Of a DNA stretch of 64,000 nt, positions 1-64,000 are shown piece after piece. The notes below the pieces were generated by a model. It saw only the letters and a program-made list of their open reading frames with translations, was not told the origin of the DNA and ran no database searches. Each line of letters starts with the position of its first letter. The first letter of the stretch is position 1. Source of the DNA: Eledone cirrhosa (taxonomy: Eukaryota); the NCBI GenBank assembly GCA_964016885.1, contig OZ024743.1:370512001-370576000 (forward strand). The letters run 5' to 3'. Both the position numbers and the translations under genes were made by a program.

Positions 1-166
1 AAAATGATAATTTTACGATTAAGTGTGATTATTTAAATTGAAATGACTTTCTTTTATATTTCAGCTAATTTATGTGGATTTTTCCATTTGTTTACAAATA
101 ATAAAACTAAAATTAGCTAAAAGATAAAATGAACCATTTTTATTAAACTATAATAATTAAAAACAT

Positions 167-358
167 ATAAGCACAAGGGCACACAGTTTGAGTGATGGTC
201 ACATTCAATTATATGAACTTCAGGACTTAAATGATAATTATTTTATTTAATACTGAAGGATGAAAGGTAAAGCCAGCCTCAGAAGAATTTGAACACAAAA
301 TGTAAAGTCAATACTTTAAAACATTTTCACCAGCATTCTTGATTCTCTCCATTTACCA
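167..358 (-). mobile_element. Old, diverged tRNA-derived SINE (same family as the copy at 19386)
   Basis: gaaggatgaaaggtaaagccagcctcagaagaatttgaac is the reverse complement of the family core GTTCAAATCCCGCCGAGGTTGACTTTGCCTTTCATCCTT. Confidence 0.65.
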
Positions 359-1701
359 AAATATGAGTAAAATCTCCAAGAACCAATTCTGGCCAATGAG
401 TCATAATGTTTCTTTAGTTCTATGAAAGTTGCCATTAAACTACCAATATGATAAATTCTTATTACTAATGTGAAAGCTATTAGTCAAATTTTCACATACT
501 TTCTGATAACTAAAATCGTGAATAGCTATTATTTGGTATATTTTTTTTAAGTATTCCTTCAAATAGACACTTGTGTATTGTCATCTAGTTTTGATAAAGA
601 AATTTGTCTACTTTTGAAATCATTAGAATGATACTGTTAAGAACTCATTGATGGTGTTCAGATAATGACATAGGTCACAAATAAAGAAGGATTAAAGTAG
701 ACAGGAGCAAATAAATGGTGGCAGAATATTAATATTGACTTGTTCCTTATTTCATCATAGGTTTGATTGATCAGGTCATTCTGATCAAGCAAATCTATGA
801 TCAAAGATATTCTAGTTGTAACCATTTTATTTTTTTTTTTTAATGTGTCTTTTTTAATACAGTAAAATGAGATATGATGGAGATTTTGCTGTTATTTCTA
901 GAAAGTCTGGCAACCACATAAAGTCGCTTCTCTCTCTCTCTCTTTCATTGGCTGATGAATATAGAAGAAGCATATACATTAACATCTCTACATTACACAA
1001 TCTGTTTATTTCCTTCAGATGATTCTTCTTAAAAATTATAGATATATTGATATCCCTTGATGTAGAAATTAAAGATACCTTTATATCAACATAAGATAAT
1101 GGGGTGGGGATTTTTGTCTGATGGCCAACACTTCTGATAATCTGGTTAGTGCCTAAGTTGGTCTTTATTCTGTGATAAAATTTGAAATCTCTATGCAGTT
1201 ACTATAAAGTTTTCTCTCTATGAATAAATATCTGTTTGTTTTGATATGAGAAAACATATTCATCGAAACTAACTCTATATTGCTTTTCTTTTATATAAAT
1301 TACATTCAAATTCCAAAATAGCATTTTAATAATAGATAAATCATCCTACTAATGAATTTGTCATCTATATGACTAGTTGACAGCTTGATACTGAGATCAG
1401 TAACTTTGATTCTTTTTCCACTGAAATATTATTATATATTCATTTAATCAATTTAAAAGTCCGTATAGAGCTAGTCAGCCATGACTGGCTAGAAGAAATA
1501 TCTATAAATTCTTAAAGTTAAGAAACAAAAAAGAAGATAGGCAGATATAATTGAATACAAAAATAAAAATAAGAATAAAAATTAAAATTAAATTAAATTA
1601 AATCAAATTAAAAAATATTAAGAATATTATCATTGTTGTTTCTAATAATGTCTTGCCATTATTTGATCTTTTACTGATCTTAACATATTTTATTATTTCA
1701 G

Positions 1702-1839
1702 CAAAATTCTTCAGTTGTGATTTTGAAGATAAAAATATGTGTGGTTCTAAAAGTCACCCCAAAAGAGATTCTTGGTCTATAGGTGCTGGAATTTTTAATA
1801 AAAGACCAAAACTTGATTACTCAGAACAAACATATGAAG
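1702..1839 (+). CDS. Exon A of MAM/LDLa/SRCR mosaic protein gene: N-terminal part of a MAM domain
   Basis: Acceptor ttattatttcag, donor AG|gtgaat; 138 nt, phase 1-1. Encodes KFFSCDFEDKNMCGSKSHPKRDSWSIGAGIFNKRPKLDYSEQTYE(G), matching the MAM start CDFE..C...W....P..D...G. Continues in frame into exon B. Confidence 0.88.
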
Positions 1840-2439
1840 GTGAATTATCATTTAGAATTTAATTCCTTGTTTTAATGTTGCTGTTTCTATGATAGTAAAT
1901 GTTGATCATGACATACACAAATTTTCCTTGCATATCAATAGTACTTCATTTTGATTATAACTGTTTTCAGTACTAATTAAGTACTTCTTCATACAAGAAT
2001 ATGTCCACCGTGTATTCACTCTCATTATTATGGGCACTTTGTGAATTCACTTATTATGTGTGTACTTAATGGAAAATACTAAAATAATAACCATTTAAAT
2101 TCATCTTACATAAGTTATTTTCATTCTATAAGAAAAACCTTTCTGACCAACAAAAGTATCAATTATATTGTGTGAATTCTATTTTAGAGTAAATACACTG
2201 TACCCCTGAATATGGTGACTAAAAAGATTGGCATCTAGAAATTTGTTCAATGAAACGCTGCTGCAAAAAGGGTCTCATAATGTATGGGTGGGACAGCCTA
2301 ATGTATTACATGGAAGTAATCACTTATTACATTAAAGCTGAAGGTGGGGAACCAAGTTGACACAATGGAAGAATTCAGTTTATTTGTGATGGCCATATAA
2401 CAGGTGTCTCTTGTGGAAGTTTCGGATATAAAACGTAGG

Positions 2440-5400
2440 AACGATAACAGGGCGATCCGGGATTTTAGAGCAATAAAAGGAAATGAAGGAATGGATAGGA
2501 TGGATAAGAGAGGGACCAGATAAAAGAGGAAAATGGGGAAATATACAGAAAATAACAAGGAGATGAGGGAATGTAAATAAATTAAGAGGGTGGTGAGGGA
2601 ATGAGGGATGATAACAGGTAATTGGGGGAATGTATGGTTGATAACAAGGAGATGGGGTAATGTAGATATGATAACAGGGAGATCAGGGAATGTAGAGATG
2701 ATAAGAGGGATATGGGGGAATGTAGGGTTGATAACAGGGAATTGGGGGAATGTAAAGATGATAACAGGGAGATCGGGTAATGTAGATATGATAACATGGA
2801 GATGGGGGAATGTAAAGATGATGACAGAGAATTGGGGGAATGTAAAGTTGATAACAGGGAGATGGGGGAATGTAGGCTTGATAACAGGGAGATGGGGGAA
2901 TGTAGAGATGAGAAGAGGAAGTTGGGGGAATATAGAGATGATAACAAGGAGATGGGGGAATGTAGAGATGATAAGAGGGAGATGGGGGAATGTAGAGATG
3001 ATCACAGGGAGACGGGGGAATGTAGAGATGATAAAAAACACATGGGGGAATGTAGAGATAACAAGGAGATGCGGGAATGTAGAGATGATAAGAGGGAGAT
3101 GGGGGAATGTAGATATGATAACAGGGAGATGGGGTGAATGTAGGGATGATAAAAAACACATGGGGGAATGTAGAGATAACAAGGAGATGCGGGAATGTAG
3201 AGATGATAAGAGGGAGATGGAGGAATGTAGATATGATAACAGGGAGATGGGGTGAATGTAGGGATGATAAAAAACACATGGGGGAATGTAGAGATAACAA
3301 GGAGATGCAGGAATGTAGAGATGATAAGAGGGAGATGGAGGAATGTAGATATGATAACAGGGAGATGGGGTGAATGTAGGGATGATAACAAGGAGATGGG
3401 GGAAAGTAGGGTTGATAACAAGGAGATGGAGGAATGTAGAGATGATAAAAGGCAGATGGGGGAACGTAGGAATGATAAGAGGAAACTGTGGGGGGATGTC
3501 GGGATGATAACAGGGAGATGGAGGAATGTAGAGATGATAACAGGGAATTGCGTGAATGTAGATATGATAACAGGGACATGGGGGAATGTAGGGATGATAA
3601 CAGGGAGATGGGGGAATATAGGGATGATAACAGAGAGACGGCAATGTAGGGATGATAACAGGGAGATGGGGAACTGTAGAGATAATTACAGGGAGATGGG
3701 GGAGTATAGGGATGATAACAGGGAGATGGTGGAAATATAGGGTTGATAACAGGAGATGGGGGACTGTAGAGATGATAACAGGGAAATGGGTGAATATAGG
3801 GATGATAAAAGGGAGAAGGGAGAATGTAGAGTTGATAAGAGGAAGATGGGGAATGTAGAGATGATAACAGGGAGACGGGGGAATGTAGGTTTGATAACAG
3901 GGTTATGATGGAATGAAGAGATGATAACAGGGAATTGGGGAATGTAGAGATGATAACAGGGATATGCAGAATGTAGAGATGATAACAGGGAGATGGGGGA
4001 CTGTACTGACAATATCAGGGAGATGGGGGAATGTAGGGATGATAATAGCGAGATAGGGAATGTAGAAAAACATAACAGGGATATCAAGGAATGTAGCGTT
4101 CATAAGAGGAAGATCAGGGAATGTAGGGTTGATAAAAGGGAGATGGGGGAATGTAGAGATGATAACAGGGAGATGGGGGGATGTAGAGATGATAACAGGG
4201 AGATGGGGGGATGTAGAGATGATAAAAGGGAGATGGGGGAATGTAGGGCTGATAACAACGACATGAGGCAATGCAGCGATGATAACAGGGAGATGGGGGA
4301 ATGTAGAGATGATAATAGGGAGATGGGGGAATGTAGATATGATAACAGGGAGATGGGGAGAATGTAGGGATGATAACAGGGAATTGGGGAATGTATGAAT
4401 GATAACAGGGAGATGGGGGAATGTAGAAATGATAACAAGGAGGTCAGGGCATATAGAGATGATAATAGGGATATGGGGAATGTAGAGATAATAACGGAGA
4501 GATGGGGGATTGTAACAAGGAGATGGGGGAATGTAGAGATGATAAGAGGGAGATGGGGGAATGTAGAGATGATAACAGGGATATGGGGGAATGTAGAGAT
4601 GATAACAAAGACATGGGGAATGTAGAGATAACAAGGAGATGCGGGAATGTAAAGATGAGAAGAGGGAGATGGAGGAATGTAGGGATGATAACAAGGAGAT
4701 GGGGAAATGCAGTGAAGATAACAGGGAGATGGGGGAATGTAGATATGATAACAAGGAGATGGGGTGAATGTAGGGTTGATAACAACGAGATGGGGGAATG
4801 TAGGGTTGATAACAAGAATATGGGTGTATGTAGAGATGATAACAGGGAGATGGGGGAATGTAGGGTTGGTAACAACGAGATGGGGGAATGTAGGAATGAT
4901 AACAGGGAATTGGGGGATGTAGGGATGATAACAGGGATATGGAGGAATGTAGAGATGATAACAGGGAATTTCGTGAATGTAGGTATGATAACAGGGATAT
5001 TGGGGAATGTAGGGATGATAAGAGGGAGATGGGGAACTGTAGAGATAATAACAGGCAGATGGCGGAATATTGGGAGGATAATAGGGAGATGGGAGAAATA
5101 TAGGGTTGATAAAAGGGGGAAAAACTGTAGAGGTGATAACAGGGAAATGGGTGAATATAGGGATGATAAAAGGGAGATGGGGAAATGTAGAGTTGATAAC
5201 AGGGTTATAGGGGAATGTAGGGTTGGTAACAGGGAATTGGAGGAATGTAGGGTTGATAACAGGGAGATGGGGGAATATAGAGATGAGAAGGGGGAGTTGG
5301 GGAAATATAGAGATGATAACAAGGAGATGGGGGGAATGTAGAGATGATAACGGGGAGATGGGGAAATTTAGAGATGATAACAAGGAGATGGAGGAATGTA

Positions 5401-8400
5401 GAGATGATAACAAAGACATGGGGGAATGTAGAGATAACAAGGAGATGGGGGAATGTAGAGATGATAACAAGGAGATGGGGGAATGTAGAGATGATAACAG
5501 GGAGATGGGGGAATGTAGGGTGATAACAGGGAATTTGGGGGAATGTAGGGATGATAACAGGGAGATCGGGTAATGTAGAGATGATAACAGGGAGATCAGG
5601 GAATGTAGAGATGATAACAAGGAATTGGGGGAATTCGGGGAATTGGGGGAATTCAGATGATAACAGAGAGATGGGGGACTGTAGAGATGATAACTGGGAG
5701 ATGGGGGAATGTAGGTTTGATAACAGCGTTATGATGGAATGAAGAGATGATAACGGGTAATTGGGGGAATGTAGGGGTGGTAACTGGCAGATCAGGGCAT
5801 GTAGAAATGATAACAGGGATATGGAGAATGTAGAGATGATAACAGGGAGATGGGGGACTGTACTGACAATATCAGGGAGATGTGGGAATGTAGGGATGAT
5901 AATAGCGAGATAGGGAATGTAGAAAAACATAACAGGGATATCAAGGAATATAGCGTTCATAAGAGGAAGATCAAGGAATGTAGGGTTGATAACAGGGAGA
6001 TCAGGGAATTTAGGTTTGATAAAAGGGAGATGGGGGAATATAGAGTTGATAACAGGGAGATGCGGGAATGTAGAGATGATAACAGGGAGATGGGGAAATG
6101 TAGGGTGATAACAGGTAGATGGGGGAATGTAGGGTTGAGAACAGGGAGATGGGGGAATATAGAGATGATAACAAGGAGATGGAGGGAATGTAGAGATGAT
6201 AACGGGGAGATTGAGTAATATAGAGATGATAACAGGGAGACGGCGGAATCTAAAGGTGATAACAGGGGATGGGGTAATGTAAAGGTGATAACAATGACAT
6301 GGGGGAATGTTGGGATGATAACAGGGAGATGGAGCAATGTAGAGATTATAACAAGGAGATGGGGGAATGTAGGGTTGATAAGAGGGAAATGGGGGATTGT
6401 AGAGATAGCAGGGAGATGGGGGAATACAGGTATGATAAAGGGAGATGGGGGAATGTAGGGAAGATAACAGCGAGATGGAGGAATGTAGGGTGTATAACAG
6501 GGTGATGTATGAATGTAAAGATGATAAAAGGGAGATTGGGGAATATAGAGATGATAACAGTGAGATGGGGGAATGTAGGGATGATAACAGTGAGATGGCG
6601 GAATGTAGGGTTGATAACAGGAAAATGGGGGAATGTAGGGATGATAACAGAGAGATGGCGGAATGTGGAGATAATAACAGGGAGATGGGGGAATGTAGAG
6701 ATGATAACAGGGAGATGGGGGAACGTAGGGATGATAACAGGGTGATTGAGGAATGTAGAGATGATAACAGGGAGATGGGAGAATGTAGAGATGATAACAG
6801 GGAGATGGGGGAATGGAAGGATGATAACAGGGAGATGGGGGAATGTAGAGTTGATAACAGGGAATTGGGGGAATGTTGGAATGATAACAGGAAGATGGAG
6901 CAATGTAGATATTATAACAAGGAGATGGGGGAATATAGGGTTGATAACAGGAAGATGGGGGATTGTAGAGATAGCAGGGAGATGGGGGAATACAGGTATG
7001 ATAAAGAGAGATAGGGGAAATGTAGGGATGATAACAGGGAGATGGGGTAAAGTAAGATGTATAACAGGGTGGGAGGAATGTAGAGATGATAACAGGGAGA
7101 TGGGGGAATGTAGAGATGATAACAGGAAGATGGGGGAATGTCGGGATGATGACAGGGAGATGGTGGATTATAGGTATGATAACAGGGAGATGGGTGAATG
7201 TAGGGTTGATAATAGGGAGAGGGGGAAATGTAGACATGATAACAGGGAGATTGTTGAATATAGGGATGATAACAGGGACATGGGAGAATATAGGGATGAT
7301 AACAGGGAGATGGAGGAATGTACAGATAGATGATAACAGGTAGATGGGGTAATATAGTGATGATAACAAGGAGATTGGGGGAATGTAGAGATGATAACAG
7401 GGAGATGGTGGAATGTAGAGATGATAACAGGGAGATGAGGGAAATATAAAAATGGTAACAGGGATATGAGGAATGGAGGGATGATAACAGGGAGATGGGG
7501 GACTGTAGAGATAATAACAGGGAGATGGGGGAATGTAGGGCTGATAATAAGGAGATGGGGTAATTAGAAAAGCATAACAGGGATATCAGGGAATGTAGTT
7601 TTCATAACAGGAAGATCAGGAAATGTAGGGTTGATAACAGGGAGATTAGGTAATGTAGGGTTGATACCAGCGAGATGGGGGAATGTAGGGATAATAACAG
7701 GGAGATGGAATAATTTAGGGATCATAACAGGGAGATGGGAGAATGTAGGGATCATAACAGGGAGATGGAAGAATGTAGGGTTCATAACAGGGAGATGGGG
7801 GAATATAGTGAATATAACAGGGAGATTGAGGAATGTAGAAATGATAACAGGGAGATGGGGGAATGTAAAGATGATAACAGTGATATGGGGAATGTATGGA
7901 TGATAACAGGGAGATGGGGGAATGTAGGGTTCAAAATAAGGAGATGGGGGAAAGTAGAAAAACATAACAGGGATATCAGGGAATGTAGGCTTGATAACAG
8001 GGAGATTAGGGATTGTAGGGTTGATAACAGGGAGATGGGGAATGTAGGGATGATAACAGGGAGATGGGGGAATGTAGGGTTGATAACAGTGTGATGGGGG
8101 AATATAGAGATGATAAGTGGGAATTGAGGGAATGTAGGTGTGATAACAGGGAGATGAGTGAATGTAGAAATGATAACAGGGATATGGGGAATGTAGAGAT
8201 GATACCAGCGAGATGGGGGACTATAGAATTAATTACAGGAAGATGGGGGAATGTAGGGATGATAACAGGGAGATGGGGGAATGTATAAAATCATAACAGG
8301 AAGATTAGGGAAGGTAGGGTTGTTAACAGGGAGATCAGTTAATGTAGGGTTGATAATATGGAGGTGGGGGAAAGTAGAAAAACATAACAGGGTTATCAGG

Positions 8401-11400
8401 GAATGTAGGTTCCATACTAGGAAGATCAGGTAATGTAGGGTTGATAGCAGGGAGATTAGGGAATGTAGGGTTGATAACAGGGAGATGGGGAATGGAGGGA
8501 TGATAACAGTGAATGGTTGAATATAGGAATGATAGCAGGGAGATGGGAGAATGTAGGGATGATAACAGTGAGACGGATCAATGTAGAGATGATAACAGGG
8601 AGATGGGGTAATGTAGACATAATACCAGGGAGGTGGGGGAATGTAGAGACGATAACAGGGACATGGGGGAATGTAGAGATGAGATGATAACAGGGTCATG
8701 GGGGAATATAGAGATAATAAGAGAGAGATGGGGCTATGTAGGGAATGTAGAGATGATAACAGGGAGATGGAGGAATGTAGAGATTATAACAGGGAGATGG
8801 GGTAATGTAGTGATGATAACAGGGAGATGGGGGAATGTAGAGATGATAACAGGGAGGTGGGGGAATCTAGAGACGATAACAGGGACATGGGGGAATTTAG
8901 AGATGATAACAGGGAGATGGAAGAATGTAAAGATGATAACAGAGCCATGGGTGAATGTAGAGATGATAAAAGGGACATGGGGGAATGTAGAGGTAATACC
9001 ATGGAGATGGGGGAATGTAGGGATGATAACAGGGAGATTGAGGAATGTAGAAATGATAACAGGGAGATGCGGGAATATAGCGATGATAACAGGGAGATGG
9101 GGGAATGTAGGGTTCAAAATAAGGAGATGGGGGAATGTAGAAAAACATAACAGGGATATCTGGGAATGTAGTGTTAATAAAAGGAAGATCAGGGAATGTA
9201 GGGTTGATAACAGGGAGATTAGGGAATGTAGGGCTGATAACAGGGAGATGGGCGTATGTAGGGATGATAACAGTGAGATGGAGGAATATAGGGTTGATAA
9301 CAGGAAGATGGGGTATGTAGAGATGATAACAAGGAGATTCAGGAATGTAGGGTTGATAACAGGGAGATGTGGAATGGAGGGATGTTAACAGGGAGATGGA
9401 GGAATGTAGTGATGATAACAGGGAGATTGTTGAATATAGAGATGATAACACGGTGATTGGGACTGTAGAGATGATAACAGGGAGATGGCGGAATGTAAAG
9501 ATGATAACAGGGAGATGGAGGAATGTAGGGTTGATAACAGTGTGATGGGGACTGTAGAGATAATTACAGGGAGATGGGGGAATGTAGGCATGATAATAGG
9601 GAGATGGGGGAATGTAGAAATTCATAACAGGGATATCAAGGAATGTAAGGTTGATGACAGGGAGACAGGGGAATGAAGGGATGAAAACAGGGAGATGGGT
9701 GAATATCCGGTTGATAACTAGGAGATGGTGGTGTGTAGAGTTAATAATAGGGAGATGCGGGAATGTAGAGAGTATATCAGGGAAAGAACAGATGTTAACA
9801 GGGAGATTGAGGAATGTAGAGATGTTAACATGGAGATAGAGGAATATAGTGTTGATAAGAGGGAGATGGGGTATGTAGGGAGTATAATAGGGAGATGGGG
9901 GAATGTATACTTGATAACAGGGAGATGGGGGAATGTACAGATAGATGATCACAGAGAAATGGGGTAATATAGTGATGATAACAAGGAGATGGGGGAATGT
10001 AGAGATGATAACAGGGAGATGGGGGAATGTAGAGATGATAACAGGGAGATGGGGGAATGTAGAGATGATAACAAGGAGATGGGGGAATGTAGAGATGATA
10101 ACAGGGAGATGGGGGAATGTAGAGATGATAACAGGGAGATGGGGGAATGTAGTGTTGATAACAGGGAGATTAGGTAATGTAGGGTTGATAGCAGCGAGAT
10201 GGGGATATGTAGGGATAATAACAGGGAGATGGAAGAATGTAGGGATCATAACAGGGAGATGGAGGAATGTAGGGATCATAACAGGGAGATGGGGGAATGT
10301 ATAGTTGATAACAGGGAGATGGGGGAATGTAAAGATGAATACAGGGATATGGGGGAATGTATAGTTGATAACAGGGAGATGGGGGAATGTAAAGATGAAT
10401 ACAGGGATATGGGGGAATGTATAGTTGATAACAGGGAGATGGGAGAATGTGAGGTTCAAAATAAGGAGATGGGGCAAAGTAGAAAAACATAACAGGGATA
10501 TCAGTGAATGTAGGGTTGATAACAGGGAGATTAGGGATTGTAGGGTTTATAACTGGAAGATGGGGAATGGAGGGATGATAACAGGGAAATGGAGGTATGT
10601 AAAGATGATAACAGGGAGATTGTAGAATATAGATATGATAACAGGGTGATGGGGACTCTAGAGATGATAACAGGGAGATGGCGGAATGTAGGGATGATAA
10701 CAGGGAGATGGGGGAATGTAGGGTTGATAACAGTGTGATGGGGGAATGTAGAGATGATAAGTGGGAATTGAGGGAATGTAGGTGTGATAACAGGGAGATG
10801 AGTGAATGTAGAAATGATAACAGGGACATGGGAAATGTAGAGATGATACCAGCGAGATGGGGAACTGTAGAATTAATTACAGGGAGATGGGGGTATGTAG
10901 GGATGATAACAGGGAGATGGAGGAATGTAGAAAATCATAACAGGAAGATCAGGGAAGGTAGGGTTGTTAACAGGGAGATCAGGTAATGTAGGGTTGATAA
11001 CAGGGAGATGGGGGAATGAAGGGCTGGTTGAATATAGGGGTGATAATAGGGAGATGGGAGAATGTAGAGATGATTACAGGGAGATGGAGGAATGTACAGA
11101 TGATAACAGGGAGATGGGGTAATGTAGTGATGATAACAGGGAGATTAAGGAATGTAGAGATGATAAAAGGGAGATGGGGGAATATAGAGACGATAACAGG
11201 GACATGGAGGAATTTAGAGATGCTAATAGGGAGATGGAGGAATGTAAAGATAATAACAGGGACATGGGAGAATGTAGAGATAACAACAAGGAGATGGTGG
11301 AATATAGGGATGATAACAGGGAGATTGAGGAATGTACAGATGATAACAGGGGGATGGGAGAAGGTAGATCTGACAACAGGGAGATGGGGGAATATAGGGT

Positions 11401-14400
11401 CGATAACAGGGAGATGGGGAATGAAGGGATGATAACAGGGAGACGGATCAATGTAGAGATGATAAAAGGTAGATGGGGTAATGTAGTGATGGGGTAATGT
11501 AGACATGATACCAGGGATGTGGGGAATATAGAGACGATAACAGGGACATGGGGGAATGTAGAGATGAGATGATAACAGGGTCATGGAGGAATATAGAGAT
11601 AATAAGAGGGAGATGGGTGAAAGTAGAGATGATAACAGGGATATGGGGGAATATACAGATTATAACAGGGAGAGGGGGGAAGTAGGGATGATAACAAGGA
11701 GATGGGGGAATGTTCAGATAACAGGGAGATGGGGGAATATAGCGATGATAACAGGAAGATGGAGGAATATAGGGATGATAACAGGAAGATGGGGGAATGT
11801 ACAGATGATAACAGGGAGATGGTGTAATCTAGGGATGATAACAGGGAGATTAAGGAATGTAGAGTTGATAACAGTGAGATGGAGGAATGTAAAGATAATA
11901 ACAGGGATATGGGTGAATGTAGTGCTGATAACAGGGAGATGGGGGAATGTAGGGATGATAACAGGGAGATTGAAGAATGTAGAGATGATAATAGGTAGAA
12001 GGTGGAATGTAAAGATGATAACAGGGATATGGGTGAATGTAGTGCTGATAACAGGGAGATGGGGGAATGTAGGGATGATAACAGGGAGATTGAAGAATGT
12101 AGAGATGATAATAGGTAGAAGGGGGAATGTAAAGATGATAACAGGGATATGGGCCATGGAGTGATGATAACAGGGAGATGGAGGACTGTAGAGATAATAA
12201 CAGGGTGATGGGGGAATGTAGGGTTGATAATAAGGAAATGGGAGAAAGTAGAAAAACATAACAGGGATATCAGGGAATGTAGTGTTCATAACAGGAGTAT
12301 CAGGGAATGTAGGGTTGATAACAGGGAGATCAGGGAATGTAGGGTTGATAACAGGGAGATCAGGGAATGTAGAAATGATAACAGGGAGATGGTTGAATAT
12401 AGGGATGATTCGAAGCAGATGGGAGAATGTAGGGATGATAACAGGGAGATGGAGGGATGTAGAGATTATAACAGGGAGATGGGGTAATGTAGTGATGATA
12501 ACAGGGAGATGGGGGAATGTAGAGATGATAACAGGGAGGTGGAGAAATCTAGAGACGATAACAGGGTCATGGGGGAATTTAGAGATGATAACAGGGAGAT
12601 GGAGGAATGTAGAGGTAATACCAGGGAGATGGAGGAATGTAGGGTTGATAACAGTGTGATGAGGGAATGTAGAAATGATAACAGGGATATGGGGAATGTA
12701 GAGATGATAATAGGGAGATGGGGGAATGTAGAAAATCATAACAGGGATATCAGGGAATGTAGGGTGCATAACAGGAAGATCAAGGTATGTAGGGTTGATA
12801 ACAGGGAGATCAGGGAATATAGGGTTGATGACAGGGGGACGGGGGAATGAAGGGATGAAAACAGGGAGATGGGTGAATATCGGGTTGATAACTGGGAGAT
12901 GGTGGTGTGTAGAATTAATAATAGGGAGATGCGGGAATGTAGAGAGTATATCAGGGAAAGAACAGACGTTAACAGGGAGATTGAGGAATGTAGAGATGTT
13001 AACATGGAGATAGAGGAATATAGTGTTGATAAGAGGGAGATGGGGTATGTAGGGAGTATAATAGGGAGATGGGGGAATGTATACTTGATAACAGGGAGAT
13101 TGAGGTATGTAGGGATGATAACAGGCAGATGGAGGTATGTAGGGATGAAAACAGGGAGATGTGGTAATATAGGGATGATAACGGGCAGATGGGGTATTGT
13201 AGAGATGATTGGAGGGAGTTGGGTGTATGTAGAGATGATAACAGGAAGATGGGGAATGTTGGTTTGACAACAGGGAGATGGGGGAATGTAGATGTGATAA
13301 CAGGGAGATGGCGGAATTTGGAGATGATAACAGGGAGATGGGGGAATGTAGATGTGATAACAGGGAGCTGGGGGCATATAGAGATGATTACAGGGAGATG
13401 GGAGAATGTAGGGATGATAACAGGGAAATGGAGGAATGTAGAGATGATAACAGGGAGATGGGGGAATGTAGGGATGATAACAGGGAGGTGTGGGAATGTA
13501 GGGATGATAATAGAGAGATGGATGTATGTAGTGATGATAACAGGGAGATGGGGGAATATAGGGATGATAACTCTGAGATGTGGGAATGTAGGGATGATAT
13601 CAGGGAGATGATGGAATGTAGGGATGATAACAGGAAGATGGAGAATGTTGGTTTGATAACAGGGAGATGGGGGGAATGTAGGGAGGATAACAGGGAGATG
13701 GAAGAATGTAGAGATGATAACAGTGAGATGGGGGTAATGTAGAGATGGTAACAGGGAGATGGGGGAATGTAGGGTTGATAACAGGGAGATGGAGGAATGT
13801 CGGGTTGATAACAGGGAGATGGGGGTATGTAGAGATAACAGGGAGATGGGGGAATATAGGCATGACAACAGGGAGATGGGGGAAATGTAGGGATGTTAAC
13901 AGGGAGATGGGGGAATGTAGGGATGATAACAATTAGATTAAGGAATGTAGAGGTGATAACAGGCAGGTAGGGGAATGTAGAGACGATAACAGGGACATAG
14001 GGGAATCTAGATATGATAACAGGGAGATGGAGGAATGTAAAGATGATAAGAGGGACATGGGTGAATGTATAGATGATAACAGGGACATGGGCGATGTAGG
14101 GATGATAACAGGGAGATTGAGGAATGTAGAGATGATAACAGGGGGATGGGGGACTCTAGAGATGATAACAAGGAGATAGGGGAATGTGGGAATGATAACA
14201 GAGAGATGGAGGAATGTAGAGATGATAACAGGGAGATGGGGGAATCTAGGGGTGATAACAGGAAGATGAGGGAATGTAGGGTTGATAACAGGGAAATGGG
14301 GGAATATAGAGATAACAGGGAGATGGGGGAATATAGGGATGATAACAGGGAGATGGGGGAATATAGGCTTGATAACAGGGATATGGGGGAAATATAGTGA

Positions 14401-14720
14401 TGATAACAGGGAGATGGGTGAATTTAGGGTTGATAACAGGGAGATGGGTGAATGTAGAGATGATAACAGGGAGATGGTTGAATATAGGGATGATAACGGG
14501 GAGATTGTGGAATGTAGATATGATAACAGGGAGATGTGGTAATGTAGGGATCATAACAGGATGATGGGTGAATGTAGAGACGATAACATTGACATGTGAG
14601 AATGTAGAGATGATAACAGGGAGATGGAGGAATGTAAAGATGATAACAGGGACATGGGTGAATGTAAGGATGATAACATGGAGGTGGGAGAATGTAGAAA
14701 TGATAACAGGGAGATGATCA
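2440..14720. repeat. Intronic 30-bp tandem satellite, about 410 units
   Basis: Consensus GATGATAACAGGGAGATGGGGGAATGTAGA recurs continuously, with 27/29/31-bp indel variants and degenerate units at both edges. It translates to the DDNREMGECR, MITGRWGNVE and PHLPVIISTF repeats seen in the ORF track. Confidence 0.98.
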
Positions 14721-15109
14721 TGATAGAGGATGATGAATCTGAAATTTGGCAGTGGTTGGAAATGGCTGGAAGATAGTTTCTAGGAGGCGTTGGTAATGTG
14801 ATGTGTATGGATGGTCAAAAAGATGAGCAAGATTCCTTTAAAAGATGAAGGTGGAAAGAGGATTGATGAGATGAGAAAGAAGTTTAAAGAACGACATTAA
14901 GAGAAGGATATATTCATGACCTGATTTATTGAGAGGGGGAGATGTTAAAACCTTGGGCACCTCTCGTGAAACAGGGCCACATCTAGGAATAGCCATGCCC
15001 CTCCCCCAACCTGAACTGCCCCAGGCCCCACCAAGGTCTAAACATGGCCTTGGATACAGCAACAGTAAAGGTAGCACAGGAAACATACATGGTAGTTAAC
15101 ATGACTGCA

Positions 15110-16700
15110 AAATCACAGAATGCACAGAGGAAAATGTTGAGAGATGTCTGGATGTATCAGAGGATTAGAATGGGTTGTTTCCAATTGCTAAGCAGTTAGC
15201 AAAAGAGATATGATGTGACAGAGGTGAGTTGCTTGAAGGAAGAATTGGGTCAAATTGTTGTGTGCCAATATAGAAGTAAAGGAAATCAGCAGGGTTATAT
15301 GGAAAGGTTGTTCAATGTTAAATATGGAGAATAAATGAGCTGGCATCATAGAGAGCAGTCTAATTCTTGAACCAATACTAAAGATAACTGAGATGGAAAT
15401 TAAGGTAGAGATAAAAGTAATGGAAATGGAAGAGCAGAAATGTTAACAGAAGTTGTGGGCAGTAGGAATTTGAATGTGTGAAGAAAAAATGAGAAAACTG
15501 TAGGTTGGAGATGAAAGAGGTCCAATGGATTGACAGTTGAATACTCTCATTCCTTTGCTCAAATGGAAAAGTTATTCTCTAGACTGTGGCTTTTATAAAG
15601 TAATTATGTTATTGGAGCTTGGAATAAAGGTATTTGAAAAAATGTGTGAAAAGAAGATAAAGAAGAAAATGTACACCAATAAAATACAATTTGGATTTAT
15701 GCTGAGAAGAAAAATGATAGATGCAATCTTTAGTGTAAGAAAAGTACAGCCATCCAGAAAGTGACATGGGAAGTTGTGACATAGATATTGAGGGAATTAA
15801 TGATGTCGGTTAGAGCAGTGATGACAATGTATGAGAGTGTGTGCACAGTTGTAATGATGAAGGATGAAAAAAGTGACAAGTTTGAAGTGATAGGAGTACA
15901 TCAATGACCACTATTAAGCCCACTACTGGTTGTAGTTGTGATAGCTCAAATTATAAATGAATATGGAAGTGGCTGTGTACAGGAAAAGTGTTGGAATGAA
16001 TTCCATTAAATATGCAATATGTGAAGTTTGGGTTCTTTGAAAAAGTATAGGTCAGAAGAAAAGTTTGTTAAATAATATGACATCTACATTTAAGTGTGAA
16101 GTGTGAAAGGGGGCAGTTGCAGATGGAGAGAATGTTGGGGTAGATATTATAACTGATGTGAAACTGAAAGATGAGAAAACATTCTGTTATGTAGAAAACA
16201 TTTTGAATGGAGAACGTGAATTAGACTCAGAAATTGTGGTTAGAGTGTATGAAAGAAATTTTTGAAAATTCCTGGAAATTAGTGGTGTAGTAATAAGGAG
16301 ACAAGTGTTGCTAAAACTGAAGGGAAAGTTGTATGTTACTCGTGTGAGAAGGGCTACATTATGAGAGAAAGACATAGGTAGTGAACTTGGAGCAATAGAG
16401 AAAAAGGGATTCAGTGGATGAACAGGATATTACTGAGAGAGAGAAAGACAAGCAATGAATTACAGAGGATGGTAATAATAAACCCAGTGATAGATGTTGT
16501 GAAGAAAAATGCGATGAGATGGATGAGTCATATGCTGGGGAAGGTTGAAAGTGGGTAGGTGGGGGAGTGATAGAAATAAATGTGGAGGGAGGGCTGAGAA
16601 AGTCATTGTTAAAGGTAATTGAGGCAGAAATGAGTAAAGTAGGGTTAGTGGGTGAGGTTGTAGTGAATAAAATCCAATGAAAGAAACTTATAAAGGAGCC
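15110..16700 (+). mobile_element. Heavily degraded RTE-clade LINE (RT remnants)
   Basis: Remnant motifs KIQFGFMLRRKMIDAIFSVRKVQ, GVHQ..LLSPLL and LKLKGKLY correspond to the better preserved RTE copies at 41 and 46 kb; many stops. Confidence 0.7.
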
Positions 16701-16818
16701 AACAAGGCTAGCTCCTATTTTATACTTATATAATGTAAAAGTTCTGAATGCTTTTTTCACATATGTTAAATATTTGGCCTCTGGTGATATTGCTTACTTA
16801 AAATATTTTATTTTCTAG

Positions 16819-17121
16819 GTCAATACATAATAGCCAATTCTACTGAAGAAAGCAGTCTAACATTACCTAATATAAATATTACAAATACTTCCTGTCTTAA
16901 TTTTTACTATTCATTCTTTGGAGATGGAAATGTATCAGTCTATGACAATGATCTTTTTATAATGGGTCTTTCTAAATTTGATGCTGATATCTGGAGGAAT
17001 GCCAATATTACACTACATGAAGGATACCACAGCATTTACTTTACATACTCAGGTGCCAATAAGTCTGGAAACATAGCACTTGACAGTGTTTCATTAATAC
17101 CAGGATGGTGTTCAGCTACAG
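16819..17121 (+). CDS. Exon B: remainder of the MAM domain
   Basis: Acceptor ttattttctag, donor G|gtaaga; 303 nt, phase 1-1, no stops. Encodes GQYIIANSTEESSLTLPNINITNTSCLNFYYSFFGDG...IWRNANITL...SGNIALDSVSLIPGWCSAT, with the MAM motifs CLxFxY, W, and GxIALDxVxLxxGxC. Confidence 0.92.
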
Positions 17122-17179
17122 GTAAGAACGATCTGACCTTTTATATTTCTTTAATGTTTAAAAAGTTTAAATTCAGTCA

Positions 17180-17420
17180 TGAGCTCAGAGGCTCATCAGT
17201 CTGGTGCTTATCCAGGTTTCCAAGACGTTAAGCGACTAAGAGAACAAGACCCTCTTGGAGAGGACTCCAGTCCATGACAGCGTTAAACCATCAGCTATTG
17301 CTGGTACTCATTTTCAGTTGAGTATACTGAAGCAATGTGAAATGAAGTGTTTTACTCAAGAATACAACACAAAATTATGATCATAAGTCCAATACACTTA
17401 CCACTAGGCTACACACCTTA
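17180..17420 (-). mobile_element. tRNA-headed SINE, second family (CTTGAGCAAGACACTT-type core)
   Basis: The minus strand begins aggtgtgtagcctagtggtaag (A-box-like), then ...cttgagtaaaacacttcatttcacattgc. Homologous to 31183-31430, 34803-35140 and 44497-44620. Confidence 0.7.
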
Positions 17421-17935
17421 TATTTCTTGATAATGTTTACTTCAGGAAACAAATAAGAAGATTTGACCAGGAGATGTATACACATAGACAAACAGATTGC
17501 AATGGTTCACAAAATTCATATGTAATATCATCCTTATATTGCACCCAGAATAATACTTCTATTTCTATCATATTTTCACTATACATTTGACCTTATTAAC
17601 ACTGGGGATCTTCTTCCCTGGTAAATGCACATACTTTACATAACAGAGAACATGATTGACTTTCTCTTCAGAACAAGAAAATACATACTGCAGCCCCCAT
17701 TAATCTACTACCCCTCTACATGGCTCAGGGGATACACACAATGGAATACTGCTCCCACATCTGGTATAAAACTGCTAATATTTACACACATGCACACACA
17801 GACACACACAGACACATACACACATACAGACACATAGATACACACACATCGAGACACATAAATACACACACACATATGAGTATATCCTGACTGATTTGAA
17901 TGAAATGGTTCATAAACACAGTTTAACCTAAGTTC

Positions 17936-18421
17936 ATAGTGCAGAATATTCTCAACTCTCTCACACACTATGCTAACAGCGTTTGCTATTTGATTTATAG
18001 TCAATCACCTGTCATCCATCACCATGTGGTGAAGACAATCAATGTTTTCCTCTGTGGTGACAGTTGCCGGACATCCAGACCTTGGGTTATATTCATGACT
18101 CTCCCTTTCCCTCCCAAATTCAGCTGTCCACTTTTGCACTGTTGATAAAGCTGGAGCATCATTCCCTAATGTAGCTACCATGTCAGCATAAATGTCATGG
18201 GGTGGGGGGGCTTTTTTAGTAGGTACTTGATAACACCACAAGTCCATTTTGAAGAGAAATTGCTACTAGTGTATTTGAAATCTTTTAACAATCATATGTC
18301 AGTGTATCTGAAAAGAAGCAATGCAGCTATTAATAAGAAGAGTTGAAATTAATGCATGTAAGATTTCGCAGTAGTAGCATTACGCCTTCATAGTCAGCCT
18401 ATGAAATTTTCAGCCCACATA
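17936..18421 (-). mobile_element. Mariner/Tc1 transposon 5' fragment (transposase HTH region plus one TIR-like end)
   Basis: Translation HDIYADMVATLGNDAPALSTVQKWTAEFGRERESHEYNPRSGCPATVTTEENIDCLHHMVMDDR*MTINQIANAVSI resembles a mariner transposase N-terminus. TIR-like gggctgaaaatttcataggctgac at about 18394-18417. Confidence 0.82.
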
Positions 18422-19385
18422 CGAGTATGTCCTGACTGATTTGATTGAAAGGGCTGACAAACACAGTCTAACTTCTAGTCCACAACTGTGCTCTTCTCTC
18501 TCTCTCTCTTTTTCCCACTACTACTATGGCCACTTCTGTTTGGGTATATTCAGTCTCATGCCACCTCCCCTCAGGTACTTCGGGTTCACTTATCTTTCTT
18601 CCTTTCACCACCAATATTATTTCCAATGTACCAGTACCTAGACTGATCACTCTACAAAGTCTTTCATTCTAAGAATCTGAGCCCTCTTCGATTCCCTCTT
18701 GACACATGTGATTTCTTCAACTATCAAGAGGCAGATGATTAAGAAAAGCATTAAGTATGTCAACCTTCCCTCAGACATTGGGAGCCACTAAAATGAGATG
18801 ATGATAGCCCTTTCCTCACCACCCTCATTGGAGAAAAGCCCTTATACCCAAGTCTTAGAGTGCGTCTGAAATTTACATGTTGATAGCCCTTTCTTCACCA
18901 CAAATGAAGCTTCATCATTTTTCTCATTTTAAACACTCAGCCTGTGCATTGAGTGTTCATACTGACTCCACTACCAGTAAATCACTGAATCACATATACT
19001 ATACTATATATATAACCCACTTTCTTGACATCAACAATCTGCTGAACCCCAACCAACATGGGTTCTGTAATGGAAGGGACTGCCTAATGCAGCTCCTACA
19101 TCACTTTGATGACATTTTAAGAGCTTTGGGAGAGGGCTCCAACACTGATGTCATCTACCTTAATTTCAGCAAGGCCTTTGACAGGGTTAATCACAACATT
19201 CCACTGAAAAAACTATCCAACAATGGTGTCTCTGAAAAGTTATTGCAATGGATCAAGTGTTCCCTGTCAAACAGAGCCCAACATGTTATAGTCAGAAGTG
19301 TACAATCTAGCCCAGCCAAAGTCAGTAGTGGCATTCCACAAGGCACTGTGTTGGGATCACTTCTCTTCATTATTTATATCAATGA

Positions 19386-19570
19386 TGGTGGATTGGCAGT
19401 ATCAGTAGAGGGTCAGACGCCATGCTTTGTAGCATAGAGTTACGCCCCTTTATGGTCTGAGTTCAAATCCCGCCGAGGTTAACTTTGCCTTTGATCCTTA
19501 TGGGGTCGATAAAATAAAGTACCAGTAATGCACTGGAGTAATTGCTGGCCTTGTGCCAAAAGCAGAAACA
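19386..19570 (+). mobile_element. Young full-length tRNA-derived SINE with a 17-bp TSD
   Basis: A-box tggcagtatcag, B-box gagttcaaatcc, core GAGGTTAACTTTGCCTTT...GGGGTCGATAAAATAAAGTACCAGT. TSD attatttatatcaatga at 19369-19385 and 19571-19587. Confidence 0.92.
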
Positions 19571-20052
19571 ATTATTTATATCAATGACATTATCGACATC
19601 ATGAAACACAACAACATAAGAATCTTTGCAGACTATTCCAAGCTCCAGAAGGTCATTGATGGAGTGGATGACCAAACATGCCTTCAATTAGATCTACTGG
19701 CTGTTATCCAATGGGCAGAAAAACCAATATGCAGCTGAATGACGATTAATTTGAACTAATCCACATTCCCTCCCTTTAGGTGAAACTCTCGTGGCATCCA
19801 ACAACATCAGAGACTTGGGAGTAATTGTCGATAACAACATAAGCTCGGCCTCTCATATAAGCAGCAAAATTGACATGGCCTGCAGAATGTGTTCCTGGAT
19901 TCTCAGAACTTTCCAGTCGAGAGATAACCACACTATTATCCTTCTCTTCTCTACCTTTGCCCGACTTTACCTTGAATACTGTTGTCCACTGTGGTCTCCC
20001 CACACAAAACAAAGTATTTTGAAAATTGTAACACTTCAAAGGTTAATCACAC

Positions 20053-20157
20053 AAAAGATAGATGACATGACAGACCTTGACTATTGGAAAAGATAGATGA
20101 CATGACAGACCTTGACTATTGGAAAAGATAGATGACATGACAGACCTTGACTATTGG
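20053..20157. repeat. Perfect 35-bp triplication inside the CR1-like element
   Basis: aaaagatagatgacatgacagaccttgactattgg x3. Confidence 0.95.
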
Positions 20158-20524
20158 TGTCGACTAGAAAAGCCCAAACTCTATTTTCTCCAACGGAATT
20201 GTGATCGCTACCTTATCTGCATGATGTGGAAAATATTCCCTCAGTATTGCCTAAATGATGTTGGCATCATCTCTAAAGTACATCTAAGGCTTGGGCACCA
20301 TGTTATCCACCCACAACAAAAATCAAACTCGCATCTCATAACAACATTATGTCACAATTATTTCACCTCAACTGGTCATGCTCATCAAAACACATCATTC
20401 TCCATAAACAATAACTTTCTACTTGAGTTGGCCATGGTGTTCGAATCCTGATTTGAAAGACTTCACCAGGTGGTGCTATTAAGTTAGAATGGCCTGGGCC
20501 AATACTGGCCGAAACCTATCCCAC

Positions 20525-20596
20525 ACCAAATGGAACAAAACCGTCTAACCCATGCTAACATGGAAGATGGATGTTAAACGATGATGATGATGATGA
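20525..20596 (+). mobile_element. RTE 3' tail fragment
   Basis: ccgtctaacccatgctaacatggaagatggatgttaaacg(atg)n has the same form as the other RTE 3' ends in the window. Confidence 0.75.
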
Positions 20597-20772
20597 TATG
20601 TATATACATATATATATATATATAACACAGTTGGCAGTGTTTGATAAGGTTGTTTTTTGTAGAAACATCATTGCAATATTTTACAGTATTTATAAGAAAT
20701 TAAAAAAACAAATGGAAAATAAATATCCTTTTATTATTTTTTAATTTAGTTGTTACTATTTCCTTTCTTTAG

Positions 20773-20886
20773 ATTGTGGAGAATATTGGTATTCTTGTAA
20801 TGACAATCATACATGCTACCCTTACACTACAAAATGTGATGGGGTAGAAAACTGTGCTAATGGACATGATGAAGAAAATTGTACAA
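20773..20886 (+). CDS. Exon C: LDL-receptor class A repeat
   Basis: Acceptor tcctttctttag, donor A|gtaagt; 114 nt, phase 1-1. Encodes DCGEYWYSCNDNHTCYPYTTKCDGVENCANGHDEENCT, with 6 Cys and the CDGxxxCxxGxDExxC motif. Confidence 0.93.
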
Positions 20887-21521
20887 GTAAGTATATATTA
20901 CATATTTGAGTTTGTAATAGTTGTATTAATATTATGGTTATGATAATATTAACTGGAGTAGTTAAACTCATTTACCGGTTGATTAAAAGCTCAATGCAGT
21001 GGGGCTCATGCAGAGCTGTTATACATTAATTTCATAAACACTAAGAAGAAGAAGAAGAAGAAGAAGAAGGGGAGGAGGAGGAGGGGAAGAAGAAGAAGAA
21101 GAAGGTGATGATGACAAAGGTCATGCTCAATCATTTAGCTCTCTACACTCCAGCTCATACATTTAATTTCCAGTTGCTTTTTTAGCTCAATACAGGTAAA
21201 GATTGTACACCAAGCATTTCTCTTGAATCTTAACAAATCTACAATCACTACCCACCAATCTACCATCATGAGAAATATTTTGTTACTAACACAAGTAACA
21301 ACTCTCTGAACCTCTTTAAACTCTTATCTACTTCTCGTCTTCTTGAGTTATCCTTCCATCCATCGAAGGTGAAGCATTTGCTTTTTCTAATGGCTTGCCA
21401 CACCTGTATACTCATAGATTTATCAATAACTGGAGCAGTTGTGCCAACCAATTGTCTAATTAATAGTTGATCATCTGCGAAGCCACTGTTGTTCATGGTG
21501 CTGAGGTGATCTAATTAAACT

Positions 21522-21955
21522 TGTAGCGCTCTCTAGATAAAGGGAAGTAGCTCAAGTTACTTCCCATAGAATTTCTAGAACATTCCTTGAACTTCCGTTC
21601 CAGGTATTATAAAAGAAAGAGAAAAGGGCAATCTCCCTCTTTGGCAGCTGGCTCTAGAACTGACCACACCGAGCACAAATATCCTATCTTGTATTTCAGG
21701 ATTACACTTCTATCATGTCACAAGGTACGTTTTACTACCAAATTGTAATATGCACACTACAATAAAATACAATTGTTATTGGTACTCATTTTGAGATATT
21801 CGTCATCCATCATTTTAGTACGCTGAATGTAGAGAGATAATTCTAACCAAGGAAAATCACATGAAAGTTCTTCTATATCTTCTTTCAAATTAAATTAGTG
21901 GTTGGCATGCAGTGGTATTTACCGGAGTAAATAACTCAATGACCAATCTACTAAA
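21522..21955 (+). mobile_element. Putative 5' LTR of a Gypsy element
   Basis: Begins TGTAGCG, contains TATAAAA (21608) and AATAAA (21761), and lies immediately upstream of a PBS and gag. No second LTR is present to confirm the boundaries. Confidence 0.6.
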
Positions 21956-21956
21956 G

Positions 21957-21976
21957 TGGTGACCCGACGTTTGAAC
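21957..21976 (+). promoter_or_regulatory. Primer-binding site complementary to tRNA-Trp
   Basis: TGGTGACCCGACGTTTGAAC resembles the tRNA-Trp PBS TGGTGACCCCGACGTGA used by avian sarcoma/leukosis viruses, with small deletions. Confidence 0.72.
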
Positions 21977-22073
21977 ATAAAATTTCTCCTGAAAATCATC
22001 TCTCTCGCTTCTGTTTATCCGACCAAGTTTTGTCTTTGAGCATTCCTCGCTCAGCATCCACCGTGCCACAATT

Positions 22074-24960
22074 ATGAGCAACACATCGTTACCGGCGTAT
22101 TCTGGCGATGCTAAATTGTGGTTTGCCCAACTAGATGCGTATTTTACTGCCAACGGAGTACAGGCAGCTCAGCAAAAACTACACATGCTGATTAGTGGAA
22201 TTCCCACTTCGCTGGCAACTACAGTAAAGGACAGACACTCCACAAGGCGCTTCCTACGATTCTCTGAAGACAGAGGTACTGCGTAGAAACAGTAGGTCGT
22301 CTGAGAGTAGATTTTGTTCATTATTATAAGATGAAAATCTGGAGGACAGAACTCCTTCAGAGTTTTTATGGCATATCCGAGAACTCAGCGATGCTGCGCC
22401 CGAAGACAGTTCCTTCGTAAAGAAGTTATTCTTCTCCCGATTGCCAACCAATGTGCAAACCATATTGACGAATATGGTTGACACCAGTTCTATAGAACAA
22501 ATTGCTGCCTCTGCGGACAGGATTATGGAATTTTCTAGGGGACCTACCTCGGCTGATTCGGTCATTGCTTCTTCTATTCTTAAAAAACAGCCTGCCTCAC
22601 CTAGTGAGGAAGCCATGTTGAGAGCTATTGACGGGTTAACACATCAAGTAGCTAAACTGTGTCGTGATCAAGTGCCACCTAGGCGGCGTTCACAAAGTCG
22701 GTCTTTTTCTCCTCACCGACGTACCAAGTCCCCAGCCAACAGTTCTTCTTTGTGTTGGTACCATGCGAGTTTCAGTGATAAGGCACATCATTGTATCAAG
22801 CTCTGCTCTTTAGGGGCATTGGAAAACTAAGTTTGGAGAGTCTGGGCACGGCAGACCTCTCCCTTAAAATTTCACCTTATCGTGCTTTCTTCATCAGAGA
22901 CCGAGTCTCAAACAGGTCATTCATGGTTGACACAGGATCAAGTTGCAGTATTTGACCCTTACGGTTCAGCTCTACCAAGCCAACTTTTTCCGGCATTTCT
23001 TTGTATGCAGTGAACCAGTCTCCTATAAAAACCTATGGACAGATATCTTTATCATTGGACCTAGTTTTGCGTCAAGATTTTAAATGGATTTTCGTCAGTG
23101 CCGACCTACCTCATCCTATTCTTGGTGTGGATTTCTTACACCACTATTCACTTTTGGTAGATGTCAGGAAACAGAAACTTGTGGATAGTACCACATCCTT
23201 ATCAACGCCTACTCATAAATCTACTGCTGCTGCTGTCAGTCCATCATTTTTTGTGGCTGCTGCTGGAAAACAGTTTCATGCACTCCGTACTTCGTTTCCC
23301 GAATTAACGGATATTTCATTTAAACCTACCCAGGCAGGTCACTCAACTCAACACTTCATTACAATGACTGGTCCACCTGTTTTCTCTCGTCCATGAAGGT
23401 TGGCTCCGGATAGACTAAAAAAAAGCCCGAGACGAGTTCGAGCATATGCTCCAGCTCAGTCTAATACGACCTTCCACCAGCCCATGGGTATCTCCACTGC
23501 ACTTGGCTCGAAAGGGTGATGCAGATTTTAGACCAGTAGGAGATTACAGAAGACTTAATGCTTTCACCACACCTGATCGTTATCCTTTACCCAACCTACA
23601 GGATTTTTCATCCGTTCTTCATGGATGCACGATATTTTCCAAAGTAGATCTAGTACGTGCATACCACCAGATACCCATGAATCCAGAGGATATACCAAAG
23701 GCAGCCGTGACCATCCCCTTTGGTTCATTTGAATTCCTGTCATGCCTTTTGGTTTGCGGAATGCCTCTAGCACGTTCCAACGATGAAGTCATGCGTGGAT
23801 TGTATTTCGTGTTTGCTTATGGGGATGACCTCCTAATAGCCAGCGACACAGCTGAACATCATCATCAACATCTATCTCAGTTATTTCAACGTCTTCAATC
23901 GTACCAGGTCAGAATCAACCCAGCTAAATGTGTTTGGTACAGCTTCACTGGAATTCCTAGGACATCTGATAGATTCAGAAGGCATTCGACCTCTGCTATC
24001 TAAGGTGGAAGCGATTCAGTGAATGGCACGCCCCCCCCCCCCCCCCCACCTCATTGAGGCAGTTACGTCACTTCTTAGGATTAATCAACTTTTATCGTCG
24101 TTTCATCCCTAACTGTGTGGACAAGTTGTTTCCCTTGACAGTTTTTAAAGGCTACGAAAAAGAAAGATGCTCCCATTTCACTTTCTGCCGATGCTTTGCA
24201 ATCTTTTGAATCCGTCAAGTCCGAAATAGCTAAAGTTTCCTTTCTGGCCGTCCTTTTGTGAACGCGAGGCTATCCTTAACTGTTGATGCGTCCGACCATG
24301 CTGTCGGAGCAGTCTTGCAACATACAATCAACCACCAGTTTCAACCACTGGCGTTTTTCTCACGCCAACTAAAACCAGCTGAGCAACGTTACAGTACTTT
24401 TGACAGAGAGCTTTTAGCAGTTTATCTTGCTGTGAGACACTTCCACCATCTTCCTGAAGGTCGGGAGTTAACGGTATTGACAGACCATAAACCACTCACA
24501 TTCGCTCTTCAATCCAAGTCCAACAGTTACTCTCCGAGGGCATACAGGCATTTGGATTTCATCTCCCAGTACACCAGTGACATTCGTCATATAGCTGGAG
24601 CTGACAATGTACCCGCGGACACACTGTCTCGACTCACTGTGTGCTCCCTTGCGTTTCCTGCACATATTGATTTGGTTGCCATTGTGACTGACCAACGTTC
24701 TTTGGATTCTCTGGATATTTCTTCTACCCAGTTTTCCTGCTGTAAATTTGAATATTTACCTCTTCCGCCTGCTGAAGGGAAAATTCTTTGCAACCACTTG
24801 TTCCAGATTGTCATCAGTGTACCATTTTTGATGCACTTCATTCCATGTCGCATCCCGGCATAGCTGCCACGGTGAAGCTCATCACGGCCCGATTCTTCTC
24901 GCCTAACATGTGTTGTTTAATCACCAGTTGGGCACCTTCTTGTTTGCAATTCGAGTCCAT
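22074..24960 (+). mobile_element. Ty3/Gypsy retrotransposon gag-pol, degenerate and truncated in integrase
   Basis: gag LPAYSGDAKLWFAQLDAYF and CWYH..F...A..C...C; protease FMVDTGSS; [40 protein letters not shown]; RNase H TVDASDHAVGAVL, YSTFDRELLA, TDHKPL, ADTLSR; integrase HHCC start H...HPG. The order PR-RT-RH-IN is Gypsy-type. Confidence 0.95.
22821..22862 (+). promoter_or_regulatory. -1 ribosomal frameshift signal (gag to pol)
   Basis: Slippery heptamer G_GAA_AAC directly before the gag TAA, a 7-nt spacer, then the hairpin GGAGAGTCTG-ggcacgg-CAGA(c)CTCTCC. The -1 frame runs open into the protease DTG motif. Confidence 0.8.
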
Positions 24961-25184
24961 AAAGTATAAATGTAAGAACTAGGCAAAAGCTGGTAGAGAA
25001 ATGCAGAAATCTCTGTCCATGCTTATTAATTAATACCTGCATTTCCTTGAAGTTAAGGTAAAAGGAGTCATAGGAGCACCGTCTTCATACACAACATATC
25101 TTGGCCATTTTAAACCTGACAAAGCTCATATATTTTGATGTAAGAATACAGCCAATCTCTTTCACAGAGAAAGGGGAAGAATCA

Positions 25185-25310
25185 ATCCCATACTGGAATG
25201 GTACTTTATTTATGAACCCCAAAAGGATGGAAGGCAAAATTTATTTTGGTGGGACGTGAGCTGGAACAGTTACCAAAGCATTATAATTCAACACATCTTT
25301 GCCAATTTGC
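25185..25310 (-). mobile_element. Old diverged SINE fragment
   Basis: ggtactttatttatgaaccccaaaaggatggaaggcaaaat is the reverse complement of the SINE core. Similar old minus-strand pieces occur at about 26130-26260, 37205-37265 and 38495-38561. Confidence 0.6.
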
Positions 25311-25474
25311 AACATAGATACTTGAAAATGTATGAGTTTAAACCAAGTCTAAGAGTAGCATGTAATTTTCTAATTAAAATTCTCAACACAGAATATGTCA
25401 ATCACGAAAAAATGGTAGAAGTTTGCCTTCAACACTTCATTAGTTATGTGACAAATATTATTTACTTCTAGCTG

Positions 25475-25619
25475 TTACTTCCAGCATAGTTACGTCCCTT
25501 TACGATCTGAGTTCAAATCCCGCCGAGGTTGACTTTGCCTTTCATCCTTACGGGGTCGATAAAATAAAGTACCAGTAATGCACTGGATAATTGCTGGCCT
25601 TGTGCCTAAAGTAGAAACA
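25475..25619 (+). mobile_element. Young 5'-truncated SINE with an 18-bp TSD
   Basis: Same core as the copy at 19386. TSD attatttacttctagctg at 25457-25474 and 25620-25637. Confidence 0.92.
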
Positions 25620-26293
25620 ATTATTTACTTCTAGCTGACTAGATAGAAATTGATTAACAAGTAACCACTAATGTTGGTTGTTGTTTCACAATGTGGGTGT
25701 CATTGTCATTGTTGTCATCATCCCAGTTGCACATTAATCATTGGGAGCAGTGGAGAGGAAAGTCATTGGTTTTCTGGGCCTTCACCATCCTGGCATGTTA
25801 TTTGACTGTCTTTCATGGCATTTCAGTGGGCTTTAGAATGCTTGCTGGTCCCCATCCATCCTCAATAAGTTTAGCCTGCCAGCAGAAGCAGTTTCCAAGA
25901 TGTGGTTGAAAACATTTTTAGAGTCAATGTAACCATCCATCTCTAAGGATGCTGCTGCTGGACATCAAGGTATTCTCTCTACCTGAACACCCAACTAATA
26001 ACTAATAATCACTAATGTTAATTACTTAAGGAATTGTTATACACCTCTTTACCTTTCAATCTTTTAGTTTTCATATTTTTACCATTAGAAAATCATCACA
26101 CTAATCTGATAACCTTTGTCTATCTATTTGAGCATAAGGCTAATTTTTGTAGGATATATGTACAGTCGATCAAATTAACCACAGTATATTACTGGTACAT
26201 AATTTATTGACCTTGCTTAAATGAAAGGTAATGCTGGTATGTTGAACATAAAAACACAAAACTAACGGTGCAGGTTTGGCAGAGAAACCATGG

Positions 26294-26436
26294 CAGGTGT
26301 AGAAATGGTTGTGTAGTTAAGAATTTTTCTTCACAACCACATGGTTTTAGGCTTGGTCTCACTGCATGGTAACATTGAGTGGAGCGGTGTCATCTGTGTG
26401 AAATTTGGTTTACAAAAACTGTGTAGAAGTGTCCAT

Positions 26437-26473
<37 letters not shown>

Positions 26474-26690
26474 ATGCATTTGCCTATGCCTGGTCTTCCT
26501 ATTACACAGCTTTAAAAAAACAGTGCCTCTTGCTTGCTGGTTCAATGGATGAGGATCAGTCAAATGAATACCATTCTTGAAAATAGCAAATGTTGCCGTC
26601 AGGGAAGGTATCTGACCATAAAATATTGCCCCAAAAATATTTATCCTGTCGATACCAGCATGGACAAATGGTTGTGAAAAGCATGAGAAT
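26294..26690 (+). mobile_element. Degraded SINE with a tRNA-like head and an RTE-type tail
   Basis: Head ggtgtagaaatggttgtgtagttaagaa...caaccacatggtt, an internal (TA)n/(TG)n tract, and tail cagggaaggtatctgaccataaaa...ataccagcatggacaaatgg resembling RTE 3' ends. Confidence 0.5.
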
Positions 26691-27142
26691 GATTACTGTA
26701 ATTGATGTAGTTTGTTGCTTTAATGTCTCAACTATGTCCATTAATACTATTGTAACTGATATTAATATGTTAGTTTTGCAGAATTATAAGAGTGCTTAAC
26801 TGTTCACATTTCGTTTCATCTTTCTACATCAGAATCAGCTTTGCCAATTGATTAAACTAGTAACAGTAATGTAATTTATTCTTGAGTCTAATGAAAATTA
26901 TCAATACTCTAAAAATCATTTGTGTATATATCTAACAAAATTCTTATCAAACTTGATTAAATATCTAACAGTATTTAACATTATCACAGAGATAAACTGT
27001 GGCATTCATATCTCGAGGATCAATAAAATATATACCTGTAATATACAGAAATTGATCACAAATCTTCTCACTTTTAGAAATTGGTCTCATCCCTAATCCA
27101 AACCAATCAATATTTTAATCTGTATTCTTTTTATTTGTATAG

Positions 27143-27290
27143 GTGAGAAAAGAAAATTTAGATTAGTTGGTGGCCGAACTTTGATGTCAGGATCTGTGGA
27201 AATGCTTTATTATTCAAGATATTTGCCTGTTTGTGCATCCTCATATAGGGAAAAAGGTGTTCAAGAAATCTGTGCTATACTTGGTACCAA
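27143..27290 (+). CDS. Exon D: N-terminal half of an SRCR domain
   Basis: Acceptor ttatttgtatag, donor AA|gtaaat; 148 nt, phase 1-2. Encodes SEKRKFRLVGGRTLMSGSVEMLYYSRYLPVCASSYREKGVQEICAILGT, matching the SRCR pattern RLVGG..G.VE....VC....C..LG. Confidence 0.9.
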
Positions 27291-28845
27291 GTAAATATTT
27301 CATTCTATATTCATTACAACTATTAATATATTCTCAATGTCAAAATCATTGCAATTTTAAGAAAATATCTCATTTTGTGTGTTTTAATACAAATAGTGTA
27401 CACATACACACATATACAGATACATATACAAAAGAAACAAAAAAATGTAGCTATTTTAATCAAAGTCTACAATATAAAATATTAACTTTAGCCTAGATTC
27501 CATTTAGAATCCAGCTGTTTCTTTCTGTTAGTATAAGAAAAATATAATGGAGAAAAACTTAAAGCTCATTTTAAAAAATTATCTTTTACTACAAAAATTC
27601 ATAATTTTTATAATTTGATGCTGACTCTCTAATAAAACCATACAACAACTACAAACACATGAGTAAATAAAAATATGAGATCTTCATGAGATTTGCAACC
27701 ACCACTCCTTATTGACTAACACCTGGTGCAAGAGTATTATCCTACACCAAGAGGTCCGGTTTGTTGAAGAAGAGACAGAGAACTATAATGGAGATGATAA
27801 ATGGTAATTTCTTTGAGAAAACCTACTGTGAGTTACAAGTAAGACCTTGAAATGGAGCAAGGTTCCAGCCAAACAGTAATATTTAGACTAATCTGTGCTA
27901 CTCTATTGAGGACCTTCACTGCATAAACAAATGCTATATAGTGGCTTAAGCTTAGTTAGAAACTTTCCCTGTACTTGTTTCATGAGAAAGAAGCATCAAT
28001 AGTACCTCATCCTGAAACAAACTTAAGCTGTCTCTCATCTAAGATAATTCACTTCCTAATTATCTGTGCTATGACTTTCTTACTTTTAAAATTTGACCTC
28101 ATAATTTGACACCATCTTAGTTGCTTTTTTCTAGAGCATTCCCCTTATCCTTGAAGTAATTGATGATGATACTGCAATGTCTGTCATTAAAGACACCACT
28201 ATGTGCTACCTAATTGATTATAGAAATGACTACACTGCTTGCAAGCCTCTGACTCTGACTCTGCAGGACATTGTCAAACCTCTTTCAGCATTTCTCCTTG
28301 ATAAATGTACCTGATATTTAACAATTATAAATATAAATAGATTTCTTTTAAATAAAACCTATGCAATATGGAACAGATATATAATGTGCTGGATTGTTGG
28401 CCTCATGCTAATAAATTCAAACTTCATAATACTTTACTCTGTTTGCTCCAATTTGCCTGACAAGACATGAAAATAAAAATAGGTTTTATTCCTATTTTGG
28501 GGTTGAATGGTGATGCCCAGTAAAACAATTGCCCCAATTAAATGAACCATCCCATCTATACATGCAAAACATAGCTGAGTGGTTAGCATTAAAAAGGGCA
28601 TCAATCAATAAAAATCAGTTGCTCCAACAAATAGATCATCCTACATAAACAAACATTGTGAAATGGTTGTAAAACTGCAAAAATATAAATAAATGGAATA
28701 TTAAATGCACTATACAATTTGAAATATGAATTATGCATCATGAAGTATAAAAAAATGAAATATGCAATTTAAAGTAAGAAATATGCAATATAAAGTATAA
28801 AATATGAAATATGCAATATAAAGTATGAAATATACAATATAAAGT

Positions 28846-29375
28846 TTCCATAGTTTCCAGAATAAGGACGGGTTGGAAGAAGTTTAGGGAGCTGCTTCCT
28901 CTGTTGACAAAGAAGGGTTTCTTCCTATGAACAAAAGGCCGGTTATATGATGCCTGTGTGAGATGCACGATGCTGCATGGTAGTGAGACATGGGCAGCAG
29001 CTGTGGAATATATGCAACGGCTGGATAGAAATGAAGCAAGCATGCTCCGTTGGATGTGCAATGTCAATGTGCGTTAACGACCAAGCATAGATGAGTTAAG
29101 AGAGAAACTGTGTATAAGAGAGAAGACTATGCACATGGAGGATGACCACTGGGTGAAGAAGTGCCAAGAAATCCCAGTAGAAGGAGGACGCAGTTGAGGA
29201 AGACCACGAAAAACAAGGGCAAAGGTTGTGAGGGCAGACCTCAGATCGCTGAAGCTCACGGAGGAGATGACAAGGGACTGTGTCGAATGGAAAGATGCCG
29301 TGCTTAATAAGACACATCCCACCTTTGCAAGCAAAGAAAAGCAGACGTAAAATGCTGATGATGATGTTGATGATG
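28846..29375 (+). mobile_element. RTE LINE 3' fragment
   Basis: RIRTGWKKFRELLPLLTKKGF..KGRLYDACVRCTMLHGSETW..RLDRNEASMLRWMC; ends in a (GAT)n tail. Confidence 0.88.
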
Positions 29376-29472
29376 AAAGTATGAAATATGCAATATGAAA
29401 TATACAATATAAAGTATGAAATATACAATATAAAGTTTGTAATATGCAATATAAAGTATGAAATATGCAATA

Positions 29473-30293
29473 TCTATATATATAAAACTGAGGATGTCTG
29501 TCTGTGTGTGTGTGAGTTCGAATCCCTAAAACTCGAGAACCACCCAACCGACTGTTTTCAAACTTTACACATGTAATACTTATGTTTCAGGGAGTGTTCT
29601 GAGCAAAAACGATTTCAAATTTTCAATGCCCTAGGGACCGCATTAGGCGATTTAGCGATCTCTCTCTATAATTCTTAGTCTTTCTCTTTTTAGATAGGTA
29701 CATACATATAACGTCGCGCCGTTATAATATCTGTCTGTATGTCTGGCTGTCTGCATTACGTCACTTCCCTGAGGATGTCTGTCTGTGTCTGTGTGTGTGT
29801 GTGTATGTGTGTGTCTGAGTTTGAATCCCTAAAACTCGAGAAGTACCCAACCGATTGCGTTTTTTAAGGTTTTTATGTCAGACTGATTTCCTTGAAATTG
29901 TAACTATGTATTAGTCAGTCTCTTCTTCATACCGTGAGCAAAGAAAATCCAACTTGTTTATGGCCTAGGGCCCGCATTAGGTGAAAAACTTCAATTTTTC
30001 AGCTTTTTAGGGCTTTTTGGAGGCGTTACGTCTAGCCGATTTTCCCGAAATTTCAGGGCATATTATGCACATAAAAAAAATTTATTTTCTTGATCCCCTA
30101 GGGCCCGCATTAGGTGAAAACCTGCATTTTTCCTGCTTCATTGAGGAAAATCTTAAAGATTATCCAGCCATCAGAGTATTCAGTTTATTTTCTTTACATA
30201 TTGTCCAGGCATGCTGTTTCTCCATGATTAGGTCTGTTGGCGGCCCGCGTTCCAAAATACCTTATCCCGTGTAACGCCGGGTACCACTGCTAG
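29473..30293 (+). mobile_element. Non-autonomous Helitron (821 bp)
   Basis: 5' TC (TCTATATATATAAAA), 3' CTAG, subterminal hairpin cccg...cggg, inserted between A and T with no TSD. Contains internal (TCTG)/(TG) microsatellites and an internal duplication of the 5' block near 29769. Confidence 0.85.
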
Positions 30294-30503
30294 TGCAATA
30301 TAAAGTATGAAATATGAAATATGTAATATGTAATATAAAATATGCAATATAAAGTATGAAATATGCAATATGAAATATGCTATATAAAGTATGAAATATG
30401 AAATATAAAGTTTGTAATATGCAATATCAAGTATGAAATATGAAATATGTAATATGAAATGAATTATGATAAATGATTATCTTGCTTTTGTTTTCATTCA
30501 CAG

Positions 30504-30658
30504 TGGCACTGTAACAAAACAAACCAAGTATAAAAATATTGAAGGAGAATATTATTCATGTTACTATCACTATTATTCGTCCAATTATACCTGCAATATG
30601 AAGACATGTTTTAGCAGATGTTATTGCTATTCACTCTATGTGACTTGTTCCAATACAA
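30504..30658 (+). CDS. Exon E: divergent Tyr/Cys-rich C-terminal half of the SRCR domain
   Basis: Acceptor ttttcattcacag, donor A|gtaagt; 155 nt, phase 2-1, which exactly bridges exons D and F. Encodes (N)GTVTKQTKYKNIEGEYYSCYYHYYSSNYTCNMKTCFSRCYCYSLYVTCSNT, ending in an SRCR-type LxVxC. Confidence 0.82.
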
Positions 30659-31182
30659 GTAAGTTGTGTCTCTTTATTTATACTTTGAGGTAGTATGAGT
30701 CCCAGTGAGAAAGATAACAAGCTGCTGATATCTTCAAACTACAATACAGTTTCAGTTCCTTGTTAACTCTTTGATACCAAACTGACTGAAAACATTCCTG
30801 ATTCTATGATACAAAACTGTTTGTTTTAAAGTGTTTATATTCATCTAAAAACCTTCCATCATAATACTATTTCAGATCGTTTGTTAAATTATATTTCAAA
30901 TACTAGATAAAGATTTTTAAAATGATATTACTAAATCTCTTCAAATTCTTGATTATTTTCAAAATTATTTGAAAATCCTTGACAGTGTGTTTCAATAGAA
31001 GTATGGTATTGAAAGATTTTTTTTCCTTTAAGTTAATAACACCATTTAGAAAATTATGTGCAATGCAGCTTTTCATAAAAGTTTTAAAAAACTAAAAAGT
31101 AGTGCTGCAAAATTGTATGAATTAAAAAAAATAAATGCTTGACATTGAAGTCTAAAAGTCTAAAGTTTGTCTTAAATCTGGA

Positions 31183-31430
31183 AGCTCATCAGTCCAATGC
31201 TTATCCTAGTTTCCATGGCATCAAATGACTGAGAATACAAGACTCCCCCACTAGACAGGAAACCGGTCCATTGCAGGGTTAAACTCATAGCTATGGCTGG
31301 TACTCATTTTCAGCTGTGTGTACTGGAGCAATGTGAAATGAAGTGAACACACAACCCAGTTCAGGAATCAAGCCCACAACATTATGATCATGAGTCTAAC
31401 AACCTTACCAGTTGGCCACGTGCTTCCACA
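31183..31430 (-). mobile_element. SINE, second family
   Basis: Colinear with 17180-17420 (gctcatcagtc...gctggtactcattttcag...gcaatgtgaaatgaagtg...ttatgatcatgagtc). Confidence 0.72.
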
Positions 31431-31494
31431 TTGAAGTAATTAAATAAATTCCTGTCCATCACATACCTTCAACTATTGTCCTTGTATTTAAATA

Positions 31495-31701
31495 ATGGTT
31501 TCTGATTTACGCACAAGGCCAACAATTTTTTGTGATTAAATTGACCCCAGTTTATTACTGGTGTTTTATTTTATCGATCCTGTAAGGATAAAAAGCAAAG
31601 CTAACCTCAGTGGCATTTTAACTCAGAATGTAAAGGGCTGTAACATTATGCCACAAAGCATGTTGTCCAATACTCTACTGATACTGTCCATTCACTGCCC
31701 T
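31495..31701 (-). mobile_element. Older full-length copy of the main SINE family
   Basis: gcacaaggcc...actggtgttttattttatcgatcctgtaaggataaaaagcaaagctaacctc...ctctactgatactgtccattcactgccc is the reverse complement of the 19386-type SINE. Confidence 0.8.
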
Positions 31702-31813
31702 CATGCAGCTAAATAATAATACTAAATAGGCAGTGCAGTAAGTTTCAATCAAAATCAAATTAGAATGATCTTTTAATAACTAGTTGATAGCATTTCACAC
31801 TATTTACACTGAT

Positions 31814-31943
31814 AACACTCCCTGAAACATAAGTATTACATGTGTAAAGTTTGAAAACAGTCGGTTGGGTGGTTCTTGAGTTTTAGGGATTCGAACTCAC
31901 ACACACACACACAGACAGACATCCTCAGTTTTATATATATAGA
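31814..31943 (-). mobile_element. 5' end (130 bp) of the same non-autonomous Helitron, inverted
   Basis: Near-identical reverse complement of 29473-29600. Confidence 0.9.
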
Positions 31944-32129
31944 TAGTATTCTGTGATACTTGTATTTACGTGGCTTGAAGAGCCACCAACTTATTGTACG
32001 AATATTTCATGTTATAGATTTTATCATTTAATATTCAAATTGAATATTGTTATAATAAAATAAACATTGTAACAACACAATCCTAGTATTATTCTTTGCA
32101 TTGAAACCATCATACCAACAATTCCATCT

Positions 32130-33250
32130 AATCGTTACAGATTCATTCCATCATTTACAATAGCGTCTCTCAAGTGGATGTATTGCTCTGTTCTAAGTTT
32201 AGCTTGGTTGTTTTTAATGAATGCCAACTGTTCAGTTTCAATCTTGGCATAAACATCTACCATTAATTGGCTTGTTATTCTTCCCATTTTTAGGATATGG
32301 TTAAAGCAATCTCTTACCATGAAATGGAATGCATAAAAGTATTTGCAACTGACCAGTTTATTAGTTTCTTTGCCCGTACTTGGGTTTATTTGTCTTAAGG
32401 CAAAATTTTATCCCTCCTGACCTCTCCAAAAAATCAAAGGATACTGAAGTGCATTGTGTGCTCTGTGTGTCTCTGCAATTCTTCATAAATGACCAGATCT
32501 CTCCTGTACAATAATGTATCTGGATCCATACTGTTTGTTGACCATCAGTACAGCTACTTCATCTTACGGTAGTTTGTTTTAATGCTTTTTGTGTACTTTT
32601 CCTGGGTTTTTTATCAGGTCTAATAGTAAATTTATACACGAGGTTTGCATGTGCTTTTTTCTAAGGCAAATTTGAATACTCTTTTGCCATAATTGTTTTC
32701 ATGAAACAAATTTTGCAGACTGCTAATAACTTGTAGCTGAAGACCACCGGAAATATTGCTGCATTGCTGAGTAGCTTCTTGTTCGTTGTTGCCCAAAAAG
32801 TAAACTTGAATGAATTTTGGATCCTCATTGGGATGGGGGAGTAAACTGCTGATTAAATGGTAGCATTGGCCTTGGATTTTAAATGTTGTGAAATAACCAT
32901 AGTCAGTATGATCTTTTTCAGCTCAAAGGACATCACCTGAAATGCAGCATTATACCACATAATATTGCTCCTGAAGTGTTTAGCGTCGTTAGCATGGTCT
33001 GTAAGCAGTATGCAGATAACAGGCGGAGGGTTCTCTATCAGTGGAAGTCTGACCTTTTTTCCTAATCAACACATGCCAAGTGTTTCACCTTTCCATTTTC
33101 TCACTCCACAACTACTGCATATAATATCCATGTAACCAATCATGAATTTAGGATCATTTCTATAATTTCTCGATGGATCACATGAAAACACAGCTCTTAG
33201 CCAGCTTATTCTGCCTTGAAAACTCCTTTGTGCCTATCAAATCTGCATCA
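32130..33250 (-). mobile_element. Helitron Rep/helicase N-terminal coding fragment (pseudogenised)
   Basis: Minus-strand motifs YNAAFQVMSF, TFKIQGQCYHLISSLLP..PKFIQVYF, ALQYPLIFWRGQEG and QLMVDVYAKIETEQLAFIKNNQAKLRTEQYIHLRDAI match the Helitron_like_N region. Confidence 0.85.
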
Positions 33251-33878
33251 CATCTCTTATTGCCACTAGGTGATTTTCATATTGAACCTCCATTTGTTGT
33301 GATCATCTTTCTTCTTGCCTTAATCTTTCAGTTTCCCGTCTCAGGTTCTCTTCACTTTCAGAAAGTTGTGATCATCTTTCTTGTCTTAATCTTGTTGTTT
33401 TCCATCTCATATCCTGTTGAATGCCAGTGTTGAGATGGTCATTCTTGTTGCCTGGCCCTTTTACTCTCAAGTCTTTTTGTATATTGTTCTTGATTTTGTT
33501 TCACTTGAAGATTTCATTTGTTTGGTGGACCAAGTAGCCCTTCTGATATATGAGCAGTGGTCTGATGACATGTTGAAATAAATGGTCTTGGAAAATATTG
33601 TGAAAAACATCAATGAAAAGAAATATAAAAATACAGATAAATGCAAAATAGCAGTTGATCTTATATGGCAGTCCTAGATAGGTTGACACTGTCGGAATTA
33701 GATCAGTAACAATATGCAACAATATCCCCCCAAAACATTATTAATATATGCCGTACATTAATTTCAAATAACATGAATTGTATCATGAGAGATTGTCAGT
33801 TTTCCTTTTTGTGTGATGCACAAAGATACCAACCAACAAACAACTCTCTTTCATATTATAATATAATATATATATATA

Positions 33879-34318
33879 TGACCATCTTCCCATTCCACGG
33901 TGGAAAACTCCTCGTCTGGGATGCCGCTTGCAGCGACACTTTCTCCAGCCGCAACCTGGTGCAGTCTGCGACTAACCCAGGTACTGCTGCACGTCGGGCT
34001 GAGGAGGCCAAACTCTCCAATTACTGGTCGCTCTCTGACAGGTTCACGGTCGTACCCTTGGCAGTGGAGACTTCTGGTGTCCTTGACCCTAGGGCTACCT
34101 CCCTACTCACCACCATAGGCACTGAGCTGGCCAGCCACAGGTGTGAGCCTCGCGAGTTGGAATGGCTTTTCCAGCGCATCTCCCTTACCATCCTCCGAGG
34201 AAATGCCTTCTCCATCCTGTCCTCCGGGGCTGTGGGGAGGCCAGCATGTGGGACCCCATTTGCTCACCATGCGGATTAATAGGCAAAGTTATAAACTATT
34301 ATAAATAAAATAAAAAAA
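33879..34318 (+). mobile_element. CRE-clade non-LTR retrotransposon 3' fragment (restriction-like endonuclease)
   Basis: MTIFPFHGGKLLVWDAACSDTF...AEEAKLSNY...FTVVPLAVETSGVL...LFQRISLTILRGNA. Its 3' end is shared with the element at 59184; A-rich tail; (TA)n flanks. Confidence 0.85.
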
Positions 34319-34333
34319 GTTAATTTCGGTTAG

Positions 34334-34390
<57 letters not shown>

Positions 34391-34443
34391 AGAAAGTATC
34401 ACACCAAGAAAAATATAGACTTTGGGGGAAAAGGAATTTATTG

Positions 34444-34548
34444 GCTTTAACATATGTTTCTGGGTCTATTATAATCGTCTACTGACTATAATATATATTG
34501 ATCAGTCATAAGCAATACTTAATTAAATATCACACTTCTTCAGAAAGC
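34444..34548 (-). ncRNA. Degenerate type I minimal hammerhead-ribozyme-like motif (Penelope-type)
   Basis: Minus strand reads GCUUU-CUGAAGA-[long imperfect stem II]-GAAA-C-AUAU-G-UU-AAAGC. The stem II closing pair is mismatched. Confidence 0.45.
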
Positions 34549-34802
34549 TTATAATTATTTGTGGTAGTGAACTTCCACCATGTAGTAGAATTCAAGAATG
34601 AGAAGTTCAGTATAAAAATGGTATTTATGTTTAAGAAAATATAATAGAACAAAAATAAATCAAAATGACAATAAAATAAAATACATTTATTCCATTGCTG
34701 TATTTACTTTTTGATTGTTAGTTCATTCTTGTGTGGTACGAAAATGAACTAACCAACAAACATCTCTCTTTTATCTTATGTATATATTTCATTACAACTT
34801 AG

Positions 34803-35140
34803 AAGGCACATGATTTCGTGGTTACAGTGTTGGGTCCATAATCATGAGGTTATGAGTTCAATTCCCAAACCAGGCAGTGTGTTGTGTCCTTGAGCAAGCC
34901 ACTTTATTTTATATTGCTCGAGTTCACTCAGCTGGAAAAAAATAAGTTGTAATGTCACTGGTGCCAAGCTCTATCAACATTTGACTTTCTCTTGGAGAAC
35001 ATCAGTGATATAGAGATGGGAGACTAGCATGCATGGGTGGCTACTGATCTCCCACAGAAAAACTTTTTTAGGCTTGTGCCTCAGAGAAGAACTTTCAATA
35101 TGTAAATCTATGGCCAGTCATGATCAAAGGATGAGGGGGT
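34803..35140 (+). mobile_element. SINE, second family
   Basis: tRNA-like head with B-box gagttcaattccc, followed by gtgttgtgtccttgagcaagccacttt. Confidence 0.72.
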
Positions 35141-35301
35141 CTTCCATCATCTTCCTCCTCCTGCTCCTCTCCTCTTCTTCTTCATCCTTCTCCCTCTCCC
35201 CTCTCCTCCCACTCCACTCCTCCATCTTCCTCTTCTTCCTCTTTCTACTTCCCTCCTCCCAATATATTCATATATTCCTTTCTGCTCTGTATGTCTTCAA
35301 G

Positions 35302-35433
35302 CTTGTGAAGTTGGTGAGGTGAAATGCCCTGATGATCGCAATGGAACCAATTCTAATGGTGCATGCATTCGCAAAGATAGTTTATGTGATGGACAATATG
35401 ATTGTGAAGGTGGCACTGATGAAGAGAATTGTG
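35302..35433 (+). CDS. Exon F: LDL-receptor class A repeat
   Basis: Acceptor gtcttcaag, donor G|gtaagc; 132 nt, phase 1-1. Encodes TCEVGEVKCPDDRNGTNSNGACIRKDSLCDGQYDCEGGTDEENC. Confidence 0.92.
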
Positions 35434-35639
35434 GTAAGCAGATAGATTTCTTGTTTTTTATTATATTATAAGATGACTTTATTATATTTAACAAATTTAT
35501 CAGCTAGACGTGATTTGGAGGCTTAGAATGTAAAAAGATATGTCATGTGATGTTGATATTGACACTTCAAGAAGTACTCAATGTCGAAAACAAAAATACG
35601 TTTTAACAAACCACCTCATTCAAAACATTTAATGTTTTA

Positions 35640-37990
35640 TTGTTTCCATGGGAAATACAATAGATTCACCTGGTAATAGATGGAAAACCGTCATACGGGA
35701 AAACAAAAAAGCTTCAAATGAGAGGTGCAATAGTCAAGCTGCTAGTTATTGCATAGGAAACAAAATAGCTTTAAATGTAAATAAAAACAGCTGTGTTGCT
35801 AACTAGTCCATGAAACATGAATGGCATAACTAAGAGTTGAAAAAATGAATTGCCAACATTTGCATCAGAGCCAAATAGTTTCAACCAGAAATCTAAACTT
35901 CTAGGTATTGACAACTGTACATGAAAACAAATTAATTAAGATTTAGAACAGATTGGTTGCCAAGACATTCAGGGGTAACAAATAACTACAGCTTGGAATT
36001 AAAACAGATGGCTTACTAACTGTTTCTTTGAAACTGAAGTAGTTTCAATTTAAAATGATATCATGTGGGTTGCTGCTGCTCAATGCATGGGGAGGGGGGG
36101 GGGATACTTTCAACTGAGTATTGAAACACCTGGGGAGGTTTGGAAGTTGTCCAAAATTGCAGGGACACTAATTAACTTCATCGTGGAATACAAATAGTTT
36201 GGTAAGCAACCCTATTGAGAAATAAAATAATTTCATATTATTATACTTTGGGAGGGTCATACTGCCAATAAAAACACATGTACAAGTTGAGTTTCACTTC
36301 AATTAATCATAATTTCCATCGGTTAGCTTGATAACCAAATGATTGTTTAGTTGTTAATTGTTAAAGCTCTTTCATCACACATTCTGTGAACTCTTCAGTA
36401 ACTACTTTTGTTAATTTTTGTCTCCTCTATGTTGTTTTATTAAATAAAATAACATGAAAATAATTTCATGTTGGAGTTAAAACAATTGAATTGCTAACTG
36501 TTAAGTTCAACTGGGAAGTTAAACTGCTGGGATGTAAACTAACCTATAAGTAAATATTAGTATCAACAAGGAACTGAAACAGCTGAATTGCTAACTGTTA
36601 CAGAGAAGTTCAGTAGAGATATGAAGTAATTCATTGTCAGCAGTTAAATGGGAAACAAAATAGCATAAACAAGGTGCTACAACTACTAGGCCATCAAGTG
36701 TTAGATGAGAACAAGATTTATCTTGAAAATGGAAATGAAACATGGATTGTTAAATTTTGCTTGATAGAGAAAATAACTTTAAATCAGAATTGAAATAGGT
36801 AATTTGTCAATTGCTGCATGGAAAAAAATGGAATCAACTCTGAATCAAAAAGCTTGATCACCAACTGTTACCATTTTATCATCATTACTGTTTCATGTCT
36901 ATTTTCCATAAGTTAGGCTAGGCAGGCAGATCAGATGACTGTGTCTTGCTCATAGGTTTCATTTTGGCAATGTCTCTATGGTTGGATGCCCTTCCTAATG
37001 CCAACTACTTTATGACATTTACAGGGTTCATTTGCTCATGATACCACCACTCCACCTGACAGGGTGGACTAGATGCTTTTTTCATGGCACAAACACTACT
37101 ACTGCATATTGTGTGCTAGATACATATTATTGGGGAACCAGCACTGTCAGTTTCAGTGTGAGTTAGGTGCATTTTATCATGGCGCCAGAACTACAAGAAT
37201 GCCTTGATGAAATGCTGTATAAGTCCTTTTATTCGACACTCTAATGACTCTGCCAATCCACCACCCAAGATTTAACTAATAATACAAACAGCTGGGTTAT
37301 TAGAAACAAAATAGCTTTAATTGTTAGTCAATAAATTTATATTTCCCATAAAATAAAATAACTAATTGCTGCATGGAAAACAATAAAACTGCAACATGGG
37401 ATTGGAGGAGGTGTGTTGCTAACTGTTACATGGAAAACAATAAAACTGCAACATGGAATTGGTGGAGGTGTGTTGCTAACTGTTACATGGAACAATGAAC
37501 TAGATTCAATAGAGCATAGTGACAGCAGAATTCTATATTATGGAATATAAAATAGTTTCAACTAGGAATTGAAATAGTCTGATCCTCAAATTAGTGTCAA
37601 CCAGGAATAGAAACAGGTGTGCTACCAATAATTGCATAGGAAACAATAGTTTCCAATGGAAAATGAAACATAACCATTACCTACTATTATTACCTAAGAA
37701 ACAATATAGCTTCAATTGGGGGAGTAAAACAATTATGTTGCTAATTATTAAATGTAAAACAAAAAAGAAAAATAGTTTTAATTAAGAGTTGAAACAATCA
37801 GATTACCAATTATTATATGGGAATTGAAACAATTGCATAGTAAACAACATCTTCAAATTAATATCAAAACAGATGGTTTGCTTTTTGTTACATAGAGAAA
37901 AAAAAATCAATGTTGAATTATAACAGCTGCGTTTCTGGTATGATCTAGTCAGCTAGGTTGCTATCTATTTCCTGAAAAATAGTTTAGCTT
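35640..37990. repeat. Old degenerate ~57-bp minisatellite, interrupted by an RTE-tail element
   Basis: Recurring aacagctg..ttgctaactgttacatggaaaacaaaatagcttcaa..ggaattgaa, with one near-perfect 57-bp tandem pair at 37372-37490. Confidence 0.7.
36875..37200 (-). mobile_element. RTE 3'-tail fragment
   Basis: atcatcatt...ttttccataagttaggctag...ggttggatgcccttcctaatgccaac is the reverse complement of the RTE 3' UTR. Confidence 0.7.
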
Positions 37991-38144
37991 CCTCTATGAT
38001 CATAGGTCTGGTTTATTCAAGATTTGACTTGTAGCTAAATAACAACAGTAACTAAGTTGATAACTTAGTAGATTATAAAAGATTCCTTAACAGTATTATG
38101 GATAATCTATTTGCATTTTTTTTGTTTTAATTTTCTACTTTCAG

Positions 38145-38255
38145 ATAAATGTCCGGAGGAAAAGTGGCAATGCGGAAATAAGGAGTGCATCAACAAAGGT
38201 CTTCAGTGTGATGGTATCAAAGACTGTCTTGATGGCTCAGATGAATTTCATTGCT
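38145..38255 (+). CDS. Exon G: LDL-receptor class A repeat
   Basis: Acceptor ttttctactttcag, donor T|gtaagt; 111 nt, phase 1-1. Encodes [37 protein letters not shown], with the canonical CDGxxDCxDGSDE motif. Confidence 0.94.
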
Positions 38256-38569
38256 GTAAGTAGGAAAACCTTAGACTAATATATCATCGTCTTCATTTAA
38301 TATTTGTTTTCCCTGCAACCAATATATATGGTATAGTATGGTCCCATAATTCCTGATGGAGTCATAGGGATGCCATATTGACATACAGCATTTCTTGGGC
38401 ATTTTAAGACTCTCCATGCTTGAATACAGCAGATTTCTTCCAGAGAAGGATAGAAAGTGAGAAGAAGTGGGGGGAGAAAGTCATATAGAGGAAGAATCAA
38501 CACCAGTACTAGACTGATACTTTTTTATCGGCCTCAGAAGGATGAAAGGCAAAGTTGACCTCAATATAT

Positions 38570-39887
38570 CATCATCATCATCATCATCATTATCGTTTAA
38601 CATCTATCTTCCACGCTAGCATGGGTTAGACGGGAATAGTCCCACTTGAGGCAAGATTGATCGGGTGACCGTGTCTTGCTCATATAGAACTGTATCTGGC
38701 AGGTTTTCTACGGCTGGATGCCCTTCCTAACACCAACCACATTTACAATGTAGACTGGGAGCCTTTTGACTGTGTTTTCTACATGGCCACATTACAGCAG
38801 GGACCGTTTTTTTTTTGTGACACCTACATGACCTCTTTAGTTTGGACTAGATGTTGTGGTACCAACATAACTTTACAGAGAGGGTGGTGTTGGCAGGAGT
38901 GTGAGGATGGAGTAGGGGTAGTGAGTTAGGGTGTATATTTGGTTAAAAGGAGCCTACTGAGTGTAGGTTAACTTTGTATGTAAGGACAGCGGGTCTTCTG
39001 TATTACTGTGTGGCGCCAAAGATCTCAATCCTGTGCCATTGTCTTAGAGAGGTCTAAGTGTGCAAGGTCAGATTTTATCATGTCGTCCCAGGTTTTTCTG
39101 GGTCTACCTACTCCGTAACTTCCATCAATTTTGATCTCGCTGCACTTTTTATACAGCTGTCATCCTTCATATGCATCATATGACCATACCAACGCAATCT
39201 CCTTTCTAGTAAACTGCATCTGATCTCTTTTATGCCTAATTTCTCATTTAGTTCGTTTACGCTTTGCTGTTCATCTACATTACTATTACACATCCATTGG
39301 AGCATGCATGCTTTGTTTCTTTCCAATCTGCGCAGATCCTCTGCACACAATGCCAAGGTCTCACTACCATGTAACATTGCTATTCATATATAAGCGTCAT
39401 AAAATCTGCCTTTCATTTTTAGAGAGAAACCTCTTGTGGACATCAGCAGTATTAGCTCTCTGAACTTTTTCCATCCTGTTCTTACTCTGGCTACTACACT
39501 TTCAGAACACCCTCCTCCACTGCTGATTTTGTTACCTAGGTAACAGAAAATGTCTACTATTTCTATAGAATCATCTGGGCAGTTGAAGGAGCTATTATCC
39601 TGTGGGCACTTGTTACTTACTGCTCCTGAGCATCGGCCAAGTATAAAACCAACATTTTTAGATAACTTGCCTGTGATTCTACTACATCTTTTATGTAACC
39701 ATAGCTTGCATTTGGGACATAGAATGGAATTTCTACCTACTCCTTTCCTACACACCGAGCAAGGCCATTTCCCAGGGGGAACCTGTGCCTTAATTTCCTT
39801 TCTACATACTAGAACTTTAGTCTTAGACAAGTTAACTTTAAAGCCTTTTGATTCTAAGCCATGCTTCCGGGTTTGGAATTTCTTCTA
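38570..39887 (-). mobile_element. RTE LINE 3' part
   Basis: KTKVLV..WPCSVCRKGVGRNSILCPKCKLWLHKRCS (PHD-like insert), FCYLG, RTGWKKFREL, MLHGSET, RRLRWYGH; (ATC)n tail on the plus strand at about 38570. Confidence 0.92.
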
Positions 39888-39888
39888 T

Positions 39889-40780
39889 ATAAACACGTGT
39901 ATTAATGGAGAAATTATACTTCTTTTATAAAAAAAAACATATTTATTCAATCTATTCCCTTACAAATGTTTCAAATGAGATATGACCTCCAAATATTCGA
40001 AACGTTGGGAAAATTCGTTTGTTATAGTCATGTCAATCTATAATTTTAGATATATGTCTATAAAGTCATAATTCCTTCTCCTCTGAGAGAGAAAAGAAGT
40101 CTGTGGGGAATTTTGTCAATGAAATGCTGGGATATTGTATCCTGCATATTAAGTACAGAGTTTATTTCAACAGAACAAATTATTTTTCTGGTTATGCATT
40201 TCTCCCGTTGCTGGTATATTGACATTTTAATTTTTGAAAGATGTAGAGAAAAAAATGAACGAAAAATATCATCTAATTTTATTTCTAATAAAGGGAGACA
40301 ATTCATGGAAACTAAACTTAGAATTTTGATCCTGGGATTAAGTAAACTAGTTTAGATTAGATTCATATTTTTCTCTACAAATAGCATTTAAATAAAAGGG
40401 ATACCATAGTATACACCCAGAAATGCACATAGTCTTGTTGGTATGTTATTGTCTCATACATGCATTTACCTAAGCATATTCACACACTCATATACCTATA
40501 ATGTATGGAAACACATGTGGGGACATAAATACACTAGCGTTCAAGGACCTACATACAATAACACATTCATTCACCTTTGACAAGGGGTACAAGTATACAT
40601 TTCATGTTAAATTTCTATGAGTATATTTCCGAGTATGTATATCCATTTAATTCCCACTAGATTGAAAGTATACAGTCAATACTAAGAATAGGTCATATCT
40701 CATTTGAAACAATTATAAGGGAATAAATATGGTTCTTTGATGAAAGTAGTATAATTTATTCATAAATACACCTGTTTCTA
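39889..40780. repeat. ~100-bp inverted repeat pair bracketing ~0.7 kb; possible Penelope-like remnant
   Basis: 39889-39988 is an imperfect reverse complement of 40690-40780 (shared ttcccttaNaaNtgtttcaaatgagatatgacct). Confidence 0.55.
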
Positions 40781-40966
40781 TTTTCTCTACATTTATATGT
40801 ATAACTACTCTTCCATGCTAATATCTTTTCTTCTTCAAACCTTTATATATTAGATAAACAAATTGAGCTATTCCTTTTTCTTAAAAACTGGCAATTAATA
40901 CTAGCTTTTTAATTCTCTACTTTCCTTTGGAGATTGTTAATATAGTTCTAACTGTGTTACATATAT

Positions 40967-42520
40967 TTATAGCACAGTTGATTAGGGACAGATTAAATCT
41001 AGATGAGATGCAGTTTGGATTTGTACCAGGCAAAGGCACCACTGATGCCCTCTTCCTTGTGAGGCAGTTATAGGAGTACCTAGCTAAAAGCAAGCCTCTC
41101 TAACTGGCAATTGTTGATCTGGAGAAGGTTTTCGACAGAGTGTCCCATGACATAATCTGGTGGGCTCTTAAAAAATTAGGAGTAGATGAGTGGGTTGTGA
41201 AGGCTGTACAAGCCATGTATAGAGGCGTAGTCAGCAAAGTTAGGATTATCAATGACTATAGTGAGGAATTTAGCATACAAGGTGGCATCCACCAGGGATC
41301 TGTTCTAAGTCCGCTCCTGTTTATTATCCTTTTGCAGGCTATAACAGAGGAGTTTATGACCAGCTGCCCATGGAAACTTCTGTATGCAGTTGATCTTACA
41401 ATTATAGCTGAATCTATGGTAAAACTAGAGAAGAAATTCTAAACATGGAAGCAGGGTTTAGAAAGAAGGGGTCTTAGAGTCAACCTGACAAAGACTAAGG
41501 TCCTAGTAAGTAGAAGAGAAAACAGAACCCAGATTCCCTCAGGGAATGACCTTGCTCAGTATGTAGGAAAGGTGTAGGTAGAAACTCCATCCTCTGCCTT
41601 ATGGGTAACCTATGGGTACACAAGAGATGTAGTAGGCTTTCAGGAAGTTTAGCTAAGAATGTAGGCTTTACATGTAGCAATTGCACCGGGACAGTAAGCA
41701 GCAAATGACTGCAGGGAACAAGCACTACCAAATTCTGGGAGAGCTCTGTAGAAATAATAGATAGCTTCTGCTACCTCGGTGACCAGCTTAGCAGCAGAGG
41801 TGGGTATTCTGAAAGTACAGTAGCCTGGATAAGAATGGGATGGAAGAAGTTCAGGGAGCTACTATCATTGGAAACTGCAAAAGGCTTCCCTGCAGAATGA
41901 AAGGCAGACTGTATGATGCATGCATATGAACAGCAATGTTGCATGGTAGTAAGACCAGGGTGCTGTGTGCAGAAAACTTGAATAGATTAGAAAGAAATGA
42001 AGGTTGCATGCTCTGATGGATGTGTAATAGTAACATACGAGAATAGTGAAGCATAACTGAATTGAGAGAGAAACAAGACATAAGAGGAATCAAATGCTGT
42101 GTGTAGGACAGGAGATTACTTTGGTATGGATATGTGATGCATTTGAAGTATGACAGCTGCATAAAAAGGTGCAGAGCTCTCAAAATTGATGGAAGTCTTG
42201 GAGTTGGCAAATCCAGAAAGACTTGGGATGAAGAGATAAAAGCAAACTTTGCCCAATTACACCTCCCGAGATGTCTGGCGATACGACAACAGCACCCTGC
42301 ACACGCTGTAAAATGATCATATAGGTGACACGGTAAAAAGCCCCCAGCACACACTGTAAATGTGGTTGGTGTTAGGAAGGGCATCCAGCCATACAAAACC
42401 AGCTAGAAACAGTCCTATACAAGCAAGACACAGTCACTCGACTCAACTTGCCTCTAATGGAACAAACCCATCTAACCAATGCTAGCATGGAAAATAGATG
42501 TTAAACGATGATTATGATGA
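40967..42520 (+). mobile_element. RTE LINE, RT to 3' end
   Basis: LDEMQFGFVPGKGTTDALF, VDLEKVFDRVSH, GIHQGSVLSPLLF, LLYAVDL; 3' tail (GAT)n followed by (TA)n. Confidence 0.92.
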
Positions 42521-42524
42521 TATA

Positions 42525-42598
<74 letters not shown>

Positions 42599-42981
42599 CA
42601 TATGTACATATATTTTTTAATAACATATAAGAAATAAAGAAAAAAGTACACCTTGAGTTACGTGAAGAGAAATTGCGAGTGAGAAGATTTAAGCTCAATA
42701 TGTTTATACACTAACAGAAGTGTAGGAGAAAAGTTGCAATTTTAGCATTGAGCATATAACACGTTAAGATGACAGATGGAAGTTGTCAATCGTATAATCT
42801 CTAAAGAGTAAATATTTTAGAACTTTCTGTTATCTTAATTTGTTATGGGTGAAAGCACCGATTCTTTGCTTAAACTTCAATCTGTTATTTTAATAAATAT
42901 TTGCTCTAGGTTTCTTATATTTGATATATATTTATCCTTATCGAGCCCTCTTTGGATTTTAGTCTCCAAATTTATTATTAT

Positions 42982-43023
<42 letters not shown>

Positions 43024-43100
43024 CCATCTAAACCTATGCTAGAGTGGAAGGTAGATGTTAAATGATGTTGATGATGATATATATGTGTATATATATATAC

Positions 43101-43139
<39 letters not shown>

Positions 43140-43526
43140 TATATATATATATATATGTACTTCTATTTATTTGTTTTGCAATACACTTGATATATTTAGT
43201 GATGGTCATGTTGCCAATTTTGCCAACAAAAACACAAGCAGTATTTGAAGAGGTCACAAAATGTGTGATGAAAGAACTTTTGATGAAATAACAAATAACT
43301 CATAACGGGGTCACTCTTAACACACTTAACGAAGCCTTTTATCTTTTTATTAGTATGTAATGAAGGAGAGAAGAGCTGTGCCCATGACTCTCTTAGTGTT
43401 AGTGAAGGAAGGAAAGAAGGAAGGAGGGAGAGAGGGACCCTTAAACTGAAGACTACAATCATCATTCATGCACATCACATGTCCATATCAATGCAGTCAT
43501 CTCTCATATAAATATATATGTATGCA

Positions 43527-44492
43527 TTGCCCAGATGGTTCTATAGAAATAGTGGACACTTTCCGTTAAAATCAGCAGTGGTGGAGGGTGTTCTGAAAGT
43601 ACAGTAGCCAGAGTCAGAACGGGATGGAAAAAGTTCAGAGAGCTTATACCGCTGTTGGCCACAAAAGGTTTCTGTCTAAAAATGAAAGGCAGATTGTATG
43701 ATGCCTGTATACGAACAGCAATGCTACATGCAGAGGACCTGCGCGGACTGGAGAGGAACAAAGCTCACATACTCCGTTGGATGTGTAATAGTAATATACG
43801 TCAACGGCAAAGCATAAATGGACTAAATGAGAAATTAGGAATAAGAGGGATCAGATGCTGTTTACTTGAGAGAGGACTACATTGGTATGGTCACATGATG
43901 CGCATGAAAGACGACAGCTGTATAAAAAAAGTGCAGGGCGATCAAAATTGATGGAAGTTACGGAGTAGGTAGACCCAGAAAAACCTGGGACGATTTGATA
44001 AATTCCAACCTTACACACTTGCACCTCTCTAAGACAATGTCACTGGACCAAGATCTTTGGCACTACGTAGTAATACAGAAGACAAAGCGAAACCTACAGT
44101 CAGTAGGCACCTCTTAGCCAAATATACACCCCAATCCACTACCCCTACCCTATCCTCCCACTCCCACCAACACCACCCTCTCTCTATAAAGTTGGTACCA
44201 CAACATCCAGTCCAAATAAATGAGATAATGAGATCGAGATTGTGTAGGTGTCACGACAAACAAATACACAGTCCACGCAGTAATGTGGCCGTGTAGGTAA
44301 CATGGTAAAAAATTCCCAGTTCCACACTGTAAATGTGGTTGGTGTTAGGAAGGGCATCCAGCCGTAGAAAACCTGCCAGATAGTCCTATATGAGCGAGAC
44401 ACGGCCACCCGACCAACCTTGCCTCAAGTGGGACAACTCCTGTCTAACCCATGCTAGCGTGGAAGATGGACGTTAAACGAAGATGATGATGA
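43527..44492 (+). mobile_element. RTE LINE 3' fragment (closely related to 38570-39580)
   Basis: KGFCLKMKGRLYDACIRTAMLH..LRWMC..WYGHMMRM; the 3' UTR is colinear with the minus-strand copy. Confidence 0.9.
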
Positions 44493-44496
44493 AGGT

Positions 44497-44900
44497 GAAG
44501 GTGCATGGCTTAGTGGTTAGAGCATTGGGCTTGCAATTCTCGGAGCGGGTGATGTGTTGTTTCCTTGAGCAAGACACTTTACTTCACATTGCGCCAATTT
44601 ACTCAGCTGTATAAATTAGATGATAGGACTGGGGTCCCTATCATTCCGCTGCAAAGTGGTCGTGGAGGTGCTATGGCAAAAAAGCACCCAGCCCACACTG
44701 GACGTGTAGGGACCACAGAATAAAAACACCAGCACTCACTGTAAATGAGGTTGGTGTTAGGAAGGGCATCCAACTGTAGAAATCAAGTTCCCGTATGAGG
44801 AAGACAAGGTCAGCCGACCGGACACTGCCCACAACAGGACAACACGTCTAACTCATGCTAGCGTGGAAGAACGGACATAAAACGGTGATGATGATGATGA
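44497..44900 (+). mobile_element. SINE head (44497-44620) followed by an RTE 3' UTR fragment (44646-44900)
   Basis: ggtgcatggcttagtggttag...ccttgagcaagacacttt, then ttggtgttaggaagggcatcc...catgctagcgtggaaga...(gat)n. Confidence 0.8.
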
Positions 44901-44914
44901 TATATATATCTATA

Positions 44915-47125
44915 TCATCATCACCATTTTACGTCCATTCTTCCACGCTAGCATGGGTTAGACAGGTTGTCCTGTTGTGGGCAGTGCCCGGTTGACTGAC
45001 CATGTCTTGCTCATACGGGAACTGATTCTGGTTTGATTTCTGGATGCCCTTCCTAACACCAACCTCATTTACAGTGAGTGCTGGGTGCTTTTTTTCCGTG
45101 GCACCTACACGTCCACTTTACAGTGTGGGTTGGGTGCTTTTTTGCCGTGGCACCTCCACAACCACTTTGCAGTGGGAGGGGTTGAGGGCATATTGTCTAT
45201 ATGCTTCAGCTTCAGCTTGTACCCGTGGTGGATTGGGTCTTCTGTATTACTGTGTGACGCTAGAGGTCATGGTCTGTTGAGAGGTGCAATTGTGTATGGC
45301 CAGCTTTTATCATCTCATCCCAGGTCTTCTTGGGTTTCCCCATTCCATGGCTTCCATCAACTTTTAGTGCTCTACACCTTTTTATGCAGCTGTCATCCTT
45401 CATATGCATCACATGTCCATATCAACGCAACCTCCTCTCCTGCAAACAGCATTTGATTCCTCTTATGCTCAGTCTCTCTCTCAATTTGTTTATGCTTTGC
45501 TGTTCGCGTATATTACTATTACACATCCATCGGAGCATGCAGGCTTTGTTTCTTTCTAATCTACGGAAGTCTTCCACCTTCATCGCCCAGGTCTCACTAT
45601 CATGTAACATTGCTGTTCGTATACACGCATCATACAGTCTGCCTTTCATTTTAAGGGAAAAGCCTTTTGCAGCTAGCAGTGGCATTAGCACCCTGAACTT
45701 CATGCATCCCGTTCTTACCCTAGTTATTGTACTTTCTGAACAACCACCCACGCTGCTAATTCGGTCACCTAGGTAGCAGAAGCTGTCTACTGTTTCTACA
45801 GAGCCCTCCCAGAGATTGGTGGTACTTTTTTCCTGTGGCCGTTTGCTGCTTGCTGTCCTGGTGCAGCTGCTACATGTGAAGCCTACATTCTTAGTTAAGC
45901 TTCCTGAGATCCCATTACATCTCTTGTGTACCCATTGTTTGCATTTGTGGCAGAGGATGGAGTTCCTACCTACACCTTTCCTACATACTGAGCAAGGCCA
46001 TTTCCCTGAGGGGATCTGGGTTCTGTTTTCTCATCTACTTACGAGGACCTTAGTCTTTGTCAGGTTGACTTTGAGACACTTTCTTTCTAGTCCCTGCTTC
46101 CATGTTTGGAATTTGTTCTCTAGTTCTACCATAGATTCAGCTATAAGTGCGAGGTCATCTGCATTCAGGAGTTCCCATGGGTATCCAGTCTTAAACTCCT
46201 CTGTTATTGCCTGCAAAACTATGATGAACAGGAGAGGGCTAAGAACAGAGCCCTGGTGGACACCGACCTGTATGCTAAATTCCTCGCTATAGTCATTGCT
46301 AATCCTAACTTTGCTGACTGCTCCCCTATACATGACTTGTACAGCTTTCACAAGCCATTCATCTACTCCTAGCTTTCTAAGAGCCCACCAGATTATAGCA
46401 TGGGAGACTCTGTCAAAGGCTTTCTCCAGATCGACGAATGCCAGGTAGAACAGCTTACTTTTAGCTAGGTACTTTTCCTGTAACTGCCTCACAAGGAAGA
46501 GGGCATCAGTGGTGCCTTTTCCTGGCACAAACCCAAATTGCATCTCATCTAGTTTCACCCGGTCCCTAATCAACTGTGCTATAACTCTTTCCATTACTTT
46601 CATGACCTGGTCCATCAGCTTTATACCTCTATAGTTTCCTCTATCTAGTGCATCACCTTTACCCTTGTAGCAGTTGACAATGATGCTGCTGCACAAATCC
46701 TTTGGTATGACCCCTCGAGTATTACCTGGTTAACAATACGTGTGGTTATAGTGTGACCTACCGACCCAGATGCCTTCAGCATCTCGGCAGCTATACCTGA
46801 TGGACTGGTTGCCTTCCCCATCTTCATATCTTTGATTGCTGACTTGTACCGCTGGCCCCTCTATAGGGTCTACTTGGGGTAGGGTCTCTTCTTCCCATGC
46901 ATTTTCCTCATTTAATAATCTTTCATGATGGCTCTTCCACGCAACTTTCTTCTCAGCACTTGTGAGGGCAAGCTCACATTTATCATTCCAGACACACTTC
47001 TCTCCAATGACATTACAATTCTCTCTGACACAGAATTCGCTTCCAGTCTGTGTCGTCTATGACAGCGAATGTGACAGTCATCACAGTAGTGCATTAGCAA
47101 CTGTTGTCTCTACGCGTCATCACAA
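44915..47125 (-). mobile_element. RTE LINE, about 2.2 kb including the whole RT
   Basis: YKGKGDALDRGNYRGIKLM, QFGFVPGKGTTDA, FVDLEKAFDRV, GVHQGSVLSPLLF, LNADDLALIA, GLKVNLTKTK-like. Confidence 0.95.
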
Positions 47126-47784
47126 TGCCATCAACCGATTGGCTACTGGTTCAGAAATTTACGTGACAATAGGATACAAAATCCAAATAGTTCCACTCCC
47201 GCCATAAGCACTCAGCCAATGTATCTCAAACACAAATTAACAAGTGAGTGAAAAAATCAGTTATTAGAGAAGATCAGTAGCATTCGGCTCCAGTCTCCAA
47301 GTACCATTGCAAAAAATAGTGTGACAATAACAATGGTTGTGCCTAAAACCTTTCTGGACATTAAATGCCAACAAGTGGCAACAAGCAATTAGACAGTGAT
47401 GCAGAATTAGCATGCTGGTTAGAATTCGAATTCTAGATATTTCGACCAACCACGTGCGTAAACCAATCAATTTCACAACTTGTATGATTCAATAGGTGAG
47501 TGAGAGAGAAAGATAGAACATATATTAGAGCACATATTAAACAAAACAATAAAAAATGTGGAAAATTGTTCAACTTACTCTCATTGTTAATCTGCTAGTT
47601 GGGAGAAAATAATAAGTTGATGGGACTAACATGAGTTTCACTGCTAACACCAGTTACATCTCAGCGTACTCAATAGGTAATGTTATGTAAAATCACAGAG
47701 TAGACACATAGTTATTTGCTTCACTACAACACACATAAATGGGTACCTGGAGGTCAGTTTATTATTATTGTTATTATTGTTATT

Positions 47785-48072
47785 GTTCTTTGAGTCTCAG
47801 TCATTGATGTTATTTAACTGGAAAGTTTGTTGAAATGAATATCAAGCCGCTACCTGCAGCCTCAGATATTCAGAATGTATCGGAGGGTTCTTGCTGTTCC
47901 CAACAAGCATGCCTTTTGAAGTGTTCCAAAAAGCGGGGCTGGACTAATCTTCTTTAACCCTCCTTGGAAACTCTTTGAGATAGTACCTAGTGCACCTATG
48001 ACAATCAGGACAACCTTGATCTCATGAAAGTTCCAAATCCTTTTTAACCCCCACTTTAAATTCTGATATCGG
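47785..48072 (-). mobile_element. R4/Dong-like LINE 3' fragment
   Basis: YQNLKWGLKRIW..VIGALGTI..LQKACLLGTARTLR; its 3' UTR matches those at 52987 and 57954; (AAT)n tail. Confidence 0.9.
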
Positions 48073-48200
48073 CAAAGGGCAGTGAGCGCTTGAAGACATT
48101 CCAGTTTCCAAGCGCTCCCTTTCGGTCTCCACGTGACCCAAGATTGCAGCTCTGCCAAGGAGACAAGCTGGGGGAAAATGTGCCTAGCGAAAGTCAACCA
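48073..48200 (+). ncRNA. Candidate HDV-like ribozyme remnant (structured GC-rich RNA)
   Basis: P2 CUUUCG(48119)/CGAAAG(48188), P3 GUC/GAC, L3 UCCACGU, P1' CCAAGAU, a P4 hairpin and J4/2 CUAG. The 5' P1 strand was not found. Confidence 0.45.
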
Positions 48201-49114
48201 CACCAGAGATACAAAAACAATTAGTTTTATTAAGTTCACATGAACATCAACATATCAGATGTTAGTCTTTCATCAGAAGACAAGTAGATAGATTAGAAAA
48301 TAAAAAATAGTAAAAGGGGAACATGTGAGTGTGTGTATGTTACTTTTTGTGCATCACCGTATATATATATACATTGTTTGTAATAGTGTTTAAATGTGTC
48401 TGGCTCTATTAACATTGTGTATGAGTGTGGTTTGTCAGTGTATATGTCAAATATAAAATAAATTATTAGTGACAGATATGTACATATTCATTATATTCCG
48501 ATTCATTTAAAAAAACAAAAAAAAAAAAACAATCACAACTTTAAGGTGGTCAGCTGTAGTTGAAATAAACAAAAATGCAGTTAAATTCTCATAGCAACCA
48601 CACTGTACAATGCTATGTAAGAAATGTATGTGTATATGTGCTGATGTGTGTATGTGTGTCTAGGTGTGAGTTTCTACGTGTTTATTTATTAATGTGTGTC
48701 AAAGTGCTTTAATTGTATGTGTGTGTGAGTATTTCCATGTGGGTACATAGATGAGGGAGGGTACTGGATGCAGTGGGAAGAGCAGATTAGAAGAAGAGGG
48801 GTGGGAATTGAGGCTATAGAGACTAGATTCACTTAGAAAAAAATAAACCACTGATCCCTCTGTCGGCATGTGTCTGGGGGTTTGGTGCAGGAAGCAAACT
48901 GAAATAGAGTAAGCTGACATGTGGATCAGCAGTGTAGAAATATTAGGCCTCCGAGAATGGGTTGCCAATATATTTATACACATATATATATATATATATA
49001 TATTCGTTTTTGAATTTGTTTTGTGAGATTTCTTATCTGAAAAAGTGTGTTGAAATAGACATTGTTATACTTTGGTAGGGTCATGCTGCCAATAAAAACA
49101 CACACCTGTGCATG

Positions 49115-50062
49115 TGTTTGATGCATGTATATAACCAACAATGTTGCACAACAGCAAGACCTGGGCACTGTGTGCTGAGGGCCTGTGGAGATTGGAAAGA
49201 AATGAAGTCTCCATGCTTCGATGGAGGTGCAATAGCAATATACGTGAATGGCAAAGCATAAATGAACTGTGTGAGAAATTGGGCATAAGAGGGATCATAT
49301 GTTGCATGCAGGAGAGGAGATTGCATTGGTATGGACATGTGATGCATATAAAGGATGACAGCTGTAAAAAAAGGTGCAGAGCGCTCCAAGTTGATGGTAG
49401 CCATGGAGTGGGCAGGCCTAGTAAGACTTGGGTTGAGGTGATTAAAGCTGACCTTACACAATTACACCTCCCAAAGTCGATGACACAAGACCATGACCTC
49501 TGGCACTATGCAGTACTACAGAATCACATCATCCCATATGCTTGAGGAATATATCTAATAGGCAACACTAACCTCTACCAACGCCCTTCCCATACACCTC
49601 CCTTACTGTAACCACCCCTCCCCTATTAATTACATCCTCAATTTTCTCCAAGTTTCTTCCCCCACTCTCCCAAGTTCCCATCCCACACCATGAAGTGGTC
49701 CCTTTGGAGCCACGACAAAAGTGCCCAGCCCACACTGTATAGTGGTCATGTATGTGTCAAGACAAAAGCACCCAGCCCACACTGTAAAATGGTCATGTAG
49801 AGGTCATAACAAAAAGCACCCAGCCCACACTGTAAAGTGGTCATGTCGACGACATGACAGAAAATGCTCAGTCCACACTTTCAAGTGGTCGTGTAGGTGT
49901 CACAATAAAATGTGGTTGGCATTAGGAAGGGCATCCAGCTATAGAAACCAAACCAAAATCAGCCCTGTGTATGGATCTCTGATCTGATCTCTCCCAAAGG
50001 GACAGCCCATCTTACCCATGCTAGTGTGGAAAATGGACGTTAAACGATAATGATGATGATGA
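49115..50062 (+). mobile_element. RTE LINE 3' fragment with tandem 3' UTR repeats
   Basis: MLHNSKTWALCAE..RLERNEVSMLRW..RRLHWYGHV; a ~46-bp unit aaaagcacccagcccacactgtaaagtggtcatgt.. repeated about 4 times; (GAT)n then (TA)n tail. Confidence 0.88.
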
Positions 50063-50071
50063 TATATATTT

Positions 50072-50119
<48 letters not shown>

Positions 50120-50285
50120 ATATATAAAGTGGTCGATATATAATATAATCATCATGTGGCTCTATGATCACTTAATGAGAGAATTAAAACTAAAATTTTG
50201 AGTAGTAGTAGTTTATTCTGATGATATTGGTTAATGACTGAATGAAATTTAATGTTATTTAATGGATTTTTGTTTTGTTTTCCAG

Positions 50286-50406
50286 TTAGATACATAAACG
50301 ACACAACAGTTCAAGTGTTTTACAATGGTTCATATGAATATATTTGTGAAGAAAACTTGAACAATAAAGTGGTTTCAAAACAATTGTGTTCCTATGTTGG
50401 AAGAAG
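50286..50406 (+). CDS. Exon H: N-terminal half of a second, divergent SRCR-like domain
   Basis: Acceptor tgttttgttttccag, donor AG|gtaaga; 121 nt, phase 1-2 like exon D. Encodes FRYINDTTVQVFYNGSYEYICEENLNNKVVSKQLCSYVGR, with VQV...IC....LC..G spacing as in the SRCR domains that follow LDLa repeats in mosaic proteases. Confidence 0.82.
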
Positions 50407-50504
50407 GTAAGAAAACTGAGTAACAAACATTTTTAATTAAAAAATATTAAAAGGATATTAAAAGGATGCTGTAGTTTGCTTGAAGCATTGTGTAAAGTGT
50501 AGAA

Positions 50505-51685
50505 ATTAGTTTATTGGCCTACTTTTTAAGGGGTTCAACTGAGATATTCAAATCAGGTTGTTGGTGTGCTTGTTCATTAACCTCCTTTTTAACAATCCTA
50601 ATTTATTCTACCCAACTATTATGCTCAACATCCTGTACCCATATTCCTCTCCAAAATGTGTTGGTCTATTCAGCCTCAGGAATAACATCATTGCCTCTTT
50701 CTTTCCCTTCAAACTGTTCAAATAACATCTTCTGGTTGTTATTGAACATGCAGTTTTGTCTATACTGGCTCTTATGTCTTTTAATTGTTGTACTTTTGAC
50801 TATGAGACGTTGCTTTATCTCCTCTATTATAACATTTAGCCCGTTTATCTTTGTGTTGTATTTCCTTGACAATCTATCCTTAGTATCTATATTTTGTAAT
50901 ATCCCATTTAATAAAGACTCAAGTTTTCCTATGTTTTTTTCTTATTTCCTTGGTTTAATCATTCAACTGCTTATTCCCCCAAAGTTCTGTCTTGTCTTGT
51001 CTGTTTTACCAAGCGATTTTTTCACCACATTTGCAGTTGCTTTGAGGGTGATCCATTGTTGAAGATTCTTCACCTCAAGATACAGGATGAGCCTGTTTAC
51101 CATAGCTGTTGTTTTTTTTTTTAATCATTTTTCTGTCTTCAAATCTTAGATTCAAAGGTTTTCTACTACCATTATTAATTTCATCCACAATCAATTTTCA
51201 GAATGTCAACAAAATCTTGCCCTAGCCCTTCAGTGTTCATTGTCCCAATGACCGTATGTTTACTCCAGATGTTATTTATCTCAACCATTAGATCATTGTC
51301 TTTGTCAGTTGCTTTCTCGTGTCTCATAACCAAATCACCCTTATTTTCTACTAGCTTATTTACCTGATTCACTCCACTTTCTACAGGCTCTTTTACCTGA
51401 TCTACTCCGCTTTCCATTTCCAGCTTAATCTCTTTACACAGTTCCCCCAATTCCTACTTGCTTATCCATCCATTAGTTCTTATTATTTAAATATACCAAT
51501 ATCATTCCAGATTTTATACATTCATTTCCTATAGCCTTTCTTTGTGGGATCACTTTTCAGATAACATTTCATTACAGTTTTATTCAATTCTATTGTCCGT
51601 TCTTTCACCAACACCAACAACATTTGGATGACAGCCAGATTCCTGCTGTCAGTGACATTGTAATTGTTTTGATGTCCATGGCTTT
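50505..51685 (-). mobile_element. Degraded 5' half of an R4/Dong-like LINE
   Basis: Paralogous to 55220-56420 (IIEEIKQRLIVKS..QNCMFNNNQKMLFEQFEGKERGNDVIPEAE; IKLEMESGV..). Confidence 0.82.
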
Positions 51686-51687
51686 TA

Positions 51688-51730
<43 letters not shown>

Positions 51731-51731
<1 letters not shown>

Positions 51732-51916
51732 GGGCAGTGATTTGGCAGTATTGATAGAGGGTTGGACGCCATGCTTTCTAGCATAGTTACGTCCCATTAC
51801 GGTCTGAGTTAAAATCCCGTCGAGGTTAACTTTGCTTTCATCCATACAGGATCGATAAAATAAAGTACCAGTAATGTACTGGGTAATTGCTGGTCTTGTG
51901 CCAAAAGTAGAAACAT
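51731..51916 (+). mobile_element. Young SINE within (ATT)n
   Basis: Full SINE consensus flanked by (ATT)n on both sides. Confidence 0.9.
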
Positions 51917-52393
51917 TTATTATTATTACTAGCAGAAAAACCACCCTTTGGGTGGTTTTCTGCTAGCATGTGAAGTGTGTATATTGATTTTATACGCAAG
52001 TATATATACATGTAGATATGATACATCAAATAAAATCGTAATTGACAATATAAACAGAAATTGAATTAAGATGTTGTTACACTGTCTTATGCAATCAGTA
52101 ATGTAATCCATGATACGTTAAAAAACGACGATATTATATATAAACTGCATTAGGAGAAAATTAGTGACAGAAAATTAGTATGTTTATTTAAGTGATCGCC
52201 ACCGGAAGTGTTGACATCACACACTCTCTCTTTCTATATATATGGTAGTTGAAGTGGTGGTGGCAACGATATAACGGAAGTGTAACTTTGAAAAGAAGTC
52301 AATTTTAAATTATTTAATTTTACGAAATTATTTTTGTTTACGAAATTTAGTAGATAAATTATGTAATATTCATTCATTATTTGAATTGGCAGT

Positions 52394-52862
52394 TTCATCC
52401 TTACGGGGCCGATAAAATAAAGTACCAGTAATGCACTGGGTAATTGCTGGCCTTGTGCCTAAAGTAGAAACAATTATTTGAATTGGCAGTATCGGTAGAG
52501 GGTGGGACACCATGCTTTGATGCATAGAGTTACGGCCCTTTACGATCTGAGTTCAAATCCTGCCAAGGTTAACTTTGCCTTTCATCCTTACGGGGTCGAT
52601 AAAATAAAGTACCAGTAATGTACTGGGTAATTGCTGGCCTTGTGCCAATAGTAGAAACAATTATTTGTTCAAAGTGGCGGTGGATTGGCTGTATCGGTAG
52701 AGGGTTGGACGCCATGCTTTGCAGCAAAGAGTTACAGCCCTTTATGGACTGAGTTCATATCCCGCCGAGGTTAATTTTGCCTTTCATCCTTACGGGGTCG
52801 ATAAAATAAAGTACCAGTAATACACTGGGATAATTGCTGGCCTTGTGCCAAAAGTAGAAACA
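52394..52862 (+). mobile_element. Chain of three young SINEs (one truncated, two near-full) with TSDs
   Basis: TSD attatttgaattggcagt at 52376-52393 and 52473-52490; TSD attattt(g/a)ttcaaagt at 52660-52675 and 52863-52878. Confidence 0.9.
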
Positions 52863-52986
52863 ATTATTTATTCAAAGTAATCCAACTTATTTTACTAACG
52901 GGATAAAAAAAAATAAACCGTACGCAGTCCCGCAGACCTTCCTTTATTATAGTTCATTATAGTTTATTATTATTATTATTATTATT

Positions 52987-55900
52987 GTTCTTTGAGTCTC
53001 AGTCGTTGATGTTATTTAACTGGAAAGTTTGTTGAAATAAATATCAAGCCGCTACCTGCAGCCTCAGATATACAGGACGTATCAGAGGGTTCTTGCTGTT
53101 CCCAGCAAGCATGCCTTTTGAAGTGTTCCAAAAAGCGGGGCTGGACTAATTTTCTTTAACCATCCTTGGAAACTCTTTGAGATAGTACCTAGTGCTCCTA
53201 TGACAATCGGGACGACTCTGACTTCATGGCAGTCCCAAATCCTTTTTACCTCCCACTTTAAGTCCTGGTATCGGTTAATTTTCTCCCTCTCCTTTTCTTG
53301 CACTCTTGTGTCAAATGGGCAGGCTACATCTACAATCAGGCACGATCTTTTTTCCTTGTCCAAAACCACCAAGTCAGGCCTATTGTGTTCCAGTTTCTTG
53401 TCCGTCCGTATCCTAAAATCCCATAGCACCTTCACCTGATCGTTTTCTATCACCGACTCTGGCTTATGCTCATACCACTTCTCAGAATGCGGTAAATTGT
53501 TTACTTTGCATAGGTGCCAGTGGATCACCCTGCCCATCACATCATGTCTCCAGCCTTTATAGTGAGTCTGGGCTAGGTGTTTACACTCGGATACAATGTG
53601 AGCCACAGTCTCCTCTCTCTCTCCACAGATCCTACACAGTGGGCTAGCCTCCTCCTTGTAAATATGGTGTTTCACCTACTTCGTTCTGAGGCCCTGCTCT
53701 TGCGCAGCCATTAGCATTCCTTCTGTAGCCTTTTTAAGGTCTCCTCTTTTTAACCAGTTCCATGTCTGTGGATCTCTAAATTCAATTTTCTCAAAGAAAG
53801 TACTATACAAGGATTTTTCATGAAGGTTGCTCTTCCTCCTTGTTGTTATTTCCTCCTTGGACATCCCCTGGACTATTGTCCTCTCCTTCAGTATAATTCT
53901 GAGCATTGACTCCCTACTGTCAGTCACATATTTGTGCATGTTGTTTTTCTCCATCTGAACACAGTCCTCTATGCTGATAAGACCTCTTCCACCTTCAGAT
54001 CTCTTTAAGTAGAGGCTATCGACATCACTCTTCTTGTGGAACATGTTGTAGATAGTCAATAGCTTCCTAGTCTTCCTATCCATTTCTTTTTGTTCAGCAA
54101 CATTCCATTTCAGAATTCCCGCACTGTACCTAATAATAGACACAGCTCGGGAATTTACTGCACTTATGACATTCGTACTATTTAGATGTGATTTTAATAC
54201 GCTCCTTACTCTCCTAATCTACTCAGATCTTATCAATTCTTTCTTTTTTTTTGTTTTTGATGTCATCTGCCTCCAGAACACCTAAATATATATTTGTATC
54301 CTTCTTCAGTGTCAATTTCCTTTATCATCTCACCTTTTGGTACCTGGATTCCGTTGCTTCTGCTCAATTTACCCCTCTTCATCACTAGGACTCCACACTT
54401 ATTAATACCAAATTCCATATATCATTCCTGAAAATACGGACAGTGTCAACAAGTACATCCAACTCATTCTCACTCTTCCCACAGAGTTTAAGATCTTCCA
54501 TGAAGAGGAGGTGGTTGATGGTAAGCTCTCCCTTTCCCAACTTGTATCCTGCTCTCACTTTTCGCAGTATAATGGTCAGGGGTATCAGGGCAAGGACAAA
54601 CAACAGAGGGGACAAACTATCTCCCTGGAAGATACCTCTCTTGATCCTCACGCCTCCCAAGGATTCTCCACCCGATGTTAACTCTGTTTCCCAGGACTTC
54701 ATACTTTTGCTCAACAACTGTCTGATGTTATCTGCCACTTTGAAGATATCTAGGCTTTTGGTTATCCAAGAGTGAGGTACCATGTTGAATGCCTTTTTGT
54801 AATCTATCCATCCCATGGCAAGACCAGTGTGTCTCCTCTTGCAATTCCTCATTACCATCTTATCAATAAGTAACTGGTCTTTTGTACCACGGGACTTCTT
54901 TCGGCATCCTTTCTGTTCATCCGGTAACAAGTTGTTTATGTGGAGGTGATGGTAGATTTCCTCAGACACAATGCTTGTTAACAGTTTCCACATTATGGAC
55001 AGACATGTGATAGGTCTATAGTTGGTAACATCATTACCCTTGATTCGGTCTTTCATTACCAGAACTGTGGTACCTTTTGTCAACCACTCTGGTACCTCAC
55101 CCGACATCAAGCAGTCATTGAACATGGTTGTCAGTTTCGGGTGGAGGGATGTTATATTTTTAATCCAATACCCCTGCACACCATCTGGGTCTGGTGATTT
55201 CCAGTTGGTTAGATTTTTGGCCTGCCCCTTGAGAGTTTCAACTGTGATATTCAAATCAGTTTGTTGGTGTGCTTGTTCACTAATCTCCTTTTGTACTGTC
55301 TCAATCCACACTGCCTGATCATTATGTTCAACATCCTGCTCCCATATTCCTCTCCAGAATGTCTTAGTCTGTTCCGCCTCAGGGATCAAGTCGTTGCCTC
55401 TTTCTTTCCCTTCAAGCTGTCCAAACAACATCTTCTGGTTGTTGTCAAACATACAGTTCTGTCTATACTAACTGACTCTGCTCTCGTACCGCCTAATCTT
55501 TGCACTTTTTGCTACAATGCGTTGCTTCAGTTGCTCTATGATAATATTTAGCTTTTTCCTCCTAGTTTTGTACTTTATTTCCAGTCTATTTTTAGTGTCA
55601 ATGTTTTGTCGTGTCCCATTCAGTAGGGACTCAAGCTTTCCAATGTCATTTCTCATTTCCCTGATTTGACCATTCAGTCGTTTCTTCCACCAAGGTTCTG
55701 ATCTTTCATGTTTGCTGTTTCATCTCGTTTTTATGCCAAATAATTTCCTCACCGCATTTGTTGCCTTGAGGAAATTGTTGCATTGGTGAAGGTTCCTCGC
55801 CTCAAGGTATGGGATGACTTTGTTTACCTTAGCTGTTGTTTCTTTTAACTTTTTCCTGTCTACAAATCTTAGGTTCATAGGTTTCCCACTATCATTGTTC

Positions 55901-56910
55901 ATTTCATCTACCACTAAGTTAAGGATATCAACCAAATCTTGTCCTAGCCCGTCAGCATTCATTTCCTCAAGGGCCGTATATTTGTTCCAGATGTTATTTA
56001 TTTCAGCATTCAGATCATTGTCTGCTTCGGATGCTTCCTCAGGTCTCTCAACCTCTTCACCTTCATTTCCCACTGGCTCGTTTGCCTGACATACTCCACT
56101 CTCCATTTCCAACCTAATCTCTCTGCTCAGTTCCTCCAGTTCCAACTCGCTTATCGATTTATTAGTTCTTATTACCCGAACCTGCCCGGCCAATTTTTGT
56201 TCATCTAATTTAAATAGTCCAATCTCGTTCCAGATGTTATGCATCCGTTTCCTATAGCCTTTTTCCTTGGGGTTACTCTTCAGGTAACATTCCATGACAG
56301 TTCTATTCAATTCTTTCGTCCAGTTGGTTCTTGTCCCTTTTCTTCTTCTTCTTCTTCTTCTTCTTCTTCTTCCAACACCAGGAGTATTTGAATGACAGCC
56401 AGGTCCCTGCTGCTGGGCCAGGGAGCACCTGCTGGGTGAGAGTCTGTCACATGACTTCCAGTCTCCTCTACACCGTTATTCGAACTGTTTAGGTTCGACA
56501 TTTAAACACTCATATCGAGGATTGGTGAATGTATGGTTACATAACCACCGGTGATTTCATCACCCCAGTGATTTGATCACCCCCAGTGATTTTAGCGTGG
56601 CACCATCACGCTGTAGACGAACATAAATAAATAAACAAATAAATAGATAAAGACTTTAAAAAATAAACATAAGTTTCATTGTAATGTTTGAATGTCTTAC
56701 TTAGTTTTTTTTGTTTGTTTGTTTTTCCTTTACGTTTTTCGTTTTTCAAGGCCCGTAACATCGGTTATTAGTGTTGTTGTTGCTGCTGCTGCTGTTTTTG
56801 ATTTTAGCTACGAGAGAAGTAGGGGTTGTTGCGTTCAAAACCTTGAAATTTGTTTTTGTTGTTGCATTTGTTTTTGTCTGTGTTCTGTTCTATAATTTTT
56901 CCGGCTTGTT
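52987..56910 (-). mobile_element. Near full-length R4/Dong-clade non-LTR retrotransposon (RT, CCHC, REL endonuclease), disrupted
   Basis: RT NYRPITCL, EQKGC, WIDYKKAFNMVPHSW, GIFQGDSLSPLLF, HLLFMEDLKL; zinc knuckle CRICGEREETVAHIVSEC; RHD; REL RPDLVV..IVDVACP..EKINRY. One ORF broken by stops and frameshifts; (AAT)n tail. Confidence 0.93.
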
Positions 56911-56922
56911 GCTTATCATTAT

Positions 56923-57291
56923 TGTGAATTGGCAGTATCGGTAGAGGGTCGGACGCCATGCTTTCCAGCATAGTTACGTCCCTTTACGACCTGAGTTCAA
57001 ATCCCGCCGAGGTTGACTTTGACTTTCATCCTTACGGGGTCGATAAAATAAAGTACCAGTAATGCACTGGGTAATTGCTGGCCTTGTGCCTAAAGTAGAA
57101 ACAATTATTATGGATTGGCAGTATCGGTAGAGGGTCGGACGCCATGCTTTGCAGCAAAGAGTTACGGCCCTTTATGGTCTGAGTTCAAATCCCGCCGAGG
57201 GTAACTTTGCCCTTCATCCTTACAGGGTCGATAAAATAAAGTACCAGTAATACACTGGTTAATTGCTGGCCTTGTGCCAAAAGTAGACTCA
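56923..57291 (+). mobile_element. Tandem pair of young SINEs (two subfamilies)
   Basis: Two consecutive copies joined at attattat. Diagnostic variants are ttccagcatagttacgtccc and ttgcagcaaagagttacggccc. Confidence 0.92.
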
Positions 57292-57900
57292 ATTATTATT
57301 ATTATATTATAGTTTAGATTTAGATTAGATTTGACATTGTTTAAACTAAACATTTTGAGAGAGTTTAGAGATACATGGTGTTGTTGTTGTTGTCAGCTGT
57401 TTGACCGGGTCACTAACCCAGTCTATTTATATCTTTTGATACCTTCCTCGCTTCTAGTCAAGTATGGTGACACTACTACCACCCCTCTCTTAACAGGAGG
57501 TAGCGATGAAGTAGTGGTGGCGGTGGTGATGGGATAGTAGCACTATAGTGATGGTGTTGCTGCAGCCGTTGGTTTGTATTTGGCTAATTCTTTTGTGGTA
57601 GTGGTGATGGTGGCAGTGGTGGTGTTGGTGGCAGTGGTGGTGTTGGTGTTGAAATTATTTGGCTGTTGTTTGTAACCATTTTCTTTTTTGACTATAAAAT
57701 TTCTGATACAAAATTAAATATTAAATATTGGAGCCCTATGTCATAATGTGATGCGTTGTCACTTCCTGAGAGTTAAGACTGGTATCTTATGTTCCATTTG
57801 TAATAAGAATTATTCTTTCACAATTGTTTTAAATATGTAAAAAATCAAAAACTTACGGGAGCGATTCCATAACACTCTATCCTCCATGTGCGTATTTCCC

Positions 57901-57953
<53 letters not shown>

Positions 57954-58453
57954 GTTCTTTGAGTCTCAGTCATTGATGTTAGTTAACTGGAAAGTTTGTT
58001 GAAATGAATATCAAGCCACTACCTGCAGCCTCAGATATTCAGGACGTATCGGAGGGTTCTTGCTGTTCCCAGCAAGCATGCCTTTTGAAGCGTTCCAAAA
58101 AGCGTGAAGGGGCCAATTTTCTTTAACCATCCCTGGAAACTTTTTGAGATAGTACCTAGTGCGCCTATGACAATCGGGACCACTTTGACTTCATGGCAGT
58201 TCCAAATCCTTTTTACCTCCCACTTTAAGTCCTGGTATCGGTTAATTTTCTCCCCCTCCTTCTCTTGCACTCTCGTGTCGAATGGGCAGGCCACATCCAC
58301 AATCAGACACGATCTTTTTTCTTTGTCCAAAACCACCAGGTCAGGTCTATTGTGTTCCAGTTTCTTGTCCGTCTGCATCCTAAAATCCCATAGCACCTTC
58401 ACCTGATCGTTTTCTATCACCGACTCTGGCTTATGCCCATACCACTTCTCAGA

Positions 58454-58454
<1 letters not shown>
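57954..58454 (-). mobile_element. R4/Dong-like 3' fragment inserted in (ATT)n
   Basis: Near-identical to 52987-53487; pure (ATT)n at 57901-57953 and 58454-58498. Confidence 0.93.
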
Positions 58455-58498
<44 letters not shown>

Positions 58499-58500
<2 letters not shown>

Positions 58501-59175
58501 TTTTATTGTTTTTCCTTTTCCTTCAGTATTGTTTCTGATATATGTCTAGTGCAAGTAAATTCATTGTATACATTGGTAAGCCAGTTAATACACCACATTG
58601 AATATAATTTACAGCTTATTCTTACAGAGGGATATCATTCTTACAGAGATCGTGCTCTACTCACACACACAGCCACACAAGGGGAGGGGGTATCATTCTC
58701 ACATAGATAGTGCTCTTCTCAATACGTGGGCAGTAACAGTCAAAATGATTTTTTGCACCTCTTGCAGAGAGGATAACCAGGAATCATCCTCAAATACTGT
58801 TCTATTCCTTTTTTTATCATTCCCAGTGCTCCCACAATCACTGGTATTGTATCAGCCTTGAGGTGCCACATTTTTTTTATTTCTATAAGCAAATCTTTGT
58901 TTTCTTAGCTTGTTGAATTCTTTTGCCGCAATATTGTGATCACATGGGATGCTCATATCAATCAGTAAATAGACCTTGCTATGTTGGTCTTTTACAATGA
59001 TATCTGGTCTATTTGCTTTAATGGCCTGGTCAGTATGTACAAGAAAATACCAAAAAATTGTTACTTTTTCTCCTTCCGTTACAACCTCAGGGTGATGATT
59101 GTACCACTTGTCAGCAGCTTTGATTTTATAATGTCGACATATTACCAATGTGTAATTATTTACTGACCACAATGA
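58499..59175 (-). mobile_element. Second, older R4-type LINE family, 3' fragment
   Basis: KWYNHHPEVV..VTIFW..TDQAIKANRPDIIVKD..LLIDMSIP..KEFNK is a REL domain. Confidence 0.8.
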
Positions 59176-59183
59176 ATACATAC

Positions 59184-61890
59184 AATAGTTTATAACTTTG
59201 TCTATTAATCCGTATGGTGAGCAAATGGGGTCCCACGGAGTCCAAGCCTCACGGAAACGCTGATGCGCAGGCTATCGTTATCCAGCTACATGCCAGTGGA
59301 GAAGGAGGGTAAGGCATGGAGCCAGGCACTACTATGGGGTTTGGAGGCCGCGCGAAAACAGACAAGCGGTTCTTGTCAAGCTGGCACGTTAGCCTGTCTG
59401 AGGCCAGGCTGCACTGGATGGCATCCCATACGCTTTGGGGGGACTTGACGTCAGCAGGGGGATAAGGAGGAGGGGCGTCTACTGGGCTAAGTCCCAGCCT
59501 GTCCAACGTCACACAGGTGACCTCACGTTCCTTGAACACAAAGGGTTCTATTGTGTTTTGGAGAACCCTGCTGACGAGGACGCGGTTGGAGGTTATTAAT
59601 GAAAGAAACGCCGGCAAAGCCAGCGAGATCGGGATTGGAGGCCAAGGCCGCCATATCTGACAGGTAAAGTGGCCTGTTGCCATCCAATGTCGTCAAACCT
59701 GACATTGCATATCTCCTCAGCTGCCACTCGGATACAAGTATCAAGGTCAGCGAGGAGAGATGCGTGGCTGTAGCACGGAATGCTACGAAGGGGGTAGAGG
59801 AGCTTCAGTATGGCGAAGCAGTTCCTCAACAGGAAGCTGGGTGGCCCTCAATCAAGCCCAGTCGGCTCGTGAGGGTCTGGAGTTGATGGAGCGGATGGCT
59901 GGCGGGTGGATCAGTGACCCGAGGGTGAGGACATTTTCTTTGGGGGTCACCTGTACCTGGTGGAGAATGTATCGCACGTCCGATATGGAGGCTGCAAAGC
60001 TCTCAGCATCATGGCTGTCATTTACCACCTCCGACTTGGATGAGTTGACCTGGAGGCCGATTCCCGCCAGGGCACGAACCGCTGATTGAAGGTCAAGGCA
60101 GACAGTCTCCACGGGCCCAACCAGCGTAGCATCATCCAGGTGTCAAACTTTGAGTGGGGCTGTGATATTCTGAGCAATGTGGTCTATACCAAGGGCAAAG
60201 AGGAGGGGGCCCAAAGAGTCACCCTGTTGGACCCCAGTGGCCGAGGGCATGACCATGTCAACAGCAAGGAGCATGCTCAGGGCTCTATATGACAAGTAGG
60301 CCAGCGGGTACGCAGAGGGGGCTCGGCTGAGGCAGGCATCGAGCAGATAGTCCCGGCGTATGCAGTTAAAGGAATTCCTCATGTCAAGCTTGACAATGAG
60401 GTTCCTGGAGTCCCTGGATGCTATACCAGTGGGCAGCTATTGAAGAACTGCCTGGATGCATGTGCGGCCCCCTCACAGCCACCGGACACGCCGACACCCA
60501 GCTGCACCAGACTGAACTCTTCACCCAGTTCAGGTGTTATGTACCTGCAGACCACCTTAGCAGCCAGCCTCCGGAAGACATTGCCCACAGCGATCGGGCG
60601 TATGCCACCCTCTTTCTTCCTGAGAGCAGTCAGGCAAGCCAAAAAAGGAGGCCTCAGGTGTGAGGATCCAGGGCGTCATGGATAAGCCTATTAGTGAGTG
60701 CCACAATTGCACTCAGAAGGCAGTGCCCGGCCTCAGCGGAGAGGGAGGATAGAAACTCCTTGAGGTGGCCTGGTCAGAGACCATCAACACCTCCGCTGCT
60801 GCTAGCTGGGAAGGACTTGGTGGCAGACATGATGTCTGCGTCGGAAGCCACAAGGAGCAGGTGGGGATAGGGTGGGGGTATGGGTTGGAGGTCAGCGGGT
60901 GCTCAGAGTGCTTGAGTCGCAGGGCATCCAGGACTTCCTTAGTGGGTTGGAGGACAGTGTCCTATGAGGCAACCAGTCTGACTGCGGCCGAGACATCACC
61001 CATGATATGTTTAGCGTTTACGCGGTAACGCAAACGCTTGGCGCTGGCCTCAGTGGTGGAGGATTGGAGGCACCCAAGAGCAGGGGTTGTGGCGTCCTTC
61101 AGCATGCTTGGAATGGGTGCTTGCCGAAAGGACGAAACATTGGCCTTTACAAAGGCTGCTGTCGACAGGCCGCCTCGGTCAGCGCCAGAGCTGGGGAGGC
61201 CGAGGGTAAGTGGAGCGAAATGGAAGAGGCGCTCCCACTCGCTGGCTCGATTGGAGTCCAGAGCACTCTCGATCGAGGAAGCGAGGGCATTGGCTACAGG
61301 CACCTGGGCCACTCTCGGGAGCTTGAGCAGAATCTTCCGGAGCCGCCTGAACCGAGCGATGTTGACCAGCGAGGCTTGGGCATCAGGCAACGCTGTCTCA
61401 TCTGGTGGAGTGCCAGACGAGCGTAGCTGGGCAGACGAGGGGAAGAGACAGTTTCTGCATCTCCACGCTGGAGGGCACTGGAAGCTCGACGCATCAAGCC
61501 AACACAGGTGAATGGATGAATGTACAAAAAGAAAACAGGGGGTTGTTCCCAGCGAAATGACACAAAGGTTGTTATTGTCACTGATGCTGGAGTTGGCTTC
61601 CTCTTGTTAATGATGGTGGTAGTGATTGCTGGTAAGATGTTGGTGTATACACATATATGTTGTTGTTGTTAATGTCACTGCTGCCGTCGTATCCTTCCTC
61701 TTGTTAATGGTAGTGGTATTTGATACCGATACCTATTTCGGCTGCCCGGCTGGTTGCTGGGGCTCGAATGCTTTCTTTCACCCAAGATGCAGGGTCGTTG
61801 TTATTGTCACTGTTGCTGTTGTTGCCTTCCTCTTGGTAATGCTTGTGATAATTGTTGGTGCTACCTATTTCGGCTGTCAAGCTGGCTGCT
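59184..61890 (-). mobile_element. CRE-clade non-LTR retrotransposon with RT; zinc finger/endonuclease region internally deleted
   Basis: LTALRKKEGGIRPIAVGNVFRRLAAK, QLGVGVSGGCE, KLDMRNSFNCIRR, GVQQGDSLGPLLF, LDD, GLQVNSSKSE, ATLPVRYGGLGL, SGAWLHALP..RLG, joined directly to the 3' end. The 5' boundary is approximate. Confidence 0.88.
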
Positions 61891-61959
61891 GAATCAGCTT
61901 CTGTTTACATTTTCGCATACATCTTAACGATATTCTCAATGGACGCTCTTACAATATTT

Positions 61960-64000
61960 AAATGTGACCAGCAGCGAAGGCTATGCTTTTAGGCTAGTGG
62001 CTGTTTATGCCCCGTCAGGGGTAGGATGGCCTGATCTATTCAGGCAACTGGAGACCTTCCTAGGAACGTCCCACTCTTTAATGTTAGTGGGCAATTGGAA
62101 TGGGATCTTGGATGCACGCTGGGATTGTGTGCGATTAGTGGATAGGGAGGAGAGAGTAAAAGCCTCGCAAACCTGCTCAGATGTTTCCAACTGTCTGACA
62201 GGTACCGACTGGATTTCCCGAATGTGCTAATGTAGACTTGGACAAACTGAATCGGGTCATCCAGCTCGTATCTAGATAGACTATTTTGTAAGGAAATAAA
62301 TAGTTCTAACATAAGTTGTCCACAATTCAAAATAGTCGACTACACAGACCACAAATTCGTGATCTGTGTGGTTGACTTAGATAGGCTTCATAGTTAAGCG
62401 GGTGTTTATGGGGGTAATCAACAACAAATGTTGGTTCGCCCTGAAAAAGGAGATTAGAATGGAGTCCATAAGGTTTAGTAAAGCGTTAGAAATAGAGAAA
62501 AATAGAGCAGAGGGAGAACTAGTTAGAAAATTAGATGAGGTGCTTAGTAAAGGCTTCGCGACCGACGTTCTTGCGGCGAAATTGACACTCGACCAATTCT
62601 TAAACGCAAAGCACGAAGGCTGCGTTGTCAGAGCTATGGTGCGTGCTCACAGAAACGAGGAGACAAAAGCCGTTTGATGGTCCTGGGTGGTGGAGGCACG
62701 ACGGGGCAACAAAGCCACGATCCGGTCTTTGGAGGACCACGACGGGTGCATGTTACTCAAACCCGAGCAAATGTGTGCGGCTTTTTAGCGGCACTTCACT
62801 CAGCTGTTCGGGGCCAGCGGTGGGTCGGATTGCAGGATGGACTTTAGCACCTACCTTGACGGACTGCCATGGCTCTCGGCCACTGAAGCAGAGTGTTGCG
62901 AAAGGCCCATAACATGGGTAGCAATGACTGACGGCACAATGGGTAAATCGCCTGGTTTGGATGGGATGGTCTGCCCTACGAGCTTTACGTATGCATGCTA
63001 GACTTGTTCAGCGACTTCTTGGTGGACGTCTACTGCAACTGGCAGCAGAACAGGAGAATTCCCAGCTCTGTGAGCCGAGAGGCAGTAGCACTGCTCAGAG
63101 AGGACCCGAACAAGGAGGACAAGATAGATAATTTCAGGCCCATAACTCTGCTAAACGCAGAGTTCAAGATTTTAGCCAAGGTGCTAGCAAAGAGGTTGGC
63201 ACTTGTCGTCGGTGGTCTGGTGGGAGAGGCGCAGACATGCACCATTCCAGACAGATCCGTCCACGACAAACTCCACCTCATGCGATACATCGTGGAGAAG
63301 GTAGCTAACTAACCTGGCAAGGGAGGAGTCTTGATCAATTTAGATCAGTCGAAAGTTTTCGATAGGGTCGACAACCGGTATCTGGTGGCGGTCCTGAGGG
63401 TGGCCGGCTTTGGGCCCATCTTTGGGCACAGTGACATCTGCACTCTGGTGAGAGTCACCAGTCACCTTTCAGAACCGTTCAACATCATGCGCTCGGTCCA
63501 CCAAGGTTGTCCCCTCTTGTCCCTGTTGTACATTGAATCATTACTGCACAAACTGGAGACGTTGAGGGGTGTCCCTCGCAAATTAGGATGTGGGAGAACC
63601 GTGACAGCATATGCCGACGACGTCAAAGTAGTGGTGTCGAATGCTAACCACATCGAGGCGATCGGCACTACACTAAGAGAATACGAAGCGGTGACAGGAG
63701 CAATGATTAACAAGGAAAAGTCGGTGGGCCTGCAGCTCGGCACCTGGAGAGGCAGGTCCATGCCGTCCAACAGCATCATCGAGCGCTGGATGGACAGACC
63801 GGTTAAATTGCTAGGGGTCTAGTTCGGTCCAGACCTCCAGACAGACAAAAGCTGGGACGAGGTGACGAGCAGGATGGCCTCTCTCACCCAGAAATGGTCC
63901 GAGAGGAAGCTATCCCTGAAAGGTCGAGCGGAGGTGACGAACGTGTATATCGTATCCGTCATCTACTACCGCCTGACTCTTGTGCTTTCTCCTAAGCCTC
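61960..64000 (+). mobile_element. L1/Tx1-clade LINE ORF2 (APE + RT), degenerate, running off the window
   Basis: APE FRLVAVYAPS, GNWN, YLDRLF, TDHK; RT NFRPITLLNAEFKILAKVLAKRL, LDQSKVFDRVD, SVHQGCPL, AYADDV, INKEKS. Confidence 0.88.

What the first reader, a model, noticed from the sequence alone, without database searches (positions are those of the whole stretch)
2440..14720. 12-kb, G-skewed 30-mer array inside the intron that splits the MAM domain
Seen: about 410 head-to-tail units fill most of the 14,979-bp intron. The consensus has 13 G, 11 A, 5 T and 1 C (80% purine), and the G-rich strand is the gene's sense (non-template) strand. Common variants read GGG-agat-GGGGG-aatgta-GGG-ttgataaca-GGG, four G-runs with 4/6/9-nt loops. 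Known: transcribed G-rich non-template tandem repeats form R-loops and G-quadruplexes; immunoglobulin switch regions are the classic multi-kb intronic case. Inference: a transcribed satellite that could act as an R-loop/G4 platform, a Pol II slowing or splicing-timing element, or a recombination hot spot in a putative immune/proteolytic gene. The switch-region comparison is architectural only: AGCT hot spots are essentially absent.
Basis: partly seen in the sequence, partly recalled or inferred. Interest (0 to 1): 0.75.

Follow-up and report, generated by a model that had tools for sequence, protein, structure and literature searches.

The report
Minisatellite grown from dead LINE's endonuclease
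The 12-kb G-rich repeat sits inside a decayed jumping gene (a LINE) in the intron, and its 30-base unit matches ten codons at the start of that element's endonuclease, so it likely grew there by local duplication and likely owes its G-richness to the element rather than to any job for the host gene.

Summary
The array is real: about 410 units of 30 bp, 362 distinct variants, one locus in 3.0 Gb. It lies in the 14,979-bp intron of a MAM/LDLa gene whose octopus homologues end in a trypsin domain. The unit matches the family's first endonuclease codons at 25-26 of 27 bases. The family's sense strand is already G-skewed (0.46-0.56). The array scores lower for G4 than a pure seed array (0.88 against 1.23) and has drifted about as far as other copies. 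Arrays of 5.5 kb or more occur in 10 of 50 blind 10-kb samples. It is likely a neutral, transposon-derived minisatellite. R-loops are possible as a by-product (38.6% G) but untested. It is not a switch region. Unreviewed notes of this scan report the same class on other DNA of this genome. New member of a known kind.

The parts
1702..1841 (+). Host exon, N-terminal part of a MAM domain
   Evidence: Pfam MAM 1-38, E 0.15; tblastn to homologues P0001/P0002; spliced contig in X4 joins the upstream exon to 1702
1842..16820 (+). GT-AG intron, 14,979 bp; about 97% of it is the LINE plus its array
   Evidence: Donor and acceptor read; element limits
2160..2429 (+). 5' leader of a decayed RTE-like LINE (start approximate, 2159-2190)
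   Evidence: nhmmer E 1.2e-18 to a family profile; pairwise hits to family copies; 5' starts cluster at 2159-2190; 27% diverged from family majority
2430..2459 (+). First, degenerate unit at the homologous position of the seed: the first codons of the APE-type endonuclease, W-N-V-G-x-x-T-G-R-(S/L)-G
   Evidence: Alignment to family majority; family copies read R-F-G-T-W-N-I-G-x-M-T-G-R here; copy L093 hits Pfam Exo_endo_phos 1-72, E 8.2e-6
2440..14716 (+). About 410-unit 30-bp minisatellite, G-rich on the sense strand, built by nested block duplications (largest: 7633-9912 matching 10157-13086, 76 units, 89% identical; youngest: 118-bp higher-order repeat at 2940-3382, 98%)
   Evidence: unit matches family majority at 25-26 of 27 bases; single locus
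14711..16722 (+). Remainder of the same LINE: linker after the endonuclease, broken reverse transcriptase, C-terminal part and short 3' end; about 0.6-0.8 kb of endonuclease is missing between the seed and this point
   Evidence: 51 other genomic matches at 65-82% identity; nhmmer E 6.9e-148; tblastn to a near-intact related ORF, E 3.6e-9 and 1.9e-7; gap and 3' end measured; 20% diverged from majority
16821..17121 (+). Host exon, C-terminal part of the MAM domain
   Evidence: Pfam MAM E 2.8e-6; X4 contig covers 16866-17121 and runs on into the exon at 20773

Best explanation
The array lies inside a decayed RTE-like LINE and its unit matches that element's first endonuclease codons, so it is likely a neutral minisatellite that grew in place from a 30-bp duplication in the dead copy. 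Steps: (1) a near full-length LINE inserted in sense orientation into what was then an intron of about 0.4 kb (element shown; original size inferred). (2) Ten codons at endonuclease motif I were duplicated head to tail (homology and in-register position shown; the slippage or unequal-crossover event inferred). (3) Rounds of unequal exchange or conversion copied blocks of 4 to 76 units to reach about 410 (blocks shown; mechanism inferred). At some point 0.6-0.8 kb of endonuclease next to the array was lost (loss shown; timing unknown). (4) Units have since drifted with a G/C-to-A/T bias like the rest of the element (shown). The G-skew and sense orientation are inherited from the LINE's coding strand (shown for the family). 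The host gene likely splices the array out with the intron (inferred), and any R-loop or G4 would be a by-product.
For: Both flanks belong to one LINE family in the same orientation. The left flank ends exactly at the seed position, and the best profile hit of a mid-array stretch falls on the same profile positions, 867-893 of 3809 (weak alone, E 1.6). Against a 30-copy alignment that excludes the window's copy, the unit matches the majority at 25 of 27 bases (A27 form) or 26 of 27 (G27 form); PWM scores are 31.9 and 34.0, while 150 shuffled units average 6.9 with a maximum of 17.4. Over 30 bases the consensus differs from the family seed at positions 4, 15 and 27 only, and the ancestral G survives at 27 in 166 of 414 rows. 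Units are on average 17.8% from the family seed; other copies are 20.8% off at the same columns and the window's flanks 20-27%. This is roughly what neutral drift predicts. G and C change at about 15.5%, A and T at 4-7%; G-run positions 16.5% against isolated G 18.7%. Family sense-strand GC skew averages 0.46-0.56, minimum 0.28, over 147 BLAST segments, some loci counted twice. [quoted passage not shown] G4Hunter: array 0.88, pure seed array 1.23. Blind background: 10 of 50 stretches hold arrays of 5.5 kb or more; one of them (L174) scores higher for G4 (1.01). No other array shares this junction.
Against: The per-copy seed test was inconclusive: the best hit lay in place in 6 of 11 copies, while 100 shuffled units averaged 1.1 but reached 7; only the profile test is decisive. 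The array is more skewed (0.78) than its parent element (0.35-0.56). One fixed change (position 15 to G) created the G5 run, and G3 motifs with loops of 1-12 (45) exceed base-shuffled sequence (mean 15.8, maximum 22). Units are slightly less diverged than the flanks, which could reflect homogenisation or G-favouring conversion. No RNA contig crosses the intron itself (gap at 1786-1841 and 16821-16865), so clean splicing is inferred. RTE membership was not tested by phylogeny, and no target-site duplication was found. Neutrality is argued from sequence patterns, not from population or expression data.
Confidence: 0.82

Rival explanations
1. Structure-driven growth: the array has no host function, but transcription through the G-rich LINE-derived seed forms R-loops or G4s that stall forks and cause the repeated duplications, so sense orientation in an expressed gene is why this seed grew so large.
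For: 38.6% G with G-clusters on the non-template strand; 78 initiation-like sites, 53 followed by at least 40% G; range taken from PMC4245955 passages. The unit has one C and a stretch of six units has no competing fold (MFE 0 kcal/mol). A pure seed array would score 1.23 in G4Hunter. The gene appears transcribed.
Against: Loops are 4, 6 and 9 nt and purine-rich, whereas destabilising minisatellite G4s have short pyrimidine loops (PMC5491262 passages). There is no excess of C-to-T on the displaced strand (24 of 408 at the single C, against a median of 26 G-to-A per G site; weak, one site, shared ancestry). Arrays as large or larger with almost no skew or G4 score are common (L132, L142, L160). 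A 21-mer array further upstream, between exon matches of the homologues, is C-rich on the sense strand.
Confidence: 0.1
2. Co-opted regulatory element: the array is kept because R-loops/G4 slow Pol II, time splicing across the MAM domain, or promote recombination in a protease gene.
For: Size, intronic position and G-rich non-template strand resemble switch regions in outline; homologues are MAM/LDLa/trypsin proteins.
Against: AGCT 1, WGCW 19 in 12.3 kb; no partner array to recombine with; G-runs decay about as fast as isolated G; windows with G4Hunter of 1.5 or more are rarer than in shuffles (2.8% against 5.0%); intron length is unremarkable for this gene (others of 20.6 and 12.0 kb).
Confidence: 0.04
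3. The repeat junction arose in another LINE copy and was copied in by ectopic recombination, as unreviewed notes of this scan propose for other LINE motifs in this genome.
For: Leads only. The adjacent 0.6-0.8 kb deletion could come from such an event. A 21-mer array at G000:C5:23.73 Mb shares about 19 bases with the same motif.
Against: All 178 matches of a 25-mer at up to 2 mismatches lie in this array. Two tandem-core searches found 8 other sites, all with different units. None of the 6 fetched stretches, covering 5 of those sites, showed the LINE's 5' part; 3 sites were not fetched, and the C5 array's right flank was not seen.
Confidence: 0.04

Closest known systems
TE-derived minisatellites in human (Ahmed and Liang 2012, PMC3389668; abstract, Results part 1 of 2 and section 3.4 read)
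   Same: Unit derived from the TE in which the array sits; single-locus, like 5,747 of their 5,932 clusters; growth by local duplication; higher divergence in longer arrays
   Different: About 410 units and 12 kb against means of 2-3 units in Alu; source is an RTE-like endonuclease coding motif; units are 86% identical, below their 95% data filter
Satellites derived from LINE ORFs: chicken HinfI/CR1, Phodopus PROsat and seal Pvc20 from L1 ORF2 (review PMC9659126; passages read)
   Same: Tandem repeat made from LINE coding sequence
   Different: Here the parent copy still flanks the array on both sides, the unit is only 30 bp, and it has not spread to other loci
Immunoglobulin switch regions (PMC4245955 passages; PMC2442634 search listing)
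   Same: [quoted passage not shown]
   Different: No AGCT/WGCW density, no donor-acceptor pair, LINE origin, and no sign that G-runs are conserved
G4-forming human minisatellites CEB1 and CEB25 (PMC5491262 passages; PMC2673046 and PMC3486850 search listing)
   Same: G-rich single-locus minisatellite near a chromosome end (8.3 Mb from the end of a 378.8-Mb contig)
   Different: Long purine loops, third G-run lost in more than half of the units, no canonical G4 motif with loops of 1-7

Membership tests
TE-derived minisatellite | Unit is similar to a TE sequence | tested here: met
   25-26 of 27 bases match the family majority; PWM 31.9-34.0 against a shuffled maximum of 17.4 in 150
TE-derived minisatellite | Array overlaps a genomic TE copy, in register | tested here: met
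   LINE 5' part ends at the first unit and LINE sequence resumes at about 14711
TE-derived minisatellite | Expansion by local duplication of units | tested here: met
   14 internal block duplications at 86-98% identity cover 251 of 408 units; no copy elsewhere
RTE-clade LINE (parent element) | APE-type endonuclease followed by reverse transcriptase | tested here: met
   Family copies hit Pfam Exo_endo_phos (L093) and RVT_1 (L070, E 4.6e-4, below cut-off); the window's right flank aligns to the RT of a related near-intact ORF, whose endonuclease aligns to solved L1 endonuclease structures
RTE-clade LINE (parent element) | No long ORF1; total length about 3.2-3.9 kb with a short 3' UTR (PMC1291365 passages) | tested here: met
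   About 270 bp precede the endonuclease; the two flanks plus the missing part sum to about 3 kb; homology ends at about 16722
RTE-clade LINE (parent element) | RT/EN phylogeny groups with RTE-1 | not tested
   No reference set on hand; the RTE label rests on architecture and recalled motif similarity
RTE-clade LINE (parent element) | Target-site duplication and A-rich terminal tandem repeats | tested here: inconclusive
   Best shared word is 8 bp (2179 and 16715) but lies inside family homology at both ends; the copy is 20-27% decayed; terminal repeats were not searched systematically
Immunoglobulin switch region | Repetitive, G-rich non-template strand with G-clusters and 35-50% G | tested here: met
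   38.6% G, skew 0.78, 78 initiation-like sites
Immunoglobulin switch region | Dense AGCT/WGCW deaminase targets | tested here: not met
   AGCT 1, WGCW 19 in 12,281 bp
Immunoglobulin switch region | Paired donor and acceptor regions for deletional recombination | tested here: not met
   Single locus genome-wide at up to 2 mismatches
Immunoglobulin switch region | R-loops in vivo, inducible upstream promoter, AID-type deaminase | not testable with these tools
   Needs DRIP or bisulfite footprinting and tissue RNA
G4-unstable minisatellite (CEB1/CEB25 type) | G-triplets joined by short (3 nt or less) pyrimidine loops | tested here: not met
   Loops of 4, 6 and 9 nt, purine-rich; 0 motifs with all loops 1-7; criterion from PMC5491262

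The most novel reading that the evidence does not exclude
G-rich coding strands of RTE-like LINEs that land in sense orientation in transcribed introns form R-loops that drive their own pieces into 10-kb-scale arrays, making transcription-coupled amplification of dead LINE sequence a main engine of intron and genome growth in this octopod; this locus preserves seed, parent copy and duplication history together.
Probability: 0.1. Interest if true: 0.55.

Novelty: new member of a known kind. Interest (0 to 1): 0.22.

Why it matters
It replaces a switch-region-like story with a traceable origin: parent element, seed codons and duplication blocks are all still readable, which makes it a clean example of a dead LINE inflating an intron about 35-fold (from about 0.4 kb, inferred). 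It also warns that G-skew and sense orientation in this genome's introns are expected from LINE ancestry and are no evidence of R-loop function. The wider point is that multi-kb minisatellites fill a large share of this genome (13.5% of 500 kb sampled). The locus could serve as a highly variable single-locus marker if length varies. I found no paper on this array or on endonuclease-derived arrays in octopods in three searches; the process itself is in print.

Tried and rejected
Coding role: two frames of the consensus are open, but 81 of 408 units shift the frame and the longest sense-strand open frame in the array is 290 aa; rejected. Dispersed satellite family: rejected. LINE sequence continuing past the seed before the array starts: suggested by one pairwise hit, rejected by the shuffle test. 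Target-site duplication at 2179/16715: rejected. HDV-like ribozyme in the 5' leader (recalled idea): Rfam gave only AT-repeat miRNA matches below gathering score in 13 loci. This LINE family as a special hot spot for arrays: 8 array rows touch about 104 kb of element in 84 loci, against 15 in about 485 kb of blind non-element DNA. De-duplication of the loci failed, one row is a duplicate, one a probable SINE, and only L087 and L095 are clearly element-derived; not shown. LINE origin of the large blind-sample arrays: unit scores at most 1 point above the best of 20 shuffles; not shown. Per-copy seed test: inconclusive. Sense-skew estimate (0.12): the profile was contaminated with other repeats; replaced. 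A misphased divergence figure (0.76) was an indexing error, corrected. Trypsin exons of the host gene: not found within 50 kb beyond the window. No RNA holder was listed as such; no contig crosses the array intron in X4; RAD runs X5 and X6 do not cover the locus. The first alignment run timed out and was repeated with faster settings. The Atlas did not hold the MAM exon. No supplements were read.
Full report
Observation. The array is there as described: period 30, 405.5 copies at 2552-14716, 414 unit rows over 2440-14720, consensus 13 G / 11 A / 5 T / 1 C, mean identity 0.864, 362 distinct strings. The degenerate stretch 2461-2545 belongs to the array. The intron is 1842-16820 and splits a Pfam MAM domain. 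AGCT occurs once. The four-G-run form is less common than stated: 4 exact occurrences, three G3 runs in 68 of 414 rows, no canonical G4 motif with loops of 1-7 and 45 with loops of 1-12. An assembly artefact is unlikely, because the longest exact repeat is 133 bp and duplicated blocks are 86-98% identical.

One locus. An exact 26-mer has 23 matches in the 3.0-Gb assembly and all 23 are in the array. A 25-mer with up to 2 mismatches has 178, equal to the count in the window, with none on the reverse strand.

Host gene. The MAM exon finds two proteins at 64% identity, named by their sources as MAM and LDL-receptor class A domain proteins of Octopus bimaculoides and O. vulgaris. Pfam gives SRCR, MAM, LDLa and trypsin for the first, and LDLa and trypsin for the second. 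Thirteen exon matches per homologue are collinear over about 96 kb. Trypsin exons were not found within 50 kb past the window. Run X4, of unrecorded kind, holds spliced contigs upstream (into 1702) and downstream (17121 to 20773) but none across the array intron. The gene thus appears expressed; splicing over the array is inferred.

What the array is. The G-skew continues past the array to about 16,700. That flank has 51 other matches in the genome at 65-82% identity and aligns to the reverse transcriptase of a near-intact related element (Pfam for that element, solved L1 endonuclease match). A profile from 30 copies matches both the right flank (E 6.9e-148) and the left flank (E 1.2e-18), in sense orientation. 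The left match stops where the array starts. At that place family copies read R-F-G-T-W-N-I-G-x-M-T-G-R, the start of an APE-type endonuclease, and one array frame reads W-G-N-V-G/E-M-I-T-G-R. In an alignment of 30 copies without the window's own, the unit matches the majority at 25-26 of 27 bases and scores 31.9-34.0, against a mean of 6.9 and a maximum of 17.4 for 150 shuffled units. A weaker per-copy test was inconclusive (6 of 11; shuffles up to 7). Homology runs from about 2160-2190 to about 16722. Between the seed and the resumption point 593-772 bp are missing relative to the 8 of 12 copies with the best right-flank scores; the other 4 gave 317-941. The element plus array is about 97% of the intron. 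I call it RTE-like from its architecture (compare PMC1291365 passages); no tree was built and no target-site duplication survives.

How it likely arose. Shown: nested duplications, from a 118-bp higher-order repeat at 98% identity near the 5' end to a 76-unit block at 89%; 14 blocks cover 251 of 408 units. Inferred: an initial 30-bp duplication by slippage or unequal exchange, then unequal crossover or conversion, with loss of the adjacent endonuclease sequence at an unknown time. Drift looks neutral. Units are 17.8% from the family seed, other copies 20.8% at the same columns, and the window's flanks 20-27%. G and C change two to four times faster than A and T in the array and about twice as fast in the flank. 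The consensus departs from the seed at positions 4, 15 and 27: the change at 15 made the G5 run, while the change at 27 removed a G3 run in more than half of the units.

Skew, G4 and R-loops. The family's sense strand has GC skew of 0.46-0.56 and 64-67% purines. [quoted passage not shown] The seed is a G-rich part of an already G-rich strand. G4Hunter is 0.88 for the array and 1.23 for a pure seed array; windows at 1.2 or more are 20% against 15% in shuffles, but windows at 1.5 or more are 2.8% against 5.0%. Loops are long and purine-rich, unlike the destabilising G4s of CEB1 and CEB25 (PMC5491262 passages). R-loop formation is plausible by composition (38.6% G, 78 initiation-like sites; criteria in PMC4245955 passages) but untested, and no displaced-strand C-to-T excess is seen (weak).

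Background. I took 50 stretches of 10 kb at round coordinates, blind to content. Seven hold arrays of 5.5 kb or more with periods of 20-87, and arrays counted in that call cover 67,625 of 500,000 bases. Three more are filled by 7-, 15- and 16-mers, making 10 of 50. Some are strongly skewed (L173 0.62; L174 0.92 with G4Hunter 1.01), and at least two are far larger than this one (872 and 1,853 exact pattern matches). On contigs C1-C4 such arrays (period 20 or more) fall in 5 of 9 stretches within 25 Mb of an end and 1 of 30 interior ones, or 2 of 30 with the 7-mer. The p of 0.0014 is post hoc and used 29 for 30 by miscount. This array lies 8.3 Mb from a contig end. Other copies of the same LINE carry their own internal arrays (L087, L095 clearly; L081, L089 probably), but enrichment over background was not shown.

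Rivals. Structure-driven growth (0.10), a co-opted regulatory or recombination element (0.04) and a junction copied in from another LINE copy (0.04) are weighed in their sections. The last came from unreviewed notes of this scan. Two tandem-core searches found 8 other sites, none with this junction, and none of the 5 sites fetched lay in the LINE's 5' part. A look-up by sequence found nothing relevant.

Comparison and verdict. It is a TE-derived minisatellite by the criteria of Ahmed and Liang (PMC3389668; abstract, Results part 1 and section 3.4 read). LINE-ORF-derived satellites are listed in PMC9659126 (passages), and RTE LINEs are abundant in Octopus vulgaris (PMC13282606 passages). It shares outline and G density with switch regions but fails their deaminase-target and paired-region features. 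Searches showed no paper on this array or on octopod endonuclease-derived arrays. Notes of this scan describe the same class at several other sites in this genome; I reached this reading before opening them, and they are not independent support. New member of a known kind; interest 0.22.

Noticed in passing
L132, L141, L142, L151, L160, L163, L164, L171, L173, L174 (blind 10-kb samples of G000): Giant minisatellite arrays are very common in this genome (10 of 50 stretches) and lean towards contig ends; the L173 68-mer has 1,853 exact matches all on one strand, the L141 87-mer 671 forward and 201 reverse.
   Followed up: partly
L087 (41-mer x24, 47-mer x5), L095 (103-mer x8.5), L081 (43-mer x9), L089 (54-mer x3), L065 (88 bp x2): Other copies of the same LINE family carry internal tandem duplications at other positions, from 2 to 24 units.
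   Followed up: partly
L050:2514-5753 (+): Near-intact younger element of a related family: endonuclease and RT frames in line, with a PHD finger after the RT (Pfam).
   Followed up: partly
L129:8427-10000 and L128:1-430; L058:607-1990; L130:2791-3136: Further arrays upstream, among exon matches of the same gene: a 21-mer x95 that is C-rich on the sense strand, a 139-mer x10 at 99% identity and a 37-mer x9.5.
   Followed up: no
L202:1322-3001 (G000:C5:23.73 Mb): 21-mer array (80 or more units) sharing about 19 bases with the same endonuclease-start motif; no LINE 5' part seen on its left, right flank not fetched.
   Followed up: partly
window about 14940-15085: An insertion of about 145 bp, C-rich, inside the LINE remnant, absent from the family profile.
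   Followed up: no
window 600-2550: Contig depth is about half that of the right flank and runs X1-X3 differ at five single bases, which suggests the left flank is heterozygous in that sample.
   Followed up: no
window 18859-20450; 22330-24860; 43553-43948; 49135-49542: Other decayed retroelements in the gene's introns: an RT fragment (Pfam RVT_1) with a following 35-bp x3 repeat, a broken LTR-retrotransposon-like gag/pol remnant (label by recalled motifs), and two LINE C-terminal fragments.
   Followed up: no
window 59000-64000: GC rises to 48-57%, unlike the rest of the window; probably another repeat.
   Followed up: no
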